A stretch of 64,000 nucleotides of DNA, taken from positions 2,356,001 through 2,420,000 of the forward strand of contig NC_089434.1 in the NCBI RefSeq assembly GCF_026210795.1. Reading direction: 5' to 3'. The DNA is from Rhizophagus irregularis (Eukaryota). The notes under the pieces are model-generated. The model was not told where the DNA came from, made no database searches, and was given only the letters and a program-made list of their open reading frames with translations. Position 1 is the first letter of the stretch. Every line of letters begins with the position of its first letter. Shown here piece by piece: positions 1-64,000 of this stretch. Made by a program: the position numbers and the translations under genes.

Positions 1-566
1 AGTAAAAATAAAAAAAATAAAAATAAAAAAAATGAACTTACCATAGTTCATTCTTTTAAATCCTGGCCGTTCCTTTATCTCACGTCCAGGTTTCCTAAAA
101 AAAAAGGGAACATTAATTACGTTCCCTTAAATAAAAAATAAAAAAAAAACTTAAAAAAAAGGAATGAACTTACCATAGTTCGTTCATTTTTTTTAAATCC
201 TGGTCGTATCATTAGGCTTCGTTCATCCAAGCTTCCTACTAAAAAAGAAGGGAACTGTTAATTACGTTCCCTCAAGTAAAAATAATAACAAAAAAAGAAA
301 TGAACTTACCTAGTTCGTGCTTTTAAATCTTGGTCGTCCAGCTTCGTCCGTTCGTCCAGAAAAAGGTTTTTTTTAAAAAAATTTGATTCAAATCTGTTCA
401 AATCGAATCAGATTTTCTTGTGTTATGATCTGATCCAATCTGAAATTGATTGGATCAGATTTTTTTACTGATCTGATTTACGGATTAAAATTTTGAAAAC
501 CGAACTGAATCTGGCTCAGATCAAATCTGCGGATCCAGATCAAATCAGATTTTTTTTGAAGCACTA
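1..566 (-). mobile_element. End of a non-autonomous hAT-like element, with minus-strand micro-exon/intron units at 1-360
   Basis: The minus strand begins TAGTGCTTC, a hAT-like terminus, followed by GATCT/GATCC subterminal repeats. Repeated GAACTTACC (minus-strand GGTAAGTTC donor) occurs at about 35, 167 and 303. The other end lies outside the window. Confidence 0.5.
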
Positions 567-619
567 CTTAACGCATCTACTATAACGTATAATGTAATAA
601 TATAACTCTAAGGAGAGGA

Positions 620-1468
620 TAAGTTTGCATCTTACTAATGAGTCTTTTTCATTTTTTTATGATCACTACATAACGAGTTATCTTAATTTTACATTTTTTT
701 AAAATTTTAAACGTTAAAAAATAAAAATTCTGATCTAAGATATAACCTATCTTTTACTGATTGCATTAGAATAATCTTTAGCTTATTAGAACTGTCTCAA
801 TGAGACAAGTTGAATGATAGTAAGATCATATCTCTAGCATTGATATATCACGAGATAAATCATGCTAAGCAAATTTAGAAAATCAGCATTAGAAGGTATC
901 TATTGATACTAGAAATATAATCTTACCATCATTCAACTCGTTTTATTAAGATTTGAGATAGTTCTAATGAGCTAAAAATCGTTTTAATGCAATCAGTAAA
1001 AGATAGGTTATATCTTAGATTAGAATTTTTATTTTTTGACATTCAAAATTTAAAAAAATGTGAAAATTAAGATAACTCGTTATGTAGTAATTATAAAAAA
1101 ATAAAAAGGACTCATTAGATTCGTTTCATTAAGACCTATCAAATAATGCTAAAATCATTTCTCTAGGATCAATAAATACAATTCTAGCATTAATTTCTTA
1201 AAAAATGTTTAGTGTTGATTACTTCGTGATATATCAAGGCTAAAGAAATGATCTTACCACCATTTGACGCATCTTGATGAAATGATTCTAATGAGCTATT
1301 GCTCGTCTTTATATGATTACTAGTTGCTGAGTTATTACAATTTTGCATTTATTTTAAAAATCAGATAGAACTGAATTGAACTGAACAGTTCTGGTTCAGT
1401 TTTCATTTAGTTTCAATTCCTACCTAAACTGAAAAAACCTGCACTAAACTGACCCATTTAGAGCTTTA
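620..1468. mobile_element. Decayed copy of the palindromic hAT MITE at 33673-34837
   Basis: Shares GATCATATCTCTAGCATTGATA-type units, GAACTGAACTGAA repeats and the terminal GAGCTTTA, with many C>T/G>A changes. Confidence 0.7.
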
Positions 1469-1469
1469 A

Positions 1470-2120
1470 ACCATTTTTTAGTAAAAAAAACAAAAAAAAA
1501 TTTTTAATGAAAAAACATCGAATCTGACATTTTTTTATTAAAAGAAACAAAAAAAATTTTTTTAATGAAAAAATATCAAATCTGACGTTTTTCATTAAAA
1601 GAAACAAAAAAAATTTTTTTAATGAAAAAATATCAAATCTGACGTTTTTCATTAAAAGAAACAAAAAAAAAAGTTTTTAATAAAAAAATGTTGAACCTAA
1701 TGTTTTTCATTAAAAGAAATAAAAAAAAAAGTTTTTTAATGAAAAAATGCCGAATCTAACATTTTTTATTAAAAACACAATTTAATAAAAAAAATGACAT
1801 TTTTTCATTAAAAGATAATAAAAAAATGTTGAATCTGTGCTGTTTTTTTACATTAAAAGAAACGTAAAATAATATTTTTTTATTAAATAAAATGAAAAAT
1901 GTTTTTTTTTTAAAACATTAATAGGTTGGCTACGATCTCTACCTGACCTGATATAAAAAACATTTTGGCATAATATATGATATATAAAAAGTACTAAAAC
2001 GTTCTTTTTTATAAAAAAAAATGTTCAGCATTTTTTCTTATAATTTGATATATAAAAAACACTTAAATGTTTTTTTGACTCAAAATATATCAGGTTAACT
2101 AGATCAGGTGCGTATCGAAC
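1470..2120. repeat. Imperfect ~57 bp A/T tandem repeat (AATGAAAAAA..AAATCTGACGTTTTTCATT) within a MITE-like repeat; related sequence at 35545-35610 and 40398-40930
   Basis: Direct tandem units are visible; the 1458-1664 ORF is just the translated repeat. Confidence 0.7.
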
Positions 2121-3589
2121 TAATTCGTAATATTTAGATCAATAAGGTCATCAAATGGCTGACTCACCTCGCCAATGCGAGCCAATTACTTCGATCTAAT
2201 CGACCCATTCAAAGCTTTCTAACTTCGAAAGATTAGAATATATTTCTTCTGAAATTTACAATTTTTTTTAATTCTTCTTTAAATTCATCTATATCTTGTT
2301 CTAATTTTACAACTCTAGCTCTAAATTCAGTATTTTTGATAATAATATTTGTCCTGTTTTTCTTTAATTCTTTAATTTTAACCTTAAATTTAACTTTTAT
2401 ATTATTATGTCTGATACATTTATTTATAACATTTACTTGAAGATAAATATATCCTTAATAATAGCTTTATCAGCCTTATTTTTAGTTTCAAGTTCAGCAA
2501 TATACTGTTTCAATACTTTATGTTTGAATGGGTTAGCTTTATTAATTGATATGATTAATAATAGATAATTTATATAATTATAAAGGAATTATTTAATATT
2601 ATATGGCAAATATAAAGACTTACTTTATTAATACATAAAAAAAATAATACAAAAGTTTGGGATGTAACAAAGAAAAAGAATCATAAGAAATATTTTTAAT
2701 AAATATGAAAATTTATATTGTACTAAAAATAAATCTAACTAATAAAGTTATTCTTGATAGTTAATTACCCCTGCATTACTATTTACAATTACATGATTAA
2801 TTGTGATATTTTAGCATACAATCACATAATAGTAAAAATTTTATAAATATAATAAATATTAAGTTATTGGATTATTACTTAGTAAAAAATGGTAATTGGA
2901 CAATTGGACATTTTGGACATTTGTCTAAAACCTGTCCAAAACTTGTAAACTTGTCCAAAACAAAACCTTTTTTCATTGGACAGGTTTTGGACAGGTCACA
3001 TGACAAAAAATTAATTTTGGCCAGAATTATGACTAATTTTAGCTAATAATTTAATTTTAGTTCAATTAATAAATTGATTTTTTTACATTAATTTTTTATC
3101 ATTTAATTTATTAAATATTTACTTTTTTATTATATTTCTATTTTATTTTTAGTTTCAGTTGATGAATATTAGAACTCTTGAACAGTCCAAAACTATGTCC
3201 AAAATTGTCCAATTAAAAAACCAATTGGACAAGTCCAAAACCCAAAAATGCCCCCGGGTATTGGGTATTTACAAATTCATAAAAGTTTATGAAACAAATA
3301 ATTATTTTTGAAATAAATTAAAGTGAATTAAATATATCAGCTTGCCTTTTTATGTTTGACCTTTTATCATTTCTGACGTGATAAGCTCCGGAATTCGTAA
3401 CTAAAAAAGATTGTTCATCAAACAAAAAACGATTACTTTAAAAGGTATTTCGATAAAAATATGCGAGTTACGCGTGTATTCGCTTAGTAATACAAATTTC
3501 CGATTTACCTCCTTGTGTGACTAACATGGCCTGCATATATTGAAGAAGGTAATACAGTCTTTGTGGTATCTTCCGTAATATTTGTAATT

Positions 3590-5989
3590 ATGGGTCCAAA
3601 GAATGGAAATGCTTCTAATAGCAATATAGATTATGAAGATTCTGACGATCACGATATTTCTGATAATATAGATTTAAACAATGTCAAACTCAATACATTA
3701 TCTGCGAATGAGCAAGAAAAAGAAGGTATTACATATACATTTGTACGTTGTAGGATATGTATTCCATTATTCTAATTATTTTTGGTTTTTCTAATGTTAG
3801 ATGAGAGAATGTGGCAAGGGGTATGAAACTTTGATGAATCCAATGTCCAAAAAATTTCTTGTCATCTTTGATCCGATCCTGTTTAATATTCTATTCTATA
3901 GGTTCAAGCTTTTTTTTGCAATCGGTATACAGAAGCGCAGGAAATTTTTGCAGAAAAAGCAGATATTGATCCTTTATATGCCCTAGGTCAAGGGTGTATA
4001 TCATTTCTAAAAGGTAAGTTGATTAACCTAGTTATCATTACATTTATTAGTATTGTTTTTTAACATTTATTTCTTTATTTAGCGGTAACAACTTTTAACG
4101 AGCAGGATATTTCTATTGCAATTAAACAACTTGTTTCTGCAGAATCCTTAGCTAGCGCACAGATAGGAGCCTTTAAATCGCAATCAAGTATAGGATCAAG
4201 TTTCGGAAAGTTTATATCCAATTTAAATTACTTTGGAAATAGTAACAAGAATCAACAATTTATGTCAAATGGACAATTAAGAAGTACTGTTATTAAGGCT
4301 GAATCATTATTGTTGATAGCTCTTATTCAATTACTCCAAGAAAGTATTATTAGTTATGTAAAAGCAGGGTTGAACTTAAGACGAGGTAAATTAAATTATT
4401 TCTTATTTATTTATTTATTCTCTTTATTCATTGAATTTATACTACTAGGTTATAAAAACTACGAAATTGTGTGGAATGAAATTAATAAACCTGGCTTCAA
4501 TGTATCCGTGGATTATCATACTAAAGGGGGTGTAGAGTTTGGGTCGGTAATTTTTTGATGTAATTATGTTTTTATGTTGGCCAGATCTTTTTATATTTAT
4601 TAACATAATTTTGTTTATAATCTTTAGTTATGGAACATGTAATCTTGTACTTTCATTTATGCCTGGAAAAATTATAAAAATTATATCTGCTATAGGTTAT
4701 AGGGGGAATAAAGAATTAGGTATAGAATTACTAAACGCATCTTTAAAAGGAAGAGGGATAAGGTCGCCATTGGCATCTCTCTTGTAAGTTGTTGATACAT
4801 AAATTTCTATATTGCTACTTGACTTGTATGTTATTAATGTTCTTATGGACTGCAGATTTGTGACATCTTATACAATGCTGACTTCTTTTTCACCATCTAC
4901 TTTGGGCCCAGATAATGTATTTAATCCATATAAATATGTGGCATGAAATTTCATATTTATAATTAAGGTTTAATTCTTAAAATTGTTATACGTTTAGATA
5001 CCGAAAGCTGAAGAATATATTCAAGATGCTTTGAAACAATTTCCCGGATCTGATTTTTTTACTTTTTTCGCCGGCCGTAATCTCCGGCTCAAACGTGATT
5101 TGGATGCGTCTACCGAAGCATTCATATCAGTAAATCACAACCTAAAAGAAGGTTTTGGTGTCGAACTGAGACGTTTATGTGACTATGAATTGGGAATGAA
5201 CTACGCGATGACTTTACAATGGGGAAAAGCTGCACAATGTTTTGACACGCTTGCAACAGAGAACTATTGGAGTCCCGCGTTTTTCCGTTATTTTCAAGCA
5301 GCTTGTCTAGAAATGCAGGGGAAAAAGAAGGAAGCGATAGCTTTATACATAGAAGTTCCAGGTTTATCTGTTCGAAAATTTGGTGGTCGTACTATTCTAG
5401 TAGAACAGTATATTACACGTAAAGTAAAAAATTATATGGCGAAAAATTTTGAAAATACATTATTACCGGGTTTGGAGATTTTACTTATATGGAATAGTTT
5501 TGCATGTATGAAGAAAGAAGATTTGATCCGTTGTTTAGATATTGTTAATTCAAAATTGGACACTTTAAACAATAGCAATATAATTGATTCACAATGTATG
5601 CTTCTTCTTATCAAAAGTTCTATATTGAACCAGCTTCATCGATTTCAAGAAACGAATCAATGTCTCAGATGGATACTTGATCATAATGGTGACATAGTTG
5701 ATGATAAATTTATTGAACCATTCGCATTCTGGGAAATGGGAGTTGCCGCTTTTTTAAACGAAAATCTAGAAAAGGCTAAATTAGTATGGGAAGAGACTGC
5801 TAATTTTAATGGATATGAATTTGAATTTAGGTAATATGTAAAAAAAAACAAAAACAAAAAAAAAATTTCAAGCAAATTTTGTTTAACCATTCTTTTTATT
5901 ACAGGCTTGCAATGCGATTACATTTGTCATTAATGAAATTAAATGACATGCTTCCTGATAAAAAGAAAAAATCAAGAACTTTTATATAA
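3590..5989 (+). CDS. TTC39/IML2-family tetratricopeptide-repeat protein, about 9 exons (approx. 3590-3725, 3801-3820, 3902-4013, 4083-4385, 4449-4541, 4628-4783, 4856-4916, 4998-5830, 5904-5989)
   Basis: GT-AG introns join ORF pieces with family-typical motifs: SYVKAGLNLRRGY, GGVEFG..G.CNLVLSFMP.KIIKII.AIGY.G.KELG, C.YELG, YWS.AFF.Y, PFA.WEMG, GYEFE.RL.MRLH. Confidence 0.88.
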
Positions 5990-8180
5990 TTAGTTAACTT
6001 TATTAATTTGAACTAATCTTCGAGAGTATACCTTTATATAATATTATTAATTATTTTGTGCAAACATTTTACTGTAAGAACAATAGACAATGTTCGTAGA
6101 ATAAATTTTTTAGACATTTCCTAGCAACAATGTTTCCACATCCCACGTCATTGCCGCTGCTACAAAGTAATTCTTTTACCTTACTAGAAAAATTTCCTCC
6201 ACTCGCGTATCTTTCAAAATAATCTTATAATTGTAATCTATTCACTTCTTAGTCATTTGGTAACGGATATTCACTATTCTTTACATTAATAAATTTTCCT
6301 CTATAGAAAATGCGAGATCAGCCTCGCTCGAAGCAATTCAAATGTTGCTAAAAAGTATAAATTACCATATAGACATACAGTACTTACGAATTTACTAATG
6401 GGTAGTGCAATAAGTTGATTATATGTATATAGCAAAAATTTCATTGAGAAAAATCAGTTTAAGTATTAATTAGAAAAATTAGAAATTGATATATTATGGT
6501 TATTCTGTTAAAATCATGTTAATAGACTGACATTTTTCAATTATATAGGTTATGAATTAATCTTTTACTACAATTTTTAATTATACTTAATACTTTTATT
6601 ATAAAATTTTAATAATATTAACTAACTATTACTATGGCTTTGCTTAAATATAATAATCTAATTATTGGCATGTTTTTTGTACATTCTCTGGTAAAAGGTC
6701 TCTAAAAATTAAAAAATAACAAATAAAAAGTCAGATTCTTAATAATAAAATTACAAATTTAAAGTTTAAGTACAAAACATTATTTAGAAATATTTTTTTA
6801 TTTAATTAATTTTGCAGATATGTTTAATTTTTAAAATGGAACTTTTTAATCAAAGTAGTTATAGCAAAATAAATGCCAAAAGTCAACTTTTTTAACTAAA
6901 ATTGCTTGCTAAAATTAGTATAAATAGTAAAAAGATAAAATTAAAGTTTTAAATCTAATCTAATAGGATAAATAACCTGATAGATGACTTAAATATTTAG
7001 ATTAAATTAGTTATCTGATTAGAAATTTAAACTAGATATACAGTTAAACCTTTATATATTAATACAGTTTTTTTTTAAAAAAAATATTATTATATTAAAA
7101 ATATCAGTATATATTTGTTAGCAAATTATAATATAGGCCAAAATTTAATTTTTACCAGCATTATAATTAACTTTTTGAACAATTAACTAAGCCAAAATTA
7201 TGATATTATATTTCTATATTTAATTTTACAAAAAAATTTAAGATTCTTAATATACACTAGTATGCAAAATATGTATCACATAACTATAATTTGTTATCCA
7301 TGTTACATCCCTATAGTTTTCTATTTTTACTATTTATTCTAAAAACAGAATTTTTTTCAGAAGGAAAAATCTTATTTGTTACATATTATATATCATCCCA
7401 ATAATTTTAGCCAAATTTATAATTTCAGCCAAAAATTACTGTAATTTCCAATTTTGGAAATTAAAGTACTATCAAAACTGAAACTTGGTAAAATTATTTC
7501 TGAAATTTTTTTATTTTCCAAAATTGGTAAAGTTAATTTGAAACTGGTAAAACTAATTTGAAACTGGTAAAACTAATCCAAAACTGATAAAACTTAATCT
7601 GAAACTGATAATTAATCTAAAATTAATAAAACTAATTAAATTAATAAAAAAAATTTAAAATTAGTAAAAATTAATTATTGTAATAAAAAACGTTGCAAAA
7701 TGTTTTTTATAATGAAAAACTGTTGCAAATAGTTTTTATTTTTTAATTTAAAAAAAAGAAAAAATGTACGTTATACTAGGGATACCAGTATCCTACCCAA
7801 AACACATGATTTGTACACTAATATCGTGACACAAAATCATTGTACGCTACTATAATTTAAACTTTTTGATTTATAATACATACAATAAACTCTTTTTATA
7901 CTTTTTATACTTGAACGAAACTTTTTTTATGTAAAAACTACTTTTCTTTTTATTTAAAATGTGAACTTTCTGACAAATACTCTTTCTTATTTAATAAATA
8001 TTTCACTTAAACACAATTTTATGAACTTTTTCCGCACATGAAAATTTCACTTAAACACAATTTTATGAACTTTCCCTGAACACGAAAAATTTCACTTAAA
8101 CACAATTTATGAACAACTTTTCCCGAATGTAAAATTTAATAATCTTTATACGCGATGAGTAAGAGTTGCGTTTGCTATAG

Positions 8181-8331
8181 AATTACTTAGGGTTAGGGTT
8201 AGATTAGGTGCGTTGGTTAGGGAATTACTTAGGGTTAGAGTTAAGTTAGGTGCGTTAGTTAGGGAATTACTTAGGGTTAGAGTTAGGTTAGGTGCGTTGG
8301 TTAGGGAATTACTTAGGGTTAGGGTTAGGTA
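8181..8331 (+). repeat. 42 bp tandem repeat containing telomere-like TTAGGG/TTAGG motifs
   Basis: GGAATTACTTAGGGTTAGAGTTAGGTTAGGTGCGTTGGTTAG in about 3.5 copies. Confidence 0.85.
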
Positions 8332-8380
8332 TATTTGCTAGAGGATTGTTTACTAATTATTTACACTTTGATTTTTTTAG

Positions 8381-8995
8381 ATGATTAAAGAGATCAACGA
8401 TCTTGATTTTGAAAATTCATCAGTTGATTTACCACTTAAAGATGAGATCAATTTATCTAAATGTAATGGTTTTGAAGATGATGATGAAGTTGAAGATAGA
8501 ATTGTATAGTGGACAAACTTTTACTTCATTTGACGTACTTGAGCAATTTTTAAAACGATATGCAACTCAAATAGAATTTGAAACAAAAATCGTTCGTGTT
8601 GAAAAAAAAGATGATGTATATGCTCAAAAAACTTACAAATGTCGTCATGGAGGCAAGTATGAACCTAAAAAAAGGCTTGATCCTACAGAAAATTGAGAGC
8701 GAGAATCAGCTTGTATAGAATGTGGTTTTTTGTTAAATGCTTCATATCGAAAATGTTCAAATTTAGTTTTTATTAACAAATTTGTTGAAGAATATAATCA
8801 TACGTTAAATAGTCAAGAATTACTTCATCAATTTGCTCTATCTTTGCGTAAAATACCTGTTAATGTAAAAGAAGAGATTCATTTTTTAGTTCAAGATTGC
8901 CAGTTAGGTGCTACAGTTTTAAAACGAATTTTAAGAAAGAAATTTTCAGATCAAGAAATTTATCATCAAGATCTTTATAATTAAATACACAAATT
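8381..8995 (+). pseudogene. FAR1/MULE transposase N-terminal (WRKY-like) fragment
   Basis: GQTFTSFD....FL..YA...F.....TYKC.HGG.Y....R.R.S....C.F.LNA......INKF...YNH.L; has an in-frame stop and frameshift and is truncated before the DDE core. Confidence 0.8.
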
Positions 8996-10833
8996 CATTT
9001 TAATCAAGAAAATTTAATGGTTGAATCGAACATATAATTAGTACAATCTAAAAATTTACGTTTCATTGTTTTTTCATTTCGTTCGCTTAATTAAGGCGCT
9101 TTACAAACTCATTTTAACTTTCGACAAAAGTCTAAACTTTAATTAGTAATAGTTTAAACTATGACAAAAGGTTTCGACAATAGCTAAATGTCTAAACTAT
9201 GTCTAAACTTTCTAATTAATAAAATTTAAAATAAATAATTATTAATACATTATTATATATATTTAAATAAATTTTTTACGAATAAATATTATATAATTAT
9301 TAATAAATATAATTGGACTTCCATATAATAATATTTTATATAGTTACATCATATAAAATTTCTCCTTATAATCATACTTTTGGGAAAATCCAATTTATAT
9401 ACTTATTATATAAAAAAACCTTTATATAATTACATCATAGTAAAAGCGAGCCTCTATATAGTTACCAATTTTTATAGAACTGATTAGATAACTATATAAA
9501 GATCTGACTGTACTAATAATAATATATAAAAAGTAAAATTATAAAACTGGTTATTAATTAAACTTACAATATATTTTAATATATATAATGATTTAAATAA
9601 TTAATATAATATATATTAAATTTTATAATTGCAAAACTGGTTAAATTTATATTTAATTATATAATTTATTATAATAAATGGTAAACTTTATTAATTACTA
9701 TGTAAAAATATATCTAAACCTTTTACAGTTTTACCAGTTTCGTCAGTTTCGCAGTTTCGCAAATTTTTAATTTTTTAATAAAATGTTTAAACTAGTTTCA
9801 ATTTTAACAATTGTCTGAACTACTTAGTTTCGCCCAGCAATCTTAGTTGCTTTATCAATTTGCGTTTTTATTCTTAATTAATATTTATTTAAAAAGTTTG
9901 TAAATAAAAAGTGAATTTTTAAATCAGAATTTGAATATTTTAAAAATCAGAGTTTAAATTTGGGAAGGATACTGGTATCTCCTGGTATGAAATAAAAATT
10001 TTCTAAAAAAAAACCTATTTCATACTAACAGTTTTTATTAATTAGTTATTATAATAAAAAATGTTGTGAAATGTTTTTTATTATTTTATTTAACAAAAAC
10101 TATTAAAACAGTTTTTTTTCTTTAAATTTAAAGAAAATCATTTTGCAACAGTTTTTTATTATTGAGAGAAAACTGTTTTTAGTAATAGTTTTAATTAATA
10201 AAAAATGTTGAGAAATACTTTTTATTATATATTTTTTATTTTTATGATAAAAATGCTTACTAATAGTTTTTTTTTAAAATCTGCGTGAGTTTCAAACTAG
10301 TTTTAAAAGTTTTGGATTAGTTTCAAATGTTTTGGATTAGTTTAAAAGTTTTGGATTAATTTCAGAATAGTTTTAGGAATTTCAGAAACTGAAAAATAGT
10401 TTAATGCATCTTAAAGAATAACTTTTAGGAAAAAAATTTATAAATTCTTTGCATAAAGATTCATAATTTTTTTCATTTATTTCTTTTATACAGACAGCAT
10501 TTTTAGTTTAAAATTTAATTAAGTTTAAAAGCTGAAAAATATTTGAATACTACAAGGTTAAAGAACTGTATAGAAACATTAACCCTGTTCATTTCTGTTT
10601 TGTTCTGATCTGATTCGATTTTCACAAAATTTTTTTTGGCCAATCAAAAAACAGCGTAAATTGAGCAGAAAAATCCATATTATGATCTATTCCATTCTGT
10701 TCTAATTTTTTCTTTTTATAATTATGTCTAAAAAGAATATTTATTATTAATAATACAGAATTTAAATGATTCTTTTAACTCTTTTAATGATGATAAATTA
10801 AATAATAATAAAGATTTAATAAAAGAAGTACTT

Positions 10834-13800
10834 CATCAGGAAGTCACGGAAAAAATATTCATCACATGTACATTTTTGTAGATCATGTATATTATAATAT
10901 TCATTATTTTAAATGAATATGTAATATTTAACGTTAATGAACTTCATCAATGAGATTTTCATTATGATGTGCAACATTTAATAATGAAAATTCAATGTTT
11001 ATCAAATGGTATTGAGTGAATAAATTTATACATATTTGAAAATTTTATATCAGCCCCTATTTATTATTATATCATGTGATATAATTTTAAATAGACTGGC
11101 AACATGATTTTTTTTTAAACTTAAAGAAACTTTTTTTTTTATTCTTCTTATCCTTTTATTTTCCCTTTCCCGCCCTTTCTTTTCTCATGTTTCCCCTCTA
11201 TAAAATTCTTAACGAATCATTTAAATTATTTGACCTAAATTTGTAATGATCTACTATTTGATCCATATTTAACTTGGTCGAATATTAAACATAAATTTAA
11301 ACTTTTACTTTTTTTAGACTCCTTTATTCCCTTCCATTTCGTCCTTCACTTTCCCTTTCGTTCTCCCTTTCCTTTGGCTTCTACCTTTTTTCTCACACCT
11401 TTCTTTTGCTTCATTTTGTTGACAATACTGTAAGTTTTTTTTTGAAACTTACATATTTTTTTTTAATTTAAGAAACGAACTAACGTTTCTCTTCATATTT
11501 TTTTTTGTAAGATGCGTAGAAGGTAAAAAGTTTGAATTCATAATGCCTATAAAGTAATAAAATAAAATTAATAATTCTGATTGGTTACTAATTACTACGG
11601 TTTCATGTTGGTCATATGACTTACCGATATTCTGATTTACCGATCCTGATCAGATCAACTTTTTATATAAAAAAAAAAATTTTTTTCTTTTAACAATTTT
11701 TTTTTAAATAATAATTTATTCTTTATTATTAAAAGAATGGCGGAAATATAAGTTAAGGGTGGATACTTGTTTTTTTTAATTTGGGAACATTACTAATGTT
11801 CCCTTTCTTTTTTTTCTTTAAGAACATTCTTCTAGACATGAATTCCATCGAAATGAAGCAAGAACAGCCTTTCCTTGGAGTTATACAGTAAGTAGTTTAA
11901 TACAGTTTACCTTTCCTATAGCGAATTTTTATATAACGAATCACGTGACGCTTAGCCAATAAAATATGTTAATTTTCTCTCGCTATAACAAAGTAACCAA
12001 TCAAATTCTTCAAATTCTTCGTTAACTTGCTATAATGAATTTGAGGTGCAGAACAGCCAGTTTCTTCGCTATATCAAGAATAGACTGTATACGGTTATGA
12101 ATTGCGTTACAGAATAACACCAACGCATTTTTTTTATTTTTTAGTTTTTCGGCCTTTCCTTGGAGTTATACAATAAGTAGTGTAATGTATGGACAGTATG
12201 GTTATGAAATTGCGTTATGGAATAACACTGACACAATTTTGTTTTATTTTTTAGTTCTTCGGCCTTTTCTCAGTAGGTAGTGTAATGTATGAATAGTATG
12301 GTTATAAAATTGCGTTATGGAACCCCACTAACGCATTTTTTTTATTTTTCAGATTTCCAGCTAGTGGATGAATTAACCTTAACTCTCTCACGGGGATTTT
12401 TTGGATGTAAATTCAGATCACCTTCACCTTTCTTATAATCAGCAAGAATTGCTGCACATGGGTTGGTATAGTTTGGAAAGTGTGTGGTTGTATAATGGCA
12501 TTTAAAACAATACTAATGCCAATTTTCTTTTATTTTTTTAGGTTTCTGGTTATGGAATATGCGGTAGGTGTTGTTTGGTGAGTGTGTGGCTGTGTAATGG
12601 CATTATAAAACATCATTAACACCATCTTTCTCTTTTTTTAGGTAAAGCTCAAGCCCAGCTCGAGTCAGCTCTTGAATACAAAACTGGACTTTAGGTAAGA
12701 AATGGAAAAAAAGTGAATTTTTTGTTATTTTAAATATGAGAAACGAACTAACATTTCTTTTGTTATTTTTTTTTGTAGAATTCATACTAGAAAGACACCG
12801 GCTTAAATACGAAACCGGACTTTAAGGTAAAAAACTGGGAAAGGGATGAAGGAAGGGACTTTGCAAAGAAGAACTAAGATTCATAAGAATCTTAGTTTTA
12901 TTTATTTATTTTTTATTATTTTGGAACGGTTACTAATAACCGTTCTTTTCTTTTTAGATTTTAGGTGGACTTTCTATTTTCGGATAAAGTGGAACCAAGA
13001 TTCATAAATACGTACAAATCTTGGTTTTTTATTTTTATTTTTTATTATTATGAACAGTTACTAACCGTTCTTTTTCTTTTATTTTTTATAGGTACAGGTG
13101 GTCTTCCGAAGAACATAAAATAATAAACTGAGGTTCGTAAGTATTTTACTACAAACTTTAGATTTTTTTTAATATTACGAACAGTTTATTAACTGTTCTT
13201 TCTTTTTTTTTTTAGAGGATCGGGTGGATTTCTGAAAATCGGAAAAAGGAGAACTAAGGTTCGTAAGTATTATATTACGAACCTTAGATTTATTTTTTTA
13301 ATACTATGAACGGTTCTAACTGTTCTTTTTATTTTATTTTTTAGGTTTCGGGTGGGCCTCCAATTTTCAGATAAAGTGGAACCAAGATTCGTGAGTACGA
13401 ATCTTGGTTTGTTTGTTGTTTTTTTAATATTATAGAACGGTTACTAACTGTTCTTTTTCTTTTTTTTAGGTTTCGGATGAATTTCTGAAAAATGAAACAA
13501 GAAGATCAAGATTTGTAAGTATATACAAATCTTAACGGAATGGATTAGTAAGTTTCAAAGTTTTACTTCGAAACTTTTTTTAAAATTTTTTTTTAAATTA
13601 ATTTTTTTATTAATACTTTTTTTATCTTTTTATTGTTAGGTTGTACTTCTTGGACAAGTTTCGAAGAATAACTTCAAACCTTTTTTTGTAAGTCCTGGAG
13701 TATTTAGTTAATTAATATAAAGATTGTAAGTTTCGTTGCAAAGCCTACTGTCTTTTTTTTCATTTTCTTTAACAGTTGTTACTTTTAATAATAGAAAAAT

Positions 13801-14042
13801 TTAGCTAATATTATTGTTATAGTGTATTTAATAAAATAAATTCAATAATATTATAAATTTAATATGATGTTTATTATCTTTAAATAATGTACATCATTAA
13901 TGGACATTAAAATTAGGTGATGCACATCAAATATTGTGACATCGGTAGTACATTGCAGGGTCCGATGTTCAGCGTTTCTTTATGATATACATTAAGTGAC
14001 TGATGTACATTTGATGAACATTTTTTCTGTGACTTCCTGATG
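10834..14042 (+). mobile_element. Non-autonomous TIR element (CATC-ended, CMC-like) carrying a micro-exon/intron array
   Basis: TIR CATCAGGAAGTCACGGAAAAAAT / ATTTTTTCTGTGACTTCCTGATG, with TT on both flanks. Confidence 0.8.
11903..12087. mobile_element. Tc1/mariner-type MITE (~185 bp); second copy at 46888-47068
   Basis: CAGTTTACC...TAGACTG termini flanked by TA; near-identical second copy in an unrelated context. Confidence 0.85.
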
Positions 14043-15799
14043 TTCTTGCTTTATCCTCTTTACATTATTTTATTCCCTGAAACTATATTCCTAAGTCTTA
14101 ATATTGGCATTATGAAATCTTACTATTATATGATGATATACGGTTTAAAAAAGTTTTACGAATGTAAAGATAACAGTTTAACAAGCTACATCAGGAATTT
14201 TTAATATGCAAAGTACTTTGTGAACTTTACATAATGTAAGAATTATATAGTATTTCGCAATAAGATTACAAAGTACTTCAGTGTACTATATAAACTTAAA
14301 TTTTGTAATATTTAAATATATTACATAGTGTAGCCCTACATAATATGCCAAAGTACTCTATAATTTTGTTAAAATGTATTTTTTCAAAATATTATAGACT
14401 GTAATTCAACATAAAATATCAAAGTACTCCATATTTTAATGTAATGAAATAAATGTAAAGCATAACTTTATGTGATATTCCATAACGTATTGTCAGAATT
14501 TTACATAGCAAAATTTTTGCCAATTTTTAAGTTTCACAAATCACACAATGTTAGTTCATCAGTTTAAGAAAAAAAATTGAATTGCTGAATAATTAAAACT
14601 TCTTCAATGTAAAAGATTTTAAATGAGTATTCTTTTAGACTTCAACTGAATTCTGGTCGAAATAGTTTTATTTTTATTTCTCTTACACACATTAACGACT
14701 GTTACTTTTTTTTCTTTAGGTATCATTTTTTTGATATCGGTACGGTGATGAATTTAGTTTTGCCTCTATTTAGTTTCTAACCTATAGGAATTCAACTGGA
14801 CAAGTAAGTTGCCACTTTTGTTTTATTTTCGTTTTTGTTTTAACTTTATACTAACCGATTCATTTCTTTTTTTAGACTTTACACAATTTTCTTAGATTTA
14901 CAACATCACAGGATTTTTGAAGTGTAATAGTCCTTCAAATGAAAAAATCAGATTTAGCTGAATTTTAATAAAGTGAAAGCAGAAATATTTTGTATAATCT
15001 TGCCAAGAAATTGAACAATTGCTAATTTTCCATTTAGATTCTAAATAAGGTATTGATGTCTTCGTCGTGTATATACTTATATGTATTGTACAATATTATA
15101 CTTGCTCATTATCACTTTTTCGTTATTATTCCTACTAAAAAAAAGGATTAAACAGAATCCTATTGTGAAAAAAATAGAGGTTTAAAATTAAGCTGGGTAT
15201 CAAGGTTGGTAGCAAATATGTAGATTCGATTTGAAGATTTAAAGAGCGGAATAGTGCTTTTTTATTAGTCATCAATCATTTAAATAAATAATTAGACAAT
15301 AGACTTAATGTCAATATCTGGGGTATGTCAAATGAACTTTTTTAATCGTGATTTATATACTAATATATTAACTCTTTGCCTGCTATTCGTCTTATTGCAA
15401 AGAACATGATTATCTTCAACTTATGATTTAACTAGGGAATATATGATACTCGAGCATTAAGGCATTGTGCAAATCCAGCATTTAATCAATATTACATTAT
15501 ATCATCGCATTTAAATTAAATAATTAAATTCTGATTCTAAAATAATTCCTTACTCCTTATTGTAATACAGATTTGATTAATGTAATTTTGATGACAAGAT
15601 TAAATTTTAATAAAAAATGACTTCTACTTTAAGAAGAAATAAACGTATAAAATATTTTAGTCATAAATAGCATTATCAAAAGTAACAGCAATTGGTAATT
15701 ATTAATTCGTAATATAAAAATAATTAAAATAATTATTATTTTTTATTAAACATATATATATTATTGTTTATAGAAACAAGATCAAAATTTAGATAACAC

Positions 15800-17128
15800 A
15801 GGACCCCGCTTACTTCTAATAAAGGTCTCCGGGCAAAATTTCAGATTTACTAGTAATTTTACCAACCTTTCTTATCTCATAATTTTACCATATATATATA
15901 GTGACCTTTTAAAATTATATTAAATTTTACCTTAGATTTTCAGAGACCTAAATTTTTTTAAATATTAAATAAACAAAATATTTTATAATCATTACAATAA
16001 ATTTTAAAAATTTTTTATTTTTACTAAGTTTAATTCTTATTCTTTAAAGATAAATAACTTTTATTAGTAAAAAAAGTACTTTGAATTACAAAAATACTAT
16101 AAAAAAAATCTTAAAGACACACATCTTTAACTTTACTTCGAAACTATTATTCACTTACTTTCTTTAAAAAAATCTAATTGATTTTTTTTAAAAAAAAATA
16201 AATTCGTAATTGGTATTATTATGAAAAAATGCTCGTACCCCATAAGTATTAATCCAACTGCTATGAAAATATTTATCTAAATATTTTCGACCTTGCCGAA
16301 CAACTTTACTTAAGCATGAAAAAGTGATTTCATTTGACCAAAGTGCCCAAATTACGTCCTATAATCACTGATCGGGAAAATAAAAAAAAATTAAAAGTGC
16401 GAAAATTGCTCGTATTCCGTAAATATTAAACTGATTCTTATGAAAATTAATATTCAGGTAGTTTCGATCTCGCCGAACAATATTACTTAAGCTTAAAAAG
16501 GTGATTTCATTTGACTAAAATGCCCAAATTACGCTCCGAATTTAATAAACAAAAAACGTAAATTTTAAGTTAATATTAAAATAAAAAAATGCTCGTATGC
16601 AATAAATATTACTCCAACTGCTATAAAAATTCAAATATAAGTAGTTCGACCTTACTAAACAACTTTCTTAGATAGTAAAATATGATTTGATTTAACCAAA
16701 GTACTGAAATTAAATTCTAAAGTTGCTAATTGCTGTACGAATTTTTATATTTTAAAAGCTAATTTTTGTAATAATTTTCAAAAAGATAGTGCTAATGCAA
16801 ATAAAATTAAAAATATAAAATGGTTTTTACAAGTATAAAGAAGAGAATAAATTTTTTGTTGTACAATATTTCAAATTAGTATATATAAGGTAAATATTAA
16901 ATTTTATATACAATTTTACCTTATTATTTACCGAAACATTTGTAAACTTATATTTGATTTTACCTTATAAAACCGGAAACCTATTTTAACTTTACCTTAC
17001 ATATCCGGAGACCTTTATTTGTCATATATATAATTTTACCTTTATCTATTAAGAGACCTAAAATTTTTTTTTAATATAAATTTTACCTTATATTTTCGGA
17101 GACCTCTATTAGAAGTAAGCGGGGTCCT
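15800..17128. mobile_element. Non-autonomous TIR element (~1.3 kb)
   Basis: TIR AGGACCCCGCTTACTTCTAATAAAGGTCTCCG / CGGAGACCTCTATTAGAAGTAAGCGGGGTCCT with flanking direct repeat GATAACAC (length 6-10 bp depending on the terminus chosen). Confidence 0.85.
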
Positions 17129-17485
17129 GATAACACACTTGCTGATGCAATAAATAATATGTATATTTCACAAACAAATTTTGCACCAAGAGAGTGGTAT
17201 GAAAAGTTATAGAGAGATTTTAAAGATCTTGATAGAGATTATGAAAATTTAAATATTAGATTTAGAATTGGATTGAATTTATGAAGAGTTTTATTAATTT
17301 TTATAATGATATGTTGTCTATTAGCTTTAATAAAATTTTTTTTGAATCACGTACTTTAAACATCATAATTATTGTTTGGATATTTTTTATTTATAGTTTT
17401 TGTTATCATTATCATTATTCATTGAGATCAAGGAAAGTTCGAGTGAACTTTTCTTGAAATTACATTATCAAACTATCAAACTTAT

Positions 17486-18237
17486 CCCTTAAACTGTTTT
17501 GCGGGCAAATTTGCCTGCAATTTCTAAATTAGAATAAATGACGCTATAAAAAATTCTTTAATTTTGGCCAGATCGTCACATAATTTTGCAGCCAAATTGA
17601 TCTACATTCTGGCCATAAATTGTATGAGTTAGATATACAGTTGATCATTAAAATTGGATTAGAAATTAACCCGCAAAAATAGTATCAGAATTTTTATATA
17701 ATAAAATTTAAACTTTTCTTACCATATTTTTTCTCTATTTGAATATTTATTATAACTTTTATTTTTATTATAAAAATTTTGCATTATAATAAACAAAATA
17801 GAGATAAAAAAAATCAATTGTTATGAATATATAATTAAAATGCATAATAAAATTTTCATTAAGGTTCTATATAAAGTCAAAATCCTACTTTTAAATATCA
17901 AAATTCATATTAAGAAAATCGTTTCTCATACCAAATTCTACATATTCTATTAAGCTTTTATATAGCTACAATTAATTATCAATGAAATCGTCGAAGTTAA
18001 GTGCAAAGTTTTTTAAAATTTTGTAATTATCTTAAAATACAACTTTTGACCAATGGGTAATTTTCGATTTTCTAATATATAATTAATAAATAATAATAAT
18101 TGCTGCACAATATATAATTTAAACTATCTTGGAAAAAAATTTTATTGAAATTGCTTTATTTTTCATAAAATTAGATGAGAGCTGAAATTTGGTAAAATTG
18201 CGGGCAAATTTGCCCGCAATTGCTTACAGTTTAAGGG
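17486..18237. mobile_element. MITE with CCCTT termini (piggyBac-like ends)
   Basis: CCCTTAAACTGT..TTGCGGGCAAATTTGCC / GGCAAATTTGCCCGCAA..ACAGTTTAAGGG. Confidence 0.75.
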
Positions 18238-19346
18238 ATAAAAAATTAACTAACAATGAAGCAAATATATCATTTTTAATTTGAAAGACAGACTTTTTTT
18301 TGATTCACCAAATTGTGTATACCTTTTTTGATTCAGAAGTTTTATTACATGATAAAGAATATACTTTTTTTGACTCATAAATGTACTTTTTTTGATTCAG
18401 CATGTGCACTTTTTTTTGGTTACTTTCTTTGATTCATGCAACTTATGCAATCAATAATTCCAGAGTTTTTTATACATGCAATATATAAAAGACTATATAA
18501 TCTTATATACGAATTATTTATTGAATTATAATTATATTGAATATGATGATAGTGATTTTTAATCTTTATTATGATGTATTCACCAAAATCACTATTATTT
18601 CTTACTAATATCCATCATAATTTGTTGTGCAGTTCCTAAAAATCAAGATGTTTGTAATCGAGATAGCTCTGTATAATGGATATATTTAAAGTGCTAAGAA
18701 TTATATTAATTTAAAAAAAATATTTACCAAATTATAGTATACACTGGTCAAAAACTAGGCAAACATAGCTTAAGCTTGAATTTTATTAATTAATGCCGAA
18801 GTGACTTTAGAAAACACAGAGTAATCTATAAAGTACCGCAACAAGTGCAGAACTAATAGAAAACAAAGAACAAATAATCTTCCAAAATTACAAATAAAAA
18901 AGAAAAGCTAAGATTATAAAACCCCACCCTCTCTATATAAATAACTACGGCTACTCCCCCCAAATCTATTTCAAAATGGGTAAAGTCGACTATGCTATAC
19001 GTAACCCATCCAGCGTCATACCCACTCCTAGAATTGGTAAAGAACCTCTGAGCTACTATTAGCACCATCAAAAACGCATAAAATTCAATTTCCCCTATTT
19101 GGCTACATACTATGGATAACAAACCTATTTCATAAAGATCTCTGGGAACTTTTTAGTGTCATGCAATCCCCGAAGAAACACCCACCTCATTGCGAATGAT
19201 CCCAAACGGAGGACACCCACCTCATTGCAAACAATCCTTCGACCTACAAAAATTTACTATTTTTAATCAATATAAAATCGATATTGTTAAGTTTATCTTA
19301 ACGGTATCATTTCGATATCATTTCAATATCATTTCAATATTGATTT

Positions 19347-22300
19347 CATCAGGAAAGTTTTTGGGGTTTAGAACTGCAGAGATCTGTGAAATTAGCAGAT
19401 CTCCGCATTTTTTTGCACTTTTTTGACGCATTTCTGCGAAGTTCTGTGAATTTTGCAACTTTGCAGATAATTGAATATTTTTATCTATAAATCAGCAAAA
19501 TTCTGCAATTTTGCAGATTTCTGCAGATTTATTAGAAAAATTCTGCAGTAATCTTCGATTTTGCAGATTTTTGCTTTTATTTTTCATTGAAATATCAGCA
19601 ATTTTATCATTTTGATTAACTCTAATTAATTTAACACAATTGCCAGTTGGAGTAGAACCCCGAATAATACTAATATAACTCACAAATGATCGGCATGCAT
19701 TTACTACGATATTAACTCTACACAACTTTTTTTTCATAGTAACACTACGCAAATCCAAATCTTAGTTCAAAAAATTTTTGTTACTAATATAATTCGTTTC
19801 ACATTTTTTCTATTAGTAAGATATTAATAAAATCATGCGAAACTCACCATTTATTTGTTAAAATAGTGCGTTTCGCACTTTTTTATATTAAAATATTAAT
19901 AAAATGGTGCGAAACTCTCCATTTATTTGTTAAAATGGTGCGTTTCGCACTTTTTCTATTAAAATATTAATAAAATGGTGCGAAACTCTCCATTTTTTTG
20001 TTAAAATGGTGCGTTTCGCACTTTTTTATATTAAAATATTAATAAAATGGTGCGAAACTCTCCATTTTTTTTATTAAAATGGTGCGTTTCGCACTTTTTT
20101 ATATTAAAATATTAATAAAATGGTGCGAAACACTCCATTTTTTTTGTTAAAATAGTGCGTTTCGCACTTTTTCTATTAAAATATTAATAAAATGGTGCGA
20201 AACTCTCCATTTTTTTGTTAAAATGGTGCGTTTCACACTTTTTCTATTAAAATATTAATAAAATGGTGCGAAACTCTCCATTTTTTTGTTAAAATGGTGC
20301 GTTTCGCACTTTTTCTATTAAAATATTAATAAAATGGTGCGAAACTCTCCATTTTTTTTGTTAAAATGGTGCATTTCGCACTTTTTCTATTAAAATATTA
20401 ATAAAATGGTGCAAAACTCTCCATTTTTTGTTAAAATGGTGCGTTTGCACTTTTTTATATTAAAATATTAATTAAATGGTGCGAAACTTACCAATTATTT
20501 ATTAAAATGGTGCGTTTCAAACTTTTTTTTCTTAATAAAATGGTGCGAAATTCACCATTTTTTGTTAAAGTAGTGCATTTCGCACTTTTTTCCTATTAAA
20601 AAATATTAAAATAATGCGAAATGCATTACTTTTTGTTACTATATATCGGGGTCCTGTTGGAGTATATTTGTCAGTTCGTATTATTACAGTAATCATTACC
20701 AATCGGATATAAACCAGAAATCGATAAAGTTGATCAGACTAGTCAATTATGATTTGTGTGCCGAATGATAATCTTTAGCTTTAAAAAAAGTTTTTTTAAA
20801 AAATTTATCTTTTCTAATATTTTTTTTAGGTATCAGCGAGACTCTTCGCTTTGGATTGGTAAGTTTTGAAAGTTTTTCTTTCGAAACTGTTTTTTTAAAA
20901 GATTTTTTTAATATTTTTTTTATTTATTTTTTTAGGTATCAGTGAGACTCTTCACGGAAAGTTTCAAAAGTTTCATTCTTTAAACTTTCGAAACTTTATT
21001 TTTTAAAAAAAAATTAATATTTTTTTTATTTATTTTTTTTAGGTATCGGCGCCCTTCACATAAGTTTCAAAAAGTTTCATTCTTAAAACTTTTGAAACTT
21101 TCGTTTTTTAAAAAAAATTAATATTTTTTTTTATTTCTTTTTTTAGGTATCGTGAAACCCTTTCACGTAAGTTTCGAAAGTTTTTTGAAACTTCGTTTTT
21201 TTTAAAAAAAAATTAATATTTTTTTTTATTTCTTTTTTTTAGGTATCGGCGAAACCCTTTCATGGTAAGTTTCGAAAGTTTCATTCTTCAAACTTTCGAA
21301 ACTTTCATTTTTTAAAAAAAAATTAATATTTTTATTTATTTCTTTTTTTTAAGTATCGGCGAAGCCCTTTCACGTAAGTTTCGAAAGTTTCATTTTTTCG
21401 AAACTTCATTTTTTTAAAAAAAATTAATATTTTTTTTTTATTTTTTTTTTCTGTATCGGCGAAACCCTTAATGTAAGTTTTGAAAGTTTCGTTTTGAAAC
21501 TTCATTTTTTTTTAAAAAAATTTAATATTTTTTTTATTTTTTATTTTTTTTAGGTATCGGTGAGACCCTTCACTTTGCATCGGTAAGTTTCAAGAGTTTC
21601 ATTTTTTTGAAACTTTGATTTTTTTTTTAATTTTAATTTTTTTCTTTATTTGTAGGTATTGGTTGGGATCTTTGGAGTAGTAAGTTTTGAAAAATTTGTT
21701 AATTTTTTTCTTTATTTGTAGATATCGGTTGGCGGGGACATTTGGATGGTAAGTTTTGAAAAGAATCATATTCTTTTCAAAACTTCAAATTTTATTTTTT
21801 TTAACTTTATTTCTATATTTTGTAGGTATCGGTTGGGATTTTTGGATAGGTGAGTTTCGAAAAGTTTCGTTCCTTCTTTTCGAAACTTATTTTTTTTTCT
21901 TATCTTTATTTTTCTATTTTGTAGGTATCATCAGTTGGAAATTGGGATTTTTGAATAAGTGAGTTCGAAAAGTTTTGTTCGTTCTTTTCGAAACGTATTG
22001 GTTGAATAGGTAAGTTTTGAAAAGTATCATTACTTTTTAAAACTTTAATTTTTTTTTAATTTTCTTTCTTTATTTTGTAGGTATCGGTTGGCGGGAACAT
22101 TTGGATGGTAAGTTTTGAAAAGAATCATATTCTTTTCAAAACTTCAAATTTTATTTTTTTTAACTTTATTTCTATATTTTGTAGGTATCGGTTGGGATTT
22201 TTGGATAGGTGAGTTTTGAAAAGTTTCGTTCCTTCTTTTCGAAACTTATTTTTTTTTCTTATCTTTATTTTTCTATTTTGTAGGTATCATCAGTTGGAAA

Positions 22301-23530
22301 TTGGGATTTTTGAATAAGTGAGTTCGAAAAGTTTTGTTCGTTCTTTTCGAAACGTATTGGTTGAATAGGTAAGTTTTGAAAAGTATTATTACTTTTCAAA
22401 ACTTTAATTTTTTTTTTAATTTTCTTTCTTTATTTTGTAGGTATCGGTTGGAACCTTTGGAAATGAAACCTGTGGTAAGTTTTGAAAAGTTACATTACTT
22501 TTCAAAACTTCATTTTTTCTCAAAAAGTTTCATTACTTTTCGAAACTTTAATTTTTTTTTAATTTTTTCTCTTTATTTTGTAGGTATCGGTTGCAACCTT
22601 TGGAAACGAAACCTGTAGTAAGTTTCAAAAAGTTACATTAACTTTTCAAAACTTCAATTTTTTTTCAATTTTTTTTCTATATTTTGTTGGTATCGGTTGT
22701 GACCTTTAGATAGGTGAGTTTTGAAAAGTTTCATTTCTTTTTGAAACTTCAATTTTTTTTAATTTTTTTTCTAATGAAACTTTACTAAGGTATTCTCTTT
22801 TTGTAGGTCTATGACTTTCTGGGTGTTTCCTGAATGGAACTTCGAAGGTATTCTTCGAAGTTCTTTAAATTTTTATTTTTTTTAATAAAATTTTTTTTTT
22901 TAACAAAATTAATTTTTTCTCTTTTTTTTGTAGCTTCGCAACTTTTTAGATGATATCTGAAGAGAATTTTGAAGGTATTCTTCAAAGTTCTTTAAATTTT
23001 GGATGAATACTTTAGATATATGCGCTGTCAACGTCATTAAAATACATTTGAAAGATGATTATATTTTAATAAGTTGGCATATATTGGGTTTTTTTCTCAA
23101 TTTTTATATTGTATTTTATTAATTTCAGTTAGTTATATTTGAAATTCTTTAACTTTATAAATTTATTTAGCTATATTCAATTTTGCAATTTTATTTGACA
23201 AATTTATTAGTAAATAAAAATACATAATAAAAAATATAATATATAATGACTGTGACGATTAGTAAATAATTTATTTTTTTGTGAATTATTGCAGAACTTC
23301 GTTCTTGAATTTTTTCACAGAATTTTGTTCTTGAATTTCTTGCAGAACTTAGTTCTTGAAATTCTTTGCAGATTTAATTTTGAAGATTTTCGCAGAACTT
23401 TATTTTCTTGAAATTCTGCGCAGTTTTTGATGAATTTTTTTTTTCAAAGACTGCCGACAGGGTTGCAGATCTGCGCAAAAATGTCACCTGCAGATCTGCG
23501 TAGATCTGCACCCCAAAAAATTTCCCGATG
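19347..23530 (+). mobile_element. Non-autonomous CATC-ended TIR element (~4.2 kb) with satellite and micro-exon array, inserted into a GATATC-rich MITE (about 19243-23842)
   Basis: TIR CATCAGGAAAGTTTTTGGGG / CCCCAAAAAATTTCCCGATG, GCAGA subterminal repeats and a TT duplication. Confidence 0.82.
19790..20630. repeat. ~71 bp tandem repeat, about 11 copies (dimer of AAAATGGTGCG subunits)
   Basis: Directly visible head-to-tail units with no unique spacers. Confidence 0.9.
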
Positions 23531-24579
23531 TTAATATCGATATGATATCAAAATAAAGTATTATCACTTCGATATCATTTTGATATTAAATCGATATTGA
23601 AATGATATTGAAATGATAATTAAAATGATATCGAAATAACATCTTTAAATTAAACTTAAAGATGTTGTTTCGATATCATTTCTATTATCATTTCGATATC
23701 ATTTCAATATCGATTTAATATCAAAATGATATCGAAGTGATAATACTTTATTTTGATATCATATCGATATTAAATCAATATTGAAATGATATTGAAATGA
23801 TATCGAAATGATATTACTTGAAAACTTAAAGTTTCTGTAAAGTAAGATCTACCTAGATAAGTTAATCTAATGATAGCCCAACATGTGACCACCATGATCA
23901 GCATACTATAAAAACTGCGGTACCCAACCTGTCACCCCTTATCACCCGAGTGATCATTGATTTTGAAATTGTAACACCAAGCCACCATGACGATCAAATT
24001 TTCCAGTATCCCCCCATCCCCCAAAGAAAATAAGGTTACACTGAAAAAAGCGACCAAGAAAAACAAAAAGCAAAAAATAAAGACATAAACCTCAGGAAAA
24101 CTCGAAGTGCAATGAGAAAAACCTGAGTAAAAAACACCAAACATACATCTCAACTCCGTCTCCTTATTTTAGAAGACTAACTCCCCCGTTAACAACATCA
24201 ACTAGCAAGAAATACATTAGTCAGGAGCTCCTTCCAAGAAATACTGGTCCAGCCTGCGAACCACTTGGCCAGTTAGACTTTAAAGGCGTAAGAACCAAGA
24301 CGCACTACTTTTCAACCTTTCAGAAAGCCCAAAGGAACGTTTATATGGAACTGCCATCTTACAGTATTATTGGTAACTCCAAGACTCATGATAATAGTCC
24401 TAACTCAATATAAGCCGTAAGGAGTTCAGGCAAAACTAAAGACCTCGGTAATAACTTCATATAACGTTAAAAAGTCCTTTTACTATCACTCAAGGTAAAA
24501 AATCCTCATATTTTTCATCTATGTCTTCGGGAAAAAATGGGCAGAGCCCAACGGGAGAGAAAGTACGATGATCCTCACT

Positions 24580-27500
24580 ACTGGTCAAAAACTAGGCAAA
24601 CGTGGCATAGTAGCCTTTATCTTTATTAAATTTATTTGAACTTTACAATTTACAAAAAATAAAAAGAAAAATATAAAAATAAAACTAACTAAAAACAAAG
24701 CTATATAGTCTCCTAAGAAAAAATAAAGTAAAAAATTAATCTAAAAAGAAAAATTGCATTACACTAAATTTCCCCAGATCTTCCCCCTTGAATATATTCC
24801 AACCAAAGTAGAAGCAACTATGCTAACAAAATGACGAATAGTGCGCCCACTATAAAAATCGACACTCCATCCTGCAAAAGCTGTTATTAAGTAGCATCAT
24901 TAGACGACCCATAAAACCTGAAAAGTGATTAAACCAAGGCAAACCATATTTTATCGAGTTCTTCAACCAATCGGTTTCGGAGTCACGTGAATCGGGTAGG
25001 GTTGAAGGTGGTAAAGATGAGTAAGGTATGTACGTTGACAATGGCAAATTAGATGGCTTCGAAGTAGTTTTCAACTTATAAGTAATGTTCATTGCGTTTT
25101 CCCATCTACTTTTCTCATAATAATGCGGATTTCAAATTCGTCTTCTGAATTTCTGAATAAAATTGTTATGGATAGCAGCGACAACCTTTATCGCAGAATT
25201 TCTTGGAATAGATAAATCAACAAATAAGTCGATAAAGAGCCTGGATAGACAACCTCGCACAAGGGCATAGGAGGACCAATTTGTAGATGAAAAGGACCAG
25301 CATAAAAGAGAAGTAAGTTTAGTAATAAACGGAGTTGGATCAATATCAGCCAATTTTCCAGCTTCTTGAAGTTTAGAAATCAAATAGCCTTAATAGGATT
25401 GGAGTTTTTGTTGCATAGGTAAGCGACGTCATTTGCACATAAAAAGGTGCATCAAATCTTCCATGCGGTCGATACAGGAACAGCAAGATAATTCGTCTAT
25501 GTATAAATCTGGTCGTGTTCTTTTAAGCTTTTCCAATGTGGGTAATTCGTCCAAGAAAAGTTTGAATTTCAAGGATCGGTGCCTCGAAGCATGTTTAAAA
25601 GTAAAGGAAGCGTTATGAGAGGGTTCGAATTTCAAAGTGAACCAAGTAAGATCCCAGTCAACAATGTAATCTATATTAGATAATAATAAAAAAGTAAAGT
25701 GAAAACGCAATTAATGTAACAAATCACGCATCAACTGCGTTTGGTAATATTGTTTAAGAAGGTGTCTTGGATTGGATTCGCAGACAACATCATTGTCATA
25801 AGTTAAGACAAAATCATGGGCAAAAGCAAGGTCCATTCTAGAAATCAAAATACTGGATGACGCAGTATGAGCAGTATTGGCCAAAGAGTCAGCAAAATCG
25901 TTTAAATAATTGCCAGAGTGAGCTTTAACTTTAACGGGAAAGACAGTCAAGTTCTTAGAGAAGATGTTTCATTCAATGATAGCCCAAAACTCAAAGTTTG
26001 TAGTTTTGTAATAAAGTCGGCTATTTGAATAAACAGAGGAAGAGCAACCTCGAAGGCCATCAATGGCAGTTTGCGAGTCAGTATAAATAGTAACTTCTGA
26101 GTCACGAGAAGATATGGTTAAAACTGCGTAAATAGCGGCAGCTTCAGCTCGAGAAAAAGAGGGATTATCCCAAATAATGCTATGCGCATAAGTAGCAATG
26201 GAGTTAGGAAAGCCAGCATCTAGTACAATTTGCATCTAAGACCAGCCCATGGAAACATCAGGAGTTCCTAAATTAATAAGAGACCTATTAGTGTAAAAGA
26301 TATAACGTGATTCTGCAGAAACAACTAATGGAGAGTTCACAAAAACAGCAGCAGCAGAAGATTCAACAGTGGTAGGAATAGCGGAAGCTGCAGTGGCATC
26401 TGTAGGAGAAGGATCAGAAACAAAATTTAATTTACTATAATAGAGACGGATACCATCTTTAATATCAGCCCAAGTAAAGGGGGGAGGTTACTTCGGAGGT
26501 GGTAGTTTTAATCCGCTCATTTGTAGTAGGCAAAATGAGCGAATGTTATAGAGAGACTGACAGTATATAAAGAGTTAAATCAGCATTCCGTTTTTTGGAA
26601 GGAGGAAGAGGAATGTGAGCAACACAACCAGGATGAGGAGAAAGTTTGATAAGATCGCCTGGCGAGGATTCGCAGTTGGGAGAAATTCAATGAACAATGG
26701 AACAAGTACCACGACCTGCTTGAACCAAAAGTTGTTTACCGAAGATGGGAGAGCCGAGATCATCCAACGTAACAATCCAATTTTTGGTAGTGGGAGGAGA
26801 GGAAAGACAAGGTTCCAACTCATAAAATGAAGAGTCATTCGTAGGCACGATGATAAAATCGTCGAGTAAACGATTATTAGAGTCAGGTATAGTGGTAGTT
26901 TGTTGGATATCTTTGTACCAATAAGGAATACGGCCAGGATAAGGTTGCTTGTCAAAACCTCTCCAAAATCCTGCGATAAATTTCAGCAAGATTTTACTAT
27001 ATATTTACTATAGTTTCGGCAGGGTTTCAACAGTTTCGGCAAATGGGGGTTTCGGTATTTCGGCAAAGTTTCGGCAGGATTTTTAATATGATTTAATATA
27101 GTTTCAGCATTTTCCGTATAGATTTCAGCAGTTATTAAGAAGGTTTCGGCAAGCAACCTTAGGCCAGGATCACGTCTTCCAACCAAGTTGTCATAATAAG
27201 CCTTCCAAGAGATTAAATGAGTCTCTTGAGGAGTAACGAGCTGAAATAAATAAAACAGCTTTCGTTTACGCAGGATAGGAAGATAGGCTTTAAAAGCTTT
27301 AGGCGTCATGCATTTAAATAAAGGAACACGTTCATCTAACAGGGATAAGTTCGGAAGCTTCGAAAGTTGAGTATGAAGCAAACGAAAAAGGGTAGAATTC
27401 AGGAGAGCAATAGTGCATGCGATATAATCCTTCTTAAAGGAAGAAAGAATAGACAATATAGACCAGTCCTTAATTAAGAGAAGAAAAATAGGAATCAAAA

Positions 27501-27720
27501 AATTGTATTGAAGTAAACACAATAAAAGAAGAAAAAGAATTAGCCATTAAAAATAAATTAGTAATATGACAATATCGTTGATGAGCAAACAAATTAATCA
27601 AGCCCAATGCTTGTGATAAAAATAAAATAGGGTTGGGAAGAGAATGAGAAAAATTTGCTTTGTGTTTCACAACAGATCGTATACTTCTTGTTATAAGGTG
27701 ACAGTCAGATTCAGACGACA
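24580..27720 (-). mobile_element. 5'-truncated, degraded non-LTR retrotransposon (post-RT region, RNase H, CCHC zinc finger, 3' UTR)
   Basis: RNase H motifs RAEAAAI, IYTDSQ.AI and KVKAHSGNYLNDFADSLA; LPTLE.L...RPDLY....C..C....EDL.HLF.C; many stops and frameshifts. Confidence 0.88.
26940..27161. mobile_element. 222 bp hAT MITE inserted in the LINE
   Basis: TIR TAAGGTTGCTTG / CAAGCAACCTTA, 8 bp TSD GGCCAGGA. Confidence 0.92.
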
Positions 27721-28871
27721 TGCAAAAATCATCATCAATGGTATTCGCCTCTTTCTTAAGTTAAAGACTCTGGACATTGGTGTCGCATATGCAATTATAA
27801 TAATATTGAAGTTGCAAAAGCATTGGCTCGTACTAGAGATGGAGAATGTCTTTCTTCAGAGTATTTTGACAATAAAAGTCCTTTACAGTGGAAGTGTGTT
27901 AAGGGGCATATATGGACTGCGAACTTAAATAAAATAAAAGATTACAACCAGTGGTGCCCTACTTGTGATGGGCGAAATCCGACTATATTTGATATGAAAA
28001 TTCTAGCACAAAAAAATAACGGAGAATGCCTTTCAGATCAGTATTATGATGCACACACAAAACTTTTATGGCGTTGCAAGAATTTTCATATATGGGAAGC
28101 TCCTCCACTAACTATTCTGAGAGGTAGCTGGTGTCAATACTGTGCTGGTACTGCAAAACTTGATATTGAAATTGCTAATCAAATTGCATTATCGAGACAA
28201 GGCCAATGCCTTTCAGTGGAATACAAGAATATAAGCGCACCACTTCTATGGGCTTGTCAATATAATCATCAATAGTAGTCCTCACTTAGTAGTATAAAAC
28301 ATTCTGATACATGGTGTCCATACTGTGCAAGTATGGCTAAACATACTCTTGATGATGCTAAGCAAATTGCTCTCACTCGGGGTGGTAGGTGTCTTTCAAC
28401 AGAATACAAAAATAATAAATCTCCTTTATTATGGATCTGTAAAAATCGGCATAAATGGTATGCAAAATTCGATAATATTGTGAATAAATGCTCATGGTGT
28501 CCATATTGTAGCATAGTAAGTATAAATGTGAAAATCTATGTCGTCAAATCTTAACAAAATATTTGGGCCCTCTATCAGAAAATCGTAAGCCTGATTTCTT
28601 AAAAATACCAGAGCATTCAATGGGGCTACAACTTGACATTCCTTATTATCACTATGGTTTTGCAATCGAAGTACAAGGAGAACAGCATGATAAATATATA
28701 GAATTCTTTCATAGAGGAAACCTGAATAATTTCATCAGACAGCAAGAGCGGAATCAATTCAAGAAAGAATTATGCGAAGAAAATTGCATCAACCTAAAAT
28801 ATGTCTGGTATTACAAAGATCCACATATAGTTATTCCAGAGTATCTTCGAGAACTGGGTCTTATAGAATAA
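27721..28871 (+). pseudogene. Tandem zinc-ribbon repeat protein with C-terminal PD-(D/E)XK (Vsr/DUF559-like) endonuclease, of the type seen in large DNA viruses
   Basis: Five W.C..GH.W.........WCP.C repeats, then LQLD....GFAIEVQGEQH...FFH.....Q.ER...K..LC....I.L; in-frame TAA/TAG stops, a frameshift near 28516, no introns. Confidence 0.75.
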
Positions 28872-28958
28872 ATATGAAACTTTAAATGCGTGTATTTCAT
28901 TAAAATCCTTATTTTTTCGATATAGTAATTTCATGCTCAGTCCAACCAAATGAGAAAA

Positions 28959-29692
28959 ATGGAGTATTATATATATCATCTTAACGAGACCAAAAATTTA
29001 AAGAATATGAATCACCCTGCAAGTCCTGCGTTTCCTTTTCATTTGTTAATTTGCGGTAGACCAGATAGTGGAAAAACTAATATGATTCTTAATCTTCTTC
29101 TTGGAAATAAAATTCAACGTTTATTTAAGGAAAAGAAAGGGTGCGGTATGTCAAAAATGATGATCTAGTCTTAATCGGAAAGCATATCCATGAACCCAAA
29201 TGGGTATTAGTAAAAAACTGCTATGAAATTTTTGCAAAGGGTCCAAAAGCATATCGAGAGAATGTAACATTTCGTGCGTTAAAAGCAGATGCGATTCCAA
29301 ATATAACTAAGTTCTCACCAGATAGAAACACTGTTGTAGTCTTTGAGGATCTTTGCGCTGAATCAAAAAAAATTCAGGATCGGATTGTTCCATATTTTAT
29401 CAGTGGCCAACATCAAGGTGTATCAAGTATATATGTGAGCCAGAAGTATACACAAACTCCTAAAATTATTCGCGAGAATATCACCCATTTAGCTTTATTT
29501 CGAGGCTCAGGAAGCCGGGACGATATCCATAGAATCGTGCGACAATATACGGATGATCCAAAAAAAGCATCCAAGATTATTGACAAACATTTGCGAGATC
29601 AAAATTTTGTGGTCTTCGATTTTACTAAGGCATTTGACGATCCTCTCGCAATTAGATTAGGTTGAAACACGCCCTTAAAATTGGATGAGTAG
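28959..29692 (+). pseudogene. A32-like (FtsK/HerA superfamily) genome-packaging ATPase, Polinton/Maverick or NCLDV type
   Basis: Walker [14 protein letters not shown], Walker B VVVFEDL, family motif [15 protein letters not shown]...PKIIREN; frameshift near 29135 and a probable TGG>TGA at 29663; no introns. Confidence 0.82.
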
Positions 29693-30019
29693 GGTTCGTT
29701 TCTGCTCTTTCGCATTTATTCTCATGTTATATTATATTCCATATACATAAAAAAAATCATGTGCACATTCTGTTCTGAAACACCAATAAAGAAAAATTTC
29801 TATACAGGCATGTATTACACGCATTAGCCAAACAAACAAATTTTTTACTTATCTTCAAGCAAAAATATTATATGGATCATATGATTAATAGCATACGAAC
29901 TACTTTTATTTCATGCAATTTACATTACACTGCATATTAGTATGTTAAAGAATACGAGATAAACACGTAGATAGATATACATAATTTTTGACCAATCCAC
30001 CGATTTAACCAGTTTAACC

Positions 30020-33000
30020 TAATTATTCTTCTTTTTTCTAGGAGAAGTTTTCACTTATTCGATCTTAGAATCATCATCACTTGATTCGGAAATAGGATTT
30101 GTAATATAAGACATTATACTCTTAGTACTCGAAATAATCATATCCTAATTTTCGAGAATAACATTACATCAATCAATATCTTTATATGTATTCAAACATT
30201 TCATGCAAAAACTTACTCGCATCGTCCACAAGTTTGAGGCGAACTTTGGTAACTCTTTGAAGAGCAAAGCTGGTATTGTTGAATAAGAGAACTTTTTTTT
30301 GAGTTCAAAATAATATACACCAGCAAAGGGCATACACATGCTGTAAATATAAAAGTCATGATCTGTATGGATTTATGAAGAAAATCTGAATTTACTTATA
30401 ATGGAAATATTGATCCAGCCATAGAACTTACTATATATTTGAACGCCGTATACTTTTATTCTTTTAAACTCTTCGAAATTGCCTGGATAGTTGACTTTAA
30501 TAAAGTTCAGTATGATCTTTAGCATCTTGGCAGTTTTATTTCTATCCCCAACATAGTGGGTATGGTCAGGACATGATGGAGATCCTGAAACTTCCAAAGT
30601 TGACACCTCCAAATCAAAATCCACCATTGATATAATTGCGTCAATTTTATTTCCGGTACACCGTCGATCATCATCTCTTAATGATTGGTTCAGCTGATCA
30701 GCAGAGCATTGCAAGGTTGATTCACCCCTGTTGAAACACAAGCCAGCAAAATAAAGTTAATAATAATAGTAATTACTCAACGCGCTAAATTTGACTTAAA
30801 CTTACTACCTACAGTCCAAAAAAACTGATCTTCGAATAGCATGGTAAAGATATGGGAAACAAATTTAATTATGTAATGTCCTTCTGTCTTATTTTCTTTG
30901 AGGCAGTTTCTGCCATTTGAAAATTGTTTCCAACTATAGCAAAGTAGTAGTTCAATGTTAGAACAAAATCAGATTACAGTATATGAAGTACGCAGGATAC
31001 TTGCAATATTTCCATCAAATCTAAAACCCGTTTCCTCCATATTGTATTTCCATTTTCCCGTAGCTTTTCACACTCTATTCTGATTACATCACGTAATTTT
31101 TCCGCGATATTCTATGAAGTAAACATAAATATAAGGAATCACCAACAAATCAAAGTCTAACCTTCTCTACTTACCACATTTTTCAATATACTTTTTATAT
31201 ATTGTTTGACATCATCTGCCCTTCCGTCTTGTTCTATGTCCTGGTCAATCGAAGTTAAAGCGGAAGCAGATTCTGGAGCTAATGATGTTGCATCGGGGCT
31301 AGACGTTAAAAATTCTTCTATTGTTCCAATAATATCACCCCAATGCTTTCTGAAGAAATTTCGTGCTTCTGTTGCAGAAGATTTGGCCGTATCAAGAATA
31401 TTATAACGCATTAGACTGTAAAAAAAAGTTTTCAGCATCTAGGGTATATATATATCAATGGAGTATTCAACAGATGTACATACTCTTGTTTATGTATTTC
31501 TTCAACATATCTTGATGAGCGACGCTATTGCTCCATTTTTGATCTAACGCACATATTCTTGACAATTAGCTTGCAATCGACGGTGATATCAACAGGGGTT
31601 TCATTAGGAGATCATCTTCAGAAGTATCATCTTTATAACCATGTTCTTTACATACGAAAGAACTTGATGAAGTATCATACGAAAAATTTTGATGAGGCAG
31701 AGTACGTGGCTCGGAACTATTAATTTTGTTTATATTACTAGTCATTTCCGCACTAGACCCTGCGCTTTCTAAGCTTGACGAAAATGGTATTGGTACTCCT
31801 GGTGATGATGATGCGTTCGGTGCTCCTTGTGATGGTGATGGTCTTGGCACTCCTTGTGATGATGAGGAGGAGGATGGCGTGTCTTTCGTGGTTTTGGCCT
31901 GTTTACACAAAAAAATAGAAAAATTTTGAGAAGAATTCATGGTAACAAATCCTTATAATCATAGGGATGCATCTTATACCGACTTTCTTAGCTGAACCAA
32001 CTGACTCTTTATTCTGTAGATGTAATAAATCATTAAAAAATGGTTGCATAAAATTCATTGCAACGTAAGACCTTATCAATATCCTAACCTTTTTTGGAAG
32101 AGATAACTTTTTCCGCTTTGGTATACAGGCAGGCATGAAATCATCGTCGGACTGAATACAAATTAAATTACCTTTATCAGACAGCCAACATTTTGTAGAT
32201 TCTCTTATAGCAAAAAAATGCTTACCAGTGCTTTTTCCAGCACTGACTTTCTTCTATCTTCAATTGCGGTGAAGTTCATGTTTTTACTTTGGTCAAGAGC
32301 ATAATTTAACTAGTATAAAAGAAAGTATTAGGTTTAAATTTTGTGTTCATGTAAGCAACAGCCAAAAAATCCTTACATCTTCAGATTCAATCTGAAATAA
32401 TTTCAGTTCATTATGAGTTTTGACATATTGAATTTTTTCATGTAGATTTTGAGTATTGCGATCATTCCAGAACTTCACAACTTCTGGAGAGCGTTTAATA
32501 TCCTAGAAACTCAAGAACATAACAATCGTTAATGGTTAATTTATTACAACCCAAATTGCGTCTATTATAAGATACAAAACATGACAGACTGCAACGAACT
32601 CAAAAGGATCAATACTGGGCGACTCAAAAGGACACACCAGTGTGTCATAGCAATTGATTCAAAAGGACCTGCCAAAAGCCAATTGACTCAAAGGGACAAT
32701 TTTACCCAATGTGCGGAACTCAAAGGGATCCATAAAGCTACTAGGGTGGGCTTTTGACCTGTCAACTGAATCTAATCATAAAAAAACATACCTGCCAATT
32801 ATTAAGTAGCCCCTGTGCCTTTTGTCTATAAATGTTGTCTTTGTCGTTAATGATAATTTTCTGAAGTAAGGACTTAAACGCACCGTGTTCTTGATTGCAG
32901 TCATTTAAAACCAAGTTTTCAGACCTCCATTCTAAAAAATTAATAAGTGACCACCGAAGTGGATCGATCTCCTGAAAGTAGCTGTTGTCGATCTCCTGTA

Positions 33001-33040
33001 AGTTGTTTGAAATTTGTTCCATGGAAATTTTTGTATACAA
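30020..33040 (-). pseudogene. Multi-exon (~10) fungal gene with a C-terminal restriction-endonuclease-like domain, probably inactivated
   Basis: Minus-strand GT-AG introns link ORFs; G.KIDAI......EVSTLEVSG.P......HY.GDR.K.AK.LK....KVYG.QIY motif; apparent premature TAA near 31567 and 30057. Confidence 0.62.
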
Positions 33041-33672
33041 GTTAACGATCGGTGAGAAAAAATTCTTTTATGTACAGTATATGAGAAATCAACTGTCGTA
33101 CAGATTGATATGATGATCCCGTTCACACGTGTTAATTCTTTTGCTTGACCGCTTATACTAAGGCAGGTAAAACGCTATATAATATGCTTCAGTCAAATGT
33201 AATAAAAATAGCCATCCCTCCAGAGCAATATACATATCAGTAAATGCTATTCTGCTAAAAATTATTCAGCTAAATGTTGCAAGGAAAAAAAATCGAAATA
33301 TTTTGGGGATCGATTTCTTATGTGTGAAATTTATTTTGGAGGAATCTTACCACACTATTGTGTGATGTTTTTGTCATATGGTCACGTGCTGACCTGTTTA
33401 CGTTTTTTATTATGTTTCTGAGGGACTTAGTTTTTTTTTACTAGCCTGATCTCTATTTGTCACTGCATTATATATCACCTGTACTATCACGTTTAAAGTA
33501 CTATTTATATTGTGACAGGGTAGTGTGGTAAGATTCCCATTATTTTGTCGCACAAGCAGTCACACAGAGCTACAGCTGATTTGGGCGGTGTATCACTTAT
33601 TACATCATATGCACTTTAACGAGGATCGAAAACATGCTAATTTATGTCACACATGCCAACATGCATTGGCCT

Positions 33673-34837
33673 TAAAGCTCCGAACGGGTCGGTTTGGTCC
33701 GGATTATAGACAGTTTGGATTAGAGCCGAAATCTGTAAGAACCGAACCGAAAAACCAGCAGTTCAGTTCGGTTTAATCCGATTTTTTATAAAAATGTGAA
33801 AAATCGAATAGCCGGCCATCTAGTGATCATACAAAGTCGAGCCATATATCATTGGATTCGTCTCGACGAGACGCGTCGAATGGTGGTAAGCTCATGTCTC
33901 TAGCATCGATAGATCACACGTTAGCCCACGCTAAATGATTTATAAATAATTGGAATTATCAAGCTATCTATCGGTGCTAGAGACATGATCTTAGCACCAT
34001 TCGACGCGTCTCAGTGAGATGAATCCAATGAATATAAATTCGTCCGTGTATGATCACTGGATGGCGAAAAACATCAAGTTTCGCATTTTTTTAAAATTTT
34101 CAAGTGTTAAAAATTAAAAATTCCGATACATGAATTTATTCGTCGTCCAATGGTCGTACAAATATGAATTAGGACTCATTGGATTCGTCTCGATGAGACG
34201 AGTCGAATGGTGGTAAGATCACGTCTCTAGCATCGATAGATAGCTTGCTAATGCCAATTTTTTATAAATCATTTAGCGTGAATTAAAATACGATCTATTA
34301 ATGCTAGAGACATGATCTCACCACCATTCGACTCGTCTCATCGGGATGAATCCAATGAGTCCTAATTCATATTTGTACGACCATTGGACGACGAATAAAT
34401 TCATGTATCGGAATTTTTAATTTTTAACGCTCGTAAATTTAAAAAAATGCGAAACTTGATATTATTCGCCATCCAGTGGTCGTACACGGACGAATTTATA
34501 TTCATTGGATTCGTCTCACTGAGACGCGTCGAATGGTGCTAAGATCATGCCTTCAGCACCGATAGATAGCTTGCTAATTCCAATTATTTATAAATCATTT
34601 ATCGTGAGTTAACGTGTGATCTATCGATGCTAGAGACGTGATCTTACCACCATTCGACGCGTCTCGTCGAGACGAATCCAATGATATATGGTTGGACTTT
34701 GTAGGATCACTAGATGGCCGGCTATTCGATTTTTCGCATTTTTATAAAAAATCGGATTAAACCGAACTGAACTGAACTGAATTTTGAGCCGGTTTCGGAT
34801 CAGTTCCCCGGTTTAGCCCGAACTGTTCGGAGCTTTA
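33673..34837. mobile_element. hAT MITE whose interior is a ~1 kb near-perfect palindrome
   Basis: TIR TAAAGCTCCGAAC / GTTCGGAGCTTTA, 8 bp TSD ATTGGCCT. Confidence 0.92.
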
Positions 34838-34934
34838 ATTGGCCTTAAGGCGCTTCGCATGGCTAGACAATATATTATTTTATTAAGACAATATTCGGGA
34901 TCTAGGTCAAGGACTGATCTGGAAAATTCGGCAG

Positions 34935-35541
34935 GTGATATAAAAAATGAATTGCGGTATCGGAATTCACTTTTTTATATTGATTTTATATATAAAAAGT
35001 GAATTGCGGTATCAGAATTCACTTTTTTATATTGATTTTATATATAAAAAGTGAATTGCGGTATCAGAATTCACTTTTTTATATTGATTTTATATATAAA
35101 AAGTGAATTACGGTATCGGAATTCACTTTTTTATATTGATTTTATATATAAAAAATGAATTGCGGTATCGGAATTCACTTTTTTATATTGATTTTATATA
35201 TAAAAAATGAATTGCGGTATCGGAATTCACTTTTTTATATTGATTTTATATATAAAAAATGAATTGCGGTATTGGAATTCACTTTTTATATTGATTTTAT
35301 ATATAAAAAGTGAATTGCGGTATTGTGATTCACCTTTTTATACGATTTTAATATAAAAAGTGAATCGCAATATTTCAAAAAAAAAATGTTTTGCACCATT
35401 TTTTTTTGATATTTTAATAAAAATCCTGAAATTTTTCAGGTTTCAGTTCAGGTCGGGTCAAACAGATAATCTGATATAACTTGACCTGACCTGACCTGAA
35501 AAAAAATTTCAGGCCAGGTTTATTAATTAACCTGACCTGAC
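34935..35541 (-). mobile_element. Partial hAT MITE with 52 bp tandem repeat (family of 44780-45737)
   Basis: AAAAAGTGAATTGCGGTATCGGAATTCACTTTTT units, GACCT repeats and terminus CCATTCAGAACTCTA. Confidence 0.75.
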
Positions 35542-35920
35542 CTGATCCATTCAGAACTCTAACGCCAGATTTTACATTTTTTCATTAAAAAAACTTTTTT
35601 TTTGTTTAATTTAAGGCGGCACAAAGCTAATAAATTGGTTCTCATAACCCGACCGGGTCAATGAAGTGTAACCCAAAAATTTTTATTTTATATATATACA
35701 TATAATTAACCAATAAAAATGCTCAATCTAATATCATGTGATAAACCAATTTTATTAGCATACATGTACGCATATAACGCATTCAATCATCAATCATGCA
35801 ACGCATTTTTTTTATAGTGTATTTTATATGAGTTTCATTTTATTAAAAATAAAATTCATTCATGCAATGCAAACACCAGGCCCGTATTAACGAACCTATA
35901 ATAACGAACCTATAATAACA

Positions 35921-38900
35921 TTACAAAGTACAAGCCAAAAAAATAAACCTAAACTTTTTTTGCTTCCCTTTGTCTTTATTACCACCTTGTTTCCATTTCA
36001 GACGTTTCTTTGAGACAATAGTATCGCTATTACAGCCACTACAATGTGGGTGTTCATCTTTTGTTACTCTATTGACGTCTAAGCTTCCACACTCAATGCA
36101 AACATCTGGGTAAATTCCGGCTGAGTAGTATGGTTTTTCAATTGGCGAACTACAGGACCATGAATCATTAACGAAAACTCTTGAAAATAACTCATATATA
36201 GAATCCTCAGTAGCATTATCAAGCTCTTTATCTATATCTATTTCAAATTCTTCATTTCTATTATCTAAGTCTTCTGGTTCGTTCTGTTCATCATTATTAG
36301 AAGCATCCTCCTTTTCCATATTTTCTTGATCATCCTCACCATTGTCTTCTGTAATATCATCACATATGTCTTGTTTTGGTGGAATAGCTATTGCCAAATC
36401 ATACGTATTATAAAATGACATACCGCAAGTGTAGAGTATTGTATCCAAAAATCCTTGAAGTATTGTCTTGTCTTTTTCAGAAAGTTTCTTTGCACTGAAT
36501 AAAAGACAAGGCTTCTCACATTCAACACAGCTTACAGTAATACCAACATTTTTTGCATGTACAGCAGAAGGGCAAAATGGCATAGTATGTTTTACTTTTG
36601 TTGTTTTCATCTTTTCTTTTGTTTTTTTGACATTCTTAAGCGAAGGTCTATGATCTTCCGTTGTTTGTTTACCATACAACTCTTCAAATGATTTATAATG
36701 CAAATCATCTCCAGGTACTGGATCCAGAAGTCTATGCAATTGTTCAAAATCTTCAGGCAAACAACAAGGAAGACGGCAGATGGTGCAAGTAGATTCACCA
36801 CATTTTTTGATTGTAAAAGAGTAATGTCTTGCAGTACAACAATGTTCTATGAATTCTTGTAGAAACAACTTCAAACAAAGGTTGTTAATTTAGTTTCTTT
36901 TTATGCAGGTATAAACTCAATTGATATTTAATACTTACCCTTTGTTTTATATGTTCTGCAGTATGGTCCTCATGGGTAACGCTATCATCCACAAGCTGAA
37001 TTGTTTCCCAGAATTTCTCCATTTCTATTTCTGATGCTGCAGTAAACGTTTTAAAGGGTTAGCTTTTAAGAGATTGGTGGTTGAATATATCATTAACCAA
37101 ACAGATCGGAGATTGAAGACTATCAATGAGATCTTCTTTCAAGGTAGGATTCTCCATGGCAATTTTGCGGATTTCATTCATTGTGCCACATTTGCTTATT
37201 AATTTCTCTGATTCATCATTCATTTCAGCTCGCATCAAGCCAACACTTTGCAATCCTAAATTTAAAATTGACATTATATGCTCAACAGGATTTTTCCATG
37301 AATGTTGTGGAGGAGTTTGAACGGCAACAAAATAATCAAGATCTAATGCAAGAAAAAGGCAAATATATGAAAGTTGGACACGGGCATATGTGCATCGGTG
37401 ATCTGGTCCACCATCAGTGTAGAGGCATAGTACAGGCTTATCAACAAGCTGTTCTTCAAGAAGTATACTATATAATTCTGTTGCATGTCGAAGAGGTGAA
37501 GAAGGCTGAAAGATTGGATCCTTTAACCCAATGCATACCTTTCCTGCATAGAAATCAATATTGATTGATTCAGGTATATCACATATCATTGCTACACTTG
37601 GTATTATTCCTGTTTTAGTGAAATCATGATCAGCAACTATGAATGTAGTGTCTTTACTAAGGTTGCTTGCCGAAACCTTCTTAATAACTGCCAAAACCTA
37701 TACGGAAAATGCCAAAACTATATTAAATCATATTAAAAATCCTGCCGAAACTTTACCGAAATGCTGAAACTCCCATTTGCCGAAACTGCCAAAACCCTGC
37801 CGAAACTATAGTAAACATATAGTAAAATCTTGCCGAAATTTATCGCAGGATTTTAGAGAGGTTTTGGCAAGCAACCTTAGTCTTTACTTACTACGACCTT
37901 CTTTCCTCTTTCTACTGCAACAACAGGAAATCCGGGTTCTCCAACTTTGCAACGGTGCTTGTCATCCAAAAAGACTAAATTTGTAATTTTGCGAAATTTA
38001 ACAGCAAATTCCTTTTCATAGCGAAACAATGCCGATGCATAGTGGATATCAGGATGAGAAGCCCGTAATTGCCGTGTTTGAACCATAAATTTTAAAGGTA
38101 AAAGATCAGTGAATTGTAAACTACTAAGTCGAGTTGGGTTTTTAGACCAAAATTGTAACTGCAACCATTGTGCACTAGGGATTGGTGTTTCAGGTGGGCA
38201 TTCACGCTCTATTTGGTGTAAAAGATCATTTACTGAGATTGCAGTAGCAAGATGTACAATTGTATCATGTCTACGTTCATCTACAGCAGTTACAGCATCT
38301 GCTGCCTTTCCTTCAAGAAACTGAGCTGCGATTTTCCAGAAAGTATCATATTTGCTAGGTTTTCCACTATTATGTTCACGTAGATTAATGGTGATATCTG
38401 GATCTCCAAGCTCCAAAAACATTTTAACACGTTCATTAACTCTTGCTTCATTTGCTGTTTCAGCCGCTGAGACATCTCCTGTTAGCATTCTATAGATTGT
38501 TCGAAATGATGATAGCTTGGCCTTTGGAAGAAGCAATTCACATGTACGTAGGTAGTTTATCCGCATTGTTCGTGTATGATAACGAGGTGCATTAGCTTGT
38601 AGTTGACTTACAATCTGTTTATTCTCTTGCAAAATCTTTATTTCAGTAGCTTGTTCATCGATTTTCCATATCAAGATTGCATTAAAAGCATTGTTTCCTG
38701 AGTTGAATTAGTACTCTCCAATTTCGTAGGTAAATGCATGAGATAAGCCCTGAATGTAACGCATTCTTTGCCTACATTAATTTATTCATTAATATCATAT
38801 ATTAAATATTTTGAGAATATTATTTTTTTTACTTACATAGGATCAGTTGGCAAGTATTCTTCAATATCAACTGGTTCCCATGGTAGTAAATCGATGAGAG

Positions 38901-39850
38901 ATTGTTCAAGATGATAATATTTATTCTTATCAATAGGTGTTATCCAAATATTCTTCTTATAAACTTTTATTGTTGTTACTTGATTAATAGTTCGTATAGG
39001 AATTTCTGATGCATGATTCTTAGCAGTAATATCACGTTTATGTTGCAGAAATATAATATAATTCGAAATAACAATAATGAAATCATCAAGTACATCACGG
39101 AGCCAATTAAAGTTTTCTCTTAAGATCCATGATAATGTAACATATGGAGCAAGAGCTTGACAATGCAAGTTTAATTCATTTGCATCAAAGGGTTTTTGTG
39201 ATTGCTTGTATGATTCTGGATTTGCGCGACTAAAAAACTCAAGGAAAAGCTTAGGTATGTGATAATTTCGTTCTTCTAGTTTCTTATGATCATGCATATC
39301 GATATACCAAATTGTTTCTGTTAAGCTAACAATAAATTCCTTTCCTTGCGTGTCAGCACATAATTTAGTGGGCCACCCACTGCCATGACTGTGGATCCAA
39401 TCAACAATATCATTACGCAATTTTTGCTTACGATTTACCTTTTCTGACTGTGGAAATGTTGGCAAATGCAACTGGAATTTGTGTGCATTTTGCATCAAGA
39501 TTGTAAATCCGTTTGATTGTACTTGAGTAGCTTCAGTATCATCAGATTTTAGTCGATAGTGTAAATGTATTCCTATATTTCTGGTAAGTTCTATGATATT
39601 ACAGTTAATACTGACTTGAATTGCAATGCTGGTTGGTATTTCACTTAATTCAACACGTTCTATTTTTTCAGAACTTGTTACGGCAATATTGCATTCAGAG
39701 GATAGTTTCTTATTAACTAGCTTTGTAAAAAAATCTTTTATTGACATTTCACAAGAAATAGGATGGATGTACCATCCATGGAGTATTCTTATCCCTTTAG
39801 AGATGCGAGTATTTACAAGTAGCATGTTCAAAAAAAAGGTATTTGTAAAA
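35921..39850 (-). pseudogene. Zator/TP36-like DDE transposase with introns near 38772-38834 and 36872-36938, interrupted by a MITE
   Basis: Motifs FLDDKH, ADHDF, YTDGGPDH and PPQHSWKNPVE; Cys-rich C-terminus; stop codons and the insertion at 37658-37879. Confidence 0.75.
37658..37879. mobile_element. 222 bp hAT MITE (inverted copy of 26940-27161)
   Basis: Same TIRs, 8 bp TSD GTCTTTAC. Confidence 0.92.
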
Positions 39851-41375
39851 GATTTGGAGAAAATACATCTTTTCGCGTTTTTTTATATTTAATAATGTAT
39901 CGCGAATTTGCTATAATTTTATTTCTATTAGGGGCGTAGTCTCAAAAAGGAAAGCTGAGTAATTGACCGATTTCCAATATAATAGTATATGCAAGACTCA
40001 TATTACTTTATATAAAATAACAAAAAGGGGTTATATTTTCATTTTTTTTTCTATATATAATATTTTATCCAAATGATTTCCCACGCCAATTCACCAAAGT
40101 AATTCTGCTTAACTATAAACTGTTCATTACCTGAATGAAAACTCGAAAATTAACTTGATATATATAAATATACAAATATATTGATTTATTATAATAAAAG
40201 TTTATACGGAATATAGTTAATAAAGAATCAATATTAATAATATTAACATGAAATTTTTGATTGGACGTCAGATTGTGGAACACATGACTAAATTTTATTG
40301 GTTAAAAAATTTTTATCCTTAGAAATAAAAATCCGGACGGCCGGGTCAAATCAAATAAATTTTGTTATGAGAACCAATTTATTTATTTTGTGCCGCCTAA
40401 TGAAAAACGTTAGGTTTAACATTTTTAACTAAAAAAAAAATTTTTTTATATATCTTTTAATAAAAAATATCAGATCTGACGTTTTTCATTAAAAAAACTT
40501 TTTTTTTATTTAATTTAATGAAAAACATTAGATTTGATATTTTTAGTTAAAAAAAACATTATTTTATGTTTCTTTAACTAAAAAAAAAGATTTTTCAATG
40601 AAAAAACATCAGATTTGACATTTATAATTAAAAAAAACTTTTGTTATTTTTTTTTAATGAAAAATGTCAGGTTTGACATTTTGATTAAAAGAAGACGTAT
40701 TTTATTATTATATTTAATGAAAAACATCAGATTCAGATTTTGGCATTTTTTATATATAAAAACATCAAAATGTTTTTTTTTAACCCAAAATATATCGAAT
40801 CAACAGATTGGGTCAGGTACCCAATTGTAATTAACCTGACCTGAGATCAGGTTATTAAATTTGCTACTTGACCCGAATTTTTTGGATCAACCTGTTAGGT
40901 CATCCGATCTGTCAAGTTAAATTCGATGTTCTAGCTCAAGTATAATTTGGAAAGAAATTATAGTTGAATATCAACTATCTTTTATAAGATGATTAAACTT
41001 AATGCTTTTTTAATATTATTGAATAGCATTAGAAATGCAAAGAATATAACATCAGCTTCATAATACTAGTTGATATAAAGATGTCAAAAAATTCAAGAAT
41101 ATTGTTAATTGTGATTGAAAAAAACTTTTATATCAGTTTAATGAAATTATTTTTTTGAAATATGATATGATGAGAATCTGAAAATTATGATTTCTTAGAA
41201 GATATATAAAGTTAAAAAATATATTGATTAAAAAGACTTTAATCTTTTAATATATATATATGGTTTATATAATAACTCAATATCATGTAGCTAGTACTTG
41301 AATTTGTAATTGTATATAATTTATATGTTTTTAAAAAAATGAATTACTCAAAAGATACAATAAAAAATTCTTTAA

Positions 41376-41826
41376 TTCGTGATCCGTATAATAAGTAGTG
41401 AAAATCATTATTTAAATTCGGGGAAAATAAAAAAATGTATTTTTTGCGATTATCTCGTGACTCAGTAATCCAATTTCAATGTACAATTTTTTATCGTGTA
41501 GCTCTCCACGCCTTCTGCAAAATAAAAAAAAGATCATTAAAATTGGACCAATAGATCGTGAGATAATTACAAAACCGATTTTTTCAGATAATATTGTGAG
41601 GAATTTAGCCACATTCCGAAAAAAATCATTTTTGTATTATCTTACGATCTATTGGTCCAATTTTGATGATCTTTTTTTATTTTGTAAAGGGCGTGGAGAG
41701 CTACACAACAAAAAATGTTTATCAAAATTGAATTACTGGATCACGAGAAAATCGCAAAAAAAATGATTTTTTTATTTTCCCCAAATTTGAATAGTGACTT
41801 TCACTACTTGTTATACGGATCACGAA
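41376..41826. mobile_element. Palindromic MITE flanked by TTAA
   Basis: TTCGTGATCCGTATAATAAGTAGTGAAA / TTTCACTACTTGTTATACGGATCACGAA; the interior is also inverted. Confidence 0.82.
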
Positions 41827-42680
41827 TTAATTTTTAATTACAGTAAAGATAATTATACTATTATATTATGTAATTCATATAATTCATAATTGTATATATT
41901 TAGAAGAACTAAATAACTGATTAATAACAAATACTCTTTCTAAATTAAAAATAATCTTATTTAATATCACTAAAACCTTTGCTTATTTTTCTTATTTGTA
42001 TTATTTATTTTTCTTTTATAATTTGCATTTTTCACATATTCTTACTTATTTGGATTTTATTTGTTAGACATATTTCTTTATAATAAACATATATTCTGCA
42101 AAAATTATTTATATTAACATCAATTAATATTTTTATTTTAATTAATAAAGTAATGGGCACTTTTAAATAGATTAGGGACATATCAAAAATTAACTGATTT
42201 TTTTTAATTAGTAGTAGTCTTAATCTTACTTCCCACCTGATTGAAATTTGATTGACTAAAAAAATTATTCAGTAGTTATTATTAAATATTAATATCTATA
42301 TATATAATAAAAAAAACTGTTATATTTAAATTACCTATATAAATAAATTTAAATTGTGTAATATTACTTTTATTGGCACTTTATTACATGATGTTACATA
42401 AACTTCTAAAAAAGAAAATTTTACTTCTAACAAAAATAGGGATTTTAGTTTCACAAATATTTTAAAAAAAAAATTTTTGTGCCAATTGTATAATTCTGAT
42501 TAGAATTAAAAATATTGCCAAAACTGTCCTATTTAGCACTTTATCACATAATTATGTAAACATCTAAAAAAGGAAATTTTACTCTTACAAAAAATAGAAT
42601 AATTTTAGTTTCACAAATATTTCAAAAAGAAAATTTTACACTGATTATATAATTCTAGCCAAAATTAAAAATATTGCCCA

Positions 42681-44065
42681 CGTTGAATCCCCCTATTCCC
42701 TCTGTCATCAATTTACAGAGTTGCCATATCGAATAGGCATTCTTATGGTCAAACGAACGAACAAACGAACAAATGAACAAACGAACAATTAAGCAAACAA
42801 ACAAGCAAATAATCAACGACATAATTAACAAACAACATAATCAACGAACAACATACAACAACATATAACGACAACATTCTTGGTTCACAACATAAATAAC
42901 GTTAGCAATATAAAACATCAAATGATATAAAATAAAATTTAACTTCTCTAAATTTTCCTCAATTTTTATCCACTTTACCTTTAATTTTAAACTTTGATAG
43001 CTCTCGCTACGAAATATTCTATTTATTACAACTTTAAAATTACGATAATTCTTTTTACAAAAGTGTATATTTTATTCATCTTATAATTTTCATTTTATTC
43101 AATTAAAATTAACAAAGCGAACATTAATTAAAGTTTAGGGCAAACCTATTACCTTTAATAATATTATACTTTATTAACAAATAATTAAATTTAACTATTC
43201 TAAATTACATTGTGGATGATATGATCAATAAATTCTATGATTTCTCGGATGATGTGGAATTACTTCGAATTCCGCTCTCTATTTATACAAACTTTCTATT
43301 CTAATATATACTATCTTTTATGTTCTTTTTATATGTTATGCTATCTTTCGATATACTATCTTTAAATATGCTATCTTTAAATATGCTATCTTTAAATATG
43401 CTATATGCTTCTATTTTTAATATGTTATCTTTTATGTTCCATCTTTTTGATATACTATCTTTTTATATTCTCTTTTATATTATCTTTTTATATTATCTTT
43501 TATATTATCTTTTATATTATCTTTTATATTATCTTTTTATATTATCTTTGTATTATCTTTTTATATTATCTTTGTATTATCTTTTTATATTATCTTTTTA
43601 TATTATCTTTGCATTATCTTTTTATATTATCTTTTTATATTATCTTTGTATTATTTTTTCTTGCTGTTTAATATGTTATTCTTCCATCTTTCATATTATT
43701 TTATGTTCTTTAATCTTTCTGACATTATTTTATATGTTCTTTTAATTCGCTATCTTCCTACTTTATGTGTTTTGCTTATAATCCATCTTTTGTGGCTTAT
43801 AATTATCCTTTCTAATTGTTCTTATTGTCAAAGATTGCTAAGCCGCAATTGATCGACTAATTATTCTATTGGTTTTTTATTAATCATCCAATAAATATTG
43901 CATCATGTAGATCATTACTTTTCTTAAATGTTTATCCTTTTCAACTAATCATTTATCCATCCACGCCAATTCATAATTAATTTGTTCATTCTTAATACTT
44001 GGCAATTATATTCGGTGATTGAATTTTATCATTTTTTCATGCTTGATATTTGACCGTTTATAACG
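42681..44065 (-). mobile_element. ~1.4 kb unclassified dispersed repeat; second copy inverted at about 49130-50123 plus 52725-52954
   Basis: Extended reverse-complement similarity; includes AACG/AACA and TTATATTATCTT simple repeats. Confidence 0.75.
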
Positions 44066-44106
44066 TTGTAAAATAATAGATTACAACTATAATTATTAAT
44101 TATGAA

Positions 44107-44440
44107 AAAATGTATTTGTAACAGCCTGTTACATATTTTATTTGTAACATTCTTTTTTTATTTTTTTTTAATAATAAATTTAATGTATTTTACAAATAAA
44201 ATTTTTATATGCAAAATTTAATTTGGAAAACTTTTACTTAATGTACTTAAGACAGTTTCATAGACAAAATTTTAAGTTATAAGCAGTTTCTTAAAATTTT
44301 TTAAAAAATTCTTTTGTCTTAGTTACACGACTAATCTTTTGTTTTTGTTTACATTACGCCTGATCTTAAATTTTAATTGGATAAAATTGGGGTTGTTACA
44401 AATAAGATGCGTAACAGGCTGTTACAATTAGATTTATCCA
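44107..44440. mobile_element. MITE-like inverted repeat
   Basis: TTGTAACAGCCTGTTAC..TTATTTGTAACA / TGTTACAAATAA..GTAACAGGCTGTTACAA. Confidence 0.6.
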
Positions 44441-44779
44441 TTAATTATTATTATTCAATTCAATAGAATTGTACAGATTTTCATAAATTGATATTTTATT
44501 AACCATAGTAATAACACATAATTGATATAATAAAGTGGAGTAAAAAATGGCATAAATAAATATTTTGTAAAAAAAGTTTAAATAAAACTTATAAAGTAGA
44601 TTAAAAATGAAATTTATAGAAAATTTATTAATGATATTATTAATTAATACATGATCAAAAATGTTAAAACAATAACATATTTATTGAATATAAGGTTATA
44701 TCAATCATAGGAATCTTCATTGATTGGTAAAAATGGCCATTACATGACCCATTTTTATCCAATTATTCAGTCCTATAAC

Positions 44780-45737
44780 TAGAGCTCCGAATGGGTCAGG
44801 TCAGGTCAGGTTAATTGATAAACCTGACCTGAAATTTTTTTTCAGGTCAGGTCAGGTCAGGTTATATCAGGTTGTCTGTTTGACCTGACCTGACCTGAAA
44901 CCTGAAAAATTTCAGGACTATTTTTATTAAAGTATTGAAAAAAAATGGTACAAAACGTTTTTTTTTTAATATAATATTATGAAAAAAATGTTTTCGCAAC
45001 GTTATTATTGAAATATTAAAAAAAAAACATTACGAAACATTTTTTTAATATAATATTATGAAAAAACGTTTTCGCAACGTTATTTCTCGAAATATTGCGA
45101 TTCAACATTTTTATATTAAAATCATATAAAAAAGTGAATCCCAATACTGCAATTCACTTTTTTATATTGATTTTGTATAAAAAAAGTGAGTTGCGGTATT
45201 GCGATTCACTTTTTTATATTGATTTTATATAATAAAAGTGAATCGCAATATCGCAACTCACTTTTATTATATAAAATCAATATAAAAAAGTGAATCGCAA
45301 TACCGCAACTCACTTTTTTTATATAGAATCTATATAAAAAAGTGAATCGCAATACCGCAACTCACTTTTTTTATATAGAATCTATATAAAAAAGTGAATC
45401 GCAATACCGCAACTCACTTTTTTTATATAGAATCTATATAAAAAAGTGAATCGCAATACTGCAACTCACTTTTATTATATAAAATCAATATAAAAAAGTG
45501 AATCGCAATACTGCAACTCACTTTTATTATATAAAATCAATATAAAAAAGTGAATCGCAATACTGCAACTCACTTTTATTTTATAGTAGAATCAATAGTT
45601 TCAGGTCAACAGGTCAATCAGGTCAGGTCAATCTTCATACCTGACCTGAATTTTTTTTAAAAATCTCATACCTGACCTGAATTTCAGGTCAGGTCAGGTC
45701 AGGTTACCTGAATTTGGCTGACCTGTTCGGAGCTCTA
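44780..45737 (+). mobile_element. hAT MITE (~960 bp) with internal ~52 bp tandem repeats
   Basis: TIR TAGAGCTCCGAA / TTCGGAGCTCTA, 8 bp TSD CCTATAAC. Confidence 0.92.
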
Positions 45738-45867
45738 CCTATAACTAATATAGCTATTTTTTCATCCAATTTTGATGATTGCATCCTATTATGTAAATAT
45801 AATTTATATGATAATTTGTTTGTATAATATATAAACTTAATATCAATAAATTATATATAAATTATTA

Positions 45868-46700
45868 TATCAGGAAATTTTTTAGAATGCAAATCTATGA
45901 AAACCTGTAAAATTCACAGTTCTCCACATTTTTTTGCACTTTTTTGACGCATTTCTGCAAAGTTCTGTAAATTTTGCAATTTTGCAGATTACTGCAGAAT
46001 TTTTTCATAAAATTTGTGAAATTCTGCAAATTTGCAAGCTTCAGAAAATTTAATATGAAGAAATTCTACGAAGGTCTGCAAAATTTGCAGATTTTTACTT
46101 ATTTCCTATAAAAAGTATTTATATTTAAAATATAATTAAAAATTTTTTAATTTAAAAATTGCGAAATACTTATAATATACTTAAAATGGATTTATAATCA
46201 TCTTAAAATATATTTCTAATATATTTAATTTTTGTCCAAATATTTAAATTATACTTAAATTAAAATTTAAGTATATTATAGATATATTTTTCACATACTT
46301 AAAATATACTTATAATATATTTCATAATATATTTTAAGTATATTTTAAATACATAAAAAATATACTTATAATAGTATACTTAAATTTTAATTTAAATATA
46401 ATTTAAATATATTTTAAGTATATGGGTAAAAATTAAATATATTAGAAATATATTTTATGATAATTTTAAATATATTTTAGATATATTAAAAATATATTAT
46501 AAGTATTTTGCAATTTTTAAATTAAGTATATTTTAAATATATTTTAAATATATTTTAAGTATAATACTTTTTATAGGGATTTTATGTGAATTTATGCAGA
46601 AATCTACGATTTTGCAGATTTTTGCTTTTATTTTTTATTAAAATATTAATTTAATTTGCAATTTTATTATTTTAATTAACTTTAATTTGATTTAATACTA
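45868..46700 (+). mobile_element. Left-end fragment of the 19347/57145 family with a nested CCCTA-type MITE (46104-46578)
   Basis: TATCAGGAAATTTTTT start and GCAGA repeats similar to 19347-19630; the nested MITE resembles 54602-54828. Confidence 0.65.
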
Positions 46701-48172
46701 ACATTTACACAAGTAAATACTGTTCAACTAATATGATTGCTAATTGCACTGGTCAAAATCATTGTTATCGGGTACATACCGGATACGATATGTGTGCAAT
46801 ATATGCGATATACGTGTATAATATTTAACAATACTACATATATCGGATCCCGATAAGATAAGTGATAAAGATAAAATCTGTGACATACAGTTTACCCTTC
46901 ATATAGCGAATTTTTATATAACGAATCACGTGACGCTTAGCCAATAAAATATGTCAATTTTCCCTCGCTATAATGAAGTAACCAATCAAATTCTTCAAAT
47001 TCTTCGTTAACTTGCTATAACGAATTTGAGGTGCAGAACGGTTTCTTCGCTATATCAAGGGTAGACTGTATATTGTAAACATCATGTACATATCTTATAC
47101 ATATCGGGTAGTCAAATATCAGTCACATATCATATATTTATCAAATACCCATATATTATAGTGAAATTCGATCAAAGCAAAGGATCATCATACTTTCTTC
47201 TTGATCGCCCATTTTTTCCCAAGAAGACATAAATGAAAAATATGAGGATTTTTTGCCTTGAGTGATAGTAAAAGGACTTTTCAACGTTATATGCCAATTG
47301 TTATGAGGTCGATTTGCCTATGAACTCCTTACGGCTTATATTCGTGTAGACCGTTATCACAGTTGGAGCTTACCAATAATACTGTAAGATAGCAGTTCTA
47401 TACGAATGTTCTCCTGGGATTTCTGAAAGGTTAAAAAGTAGTGCGTCTAGGTTCCTACGCCTTTAAAGTCTAACTGGCCAAGTGGTTCGCAGACTGGATC
47501 AGTATTTCTTGGAAGAAGCTTATCGACCAACGTACTTCTTGCTATTTGAAGTTGTTAACAAGATTTTTAGTCTTCTAAATAAGAATACGGAGTTAAGGTG
47601 TATGTTTGGTGTTTTTTACTCAGGTTTTTCTCATTGCACTTCGAGTTTTCCTGAGGTTTATGTCTTTATTTTTTGTTTTTTGTTTTTCTTGGTCGCTTTT
47701 TTCAGTATAACCTTATTTTCTTTGGGAGGTGGGGGATACTGGAAAATTTGATCATCATAGTATTAAAGGCGTTACTAATTTCAAAATCGATGATCACTCG
47801 GGCAATAAGAGTAGACAGGTTAGGTACCGCAGTTTTAGTAGATGCCGATCAAAGTAGTCACATGTTAGACTATTATTGGATTAACTTATCTAGGTTGATC
47901 TTAGGTTGAATGATTGTTCGTAATGAGGTGGGTGTCCTCCGTTTGGGATCGTTCGCAATGAGATAGATGTCCCTTCAGGATTACACGATACTAAAAAGTT
48001 TCTCATCGGCTGGACTGCATGACACTAAAAAGTTCTCAGAAGCCTTTGTGAAATAGGTTTATTATCTATAGTATGTAGTCAAATAGGGAAAATTGAATTT
48101 TATGCGTTTTTGATGGTGCTAATGGTAGCTCAGAGGTTCTTTACCGATTCTAGGAGTGGGTACGGCGCTGGA

Positions 48173-51100
48173 TAAAGTTGCTTGCCAAAACTAGAAGGTT
48201 TCGGCGGGATGGCATATGTGAAACTGCCGAAACTAGTTTCACAAAATTGGTCTAAAATGTTGAAATGCCGTAACTGCTGAAATCTGCCGAAACTGTCTAA
48301 GCTGCCGTAATTATTTTGGCGTAGTACATCATATGATATACATATAGTTTCGGCAATATTATGAATTATGATTATTTTTGGCATGGATTTTTTTTTTGAC
48401 ATAATGCCGTATTCAGCCGTATTGAATTTATATAGACGTAATTGCCAAAATTTGCTGAATTTATCGAATTGTCAATGATTTACGCCAATCCGGCACAGAA
48501 AAGTTATATTATCAGACAGATTGCGTATTATAAATCATCTGATGATCTTTTTTTTCTTGTACCGGACAAAAATTATGAGGTAAAGAAAAGAGGAGGTCCA
48601 ACCAGAAAGTTTTTATTTAAAAAAAGTAATAGTTTATTTTTCGTTTTGTAGGGTTGCCGGACAAAAGCACGACTGGACTTTTTGAAGTAAGAAAGGACTG
48701 GAAAAGGATCCATTTTAATAAATTTATTTATTTTTTCTTTATTGTAAGGTTACCGGACGAAAAACATGACCGGACTTTTGAAAATGAGGTAAGGAAGGGT
48801 TGAGGGAAAGGTTTTTCGTTATTTTTTATTTTAATAAATTTAACTAATTTATTTTTTTCTTTTTTGTAGTGTTGCTGGACGAAAAACATGACTGGACTTT
48901 GGAATTTAGGTAAAAGAGGGGGCTGAGGAAAGGTTTTTCGTTGTTTTTTTATTTAATAAATTTAACTTATTTATTTTTTTCTTTTTTGTAGTGTTTTCGG
49001 ATGAAAAACATGACCGGACTTTGGGATTTAGGTAAAGAAGGGGCTGAGAAAGGTTTTTCGTTGTTTTTTTATTTAATAAATTTCTATTTTATTTTTCTTT
49101 TTGTAGTATTGCCGGACGAAAAATATGTACAGTGTAAACGGTCGAATATCAAGCACGAGAAGATGATAAAATTCAATCACCAAATGTAATTGCCAAATAT
49201 TAAGAACGAACAAATTAATTATGAATTGGCGTAGATGGATAAATAATTAGCCGAAAAGGATAAACATTTAAGAAGAGCAATGATCTACATGATGTAATAT
49301 TTATCGGATGATTAACAAAGAACCAATAGAATAATTAGAGTCGATCAATTGCGGCTTAGCAATCTTTAACAATAAGAACAATTAGAAAGAATAATTATAA
49401 GCCACAAAAGGTAGATCATATAAAATGGAGGGATAGCGGACTAAAGGAACACGCATAACGAAAGTACATACATTCATTCTTATGTTTTATTATTTCTTGC
49501 GGACATTTATCTTTCTTTCTTGAAAAATCTTCATTTAATATTTCTTTTATTTTAAAGATTTCTAAAAAATTCATTCTTAAATTTTATTGTTTTGAAGATA
49601 AACTTCTGATTACAAAATTTACAATATATCTTAAATTTTACTTCCATAAATAATAATATAAAAAGATAGTGTAAAGATGGAACATAAAAAATAGCATATT
49701 AAAAGATAGCGTATTTAAAATATAGATAGCATATTAGAAAGATAGTTCAAAGATAATATGTAAAAAGAACATAAAAGATAGTATATAGATAGAATAGAAA
49801 GTAGCATAAGATTTGTATAAATAGAGAGCGGAATTCAAAGTAATTCCACAGTTCTCATCCACAGAACTCAATAAAAATATAAGTTTTATTTAATTATTTG
49901 TTAGTAAAGTTTAATATTAATTAAAGGTAATAGGTTCGCCCTAAACTTTAATTAATGTTCGCTTAATTAATTTTAATTGAATAAAATGGAAATTTAAGAT
50001 GAATTAAATATACACTTTTGGAAAGTAATAATTCGTAGCGAGAGCTATTGAAGTTTGAAAGTAAAAGTAAAAAGTGGATATAATTTGGGGAAAATTTAGA
50101 GAAGTTAACTTTTATTTTATATTCATCAGTAATGTTTTAGGAGTCAGGATCCACGTGAAATCCTTATTTTCTGTAAATAGTAAAGATTCGCGTGGATCCT
50201 TCCCCACCTCAACGGATCCTTGGAATTAAAAAAGTTTAAAGAATCCCTAAGGATAGGAAAGAATCCTTAGGGATATTTATTTAATTTTTATTAATAGATT
50301 ATTTATTGATTTTTATTAAAATCTATTTATTAATTTATATATTTAATGTGTATTTATTTATCTTTAATATTATTGTATATATTATGTATTTCTCCAGTTA
50401 ATAAAAATAAAACAATAATTTAAATATAAAATACAAAAACAACTAATAAATAAAGTTAAAAAAAAATAATTATGTAAGTTTCACAATGAAACTTATTGCT
50501 TTTCCTTAATTCTTCAGTTGATATCCAGACAACCTGAAAAAAATTAAACATTATTTAACGCTTTTATTAAAAAGGAAGCAATTGAAGTTTCGCAATGAAA
50601 CTTACCTATTATTAAATTATTTTCTCTCTAATCGATACCCCAGATCATGGTATAATGTCAATAGCGTCATTTGATTTTGAAGCAGGAGGGTTATCGATCC
50701 TAATTGCTTGCATGGCTTTTACAATATCTGGGTGATTTCCAATTGAAAAAGTATCAATCTGTTCGTGGATTCACTAATAGCTGATCTATAGCAAGCGATA
50801 GTATTCCCCTATTGAAACCTACTCGTCGAAAAAAAAGAAAAAGATTGAAACGTTAATAAATGTTTTATTAAAATAAATAATTTAAAGAAGCCTTCACTTA
50901 CCAAGTTCCCACACGTCTAAAGAAATCAAAAGAAATGGCCATCTAAAAAGAAAAAAATCAAACATTAGTAGATATTTTGCTACAGTAAAATAAAAATTTA
51001 AATAATTCCCCACCAGTTTCTAACGCGTTAATGACCCATTCCATCTAAAGAAAAGAAAAAATTGAATTTTTTTGTTTTCAATACACTTGTTGAAACAACT

Positions 51101-53576
51101 TATAGTGCGTGTCTAATACTGAAATTAATCTGAAAGATGTCATCTTCGATATCTTTTTTCCTTTGCCATTATTCTGTAAGTATTTTACGTCCAGAGATAT
51201 TTAAAAAAGAAACGCCTAAAAAAAATGAAAATGAGCAGTTAGTAATGCTCGTTAATATAAAAAAATCTGAAATAACTTCTTTTTTTGTTACTTACCGGTA
51301 TCCAAGTTGAAAAAAACACCTAAAAAAGAAAAAAAATGAACATTTAGTATTCGTCAAAATAAAAAAAAAATTGAAAAAAATTTTTTATGAAACTTACTGG
51401 TATCCCACATCAAAAAATTCCTAAAAAAGAGAAAAAACAAACAATTAGTAATGTTCGTTAAAATAAACAAAAAGAAAAAAATAATTTTTTTTACATACCG
51501 GTATTCCGTGAAGAAGCTCAAACCCACCTAAAAAAAGAAAACGAACAGTTGGTGATGTTCGTTAAAATAAATAAAAAGAAAAAAAATAATTTTTTTTTCT
51601 TACTTGCCAGTATTTCACGTCCAAAAAAGTCTCAAAATCACCTAAAAAAGAAAAACGAACAGTTAGTAATGTTCGTTAATATAAAAAAAAATGAAATTTT
51701 TTTTGTTTACTTGTAAAAGTCCTATTCGAATATCCAAACCCAAAAAAGAAAAAATAGAATAGTTAATAATATTCATTAATATGAAAAAATGAATAATATT
51801 TTTTTACTTGCCGAAATCCATGTTCAAGTACCTGAAAAAAAGGATGTCTAAAAAAAGGAAATAAAATGAAACATTAGTTAAGGCAACATATCATTAAAAT
51901 AAATAAAAAATTAAAGTGTAAGCTTACCGAAATGCCACATGCAAAGGAAATCTGAAAGAACCTAAAAAGAAAAGACCCGACCGTCTAAAAAAAGAAAAAT
52001 GAAAATGAAACATTAGTTAATGTTTCGTTAAAATAAAAAAAATTGTAAAAAAAAACTTGCAGCAAGAAAATCTGAAAGAATCGTCTAAAAAAAAGAAACA
52101 ACTGTTAGAAACCATTCATTAAAAGAAAGGAAAAAAAAGTTTAAAACTTACCAGAATATCACTTTCAAAGTAATCCAAAAGAACCGTCTAGAAAAAAAAA
52201 ACAAAAAAATGAATTAGAACCTGCTCATTAAAAGAAATAATTAAATATATAAAAAAAAACCTTACCAAAATCTGACTGCTGACTAAAAAAATAGTGGAAC
52301 ATTATTTAATGTTTCATTATGGATTTTGTAGAGAGAGGGGAAAGAATAGGGTAAAGAAATAGAACGAGAAAGGAAAAAGGTGAGAGAGGGAATAAAGACG
52401 AAAGTTTTGTAAAAAAAAAATTCCATATCAAGATATCAGATGATCGATCATTAAACATTAAGATTATAACACGTGATACACGTAATTTTTTAATTTTAAA
52501 ATAAAAATAAAATTTTTTAAAGATTTAGATATAAGGAATATATAAGGATTTTTTATATGGAATCTTTAAAGAATCTTTAAGGATCTGTAAACTTATAGAT
52601 TCCTTAAGGGTATTTTACAAATCAGTATGGATTTTTAAAGAATCCATAAAATTACAGATCCTTAAGGATTCTAAAGCAATTTATGGAATCTTTAAGGATC
52701 CATATTCCAAAAAATTTACTGATGTTGCTTGATGTTTTATATTACTAACGCTATTTATGTTGTGAACCAAAAATGTTGCTATATGTTGTTGCAGGTTGTT
52801 CGTTGATTATGTTGTTATTAATTATGCTGTTGATTATTTGTTTGTTCGTTTATTTGTTCGTTTGTTCGATTATTCGTTCGTTCGACCATGAGAAAGCCCG
52901 TTCGATGTGGCAACTCTGTAAATTGATGACAGAGGGAATTGGGGGATCTCAACGGATTTATAAATTAAGGTAAAGGAGGACTGGTGAAAGTTTTTCGTTA
53001 ATTTTTCATAATTTATGAAAAACATGACCAGACTCTTAAAATTAAGGTGAGGGGGGTCGGAAAAGGTGTTTTCATCATTTTTTTTAATAATTTAATTGAT
53101 TTTTTTTTCTTTTTGTAGGATTGTCAGATGAAAAAATATAACCGGACTTTTGTAATCAAGGTAAAGTACCGGGAGAAGTGTTTCGTTATTTTTTTTTTTT
53201 TGATAAATTTAATTAATTTATTTTTTTTTATGTAGAATTCCCAGAAAAAAAATCACAACTGTTGCATTTGTTAGAATTTTTTCAATAATAATATTATTAT
53301 TAGAATATTACAACGTTGTTTATTTACATGTAAATTTATTAGAGACTGAAATTAAAAATAAAATATTTGGAATGCTGTAATTATGCCGAAATTCATATAA
53401 AATATTATTATTTATTATGCCAAAACTACGGATAAACTTGTTATAAAGGTTTCACAAATTTTGGCAGTTTCACAAGTTTCGGCAGTTTCGCAGTTTCGCA
53501 GTTTCACAGTTACAGCACTATATGTAGAGTTTCTCCTTTCGGCATTAGGCCAAATAGGTTTCGGCAGGCAACCTTA
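48173..53576 (+). mobile_element. Non-autonomous hAT element related by TIR to the 222 bp MITE; carries micro-exon units and nested inserts
   Basis: TAAAGTTGCTTGCC / GGCAGGCAACCTTA, TSD GCGCTGGA / GTGCTGGA; the flanks join up to match the uninterrupted copy near 19010. Confidence 0.85.
50124..52724 (-). mobile_element. Non-autonomous CATC-ended element with a minus-strand micro-exon array
   Basis: TIR CATCAGTAA.. / ..TTACTGATG, GGATCC/GAATCC subterminal repeats and TT on both flanks; absent from the host copy at about 42920. Confidence 0.8.
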
Positions 53577-54601
53577 GTGCTGGATGGGTTACGTATAGCA
53601 TAGTCGACTTTACCTATTTTGAAATAGATTTGGGGGGAGTAGTTGTAGTTATTTATATAGAGAGGGTGGGGTTTATAATCTTAGCTTTTCTTTTTATTTG
53701 TAATTTCGGAAGATTATTTGTTCTTTGTTTTTTATTAGTTCTGCACTTGTTGCGGTACTTTCTAGATCACTCTGTATTCTTTAAAGTCACTTCGGCATTA
53801 ATTAATAAAATTCAAGCTCAAGCTATGTTTGTCTATAGTAAAATATCAGATAGATATCATACATTTATCAGATAGTGCCGATATACATGTCCGAAGTATA
53901 CCTAATAGGTTTAATAGGCTAATAGCTATAATTTACTGATTTTATTATTGAATGCATATCAAAAATAATATTTATTTAATGCAATAATATGAATACTAAT
54001 AAATTTATAATTTAAATTCAATTATAATATTAATTTATTTATTTAATTGTTAATTAATTACAAATAAATAAAATTACAAAAAATCATAAAAATTATTCTA
54101 GCTATATAAAAAATTAGAATTATGTGTACCAAATAATGTATTCACTTATTTGCTGCATATTTTTATTTGTTTAATATTTAAAAGAAATAAATAGAAATAA
54201 TAAAGTATTTTAGTAATAAAGATATTAGTATAAATAATGTTAAATGAAATTGTTAAAGAAAAGGAATGGTATTAGAAAATGTTAAAGAAAAATAAAATGG
54301 ATAGAAAATGTTAGTATGTTTAGTAGTATTAGTAGAAACAAACGTTAGATTAGAAAAAAAAAAGAGTGTTAAAAAAAATATTAATAATATAAATAAAAAT
54401 TAGTAAAAAATATACCTTTATATTTATTCCAATTTTATTCCACCTCTTTTTTTGAAGTTTGCTATTTAAAGAGAAAATAGATCTTGTTATTATATTTTTT
54501 TTAATAAAATAAAAAATAAATATTTAAGTTACCTTGATATGCGTTACTATCATATTCTTCTGAAAATACATTATATCTTCTTTTTCCTTGGTTTACTGTA
54601 T

Positions 54602-54828
54602 CCCTATGAAAAAAAATTTCTTTAAAATATACTTAAAATGTACTTAAAATTTTTAAATGTACTTATAATATACTTAAAATTGCAATTTTAAGTATATTTT
54701 AAGTATATTTTAAAATGTTAAGTATATTTTAGGTATATTTTAAAATATATAAGTATATTTTAAGTATATTTTAAAAAAATACATAAGTATATTTTAAGTA
54801 CATTTTAAAGAATTTTTTTTTTATAGGG
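54602..54828. mobile_element. AT-rich palindromic MITE with CCCTAT...ATAGGG ends
   Basis: Inverted ends plus TACTTAAAA/TTTTAAGTA internal repeats. Confidence 0.7.
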
Positions 54829-56444
54829 TATATAAACCAAATTAATCTTTGATTAAATTTTTTTAAAAAGAATGCTTAAATTACCTTGATATGTGTTGAT
54901 TCCAAATTCTTTTGATTTAGATTTTTTTTTCTTGAATTCGCAGATATAGGATTACTACCTTGATGCACAGTATCAAAAAATGTCTGCCCTTGATGTGGAA
55001 AGTACTTAGAAACTACCTTTTCTCCCGATTAATGAGACTCTAAGTCAGAGGAGGCTAGCCTATCGGGCAGGAGTACCCTACAACTTCATCCCTAGGTAGT
55101 CAAAAACCTCGGGTATTCCAGATCATAGCGTATTACATGATTAGTCTTTGGACATGTTGGAATTTGATAAGTAAGAGAAAAAATAACTCTACTGCCAGCG
55201 TTTTGTAAAGAATAATAAAATAATATTTTTAAGTTAGTTCTTTCTTTATTAAATTTTTGAAAAAGTTTTGTTTCTTAAAATCATAATATTGTAAAAAAAT
55301 GCTGGTTGCTACAATTGACGGACAACACGACAAATTGTCAGGCTACCCCCGGACAAAGTAATTGGAAGGCAGAAAATGTCATAAAATATCTAGCCCTATT
55401 TCATAACATTTTCCTTCAGGCTAAAGCAAATATTACAAAAGAAATTGCAAATATATTTAACAAGCAATAGATATATGGCCGTTGAAAAATATATTTACAC
55501 TTATACCACAAAGAAAGACTCAAATCACAACATATTGTAAAGAAAAATATGAAAAATACGCGTATATCCTATTTTCATACCTTGCTTAACAGCTCTACTA
55601 TTTATTTTAAATCGGCTTTTCTCTTTTTTATATGTGGATAGGTGGGCATATTATTTTCTTTCTTTTATTCTTTTCTTTTGAATGAGTTGGTGGGTACATT
55701 TTTTTTATTACTTTGTAAGTTTTAATAAGAAAAGAATTGAAAATAAACAAAAAAAACAATCACATGATTTTATCTATTTTTAGATATCACATGCATGTAA
55801 TCATAATGATCCCTAATTGGTTAATATATATCAATAACAATGATGATTATTGGAGAATTAAGTTGATTTATAATATTATTGATGTAATTATTTATTGGAT
55901 GAACTTATCAATGATTATTGAGAATTTTTTTTATTTATATATATAATTTTATATCATTTTTAATATTTTTAAATATTACAGAATTAATTTTTTTATTATC
56001 TTAAACAACATCGACGTGACATAAATAAAATTACATTGGTAAATTTATATTTCAAAATAATCTGATTGAATAATCATACGTGATATACATCTAATATCCA
56101 ATATGAATAAATTTAGCCACTGCTTTGCATCGGGTATTAATTGATTAATAAGCTTATAATAAATATGGGCGATGGCTCGCAATTATAATTTATTTATACA
56201 GACTAAACGTTTTAATTATATAGATTCTAGATGGCATAATAATGAAGATTAAAGATTATCATTTTTGTTTGCCTGCATAGTTTTTATGTTTATCAGTTGT
56301 TTTTTATAAGCCCAAAAATCAAAAACCAATTAACAATATTATATTAAAAAATAAAGAAAATTTGATATAAGAATATTGTTTATTATTATAATAAAAAATA
56401 TAATAAAAATAATAAACTAAAATAAAAGATTAAAAATGACGATT

Positions 56445-56640
56445 CCAGTGAGGGAAAGGGGAAGGGGAAGGGAAGGGAAAGAGGAAGGAAGAAAGGGAAA
56501 GGGAAAAACGAAAGGGAAGGGAAGGGGAAGGGGAAGGAGAGAACGAAAAGTAAAGGGAAAACGAAAGGGAAGGGGAAGGGGAAGGGAAGAACGAAAGGTA
56601 AAGGGGAAAATGAAAGTGAAGAAGAAGGGAAAGGGGAATT
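56445..56640. repeat. Polypurine GGGAA(G) simple repeat
   Basis: Directly visible. Confidence 0.85.
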
Positions 56641-56699
56641 AGGGTATGATCCTGATAATAATAATAGATTTATTTGTATTCTTTATTTTTAAAAAATAT

Positions 56700-57144
56700 T
56701 AATATAACAACAAACATCTTACCAATATATCCATTAAGTCTCTCATATGAAAAAAGCCAAAAACTATATATGGAACCATAGTCATAAGCTCACAGCAACA
56801 GTCAGAAATATGAAGTGCAAGGTATATGTTGCTTGTTATAAATTCTGGCCCATATGTTCTTTCTATAAGGTGAGCCATGTCCTTCAATCTCTCTTGCGCT
56901 TTTCTCAGATCATCTTCTGTAATAAATCTTGCTACTAAAAGATTCAGTTACATGCTTGAACAAAATGTCCTAAGATTTTTCTATTATTATTATCTAACAT
57001 ATCCCATAGTATAGGCGTGGAATAAATCATAATAAAGGTTTTCCATTGATCAGCAGTTAAATTTGAAAAACCTTCATTTCCAATTGCAATCTTTGGGGGA
57101 TTCTACCGATATCAGAAAATAATTCAATATAATCCATTCTCTTT
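56700..57144 (-). pseudogene. CMC (EnSpm/Mirage-like) transposase fragment
   Basis: SDIGRIP.KI..G..GFSNLTADQWK.FI.IY...ILW, YGPEFIT.N..L.LH..DC and YG..YSFWLFSYERLNG; frameshifted. Confidence 0.78.
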
Positions 57145-60100
57145 TATCAGGAAATTTTTTAAGATGCAGAACTGCGGAGATCTGTAAAATTAGCAGATCT
57201 CCGCATTTTTTTTGTGAATTTATGCGGAAGTCTGTGATTTTGCAGATTTCTGCTTTTTATTTTTTACAAAGTTATGCAATAATCTGCAATTTTGCAAGTT
57301 TCCGATTTTTTATGTATTAATTTCTGCGGTAATCTGCGATTTTGCAGATTTCTGCTTTTTTTTATGTGAAATTTATGCGAAAGTCTGCAATTTTGCAGAT
57401 TTTTGCTTTTTTTTCATTAAAATATCAGTTCGATCTGCAATCTCATCATTGATTTAATATTTAAACTTTAATTAACTCTAACTTGATTTAATACCTAAAT
57501 GATTTTTTCTACAATACTCTTTAAAAAAAAAAAACTTTACAAGACTTTAAAAAAATAATTTTTTCTACAACACTTATTACTAAAGAAAAAAACTTTGTGA
57601 AATAATTTTTCTACAACACTTTTTAGGAAATAATCTGTTAAAAATTTTAAAGAAAAAATATTTCTATTATTTTTTAAGCTTCGAAACTTATCAGAGAAAT
57701 TTTTTTTTTAAAAAAAAAAATTTATTTGCAAGGTTCGGAGTCTTTAAGGCAAATTTGTCCAACATTTGGCACATAATCTGCAACATGCAGGAAAATTAGA
57801 ACCAAAAAAAGGAGTCGTATTCCTTTTTTTCTTTGAAAAAAAAAATTTTTTTTTAATGAACGTCAGTTAACGTTCAGTTTGTAAGTCAAGAACATAATAG
57901 AGTCTATTGTCAATTTAATTTGGAGGTATATCACCTCTGAAACTTTAATTATTTTAGAGAAAAAAAAAATTTTTTATATTATATAGGTTCCAGATGGAAT
58001 CTATCGATGATTTTAGTTGGAATTCGGAGGTATGCTTACCTCCGAAATTTAATTTATTTTTTTAAAAAAAATTTTTTTTTATATTATATAGGTTCGGATA
58101 GAACCTATCAGATATTGGAATTCAGAGGTATGCTTACCTCGAATCTTAATTAATTTTTTTTTAAAAAAAATAATTTTTTTTATATTATATAGGTTCTGGA
58201 TAGAACCTATCAAAGATATTGGAATTCAGAGGTATGCTTACCTCCGAATCTTAATTTATTTTTTTAAAAAAAAATAATTTTTTTTATATTATATAAGTTC
58301 CGGATGGAACCTATCAAAGATATTGGAATTCGGAGGTATGCTTACCTCTGAATCTTAATTAATTTTTTTTTAAAAAAAATAATTTTTTTTATATTATATA
58401 GGTTCCAGATGGAACATCAAAGATATTGGAATTCGGAGGTATGCTTACTCTGAATCTTAATTAATTTTTTTTAAAAAAATTTTTTTAATTTTTTATTATA
58501 TAGGTTCCAGATGGAACCTATCGAAGATATTGGAATTCGGAGGTATGCTTACTCTCCTGAATCTTAATTTATTTAAAAAAAAAATAATAATTTTTTATTT
58601 ATATTATATAGGTTCTGGATGGAACCTATCGATGATTTTGAAATTCGGAGGTATACTAACTTCTGAATCTTTAATTTATTTTTTAAAAAAAAAATAATTT
58701 TTATTATATTATATAGGTTCCGGATGGAACCTATTGATGATTTTTGGAATTCGGAGGTATGCTTACCTCCGAATCTTAATTTATTTTAAAAAAATAATTT
58801 TTTATTTAACAAACGCCACTAATGTTCGTTTTTCATATTTTTGCTCCCAAGCTAAAGTACGGCTCCGGACATTTTTTTTTAATTAAGTTATCTAACGAAC
58901 GTTGCTAACGTTCGATTATAGATCCTGGACACTGAAGAACGGTTCCAGACATTTATTTTGAAGGTAAAACCTTTACCTTCAAAATTTTTTTTTATATTTT
59001 TGTTTAACAAACGTCGCTAACGTTCGTTTTTTATTTTTTTTAGGTCCTGAACGCCAAAGTACGGCTTCGGACATTTATTTCAAAGGTAAAATTTACCTCC
59101 AAATTTTTTTTATTTTATTTATACCTACGAACGTTAATTTACGTTCGTTTTTACATTTTATAGGTCCTGGACGCCAAAGTACGGCTCCGGACGTTAATTT
59201 CGAAGGTAAAACCTTTACCTTCAATTTTTTTTTTATTATTATTTAACGAACGTTAATTAATGTTCGTTTTTATATTTTATAGGTCCTGGACGCCAAAACC
59301 AGCTCCGGACTTTACTTTGAAGGTAAAACCTTCGAAAAAAAAAAATTTTTTTTTGTTAACTTTATTGACGAACGTTAACTAACGTTTCGTCTTATTTTTT
59401 TTAGATAAAAGAAGCCGAAACTGAGTTTCGGGTTCCTATATCAAAGGTAAAACAAACCTTCGAATTTTTTTTTCTTTTTATTTAAACGAACGTTCACTAA
59501 CGTTCATTATTCTTTTTTTTTAGGTAAAGGAAGCCGAAAGAACTTCCATATCAAAGGTAAAATCTTCGATTTTTTTTTTATTATTTTATTTAATGAACGT
59601 TACTAATTCTAACGTTCATTTTTTACTTCAGTATTACTGCACCGTACGAAACCGAAAGGCAGGTTCCGGTCTCCTATTTTGAAGGTAAGGCTTCAAAATT
59701 TCATTTTACTTTTTTTCTTTTATTTTAGCGAAAAGTTTACTAACGTTTCATTTTTCTTTTTGTAGGACTACGGCATTCCGGACGCTTTGTGGGCTCCATT
59801 TCGAAGGTATATTATCCTTTATATTCTTCGAAAGTGTTTATTTTTATTAGTTTTTTTTACAAACGTTAACTAACGTTCGTTTTCATTTTTGTAGGTCCAA
59901 GACGCCGAAAGTACATGTCTCGGATTTAATTTCGAAGGTAAATAACTTCGAAAAAAAAGGAGTCTCTTTTTTTTTTAACGAACGTTCACTAACGTTCGTT
60001 TTTCTCTTTCTTTGTACGCTGAAGGACTTTAATTTCGAAGGTAAACTTTGATTTTATTTTTATTTTTTATTTAATTTTTTTTTGTTTATTTTAAGGAAGC

Positions 60101-61782
60101 GTTATTAACATTTCAATTTTCTTTTTTTAGGTTTCTGGCTCTCCTGAATTCTCCTGGACGGAATTTCGAAGGTATTTCTTCGAAATTCTTTTATTTTTTT
60201 TATCTTATTGTTGTAAAAGAACGTTTTTAACATTCTTTATTTTTTTTTTTTAGATTTTCGGCTCTCTGGTTTCAGCCTGGACGGAATTTTCAACATGGTT
60301 AGTTTCGTAACGAACTTTTCGTTACGAAACTATTTTTTTTTTATTTTATTTAAACGAAACGTTACTAACGTTTCGATTTCTTTTTCTTTTGTAGGTTATC
60401 CGGTAGCCACCTGGATTGGATGGGATTTCGAAGGTGAAACTTCGAAATTATTGTATTTTCATTTTTTATTTGAACGAAACGTAAACTAACGTTTCGATAT
60501 TATTCTTTCGTAGGTTGGCGGCTTCCTGTAACCCTTCTGAAAAGAATTTCGAAGGTATACTTCGAAATTCTTTTACTTTTTTTATTATTTGTGACGAAAC
60601 GTTACTAATTTTTCAGTTTTCTTTTTTTTTGTAGTTTGACGGCTTCCTGTGAACCTTTCCGATTACAACATTCAAAAAGAATCCACTCTTCCATCTTTCT
60701 CCGTCTTCGTGACGATATGCAAATTTTTGTTAAAAAACTATTACTTTGGAAGTTGAGTCTTCTGGAATGAATTTTGAAGGTAAACTTTGAAATTCTTTTA
60801 CTTTTTTTGTTTTTTTATTTGAACGAAACGTTTACTAACGTTTCAATTTTCCCTTTTTACGGCTGTCCAGATGCCTTCTGGATGAAATTTCGAAGGTAAA
60901 ACTTCGAAAAAATAATTTTTTTTGTTTTATTTTAACAAATGTTTATTGACGTTTGTTTTTATTTTTGTAGATCCAGGATGCTGCCGGACTTTCATATCGA
61001 AGGTAAAACCTTCAAAAATTATTTTTTATTAATTAATTTATTGACGAACGTTAACTAACGTTCGTACATCTTTTTTTTTAGGTAAAGGAAGCCGAAAGAC
61101 AAGTTCCGGACTCCCATATCAAAGGTAAAACCTTCCAAAATTATTTTTTATTAATTTATTTGACGAACGTTAGTAACGTTCGTATTTCTTTTATTTTAGG
61201 TCCTGGGTTCCCATTTAAAGAACTTCAAAAGTAAATACTTTGAAGTTTCTTTTTTTTTTACTTCTTTAACAATCGTTATATTAATGATCATTTTTTCTTC
61301 TATGTTTAGGTCCCAGACTGCTGGGTTAGATATTTCAAAGCTGCTTGCTTCGAAATTTTTTTTCGTTTGTAGGTATCCGTTGTTCGTTGGAATCGAACCA
61401 ACTGGAACAATATCCAAACTATTAACAACATGTAAATGTGCAGTAAAGAGATGATGAATAGCAAGTATCTAGTAATAGATTTCAATTGTATTTGTAAACT
61501 TGTTAATATATAATAAAAAAGTAATTTTGATTATATAAATAAATTAGTAATTAATGCAATAAATTAATTTGTATTATTGTGACGCAGATTTTTACTGAAA
61601 AAAATTGCTGAGGTATTTCGAAGGTTTTTATTTAAAAATCTGCGCAGAACTTTGTTATTTATAAAATTTGCGCAGTTTTTTATTGGATTTTTCCTCTAAT
61701 GTTTTGCGCCAGGGTATAAAATCTGCGCAGATATAATTTCTGAAAATCTGCGCAGATCTGCTCCCCAAAAAATTTCCCGATG
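57145..61782 (+). mobile_element. Non-autonomous CATC-type element (~4.6 kb) with the longest micro-exon array
   Basis: Ends TATCAGGAAATTTTTT / CCCCAAAAAATTTCCCGATG match 19347-23530; no TSD match on the right. Confidence 0.75.
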
Positions 61783-62310
61783 GATAATGAGAGAGTAAAA
61801 ATGATGATGAAAAAATATAAAGGAACGAAAAGATGATGAAAGAGTGAAAATGATGATGAAATAACATAAAGGGATGAAATATATGATGAGGAAGTGAAAA
61901 TGATGATGAAAAAATGTAAACAAATAAAATAGATGATGAGGGAGTAAAAATGATGATGAAAAAGCATAAACAAACAAAATAGATAATGAGGGAGTGAAAA
62001 TAATGATAAAAAAACATAAACAGATAAAATAGATGATGAAGAAGTGAAAATGATGATGAAAAAATGTAAAGAGATGAAATAGATGATAAGGGAGTAAAAA
62101 TGATAATGAACAAACATAAACAAATAAAATAGATGATGAGGAAGTGAAAATGATGATGAAAAAATGTAAAGAGATGAAATAGATGATGAGGAAGCGAAAA
62201 TAATGATGAAATAATGTAAAAGGGATGAAAGGATAATGAAGGAGCAAAAGTAATAATAAAAGTATAAAAGAAACAAAGTGAAAGTGATAAGAAAGTGATG
62301 ATAAAACAAA
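61783..62310. repeat. ~50 bp GATGAT-rich tandem repeat
   Basis: AAATAGATGATGAGGRAGTGAAAATGATGATGAAAAAA units, about 10 copies. Confidence 0.85.
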
Positions 62311-63106
62311 GAGAAAGCAAAAGGAATGATATAAAGAATAAAAAGAATAAAAAACTGATTAGTATTGTAACTACTATTTAGTAATAAAAAAACAATAACA
62401 ATAAAACAGTAAGAAAGCAAACCTTACCTTAAATTCCTTGAAACTATTTGAAATTATTGTTATCTAAAGAAGACGAAGTTAGCAAAAAGCAAGCAAAAAA
62501 AATAAAAAAAATTTATTTTCAAAACAAAAATATTTTAACGTGTAAAAAGTGTGTAGCATGAAAATCACCTGTGAACTTTTACGGGGTAAAATTAAAATTT
62601 TAATAATTTGCAGATCAAGGTGAAATTCACCAGAGGTAAATGTAAAATTAATCCTATTTTTTATTATTTTTTTAGGTATTGGTGAGACCCTTTACTTTAA
62701 ATTAGTAAATTTCAAAAATTTCATTTTTTTGAAACTTTAATTTTTTTTACTTTTTTTTAAAAAATTTTTTTCTTTTATTTTGTAGGAATTTTTGGGAATA
62801 ATAAGTTTTGAAAGTAATATTTACTTTTGAAACTTTATTTTTTTTTATTTTGTAAATATCGGTTGTGATCTTTGAAATCATAAATTTCAAAAAAAAAAAA
62901 TTCTTTTCAAAACTTCAATTGATTTTTTTAATTTTTTCTTTATTTTATAAATATCGGTTAGAACCTTTAGGCAGAATAGTAAGTTTTGAAAAGGATCATG
63001 TTTTTTTACAACTTCAAATTTTATTACTTTATTTTTATACAGACACATCAGGAGTCAATTATAACAATTTTAATATGATCACGTGTTAGTGCATTAAAGT
63101 ATATAA

Positions 63107-63336
63107 CCCAACAGTACCCAGAAAAATTCTTCGATCACGTGATCTGTTTTATTTATCATATCGTCACATCCTGTCCGAGTTTCACTGTTTATATTTATCT
63201 GAGGGACTTATTTTTTCAAGTAGATGAAATTCTATTTGTCACGTTTTATTCATCACATCCTAAATACTTCGATCACGTGTCAGTGCTTAACGCCGGCCGA
63301 GTTCGAAGAATTTTCTGGGTGCCGTTGGGGTAGTTA
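63107..63336. mobile_element. Small MITE-like element
   Basis: CCCAACAGTACCCAGAAAAATTCTTCGA / TCGAAGAATTTTCTGGGTGCCGTTGGG. Confidence 0.6.
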
Positions 63337-64000
63337 TTAAAGTAGGATCGCACGTGACGTTCCCTGATGGGTTTGTAGGGGTTTTCTTATTTTACAACTA
63401 TTTAAAAATCATGTAAATGATGTAATATAATATAACTTTGGTTAATTTTGACTTTAACTTTGATTTGAATATTTAAAAAAGAGTTTGTATATTAAGAATT
63501 TCTTTTTTACAAATTTTTGTTACAGAATATACAGTACATTCATTATACGGATTATACGGAGAGGCAAGATATACATTTATTTATATTTTTTTTAACAGTT
63601 AAAAAAATTATATTCTAAAAGTTGACAAATAATAAAGTTGATCATGTGGATAATGGTCATATGGGTCATATGATGATGATAGATAAATTTTTTTGTCGCG
63701 TCTATTTAGTCTATTTGTCTACGAGTCGTCAGAAAGTCACTCATTTTCGTAAAAGAAATGAAAAAGCATACGCTTCGAAAAACAAAAGGTGAATTACATT
63801 TTTTATTTTTTCATTTGAGCTATATTAATTTTTTGGATAATTGCAGGACTTATGACCGCGTGTGAACATGCTGATGCCTTACAAAGTGATCTAAAAACGA
63901 CCATTATCGAGAGAAATTCAGCTCAAGTTTCATTGAATTCCCCGGAAAAGGCCAAATATATTATAAACAATGCGAATGATAGCTCGTTTCGTTCATATAG

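Follow-up and report, generated by a model that had tools for sequence, protein, structure and literature searches.

Why should a transposable element that encodes no transposase carry, in its interior, a long head-to-tail series of very short exon-like and intron-like units, all reading on one strand and many of them with a hairpin at a splice signal? The question is posed by a 3209-bp element at 10834-14042 of the window, the 64-kb stretch of Rhizophagus irregularis DNA that was analysed and within which all coordinates are given. The sequence-only reading had placed the units in a CATC-ended element, and such an element is indeed present, with CATC…GATG ends and a 2-bp TT target duplication on both flanks. 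Its left terminal inverted repeat (TIR; ~38 bp) and subterminal region lie at 10834-11006 (+), and an inverted-repeat match to this end forms the right TIR at 14005-14042 (-). The list of open reading frames contains none of at least 100 aa inside the element, and no empty site was seen.

The ends give the best indication of what the element is. An exact 23-nt stretch of the TIR, used as a search pattern, had one metagenome match and none in viral or prokaryote sequences; the matching contig, L001, has a transposase gene of the Plavaka type (PF18759, E 7.6e-35). Positions 440-613 of L001 are 76% identical over 174 bp to window positions 10834-11006 (E 3e-30), the right end of the element matching over 40 bp only. 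In L001, positions 440-3324 hold the TIR together with the 3' part of this gene, which looks intact and is interrupted by four ordinary introns without hairpins. All eight of the matches listed for this transposase are to R. irregularis proteins, its closest relatives, and the Plavaka proteins of this species show 46-89% identity to it over 43-100% of the query. No loci for it were found among the viral or prokaryote contigs searched, and a full autonomous element was not seen. Judged by these sequence matches, the element is a non-autonomous DNA transposon of the Plavaka/CMC (CACTA-type) kind. Many divergent contigs cover both of its ends, indicating multiple copies, summed contig depth not being a measure of copy number. 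The 174-bp match is at the L001 end that is 3' of the transposase, so that the array would read in the direction opposite to the transposase, an orientation drawn from a single end of a single contig. In a tblastx comparison of the element with L001 only the left end was matched, with no transposase remnant between the array and the right TIR, and no transposase sequence overlaps the array.

The array itself occupies 11317-13775 (+) and mixes about six types of cassette, with 17 acceptors (a T-tract followed by AG) and 19 donor-like sites, chosen by hand after a pattern scan. This agrees well with the ~18 units previously proposed for 11420-13720, between which coordinates 15 of the acceptors fall. 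Strand polarity is marked: a plain count of acceptors gives 15 on the plus strand and 1 on the minus strand of the array, against 1-2 per strand in the flanks (4.5 and 3.8 kb). Exons are 11-113 nt long, mostly 40-50, and introns 75-92 nt. A CT-rich leader at 11150-11429 (+) is a likely transcription start region, RNA depth beginning at about 11285-11400, and is followed by the first full intron at 11430-11511 (+; donor hairpin z -3.2, branch hairpin z -2.7). The largest cassette type comprises six paralogues of ~125 bp at 12872-13537 (+), with a donor stem of 11-13 bp and a branch stem of 7-9 bp; next to them, at 13541-13639 (+), is a cassette that also occurs in an array at 20.8-23.0 kb (13541-13622 against 20852-20933, 83% identity over 86 nt). 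A block of 359 bp is present twice in tandem at 97% identity. A candidate poly(A) signal, AATAAA, lies at 13830-13835 (+), and RNA depth is ~0 after 13858.

The intron signals of the array are stronger than those of ordinary introns. For comparison 13 control introns were taken: eight from IML2/TTC39, the neighbouring gene at 3.6-6.0 kb, whose longest exon is 100% identical to an R. irregularis protein; one at 14804; and the four of L001. A junction row is present only for the IML2 intron 4917-4997, and candidates with donors at 15050 and 15323 were excluded because no acceptor was found for them. The control at 14804 belongs to a small gene-like stretch at 14720-15420 (+), with at least one intron (14804-14875) that has a perfect branch consensus. 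Scored with standard consensus motifs, the median branch score is 7.5 in array introns and 6.5 in controls; the pyrimidine fraction is 0.89 against 0.57.

The copy in the window is decaying. Four of its 19 donor-like sites read AT rather than GT, some units are fused, and a 185-bp MITE with a TA duplication (11903-12087) sits 15 nt into the intron that starts at 11888, confirming the intronic insertion suggested from the sequence. Another copy of the MITE, 93% identical, is found at 46885-47072, and DNA contigs also include a form of the array that lacks it.

A coding function was rejected. The predicted spliced RNA of ~840 nt has no ATG-initiated reading frame longer than 36 codons (at the predicted splice sites), and the exon lengths occupy all three frames. 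The array was also considered as a host gene for snoRNAs or miRNAs and rejected as such, an Rfam scan of the introns giving no credible match to a known small RNA (best E 0.54, with a score far under the gathering threshold).

All five of the hairpins originally quoted at the splice signals were found. One is a perfect 13-bp donor hairpin at 13380-13409 (+), a single match with none expected in 100 shuffles. The others are branch hairpins at 11472-11489, 11783-11803 (+; 9 bp, z -4.0), 12924-12945 (+) and 12497-12520 (+), the last, of the GGCATT type, not being significant (z -1.7, p 0.09). When each window was compared with 100 dinucleotide shuffles, p<=0.05 was reached in the array by 8 of the 19 windows at donors and 9 of the 17 at branch sites, against none of 13 for either signal in the control introns. 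The stems thus go beyond base composition. The claim that the units as such share a hairpin architecture stands only in part: there is a clear excess over shuffles, but about half of the units are without a significant hairpin. The donor window from which the MITE was removed, itself not significant, is ~5 nt too short. Hairpin scores also differ between array and controls by Mann-Whitney tests (p 0.002 for donors, 8e-5 for branches), p-values that are too optimistic because the array units are paralogues. Hairpins at exon starts were dismissed for this array (1 of 12); elsewhere they were found in 5 of 18 cases in an array at 57.9-61.4 kb and in none of eight host cases.

Comparison within the six-unit family gives some information on whether the stems are maintained as pairs. 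Four of 11 donor-stem pairs are altered on both sides (one doubtfully), and one branch-stem pair varies between G-C, G-U and A-U. In 500 shuffles the observed paired fraction was reached 6 times and the covariation score 11 times, the number of two-sided pairs being reached 83 times. Two CpG deaminations would account for one of the two-sided donor-stem changes, from CG to TA. The two-sided changes may be taken as modest support for pairing of the stems. Masking of splice sites by the stems is unsupported: in whole-intron ensembles, pairing at the donor site is 0.62 in the array and 0.58 in controls, and pairing at the branch site 0.47 and 0.54, so neither site is clearly more occluded than in ordinary introns.

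The array is transcribed. The RNA evidence consists of reads from polyA libraries of runs labelled R. irregularis, which derive mostly from paralogues and hence apply at the level of the family. In two polyA runs, mean RNA depth is 79 over 12923-13507 and only 0.04 and 0.16 at the ends of the element, ends which are deeply covered in a DNA-like contig set (X14, kind unrecorded). The RNA-to-DNA depth ratio (x1e-3) is 2.5 in the array against 0.007 and 0.016 at the ends; contamination by DNA is therefore no explanation of the signal, since the ratio is 160-360 times higher inside the element. One run listed as possible RNA (X5) behaved like DNA. RNA run X6, which also contains spliced IML2 mRNA, has zero depth at 7960-8883.

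Splicing is seen directly at one intron. The joint 13133-13215 (+; GT..AG, 83 nt) is carried by 17 reads in all three polyA runs (6, 7 and 4 reads; two samples), together with an X6 contig at depth 21.8. The same RNA-only runs gave 59, 63 and 54 junction reads for the host IML2 intron 4917-4997, used as a positive control. The donor used, at 13133, is a GT that belongs to the stem and precedes by 4 nt a textbook GTAAGT at 13137. This is the one joint visible for the ~14-17 predicted introns, among the 15 of 71 joints listed for the RNA-only runs, and it is absent among the 15 of 62 joints listed in a DNA-dominated comparison, a genomic intron-less copy being possible; the alignment cut-off of 85% means that the joint may also come from a paralogue. 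A much deeper joint, 11575-9514, was disregarded, as it consists of two ~20-nt matches in reads that continue into other sequence. The expectation that RNA junctions would confirm the units is thus borne out at 13133-13215, but other stretches are unspliced. In X6, unspliced pieces of 100% identity cover 13378-13540 (depth 16.8) and 13511-13646 (depth 12.7), the donor hairpin 13380-13409 among them, and most aligned RNA reads contain intron sequence. The unspliced reads are possibly antisense, because the libraries appear unstranded, with about equal depth in both mate directions. Poor alignment is to be expected of spliced reads that come from divergent paralogues, and no single read or contig piece spans the whole array. 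At 13004, 13008 and 11887 the RNA reads have G, nearer to the donor consensus than the window copy, so that other copies appear to have better donors. Consensus agreement at loose read ends is ~0.5 after the acceptors; the exons thus diverge while the intron signals stay. The interior RNA is likely to be one spliced, partly intron-retaining non-coding transcript.

The array is not alone, at least four TIR elements in the window carrying arrays of this kind. The element at 19347-23530 has CATC ends and a TT duplication and is inserted in a long palindromic repeat; besides its plus-strand array (20.8-23.0 kb) it holds a 71-bp tandem repeat at 19795-20621. The element at 50124-52722, also with CATC ends and a TT duplication, is nested in another element, and its minus-strand array (50.4-52.3 kb) has a CT-rich leader and several donors of the GC-AG type. 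The surrounding element, at ~48174-53579, ends in CACTA on the right and is eroded on the left, and its flanks rejoin to match 18756-19246; nested insertions have divided its array, mostly poor in hairpins, into two parts (48.56-49.13 and 52.96-53.24 kb). The largest array is in the element at 57142-61782, which has CATC ends and a CpG observed/expected ratio of 1.97; some of its exons fold, and no target duplication was seen. A short decayed array at 62600-63050 is kin to that at 20.8-23.0 kb. Stems are distributed unevenly among the arrays: donor and branch stems number 21 of 25 and 9 of 22 at 57.9-61.4 kb, 8 of 15 and 0 of 15 at 20.8-23.0 kb, and 0 of 11 and 6 of 12 at 50.4-52.3 kb.

The array at 11317-13775 and that at 57.9-61.4 kb had been thought independent, with the same design on unrelated sequence. 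A comparison of their units upholds this for the exons, none of 15 showing similarity at p<=0.05, but not for the branch regions, 5 of 13 of which match. Branch regions of 8 of the 13 units match the minus-strand array at 50.4-52.3 kb and none match host introns; two exons match the 48.6-49.1/53.1 kb array; and one branch-hairpin pattern has 15 matches across three arrays where 0.03 are expected. A branch-hairpin pattern searched in viral sequences had no match. The units match the arrays of other transposons and not the IML2 gene. Independence must therefore be given up. Because introns, branch regions and exons are shared across elements, the arrays form one pool of cassettes rather than separate inventions, and the common design may be inherited rather than convergent. 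The earlier argument from recurrence of the design to a shared functional rule is weakened accordingly.

The remainder of the window is rich in repeats. Long near-perfect palindromic repeats are common (635-1118, 23531-23773, 33759-34774 and 41372-41830), and a 42-bp tandem repeat with TTAGGG telomere-like units (8180-8330) adjoins a decayed open reading frame at 8385-8696. At 56700-56990 (-) a broken transposase-like remnant, perhaps CACTA-like by its motif, is followed by a CT-rich repeat, and further donor-like sites lie at 54.3-55.0 kb (-). A split transposase-like gene at 35921-39882 (-) has no Pfam match and is presumably Zator-like from its DGGPDH motif. Reading frames at 27760-29665 (+) that encode a zinc finger of the treble-clef kind (PF14311) and match the Pox_A32 ATPase (PF04665) weakly, below cut-off, suggest a Maverick/Polinton-like or viral remnant.

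What, then, might the array be for? The reading that we favour, at a probability of about one half, is that CMC/Plavaka elements carry in it a module for a non-coding RNA that loads spliceosomes. The module would be built from duplicated cassettes, its stems would tune splicing rate and donor choice, and it would regulate the element family, probably through the way in which host silencing treats the element. RNA polymerase II would start in the CT-rich leader and end near the AATAAA at 13830. The exon-intron cassettes would have been duplicated in tandem and then swapped among CMC-type elements. Branch points of strong consensus, with their U-tracts, may recruit one spliceosome about every 125 nt, and the donor and branch stems may set the speed of cutting and the choice of GT at each intron to give a mixture of spliced and retained forms. 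RNA running opposite to the transposase would probably feed host RNA surveillance, through small-RNA or chromatin control; a regulatory role for the RNA is suggested by analogy with transposon-antisense lncRNAs of Blumeria and spliceosome-linked RNAi of Cryptococcus. R. irregularis has both methylation of transposable elements and small-RNA loci, according to PMC8647823. A bolder version, unlikely as it stands, sees a dedicated ‘intron battery’ of the CMC/Plavaka elements of arbuscular mycorrhizal fungi, a non-coding RNA consisting of little else than strong, hairpin-gated splice sites, in which these sites are selected and cassettes exchanged between families so that spliceosome loading steers host silencing. 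Such steering might license the element as self or throttle it through RNAi.

The array could instead be a product of neutral amplification, in which one hairpin intron, or a few, of an ancestral transposon UTR were copied in tandem and shuffled, DNA template switching goes on perfecting the palindromes, and transcription and occasional splicing are by-products. Cassettes common to several arrays, near-identical tandem blocks such as the 359-bp pair, and a window full of other palindromic repeats are all to be expected from such a process, as are the four dead donors of the window copy, the CG to TA stem change produced by two deaminations and a two-sided pair count within the range of shuffles. 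It accounts less well for the fact that about six diverged cassette types keep the order donor, branch, U-tract and AG on one strand, that exons diverge where intron signals are kept, that stems occur at splice signals and not at exon starts, and that paralogue reads have better donors. Neutral amplification is thus a serious possibility, if an improbable one. The module could also be a relic: in an autonomous Plavaka element it would be an intron-rich 5' leader, or a second gene, that controls expression of the transposase or a helper, and non-autonomous copies would have retained it passively as an orphan. Non-autonomous TIR elements usually arise by internal deletion, the CT-rich start resembles a promoter-proximal leader, and the L001 transposase does have introns, four ordinary ones. 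But the array appears to read against the transposase (the left end of the element corresponding to the L001 end 3' of the transposase, the one end seen in that contig); no transposase remnant follows the array, and the product spliced at the predicted sites has no open reading frame. This origin seems distinctly unlikely.

The palindromes might, finally, act as DNA, as binding sites for the transposase or a TnpA-like helper, with their likeness to introns secondary. Short palindromes recurring at ~125-bp spacing inside CMC-type elements invite this comparison, since element proteins bind the subterminal repeats of CACTA transposons. It is hard to reconcile with strict strand polarity and real splicing, with stem sequences that vary among cassettes, and with the presence of separate subterminal repeats near the ends of these elements, and we regard it as very improbable.

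The spliceosome-loading module has partial counterparts elsewhere. LncRNAs that host snoRNAs, of the GAS5 type, have many conserved introns, variable exons and no open reading frame, features that the array shares; its introns of 75-92 nt are without an Rfam match. Introner-like elements are sequence-similar, structured introns of fungi, dispersed singly in host genes. The repeated stwintrons of ascomycetes are likewise families of similar fungal introns with secondary structure, but they too are dispersed singly in host genes, whereas here the introns stand head-to-tail with exons inside TIR elements.

The element resembles the Plavaka transposons (PF18759; CACTA/CMC/EnSpm) of R. irregularis in having the TIR of a Plavaka-encoding contig, a short TIR, a 2-bp duplication and the same host species, and differs in lacking a transposase and in having a non-coding exon-intron array as its interior. 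PMC11075540 assigns Plavaka to the CACTA/CMC group, describes it as prevalent in several strains of R. irregularis and names it among the superfamilies with expressed families in colonised roots; the word ‘intron’ has no occurrence in the main text of that paper. Closest in kind may be the transposon-antisense lncRNAs of Blumeria hordei, which by PMC10648671 are also fungal, transposon-derived, spliced and non-coding, run opposite to transposon genes and show intron retention. Those lncRNAs have 2.3 exons on average and more than five in <1.9% of cases, the validated antisense examples lying in LTR elements, whereas the array lies in a DNA transposon and consists of repeated cassettes, ~17 units in all, with hairpins at splice sites. 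In Cryptococcus neoformans, RNAi could be recruited by introns of transposons whose splicing kinetics are altered (review PMC6232588). Those introns belong to the transcripts of the transposons and are poorly adapted, whereas the array repeats, in a non-coding RNA, splice signals that surpass those of host introns.

No account of such arrays was found in a search of titles and the starts of abstracts in the open literature, and supplements or transposon libraries may already contain the elements as consensus repeats. The arrays go unmentioned in keyword passages of the main R. irregularis transposon and genome papers and of PMC13465315, PMC12810828 and PMC5751038. The known kind to which the array would belong is the transposon-derived spliced lncRNA, here in a non-autonomous Plavaka/CMC element.

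Unclassified repeats make up some 30% of the genomes of R. irregularis (PMC11075540), and 41% of its small-RNA loci come from unannotated regions (PMC8647823). With several such arrays inside a single stretch of 64 kb, a class of repeats and transcripts that is common may have gone unrecognised, and the arrays will yield false many-exon orphan gene models in annotation. Their introns, paralogues of which some have a donor or branch hairpin and others none, also form a series supplied by nature, by means of which the link between splicing kinetics and recognition of transposons becomes testable in an early-diverging fungus.

Follow-up and report, generated by a model that had tools for sequence, protein, structure and literature searches.

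Gene layout and lesions of the locus

The window, which is the whole stretch of 64,000 nucleotides analyzed here from Rhizophagus irregularis (contig NC_089434.1, positions 2,356,001 to 2,420,000), is AT-rich and repeat-rich. Translation of 27721-29700 in three frames showed two reading frames on the plus strand, which are 78 bp apart and have no introns. The order along the strand is a zinc-ribbon-repeat protein, a nuclease-like domain, and a P-loop ATPase. The features of the locus are as follows.

24580-27716, minus strand: high-copy, RNase H-bearing retroelement, 5'-truncated at 27716 and abutting the nuclease (left end approximate, placed by eye)
27717-28871, plus strand: zinc-ribbon-repeat nuclease pseudogene with its 5' end lost (translation, Pfam, PHROGs, model and fold searches, junction)
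28512-28871, plus strand: C-terminal domain of the nuclease, with a predicted Vsr/I-Bth0305I-like fold
28872-28949, plus strand: spacer of 78 bp, conserved with locus L001
28950-29692, plus strand: A32-like (FtsK/HerA superfamily) genome-packaging ATPase pseudogene (translation, Pfam, fold matches)
33549-33671 and 34846-34906, no strand assigned: candidate segment of about 190 bp, also present in L001, about as far downstream of the ATPase there, and split in the window by a presumably hAT-like insertion

Both genes at 27717-29692 are pseudogenes. The nuclease frame is broken by a stop codon at 27757-27759, by two stops at 28273-28278, and by a frameshift near 28512, where it carries 5 bases that L001 does not have. 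In the ATPase, a single-base deficit near 29138-29141 in comparison with L001 and L002 shifts the frame, and a stop codon follows at 29663-29665. In addition, its Walker A motif reads GRPDSGKT, compared with GGSDSGKT in close relatives, and GQH stands in place of the conserved GRH motif; the roles of these two motifs are those that we take them to have in ATPases of this type. Intact relatives, as in L001 and L010, are encoded in one uninterrupted frame of DNA, and the window copy is predicted to yield no working protein. The preliminary description of this DNA had presented a co-oriented, closely spaced, intronless gene pair in an intron-rich genome. The orientation, the short gap, and the lack of introns hold, as does the presence of introns in the surrounding host DNA (exons of an IML2/TPR39 gene lie at 4064-5834), but the genes are not intact.

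The junction between the retroelement and the nuclease lies at 27716/27717, 4 bases to the left of the start at 27721 that was first given. Retroelement copies in three sequencing runs diverged from the window past 27716, and a contig from another organism (run X17) continued the nuclease frame upstream of 27717, where its 28 loose bases, read by hand, gave the preceding portion of a ribbon repeat. Runs X8, X9, and X13, from three studies, each included a contig identical to the window over 27578-28198, thereby indicating that the junction and the first nuclease stop are real and not assembly errors. These results bear out the earlier statement that the left side is cut by this element, there called a LINE. 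The retroelement is likely of the non-LTR type. Its RNase H match (E = 0.001) was below the Pfam cutoff, and in run X13 its summed contig depth, which is not a copy number, was 870 to 2180 compared with about 12 at 32427-33000, with loose ends at 27716. The missing 5' part of the nuclease and any integrase were absent from the whole window in a profile search of all six frames. Likewise, none of the window's 29 open reading frames (ORFs) of at least 100 amino acids, including the one at 43451-43852, showed a Pfam match to capsid or polymerase families, consistent with the earlier remark that no capsid, polB, or integrase is visible here.

The ATPase belongs to an A32-type family under purifying selection

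The earlier assignment of an A32 packaging ATPase had been coupled with a proposed profile search, and Pox_A32 was indeed the family matched by all 45 aligned ATPase relatives. An intact relative, P0002, was modelled (pLDDT 85). The B204 packaging NTPases of STIV and STIV2 filled the first eleven PDB ranks, and the matches in BFVD were A32, IVa2, virophage, and adintovirus ATPases, all at 9 to 18% sequence identity. When the PDB was searched by sequence, neither the ATPase nor the nuclease had a significant match. The profile and the predicted fold place the element ATPase in the same family as STIV/STIV2 B204 and vaccinia A32, and not with the cellular P-loop families that had been named as the outcome speaking against a viral origin. 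It differs from these proteins in that it is only 12 to 15% identical to them, its window copy is broken, and it has no known cognate capsid.

The search with the ATPase piece gave 167 relatives among 186 candidates. All named relatives among the best 120 of the 167 were from Glomeromycota (Rhizophagus, Diversispora, Dentiscutata, and Cetraspora), and the best named among the matches listed were from R. irregularis, at 91 to 92% identity. A search of 1.84 billion representative sequences gave 1541 matches. Four scans of viral contigs yielded no relative of the ATPase, or of the integrase described below, that could be confirmed, and a scan of prokaryote genomes gave one weak ATPase match (L049, 31% over 69 residues), which was excluded from all counts. 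For strain DAOM 181602, at least eight full-length ATPase accessions, on contigs of six sizes, were named among the 15 of 32 cluster members listed.

We calculated dN/dS for 45 ATPase pairs, of which 16 were saturated and 29 computable. The ratio was 0.06 to 0.19 in 28 of the computable pairs and 0.39 in the remaining one, the window against L002. The ATPase family is therefore under purifying selection across many copies. P0513 is a distant A32-like protein of 892 amino acids, whose C-terminal part resembles a Ulp1-type cysteine protease by eye.

The nuclease carries zinc ribbons and a predicted Vsr-like domain

The N-terminal part of the nuclease consists of W-C-x2-C repeats that match DUF4379 (PF14311) in Pfam. 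Five repeats are left in the window, the intact relative P0355 has six, and the integrase-fused form described below has one. The C-terminal domain of the window copy had no Pfam match, and weak Pfam matches were found in 5 of 12 aligned domains. However, the domain matched PHROGs families annotated as homing, HNH, or intron-encoded nucleases (E = 3e-58 for P0355), and its model (pLDDT 87) matched the folds of Vsr (Z = 9.4), I-Bth0305I (Z = 9.1), and NGO0050 (Z = 8.5). The closest folds were those of giant-virus zinc-ribbon nucleases, with TM scores of 0.75 to 0.82. Among 12 sequences, E7, E53, G56, and Q58 were invariant and D42 and H59 nearly so, residues that we take to be catalytic. On the basis of the PHROGs matches and the predicted fold, we identified the domain as Vsr-like. 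It is predicted to have the Vsr/I-Bth0305I fold with conserved acidic residues and a histidine, and the earlier reading as a zinc-ribbon plus Vsr-like nuclease is thus supported, in its second half at the level of predicted fold.

Two known groups of proteins resemble this nuclease. The homing endonuclease I-Bth0305I (PDB 3R3P) is similar in predicted fold and in the PHROGs homing families, and the giant-virus zinc-ribbon "restriction endonucleases" have the same arrangement of repeated ribbons followed by a C-terminal nuclease. Unlike Vsr-like homing endonucleases, the element nuclease does not sit in an intron or intein; its gene is next to that of a packaging ATPase in a fungal element. Unlike both groups, it has a one-ribbon version that is fused to an integrase in the fungal elements.

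Relatives link the ATPase to the nuclease and to an integrase

The neighborhoods of other copies were examined in a metagenome scan. The scan gave 48 ATPase loci with about 124 kb in total, in which only three loci, all of one family, exceeded 7 kb. At least 400 bp of upstream flank was available at 22 loci, and in 17 of these a related nuclease lay just upstream of the ATPase on the same strand (12 of 17 when near-identical loci were merged); L006, L015, L025, L035, and L045 were the five exceptions. The two genes are thus repeatedly linked, whereas the viral reading had been said to fall if they were never linked at other loci. A multi-ribbon nuclease lay directly 3' of the ATPase in 5 of the 32 loci that extend 400 bp or more downstream. 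In L006, a Uma2 nuclease (684-1562, E = 5e-22) occupies the slot upstream of the ATPase.

Upstream flanks of 1 kb or more were available at 13 loci, and an integrase was found in 9 of these flanks (7 of 11 merged). It carries an RVE domain (E = 2e-9), and in a single frame of about 550 residues this domain is joined to one ribbon and the nuclease. The closest nonfused relatives of the integrase have about 330 residues and are 41 to 49% identical. The D, D, and E residues are present in one subfamily. Another subfamily (L012 3461-5119; P0136-P0139, P0147, P0418, and P0425) lacks the third acidic residue at the aligned position and retains a full-length frame and the fused nuclease. In R. irregularis assemblies, eight sets of consecutive accessions pair a member of the integrase cluster with one of the ATPase cluster, an adjacency taken from the numbering. 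Gene models that merge the nuclease and the ATPase were found in R. clarus (P0242 and P0351) and R. irregularis (P0251 and P0290). In the window's own subfamily no locus extends far enough upstream to reveal an integrase, and L001 has about 150 bp before its nuclease frame. We found no description of the integrase-nuclease fusion in the titles and opening lines of abstracts screened or in the readable papers.

Of the neighborhood genes named in the preliminary description, an RVE integrase was thus found, and a jelly-roll capsid, pPolB, and terminal inverted repeats (TIRs) were not found on these short contigs. An ORF at 13928-14485 of L012 resembles a tyrosine recombinase by eye and had no matching Pfam or PHROGs match. 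Intronless leucine-rich-repeat (F-box-like) genes lie 3' of the ATPase or the integrase in L023 (600-1741), L037, L040 (346-1413), P0162, and P0246, a position that suggests cargo genes.

The nuclease and the ATPase have distinct histories

We constructed an ATPase tree of 55 rows, which has no named outgroup and excludes near-duplicate loci as well as those with fewer than 150 aligned residues. The window ATPase fell in a clade with L001, L002, L003, L041, and L029 (support 99/91), and every row of this clade with a known upstream neighbor had the free-standing nuclease. The clade is nested with the integrase-linked L004, L005, and P0004, and both groups together had a support of 99/96.

The DNA identity between the window and L001 was 67 to 75% along the nuclease and 85 to 96% from about 28820 through the ATPase. 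The nuclease had a dS of 1.59 and the ATPase one of 0.35, and therefore selection alone does not account for this step in identity. A nuclease more similar to the window's is found in L033 (82.5%), yet the L033 ATPase is only 72% alike. Similarly, L030 and L033 have an identical nuclease domain with ATPases that are 81% alike, and P0242 and P0351 have nuclease domains that are 99% identical with ATPases that are 88% alike. These discordant similarities indicate that the nuclease moves among ATPase backgrounds. It is swapped independently of the ATPase, in a possibly homing-like manner for which the identity step and the conflicting trees are indirect evidence. Homing is preferred as the cause on account of the fold and family matches of the nuclease, and the swap could also be ordinary recombination between copies. 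At the four downstream-type loci whose junctions were inspected, no duplicated end of the ATPase was seen. We found no description of an independently swapped nuclease of this kind in the searchable literature.

Other genes and termini of the related elements

Three loci, L012, L013, and L017, are about 99% alike over 6.5 kb. In these loci, a coiled-coil ORF, an ORF with a CCHC knuckle, and an overlapping ORF with a D-S-G/A aspartic-protease-like motif diverge from the integrase. The nearest atlas clusters of the CCHC ORF were Gag or caulimovirus coat proteins, with scores of 0.85 to 0.89 that are below 0.9 and serve as a lead only. The aspartic-protease-like ORF had nothing significant (best PDB match E = 0.5, none in Pfam). 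The coiled-coil ORF recurs in a second subfamily, in L010 (E = 6e-17), and the gene beyond the protease-like ORF recurs beside an R. irregularis ATPase in P0241 (E = 1e-12). Because this neighboring gene is also found beside the ATPase in R. irregularis, the Gag/protease-like block looks internal to the element. No description of such genes in an element family of this kind was found in the readable papers, and one figure of the partly accessible PMC8502044 may show them.

Neither the window nor the approximately 124 kb of related loci contained pPolB, a major or minor capsid, a cysteine protease, or a TIR, which is weak evidence of absence since only three loci exceed 7 kb and the contigs fall short of the usual length of such an element. 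A double jelly-roll major capsid protein and a penton had no Pfam match in the ORFs scanned in the window and the longer loci, whose flanks are incomplete, and a recurring downstream ORF had no named atlas match (scores below 0.9, leads only). An adenovirus-type cysteine protease was found in none of the loci examined; one family has the aspartic-protease-like ORF. No TIR or target-site duplication was found around the pair or at the ends of L001, L012, L013, and L017, loci that are not known to span both ends of an element. Core genes of Nucleocytoviricota (PolB, RNA polymerase, VLTF3, MCP, and D5) were absent from the window's ORFs and from the scanned ORFs of the loci, a search that decayed or distant genes could escape. 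The segment of about 190 bp at 33549..34906, which the window shares with L001, may be sequence of the element's right end or a dispersed repeat.

Identity of the element

Taken together, the locus is probably the decayed remnant of an integrating DNA element of the Maverick/Polinton type from arbuscular mycorrhizal fungi. The preliminary description had proposed a relic of an endogenous double-stranded DNA virus or a Polinton-like element, and it is the latter form that the integrase linkage and the many copies support. We compared the locus with the defining features of the class as given in the accessible parts of PMC4028283 and PMC6431247. The expected A32-type ATPase is present, and the RVE integrase is present in relatives (the 9 of 13 loci above) and absent in the window, where the left side is cut. 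Since the polymerase, capsid, and TIRs could not be shown on the short contigs, formal membership in the Maverick class is unproven and is one that we infer. The placement of the ATPase with those of Mavericks is taken from bioRxiv 10.64898/2026.06.19.733378, which states it for the ATPases of Glomus and Rhizophagus.

This kind of element is already known from these fungi. In the portions of the sources available, Glomus intraradices (R. irregularis) is among the early Polintons without a detectable MCP (PMC7805220), Maverick expansions are reported in Glomerales, with recent ones in R. irregularis (PMC11952901, PMC8647823), and A32-like ATPases of Glomus and Rhizophagus from fragmented assemblies are related to Maverick ATPases (bioRxiv 10.64898/2026.06.19.733378). 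As far as these and PMC11296320 describe them, the Mavericks/Polintons of this fungus (Polintoviricetes) share with our loci the host group, an RVE integrase with an A32-like ATPase, many copies, and the fact that no capsid was found. They differ in that no pPolB or TIR was found in the loci here, and their accessible text makes no mention of an integrase-ribbon-Vsr fusion or of a free-standing multiribbon nuclease beside the ATPase. A Rhizophagus PolB has been placed among adintovirus-like ones (PMC8502044; preprint 10.1101/697771), and the element bearing it is named in bioRxiv 10.1101/2022.05.25.493380. The legend of Fig. 5 of PMC8502044 lists labels for retroviral Gag-like and retropepsin-like genes, which recall the ORFs of L012, L013, and L017; the labels may or may not belong to the Rhizophagus element, and that element may or may not be of the family described here. 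The portion of its supplement examined gave no match for Rhizophagus, and that figure or the rest of the supplement may already show the integrase/nuclease architecture. The gene layout of the relatives may be undescribed, although the element kind is not.

We infer packaging, integration, and homing as the working of such an element. In relatives that still function, the A32-type ATPase is predicted to drive the element DNA into a particle, and the neighboring RVE (DDE) integrase to insert the element into the chromosomes of the host. The position immediately 5' of the ATPase carries a zinc-ribbon and Vsr-like nuclease, which is joined to the integrase or, as in the window, stands free with several ribbons. 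The free-standing form would likely be a selfish homing-type endonuclease, which cuts related elements and is copied across by repair. In the window copy, the retroelement has cut the left side, and the remaining two genes have since decayed.

Several other origins were weighed. An origin from a giant virus (Nucleocytoviricota) that had integrated into the fungal genome would agree with the best folds of the nuclease, which are marseillevirus, pithovirus, iridovirus, and klosneuvirus proteins, several of them named as ribbon plus nuclease too, and with an asfarvirus-like endogenous region reported in R. irregularis. However, the same source, as far as it was accessible, detected no nucleocytovirus A32 in five strains (PMC10640383), no giant-virus core gene was found in the scanned flanks, and the RVE integrase beside the ATPase in relatives together with the many dispersed copies favors a small, integrating, Polinton-like element over a large double-stranded DNA virus, so that a giant-virus origin is quite improbable. 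It is very improbable that the nuclease-ATPase pair is a small mobile unit moved by the nuclease without an integrase. The DNA identity to L001, L003, L004, and L005 does stop within 1 base of the ATPase stop codon, and the genes downstream of the ATPase differ among copies, but the integrase-linked L004 and L005 end alike, so this end marks a variable gene slot. Moreover, the similarity of L002 and L026 runs 114 bp further, and the pair is not flanked by repeats. Host genes, whether domesticated or ordinary, would agree with a family that is under purifying selection and present in several Glomeromycota genera; the lesions refute this for the window copy, and the lack of introns, the many copies, the changing neighbors, and best matches to viral families make it extremely improbable.

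The window could also be a fragment of a derived integrase element that is free of jelly rolls, has kept the A32 ATPase, and would use a Gag-like protein and a retropepsin-like protease instead of a capsid. The ORFs diverging from the integrase, the Gag-like lead for one of them, the recurrence of the coiled-coil ORF in a second subfamily, the apparently internal position of the block, and the G. intraradices Polinton without an MCP (PMC7805220, as accessible) point this way. However, the Gag-like and protease-like ORFs occur in one family of nearly identical copies, the protease-like ORF matched nothing significantly, the window has no such ORF, and a divergent capsid gene could sit beyond the short contigs; we consider this origin unlikely. 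A fuller version would be an active Maverick-derived lineage that has lost the jelly-roll capsid while its A32 motor stays under selection, with retroviral-type Gag and protease as particle genes, an integrase joined with a zinc-ribbon Vsr-like nuclease, and a free-standing homing version of this nuclease that parasitizes the lineage by jumping between copies. Such a lineage is unlikely but conceivable; if it exists, fungi would harbor a DNA virus-like element housed in a retroelement shell.

Under the preferred reading as a Maverick/Polinton-type fragment, the locus is a dead piece of an already reported kind of element, and its value is that of a pointer. The Glomus/Rhizophagus Polinton has no known capsid, and its ATPases come from fragmented assemblies, as far as the accessible parts of PMC7805220 and bioRxiv 10.64898/2026.06.19.733378 state. 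Purifying selection on the ATPase across many copies makes sense if something is still packaged. The marker genes (the integrase-nuclease, the free-standing nuclease, the ATPase, and the Gag-like block) can retrieve complete elements from chromosome-level assemblies. They thereby make two questions testable: what, if anything, is the capsid of fungal Mavericks, and whether a key plant symbiont harbors active DNA viruses.

Other features of the window

A multi-exon gene without an informative Pfam match lies on the minus strand at 29900-33100. Its status as part of the element was unsupported, as no locus shares the region beyond 29806. A second, slightly different copy was found in contigs of three runs, and the gene seems to be repeated. 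Further to the right, a 1.16-kb insertion with terminal inverted repeats at 33673-34837 is flanked by an 8-bp target duplication (33665-33672 and 34838-34845), by whose length we assume it to be hAT-like; L001 has the empty site. The region 34938-45585, which is likely a DNA transposon, has long inverted arms, which carry 52-bp tandem repeats and are separated by about 10 kb. Between the arms lies a multi-exon gene on the minus strand (35921-39882) with no informative Pfam match. A 223-bp element occurs in two inverted copies that are 93% alike, one at 26940-27162 within the retroelement and the other at 37657-37879 within this gene.

Follow-up and report, generated by a model that had tools for sequence, protein, structure and literature searches.

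Why would a DNA transposon of Rhizophagus irregularis be filled with tandem micro-exons and introns, and are these introns spliced? The question is raised by a 4.6-kb non-autonomous DNA transposon with PlavakaB-like ends at 57145-61782 of a 64-kb stretch of DNA, which was analysed as a whole and is hereafter called the window. A first-pass annotation of the sequence had placed about 30 tandem micro-exon/intron units, filling a non-autonomous transposon, at 57900-61380. We count 30 unit positions from 57926 to 61372, among them the two units quoted as examples (exons 58504-58542 and 59164-59205); the array does fill the transposon, but the extent first given is too short, as the element ends at 57145 and 61782. 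Its parts are as follows.

57145-57169, plus strand: left terminal inverted repeat; its first base is T where sister copies, which start CATC[AG]G, have C.
57170-57450, plus strand: left subterminal repeats with a period of ~50 bp, common to the copies at 19347, at 45868 and in L001.
57926-58756, plus strand: subfamily S1, made up of 8 ~104-bp units; exons span 36-43 nt, the donor AG/GTAT lies in a hairpin of 10-14 bp, and a CTAAC branch motif is lacking.
58757-61372, plus strand: subfamily S2, with 22 positions for ~120-bp units; most exons measure 23-53 nt, and the donor TTCGAAG/GTA lies in a hairpin.
61373-61520, plus strand: predicted terminal exon, called from sequence, first 60 nt kept in L001, 3' end inferred.
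61590-61782, plus strand: right terminal inverted repeat (61758-61782, final letters CCCGATG), preceded by the subterminal repeats of this side.

That the element is a non-autonomous transposon, as first proposed, is borne out by its matching ends, by three further relatives within the window plus L001 (a metagenome contig holding a second full copy), and by the loose ends of contigs from other copies of the focal element, which fall at 57145/57146, with G at 57149 in most. Dispersed copies with the focal family's ends and differing flanks lie at 19347-23530, at 45868 (left end) and in L001 (72-4007). L001 was retrieved as the sole metagenome contig matching a branch-hairpin motif; the same motif gave 0 matches among viral contigs, and a motif of two adjacent S1 exons at spliced spacing gave 0 among metagenome contigs. 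The termini match as inverted repeats at 19 of 25 bases in the focal copy and at 21 of 25 in the copy at 19347-23530. A TT target-site duplication flanks the latter, one of three complete copies of this family (family A); no clear duplication is seen at the focal copy (ttt/gat) or at L001 (gaa/taa). No stop-free frame of at least 120 aa lies wholly inside 57145-61782, and hence a transposase gene is absent; three low-complexity frames of the adjoining repeat extend into the right end of the element. The window copy looks like an ageing one.

Since the element holds no transposase, its putative assignment to PlavakaB is drawn from the ends alone. (What is said here of published systems refers to the available parts of the sources cited.) The PlavakaB/CMCT clade (Kojima 2025, PMC12730594) has CA..TG termini, and PlavakaB termini are given as 5'-CATCA..TGATG-3' with a target-site duplication of 2-3 bp. 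Families B and C of the window have exactly CATCA..TGATG with a 2-bp TT duplication, and family A starts with CATC[AG], ends with CGATG and shows TT at 19347-23530. Family A differs in ending with CGATG instead of TGATG, in the lack of a clear duplication at the focal copy and in the absence of transposase; intron arrays are not mentioned in the available part of that paper.

The splice signals of the array are largely intact and lie on one strand. At the 30 unit positions the donors comprise 28 GT, 1 GC and 1 deleted site, and the acceptors 26 AG, 1 TAA, 1 TAC and 2 deleted; four sites in S2 are mutated or deleted, the last unit has the GC donor, and overall about 1 in 10 splice sites is broken. 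Introns measure 61-97 nt (27 curated). For comparison, the host gene TTC39 has 8 introns of 63-85 nt, and its control splice yields P0001 at 598 of 599 residues. Exons of the array measure 23-53 nt, apart from a single 145-nt exon. In this AT-rich DNA, the AATAAA at 61512 makes a weak poly(A) candidate at most. A splice-signature scan of the element returned 26 hits on the plus strand and 0 on the minus strand, upholding the single-strand arrangement originally described, vs. 2.95 ± 1.8 after dinucleotide shuffling (maximum 10, n = 200) and 6.8 ± 2.6 after shuffling of 12-nt blocks (maximum 14, n = 200). The CTAAC branch motif, first said to be usual, holds as CT[AG]A[CT] for the 3' subfamily (12 of 20 introns) but not for the 5' subfamily (0 of 8); the looser YTRAY lies 12-45 nt upstream of 27 of the 28 acceptors of the window array, with weak placement in S1. 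When ten unit groups are pooled, with sites placed by hand from homology, broken ones counted and three deleted ones excluded, 88 GT and 5 GC are found among 97 donors and 87 AG among 95 acceptors. Exonic AG and G at +5 are complementary across these donors (33/33/20/7; Fisher p = 1.8e-5, with units that are non-independent paralogs), and genuine U1 sites show such complementarity. The array thus combines the traits of spliceosomal U2-type introns, namely GT/GC..AG ends, a pyrimidine tract, a branch motif and host-like length, and GT, AG, T-tract and branch spacing are kept across unit groups of very different sequence.

Beyond the first-pass description, these signals are predicted to lie in hairpins. 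Among the 27 introns, a stem covers the 5' splice site in 22 and the branch point in 13 (z < -2), vs. 0 of 8 host TTC39 introns; in S2 the branch motif sits atop a second hairpin. In 34 of the 53 units assigned, the branch A falls within 0-2 nt of the end of the loop, and this register is held by different stems and base pairs in five unit groups, across families. In the windows tested, hairpins are rare or missing in S3 (1 of 20 donors, 0 of 20 branch points) and S5 (0 of 10 and 2 of 9) and missing in S8 (0 of 3 and 0 of 3); a hairpin-free subfamily of L001 has G/GTGA donors in 3 of 3 and CTAAC-type branch motifs in 2 of 3. Positions 600-1720 of L001 contain 22 branch-type hairpins with just one T-tract YAG, and therefore hairpins also multiply without exons. 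Palindromic tandem arrays of 71-bp and 52-bp units, free of splice signals, sit in other elements of the window. Rfam models of structured RNA families, among them snoRNA hosts and miRNA, gave 0 matches at gathering score over the window and L001. A mirtron or Dicer substrate was rejected because the stems reach only ~7-14 bp, as was a CRISPR-like repeat/spacer array, since the exons are mutual paralogs and not unique spacers.

A search of sequencing runs listed no RNA run containing the sequence. Read depth was examined over 57100-58772, i.e., the first eight exons (S1). Raw reads of an S1 paralog in run X22 cover four exons (4, 6, 7, and 8) and end at donors; the status of X22 as an RNA run is the tool's guess, and the depth arithmetic concerns perhaps 6-16 fragments of this one run. 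In each of nine tested bin/direction cells (8 from X22, 1 from X19), coverage equals or slightly undercuts what exon-limited reads predict, and it stays below the unspliced minimum: for example, 559 letters were seen where 528-560 are expected if exon-limited and at least 673 if unspliced, with 0 against at least 221 and 20 against at least 242 in other cells. One further cell, X22 minus at 57996-58051, is a misfit: its 85 letters exceed the 68-72 of exon-limited coverage but fall short of the minimum of 94 for unspliced RNA (computed by hand). Reads running beyond the end of the stretch number 0 of 18, vs. 69% expected if unspliced. Depth in AT-rich intron bins, mainly partial matches of unrelated transcripts, was left unused. 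None of the 15 joints listed, out of 34, is GT..AG, and the splicing claim therefore rests on this depth arithmetic. In the poly(A) run X19 about one read falls on exons, and among X22 exon pieces the first mate is on plus in 35 vs. 4, which would mean antisense RNA in most stranded libraries. Expression of the array is very low. Indirect evidence thus points to low-level splicing of an S1 paralog; "very heavily" spliced, as first worded, is unproven, because the data amount to a few fragments spread over 4 of the 8 exons examined.

Comparison of the window copy with L001 addresses both selection and coding. S2 is 80.7% identical to L001 over 1039 nt, and the substitution-rate check suggested at first pass, carried out on this pair, gave 0 changes at 26 splice dinucleotides (excluding one acceptor deleted in the window copy) vs. 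91 at 804 other non-CpG positions (11%; P ~0.04, by hand); together with the signature scan, this agrees with the earlier statement that splice signals persist. The array encodes no conserved protein, as had been suspected from the varying exon lengths. Internal exons divisible by 3 number 10 of 27 in the window copy and 3 of 14 in the less decayed copy, and in 4 of the 7 pairs of orthologous exons the length difference is not a multiple of 3, shifting the frame. Exons contain fewer stop trinucleotides than expected (34 vs. 53.5; 12 vs. 18.1), and in silico splicing of the window array leaves a 147-aa stretch without a stop (P = 0.043). A search with one frame of the longest L001 exon, covering proteins 71-2000 aa long, retrieved no homolog; this counts as weak evidence.

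Similar arrays, not mentioned at first pass, occur beyond this element: seven array-bearing stretches, in five distinct transposon families, lie within the window. The family B array terminates in a captured tyrosine-recombinase fragment, and its micro-exons are strung together by two NCBI gene models, P0041 and P0042, which read exon 51319-51296 in different frames. Both are single-member clusters; P0041-P0043 have no match in Pfam, and P0043 has no meaningful match in PDB.

On these grounds, the array probably consists of real introns that are spliced and non-coding, and we lean toward the view that selection maintains the ability to be spliced in active copies. Because similar arrays occur in several unrelated nearby transposon families, splicing itself may be a putative tool of these transposons for evading silencing; our confidence in the whole statement, a spliced non-coding cargo with a putative anti-silencing role, is tentative and falls somewhat short of even. 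In the proposed mechanism, the array would be transcribed at a low level and spliced into non-coding RNA, and nascent RNA crowded with spliceosomes would be less accessible to Argonaute-guided silencing, so that the array is retained. Units would multiply by tandem duplication and pass between families, and the short hairpins could keep folding local and tune access to the donor and branch point. The introns would benefit the element as a barrier to CpG methylation and co-transcriptional RNAi; in Caenorhabditis elegans, introns act as a barrier to nuclear RNAi (PMC5554785). A selected role of the RNA is opposed by the breakage of about 1 site in 10, by subfamilies devoid of hairpins and by the 22 exon-free hairpins of L001. 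As a counterpoint to shielding, hairpins on splice signals would slow splicing, and slow splicing triggers siRNA production in Cryptococcus (PMC7175516).

This counterpoint leads to a quite unlikely alternative, in which the hairpins stall splicing on purpose and feed spliceosome-coupled RNAi, yielding siRNAs against the element and captured fragments. The predicted pairing of donor and branch A and the recombinase fragment within one array would suit it, as would SCANR, which turns poorly spliced transposon transcripts into siRNA (PMC7175516), the promotion of heterochromatin by retained introns in fission yeast (PMC5322907) and the location of 41% of R. irregularis sRNA loci in unannotated regions (PMC8647823); however, the few reads seen are exon-limited and not intron-retaining, and self-silencing cargo poorly fits an occurrence in five families. 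A neutral origin is somewhat less improbable, if still doubtful: captured exon-intron pieces would have expanded in the manner of minisatellites, through the slippage and template switching that short palindromes favour, with splicing a by-product of inherited signals. DNA transposons are known to capture gene pieces (PMC2572040), as the recombinase fragment of family B illustrates; the 22 hairpins of L001 multiplied without exons, the 71-bp and 52-bp palindromic arrays have no splice signals, ~10% of sites are broken, and expression is very low. Against it stand the persistence of GT, AG, T-tract and branch spacing despite very different unit sequences, the 0/26 vs. 91/804 substitutions, a branch-hairpin register kept with differing stems in five unit groups, and the finding of such hairpins in 0/8 host introns.

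A very unlikely reading places the function in DNA, with CpG-centred palindromes docking a transposon-encoded anti-silencing or transposase protein, VANC-like, and splice signals incidental. VANC targets are tandem repeats that differ among related elements (PMC5735166), some PlavakaB families encode TET/JBP dioxygenases (PMC12730594), and the L001 hairpin run is free of exons; yet the strict single-strand grammar (26 vs. 0), the canonical donors and branch motifs of hairpin-free subfamilies and the exon-limited reads argue otherwise, and no cognate protein was identified. Less probable still are decayed micro-exon peptide genes, alternatively spliced into variable peptides like schistosome MEGs. 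In their favour are the sizes of the exons, many of which measure 39 or 42 nt in S1/S2, the scarcity of stops, the 147-aa stretch and the P0041 and P0042 models; against them are the 3/14 frame-symmetric exons of the less decayed copy, the frameshifting differences in 4/7 orthologous exons, the conflicting frames, single-member clusters and missing Pfam matches of the two models, and the longest L001 exon, without a homolog in one frame. Combinatorial peptides are accordingly the weakest of the three functions initially proposed, because exons are not frame-symmetric and a neighbouring-array exon is read in two frames.

Known systems resemble the array in part. Pack-MULEs are transduplicating elements that carry gene pieces. 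Turmoil-1, a transduplicating element of C. elegans (PMC2572040), is likewise a DNA transposon with exon-intron material, as is family B with its recombinase fragment; unlike Turmoil-1 and the Pack-MULEs, the 30-unit, frame-free, one-strand array has its own hairpin design, occurs in several families and has no identified donor gene. VANDAL elements of Arabidopsis (PMC5735166) carry fast-evolving, family-specific non-coding tandem arrays with a proposed anti-silencing role, but VANC arrays are protein-binding DNA motifs, whereas the conserved grammar here is that of splice signals, with no known partner protein. Splicing of repeat transcripts decides RNAi silencing in the C. elegans intron barrier (PMC5554785), SCANR (PMC7175516) and the introns of Schizosaccharomyces pombe centromeric ncRNA (PMC5322907); in all three, pathways of the host act on ordinary introns or on single ones, and none, as far as described there, is a transposon of tandem introns. 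Schistosome MEGs (PMC4350168) share long series of very small exons, but MEG exons keep frame symmetry and code for secreted proteins that bear signal peptides, while the array exons are asymmetric, frameless and inside transposons. Glomhopper (PMC13465315) has introns within recombinase genes, not these arrays, and the available part of PMC10234402 does not mention them under the terms searched. We found no description of such arrays in the literature; Repbase, Dfam and supplementary repeat libraries, outside the search, may hold them unclassified.

Whether splicing marks RNA as "self" or as a silencing target is an open question with opposite answers across organisms, and nearly all-intron elements, present in numerous copies whose sites are partly intact and partly broken, offer a natural experiment. 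Gene finders are misled by them: two public "hypothetical proteins" derive from one array, which bears on orphan-gene counts in R. irregularis. If the density in the window is typical, the arrays would be a large unannotated share of a model mycorrhizal genome. The boldest form of the proposal, possible but rather doubtful, is that evolution has equipped R. irregularis transposons with an "intron armour" built of modules that can be exchanged, in the form of structured, frame-free arrays shared by Plavaka-like and hAT-like families, whose sole product would be spliceosome loading, putatively shielding against or tuning RNAi and CpG methylation. With seven array-bearing stretches in these 64 kb, the arrays might account for an appreciable share of the uncharacterised repeats, which reportedly occupy 24% of the genome.

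We worked from the window together with a single metagenome locus and four sequencing runs. Inside the focal element, a family A non-autonomous DNA transposon, we counted 30 unit positions at 57926-61372, as the first-pass annotation had proposed in describing about 30 tandem micro-exon/intron units. Donors read GT in 28 units and GC in one (one deleted), and acceptors read AG in 26, TAA in one and TAC in one (two deleted). That all signals share one strand was confirmed by a generic splice-signature scan, which returned 26 hits on the plus and 0 on the minus strand; 200 shuffles each by dinucleotide and by block gave 2.95 ± 1.8 and 6.8 ± 2.6 hits, respectively. Of the 20 introns in the 3' subfamily (S2), 12 carry the CTAAC-type branch motif, described earlier as usual; none of the eight in the 5' subfamily (S1) does. 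Intron length is 61-97 nt (27 curated), vs 63-85 nt in the host TTC39 gene, whose TTC39/Iml2 exon (4998-5831, Pfam) is 100% identical to R. irregularis protein P0001 and which, with its eight introns spliced out, recovers 598 of 599 P0001 residues.

Folding prediction reveals a feature omitted from the first-pass annotation, namely putative hairpins over donors and branch points. The predicted fold has z < -2 in 22/27 introns at the donor (40-nt window) and in 13/27 at the branch region, vs 0/8 and 0/8 in host gene introns. Among other unit groups, donor hairpins are predicted in S4 (5/5) and branch hairpins in S4 (4/5), S6 (6/13) and S7 (2/2); they are rare or absent in the tested windows of S3, S5 and S8. 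In groups with a branch hairpin (S1, S3, S5 and S8 excluded; 55 units examined, 53 assigned), 34 of the 53 have their predicted branch A within 0-2 nt of the loop end. Alternative stem pairs, e.g. A-T 15 / G-C 11 and G-C 15 / C-G 10, occur among 30 hairpin-bearing units, a sample that leans towards structure because it was picked for having the branch hairpin.

The branch-hairpin motif also retrieved L001, a metagenome contig with a complete second copy, which over 1039 nt shares 80.7% identity with 60425-61431. Splice-dinucleotide positions differ between the copies at 0/26 sites vs 91/804 other non-CpG positions (hand-computed P about 0.04; one acceptor deleted in the window copy lies outside the count), which in this one copy pair supports the claim that splice signals persist. 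CpG decay, 14 to 6 against the window copy, suggests that the latter is the more decayed. A hairpin-free subfamily of L001 has G|GTGA donors and a CTAAC-type branch motif in 2/3 introns. At 600-1720, inside a long predicted intron, L001 carries 22 branch-type hairpins in tandem alongside just one T-tract YAG, a run that speaks against a purely splicing-based view.

Read placement covered 57100-58772, the first eight exons. Among sequencing runs that contain the stretch, none is recorded as RNA, a result that weighs neither way. No GT..AG joints appear among the 15 listed of 34, and depth consists mostly of partial matches within AT-rich introns. Reads 99% alike to the stretch are so few (11/399 in the poly(A) run X19, 13/250 in run X22) that the sampled strains may be without the exact focal copy; X22 depth tables contain paralog reads with G>A differences on exons 4, 6, 7 and 8. 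In few fragments (4-5 starts per variant) from one run of presumed RNA status, point depth set against bin totals equals or falls slightly short of what exon-limited coverage predicts, and stays under the minimum for unspliced RNA, in 9/9 tested cells (for example, 559 letters vs 528-560 exon-limited and at least 673 unspliced; 20 vs 28-42 and at least 242; 0 vs 0 and at least 221); one further cell, computed by hand, does not fit (85 vs 68-72 and at least 94). At 58727, 0/18 reads extend beyond 58772, vs an unspliced expectation of 69%. Since the first 16 intron bases are 11-16/16 identical among S1 units, sequence divergence is an unlikely cause of this clipping. X19 holds about one exon-limited read, and exon reads show a first-mate bias of 35 to 4, whose meaning depends on library type. 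Splicing of S1-type units in at least one copy is, in our judgement, likely.

The focal element ends at 57145 and 61782, with 19/25 terminal bases matching; contigs from other copies break off at 57145/57146. No clear target duplication was found at the focal copy or L001. The CMCT clade accommodates elements with CA..TG ends and 2-bp duplications, and termini of the form CATCA..TGATG with 2-3 bp duplications define PlavakaB (excerpts of PMC12730594); because the focal family terminates in CGATG and is without transposase, "PlavakaB-like" is the furthest supportable label. Besides family A, arrays of the same design occur in four further families within the window.

Related copies and arrays
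19347-23530, sister copy with the focal ends, TT duplication
45868, sister copy with the focal ends, left end only
L001 72-4007, sister copy with the focal ends
50124-52724, family B, array on minus strand, ends exactly CATCA..TGATG, TT
10834-14042, family C, CATCA..TGATG, TT duplication
48173-53576, family D, 8-bp target duplication with one mismatch
1-566, family E, right end at 566, array on minus strand, element cut by window edge
62620-63040, further S3-like array outside any assigned element

Of the roughly 14 micro-exons in family B, three have GC donors; family C holds several unit types; the array of family D, which we take to be hAT-like, is interrupted by two nested insertions; and the array at 1-566 has donor and branch hairpins in a different sequence. 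Unit types appear to cross between families, S5-like units being seen by eye in both C and D and S3-like units by BLAST in A and at 62620-63040. Across ten unit groups taken together, hand-placed by homology with broken sites counted and three deleted sites excluded, donors are GT in 88/97 and GC in 5, and acceptors AG in 87/95. Donors without exonic AG mostly have +5 G, and vice versa (33/33/20/7; p=1.8e-5, overstated because units are paralogs); real U1 sites show the same complementarity.

In the sister copy at 19347-23530 the cargo differs: palindromic 71-bp units are arrayed in tandem at 19795-20621, and after them come about 22 exon-intron units (two S2-like) whose donors read GTAAGT. 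Palindromic 52-bp tandem arrays at 34938-35365 and 45108-45586 have no evident splice signals, which makes hairpin minisatellites common in this genome's repeats. A CACGTG/CCAAT-containing insert in family C (11900-12091) recurs at 46885-47072. Elsewhere, a GC-richer block (27760-29665) contains a treble-clef zinc finger repeat ORF (DUF4379) adjoining a weak Pox_A32 packaging-ATPase match, slightly below the curated cut-off, and may represent a polinton- or virus-like insertion in decay; four long ORF pieces at 35921-39882 (minus strand), free of Pfam matches, resemble on visual inspection a transposase gene broken into fragments.

The earlier doubt about a conserved protein is borne out, with internal exons divisible by three in 10/27 cases (window) and 3/14 (L001), and 4/7 orthologous exon pairs differing by a non-triplet length. 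After in-silico splicing, the longest stop-free stretch is 147 aa in the window (P=0.043) and 106 aa in L001 (P=0.27), against 300 shuffles. The longest L001 exon, in one frame, found no homolog among proteins of 71-2000 aa, and Rfam gave no match in the window or L001. Stop trinucleotides are rarer than expected in all exon frames (34 vs 53.5 at 57987-61339; 12 vs 18.1 at L001 1829-3389), an unexplained shortage that allows for a possible coding past. Micro-exon peptides (excerpts of PMC4350168) are the least probable account. Many exons of these stretches appear by eye to self-fold. NCBI models from other strains, P0041 and P0042, join family B micro-exons much as predicted here but disagree with each other on the reading frame of exon 51319-51296; they show that gene finders accept array splice sites and are no proof of RNA splicing. 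The long exon of family B holds a fragment of P0043, a protein with tyrosine recombinases as its nearest atlas clusters.

Judged from sequence, the conserved features of the array are those read by the spliceosome, on a single strand and with no protein product. As such cargo sits in several non-autonomous families, the simplest selective account is benefit to the element. We tentatively favor a role in which arrays would act as an intron barrier against silencing, to the carrying element's benefit; this reading was chosen because introns impede nuclear RNAi in C. elegans (excerpts of PMC5554785) and R. irregularis possesses both CpG methylation and small RNAs derived from TEs, with uncharacterised repeats at 24% of its genome (portions of PMC8647823). 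Its main rival, neutral capture and expansion of exon-intron cargo, seems to us rather unlikely. More doubtful still is that the arrays would trigger siRNAs through stalled spliceosomes, by analogy with Cryptococcus or fission yeast (parts of PMC7175516 and PMC5322907), and VANC-like DNA binding arrays (by analogy with parts of PMC5735166) would be quite improbable, only marginally less so than the peptides.

The kind of element that carries the arrays is already known, as are spliced TE-derived RNAs. A comparator for exon-intron material carried by a DNA transposon is Turmoil-1 (portions of PMC2572040). We found no description of such arrays in the literature covered, which is limited to open-access articles and does not extend to Repbase, Dfam or the repeat libraries in supplements. 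These multi-family, structured, frame-free intron arrays would represent a new kind of system should selection on splicing be confirmed.

Follow-up and report, generated by a model that had tools for sequence, protein, structure and literature searches.

Why do the splice donors and branch points at positions 57990..61200 of this 64,000-nucleotide stretch of Rhizophagus irregularis DNA (the window) sit inside short hairpins? The original prediction offered either structured introns that regulate or stall splicing, or DNA cruciforms or protein-binding sites that drive introner-like amplification. The location proved right, and the array was slightly wider (~57926 to 61330). It consists of ~28 tandem copies, each with a small exon-like and an intron-like piece, and forms the interior of a non-autonomous DNA transposon of ~4.6 kb bounded by terminal inverted repeats (TIRs; 57145-61782). 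The features are listed in Table 1.

The units belong to two families. Those of family A combine an exon-like piece of 36-43 nt with an intron-like piece of 61-69 nt; the donor lies within a stem in which GTA is paired, and the acceptor AG within a second stem (ATAG/GTTCC..GGAACCTAT). Neither a branch palindrome nor a clear branch motif was found in family A (57926-58790). In family B (exon-like mostly 31-53 nt, intron-like 75-97 nt) the exon end TTCGAAG pairs with CTTCGAA immediately past GT, and the CTAAC motif lies in a stem formed by AACGTT..AACGTT. In a few units the donor or the acceptor has been lost. Stems cover both intron ends, that is, donor and branch point in family B and donor and acceptor in family A. 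The exons are homologous between units (family A 0.85 versus 0.57 when shuffled), and the units arose as tandem exon-plus-intron duplicates. The leader is a candidate first exon, and the conserved terminal block may be a last exon or a cis-element.

Table 1. Coordinates of the array-bearing element, related elements and the host control gene in the window
Feature	Position	Strand	Remarks
Control host TTC39/IML2 gene	3726..5904	+	Eight introns; splice signals without hairpins
Second element of the CATC-TIR family	19347..23530	+	2-bp TT duplication
hAT-like non-autonomous element	48173..53576	.	8-bp duplication, one mismatch; empty site near 19000
Left terminal inverted repeat	57145..57164	+	Decayed copy of CATCGGGAAATTTTTTGGGG; the left ends of L066 and the 19347 element align with it
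Left subterminal repeats	57165..57441	.	GCAGAT-type, period ~50 bp
Array leader	57773..57925	+	20-nt block common to L002, then branch-type hairpin ~57857-57878 (by eye; repeat family D18)
Family A	57926..58790	+	8 tandem copies of ~104 bp
Family B	58850..61330	+	~20 units of ~120 bp
Conserved terminal block	61372..61432	+	Common to L066, L049 and L054 although internal arrays differ
Right subterminal repeats	61580..61762	.	TCTGCGCAGA-type
Right terminal inverted repeat	61763..61782	-	

The same TIR ends are present in dispersed copies (57145/61782 and 19347/23530, both in the window, and 72/4007 in locus L066), which also have the subterminal repeats in common; single ends of this family, whose terminus is CATC and not the CACTA or CACTG of the CMC/CACTA superfamily, were found in L005, L049 and L054. 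The 19347-23530 copy has a TT/TT target-site duplication and an empty-site copy, L066 has AA/TA, and no recognisable duplication flanks the 57145/61782 copy. The array-bearing element contains no ORF. Pfam returned no family for fragment 56702-56947 or for the ORFs at 37062-38707, and the 8 Rfam matches over 57000-62000 were weak, all far below the gathering threshold. The observed/expected ratio of CpG is ~2 within arrays, and 15 CpG losses were counted in the window copy versus 6 in L066; this copy is probably methylated and in decay. Unspliced variant contigs over 57400-58770 in sequencing runs X3 and X14 (in X3 as many as 37 of them at a single exon-edge position) hint at many genomic copies, though they give no copy number.

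At host-like intron length the units display the order GT, poly-U, CTAAC, poly-U, YAG, matching the ordered GT, YTRAY, U-tract and YAG of U2 spliceosomal introns; CTAAC or TTAAC was present in 14 of the 17 family B introns. Folding of donor windows (-14..+26) against dinucleotide shuffles gave z < -2 in 23 of 28 units (family A 8/8, family B 13/17; mean -10.0 kcal/mol), which bears out the claim that donors lie inside hairpins. The corresponding claim for branch motifs held for family B (11/17 windows) but not for family A (0/8), in which the acceptor is masked instead (6/8 windows, 5/8 after re-shuffling; 0/17 in family B). As predicted, such stems were not evident in host TTC39 introns (0/8 with z < -2 at any splice site); the intron model used there recovers 598 of the 599 residues of annotated protein P0001. 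The hAT-transposase introns of L053 were likewise negative at every site (0/4). The branch palindrome pattern gave 16 strand-matches at 10 places in the window, compared with 0.03 expected, and the donor hairpin pattern 16 matches compared with 0.18. Four of the five hairpins originally quoted occur as written (~58023, 60544, 61043 and 60355), and the fifth, TTCGAAGGT-aaa-ACCTTC, combines near-identical units (~59316, 60996). The loops of 1-2 nt that had been drawn are impossible; most loops measure 3-5 nt (range 3-13 nt), the predicted branch A is one of the paired bases of the stem, and the extended stems consist of truly inverted arms that are not palindromic.

Opening the U1 site would cost a median of 7.2-7.4 kcal/mol in arrays versus 3.4 in host introns. 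The difference at the U2 site was weak (4.6 versus 2.5, p 0.09), ensemble unpairing at the host GT was no higher than at the array GT, and among loci donors a stem in a short window was found in just 114 of 407. With the hairpin alone as anchor and pattern-selected units left out, a YAG lay 18-34 nt downstream of 142/175 hairpins and a donor-like site upstream of 137/175; overall, a donor-like site preceded 284 of 342 hairpins versus 68 of the 361 minus-strand hairpins. Together with the U1 opening costs, this anatomy fits the structured introns that had been proposed.

Similar arrays were found elsewhere. The second CATC-TIR element of the window holds an unrelated micro-exon array (~20830-22990) with donor stems starting at +3 (z < -2 in 13/18), and the hAT-like element holds three more, at 48560-49130 (+), 50500-52300 (-) and 52970-53240 (+). 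The branch-hairpin pattern was also used to pick 121 soil-metagenome loci; 101 of their 407 de-duplicated units are circular for the branch test and were counted apart. Chains of at least three such introns were present in 72 of these loci, giving 521 chained introns (those of the window included) versus 0, 11 and 4 in three locus shuffles, and 4 on reverse strands. No chain was present in the other 49 loci, several of them unrelated chance matches (e.g. L017, L028, L072). Viral contigs gave no match to the branch pattern. Arrays flank hAT ORFs in L071, L053 and L075, and are oriented inward in L071 and L064 and outward in L075 and L033. Degenerate arrays contain branch hairpins only (L066, 600-1700) or acceptors only (L049).

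The claim that the arms change together was borne out in part. In family B, self pairing exceeded swapped pairing at donors (7.24 versus 6.26) and branch points (6.41 versus 5.21), but family A showed no co-variation of arms (6.56 versus 7.10). Across arrays, the own branch arm paired better than that of the neighbour in 58 of 71 and worse in 11; once CpG was normalised and pattern-matched units were removed, the figures were 37 of 45 and 6. The donor signal was modest (better in 53 of 83 arrays, lower in 27). Compensatory double CpG changes also exceeded expectation (11 versus 2.2 in 10 loci; 7 versus 1.8 in 5 sources). Stricter measures did not add to this: pairs with two-sided change numbered 7 versus 5.4 in shuffles (82/500), further pair types were not above shuffles either (333/500), and RNAalifold recovered the donor helix alone, with a covariation term of 0. 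The failure of RNAalifold to recover the branch helix is due to units that carry one extra pair and so shift the register.

These data bear directly on the alternative that the introns are real and the hairpins a DNA-level by-product, in which template switching homogenises inverted arms, hairpin-aided slippage amplifies units, and RNA structure is unselected. Template switching is an established mechanism and would equally yield the compensatory doubles. Nor did G-U consistently outnumber A-C among the mismatches (32:14 at donors, 26:38 at branch points; the exon control motif is confounded by the family consensus). TTCGAA and AACGTT are self-complementary, so that part of each stem follows from a repeated palindrome, L066 contains a tandem run of hairpins only, and other palindromic repeats are numerous in the transposons of the R. 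irregularis genome. Against this, the arms are truly inverted and non-palindromic, several unrelated families place stems specifically on donor, branch point or acceptor (the family B acceptors and family A branch windows being free of them), and the introns of transposase ORFs lack stems. We regard a by-product origin as unlikely, though a serious contender.

CpG-centred palindromes could instead be dense binding arrays, within introns of a non-coding transcript, for a transposon-encoded anti-silencing protein or transposase. The CpG excess and the mirror-oriented arrays flanking the hAT ORF in L071 agree with such a role, and VANC21 binds short motifs that tandem repetition has accumulated within introns and in the terminal non-coding regions (PMC5735166). 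However, the arms are 3-13 nt apart and co-vary in sequence, the AACGTT branch stem is common to hAT-linked and CATC-TIR elements and hence not element-specific, and an accessory gene was not found in the window or the loci. Since donors are masked in differing registers in different families and loops vary (3-13 nt), structure fits better than a fixed protein site, and binding arrays appear improbable.

Equally improbable, in our view, is that the element limits its own activity, with spliceosomes stalled at the hairpins flagging the RNA for siRNA production, by analogy with Cryptococcus transposons. C. neoformans recognises transposon transcripts by stalled spliceosomes (as cited in the portion of PMC5495518 at hand), transposons overlap 79% of G. 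margarita sRNA loci according to an excerpt of PMC7082362, and the inward, convergent arrays at the L071 and L064 ORFs could yield double-stranded RNA. Arrays are not always convergent, however, and a self-silencing device would be harder to keep independently across several transposon families.

A transposon-borne micro-exon gene for a repeat protein, now a remnant, is very improbable. Several exons are indeed 33, 36, 39 or 42 nt long and open in frame, but lengths modulo 3 are uniform among 419 exons (153/137/129), less-decayed copies included, and an exon-bearing frame of 92 aa had no relative among proteins of 50-161 aa. In the predicted spliced product no ATG-frame exceeds 82 aa. As exon lengths keep no frame, the array product is, judged from sequence, likely a non-coding RNA. 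That the units are introner-like elements inserting as introns is hardly credible: they are short, structured, sequence-similar introns like fungal introner-like elements (sections of PMC8469720), but their exons were duplicated together with the introns, intron ends pair in just 3/25, the units stand in tandem inside transposons with none in TTC39, and the supplement rows available from PMC9860276 for R. irregularis, R. clarus, Gigaspora, Diversispora and Glomus cerebriforme list none.

RNA reads matched family A (57400-58770) in low-complexity sequence only, 97% of 547 diverging beyond the match, and runs X18 and X6 gave only AT-rich chance matches there; of the best 15 of 26 joints, none had GT..AG ends. 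We consider it probable that the array is transcribed and spliced. Tandem duplication of an exon-plus-intron unit would have built the transposon interior. Stems may then have been kept because they slow recognition of the U1 and U2/3' sites, so that the nascent RNA would be loaded with many spliceosomal complexes and spliced slowly or variably; on the folding models, this may prove right or wrong with about equal probability. What the transposon would gain is most likely continued transcription with less silencing by RNAi and CG methylation, an RNA-level counterpart of the Arabidopsis VANDAL motif arrays; this benefit is a tentative and rather doubtful proposal. Taken as a whole, a transposon-borne, intron-dense non-coding transcript with splice sites throttled by hairpins, likely acting on silencing, is a reading to which we give an even chance. 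A broader proposal, which we hold to be fairly unlikely, is that several DNA transposon superfamilies of arbuscular mycorrhizal fungi independently evolved 'spliceosome-loading arrays' of dozens of frameless micro-exons, with hairpins locking each intron at both ends; slow splicing of the resulting non-coding RNA would itself be the job, giving disguise as a host gene and escape from RNAi and CG methylation.

A large share of arbuscular mycorrhizal genomes consists of transposons, and the arrays may bear on how some of them stay active under RNAi and CG methylation. A recurrent design that conserves splice signals rather than coding capacity would link the kinetics of splicing with the silencing of transposons, and hundreds of natural stem variants provide a series for asking whether introns protect from or trigger silencing. 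For genome annotation in these fungi, an 'orphan' gene model with many exons may turn out to be the inside of a transposon.

Non-autonomous CMC/CACTA (EnSpm)-type elements have short TIRs starting with CA, a 2-bp duplication, subterminal repeat fields and internal tandem arrays. The present family resembles them in its CA start, the 2-bp duplication of one copy, its subterminal repeats and its internal tandem arrays, but has a CATC terminus, no transposase that we could find, and arrays made of splice-signal units. At tau exon 10 and SMN2 TSL2 a stem covering the U1 site reduces use of the donor; those are single sites in coding genes, whereas here dozens stand in tandem. No description of such arrays was found in the literature, though supplements, Repbase/Dfam entries or subscription papers might mention them; the text of PMC8647823 lacks the words 'intron', 'splic' and 'hairpin' and that of PMC10234402 the word 'hairpin', and their supplements might mention arrays. 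The spliced, transposon-derived lncRNAs of Blumeria hordei are also non-coding and intron-containing and have been proposed to regulate fungal transposons, but are antisense to coding parts, and the available part of that paper notes no micro-exon tandem arrays or splice-site hairpins (PMC10648671). Fungal introner-like elements and the Hypoxylaceae sister (stw)introns are similar short U2-type introns with predicted stable structure; as far as the excerpts of PMC8469720 and PMC9860276 go, they are dispersed in host genes and symmetric end to end, whereas the stems described here are local, cross exon borders and stand in tandem in transposons. The VANDAL21/VANC21 system of Arabidopsis likewise has tandemly duplicated units within the non-coding portions of a DNA transposon, with dynamic copy number and concerted evolution; its arrays consist of 9-bp DNA motifs to which an encoded protein binds (PMC5735166), whereas here whole exon-plus-intron units with paired splice signals are repeated.

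The array at 57926-61330 consists of tandem exon-like and intron-like units, and the 28 donor-like sites parsed in it (57926 to 61231) belong to two unit types, families A and B, that follow one another. RNA folding scored against dinucleotide shuffles gave z < -2 for 23 of the 28 donor windows, in agreement with the original observation that donors are embedded in hairpins. The observation that branch points also lie in stems held for family B (11/17 branch windows with z < -2) but not for family A (0/8), in which a stem encloses the acceptor instead (6/8 windows; 5/8 on re-shuffling). Thus, each family covers both intron ends, by donor plus branch stems in B and donor plus acceptor stems in A. 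Hairpin motif counts were two orders of magnitude above those in shuffles.

Comparable stems were absent, as had been claimed, from all eight introns of the host TTC39/IML2 gene, and also from four hAT transposase introns of the soil-metagenome locus L053. The TTC39 intron model was checked against the annotated protein (598/599 residues); the intron at 4543 has an unusual GTCGGT donor, needed to fit that protein. The window is AT-rich and the TTC39/IML2 exon is 100% identical to a Rhizophagus irregularis protein. The median cost of opening the U1 site was 7.4 (A) and 7.2 (B) kcal/mol versus 3.4 in host introns, and that of opening the family A acceptor 7.3 versus 3.2 kcal/mol; for the family B branch site the difference (4.6 versus 2.5 kcal/mol) was not significant. 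Ensemble unpairing at the host GT was no higher than in the arrays, indicating that the arrays differ in stem stability and not in mere pairing.

The array is enclosed by inverted ends (CATCGGGAAATTTTTTGGGG), a decayed copy at 57145 and another at 61782, each leading into GCAGAT-type subterminal repeats. Both of these termini can be aligned to a 3.9-kb metagenomic relative, L066 (identity about 80% across 60425-61431), as well as to a second element in the window. We take this transposon, the CATC element, to resemble CMC/CACTA. No recognisable target-site duplication was found at the element itself, which is possibly explained by the satellite abutting its right end. Among the metagenome loci, hAT transposase ORFs adjoin arrays in L071, L053 (both with Pfam support) and L075 (by eye), and a DUF7869 ORF adjoins those of L064. 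The ORF is flanked on both sides by arrays pointing inward in L071 and L064 and outward in L075 and L033; ORF and flanking arrays would form one element, the contigs ending before its termini. This architecture inside mycorrhizal DNA transposons is real and recurrent.

Features of the window (positions in nt; strand where assigned)
Feature	Position	Description
Family A	57926-58790	8 copies, period 104, 85% matches; exon-like 36-43 nt, intron-like 61-69 nt
Family B	58850-61330	about 20 units; exon-like mostly 31-53 nt, intron-like 75-97 nt
Host introns (TTC39/IML2)	3726-5904 (+)	63-85 nt
Second CATC-type element	19347-23530	TT duplication, empty-site copy nearby; unrelated array, stems beginning at donor +3 (13/18)
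hAT-like element	48173-53576	8-bp duplication, empty site; three more arrays inside
Satellite	61783-62261	50-bp; directly abuts right TIR
CATC-TIR left end	45868	third of its family, solitary
ORF fragment	56702-57140 (-)	decayed, broken by the element's left end; no Pfam match; some resemblance to EnSpm/Plavaka-type transposases
Transposase-like gene	35921-39882 (-)	large, broken; two frames without Pfam match
Micro-exon array	11750-14950 (+)	branch stems with another sequence (GAACAGTT/AACTGTTC), z < -2 in 9/12; donor stems cross exon end
Short decayed array	62670-63050	same family as 20830-22990

A metagenome scan with the branch-hairpin pattern yielded at least 124 stretches (about 260 estimated overall), and 121 loci were analysed; their AT content and homology suggest that they derive from Glomeromycota. 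Using a score blind to hairpins, chains of at least three introns were found in 72/121 loci, giving 521 chained introns, those of the window included, versus 0-11 in shuffles and reverse strands. When hairpins alone served as anchors, the first AG proved to be a YAG in at least 317/342 cases, its distance from the branch A being 21-28 nt in most; upstream donor-like sites accompanied 284/342 hairpins versus 68/361 on the other strand. With pattern-matched units left out, 142 of 175 hairpins had a YAG downstream and 137 a donor-like site upstream. The array pieces are candidate introns, predicted from these signals; the anatomy of the units is well supported, their splicing and function being predictions. 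Two other layouts were observed: tandem ~45-bp units with a branch-type hairpin alone, without donors or acceptors (L066:600-1700), and acceptor-only units (poly-U TAG plus short exon, without donor) in L049:60-780, L022, L024, L060 and L073, possibly a field of alternative 3' splice sites.

Exon identity was 0.85 versus 0.57 shuffled in family A and 0.60 versus 0.52 in family B. The units are thus tandem duplicates of exon plus intron, formed with no intron insertion, which speaks against the introner-like amplification proposed originally; among the rows listed in the PMC9860276 supplement, the seven for Glomeromycota show no introners. The 419 exon lengths are spread over the three phases (153/137/129, modulo 3), no ATG frame in the predicted spliced product exceeds 82 aa, a protein search found nothing, and Rfam gave no match at its gathering threshold. 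The product is therefore probably non-coding.

The claim that arms change together between units stood for branch stems: arm swaps within an array lowered their score in 58/71 arrays and raised it in 11, and after CpG decay was collapsed and pattern-matched units dropped the counts were 37/45 and 6. Donor stems scored lower in 53/83 arrays and higher in 27. Compensatory double CpG changes numbered 11 versus 2.2 expected (10 loci), or 7 versus 1.8 (5 sources), with non-compensatory doubles at or below expectation. In a 32-unit alignment two-sided cells were in excess (22 versus 9.5; 0/500 shuffles), but two stricter measures did not exceed shuffles, the RNAalifold covariation term was 0, and family A had no arm covariation. 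G-U to A-C mismatches were 32:14 in donor and 26:38 in branch stems. The arms thus change together, and these figures fit RNA-level selection and DNA template switching alike. CpG losses in the window copy (15 versus 6 in L066) are as expected if this copy is methylated and decaying; transposons of Rhizophagus irregularis are CG-methylated, some young hAT copies being low, according to the portion of PMC8647823 available.

In the literature searched, we found no account of such arrays, and the available portions of papers including PMC8469720, PMC7082362, PMC8647823, PMC10234402, PMC10648671 and PMC5751038 do not describe them. The architecture is thus apparently undescribed, and its elements may already be deposited in repeat databases or supplements as unnamed consensus repeats. 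The intron-rich Crypton genes of Glomeromycota are coding, as far as the accessible part of PMC13465315 goes.

Unrelated families share signal order and stems on the signals but neither exon sequence nor frame; for this reason what selection favours may be the act of splicing itself. The non-coding transcript proposed here would load many spliceosomal complexes and be spliced slowly, and the likeliest benefit would be protection of the element from silencing. Stalled spliceosomes in Cryptococcus have the opposite outcome, giving rise to siRNA (as cited in the part of PMC5495518 available). The nearest precedent for protection from silencing, in the accessible text of PMC5735166, is provided by the tandem motif arrays of VANDAL21.
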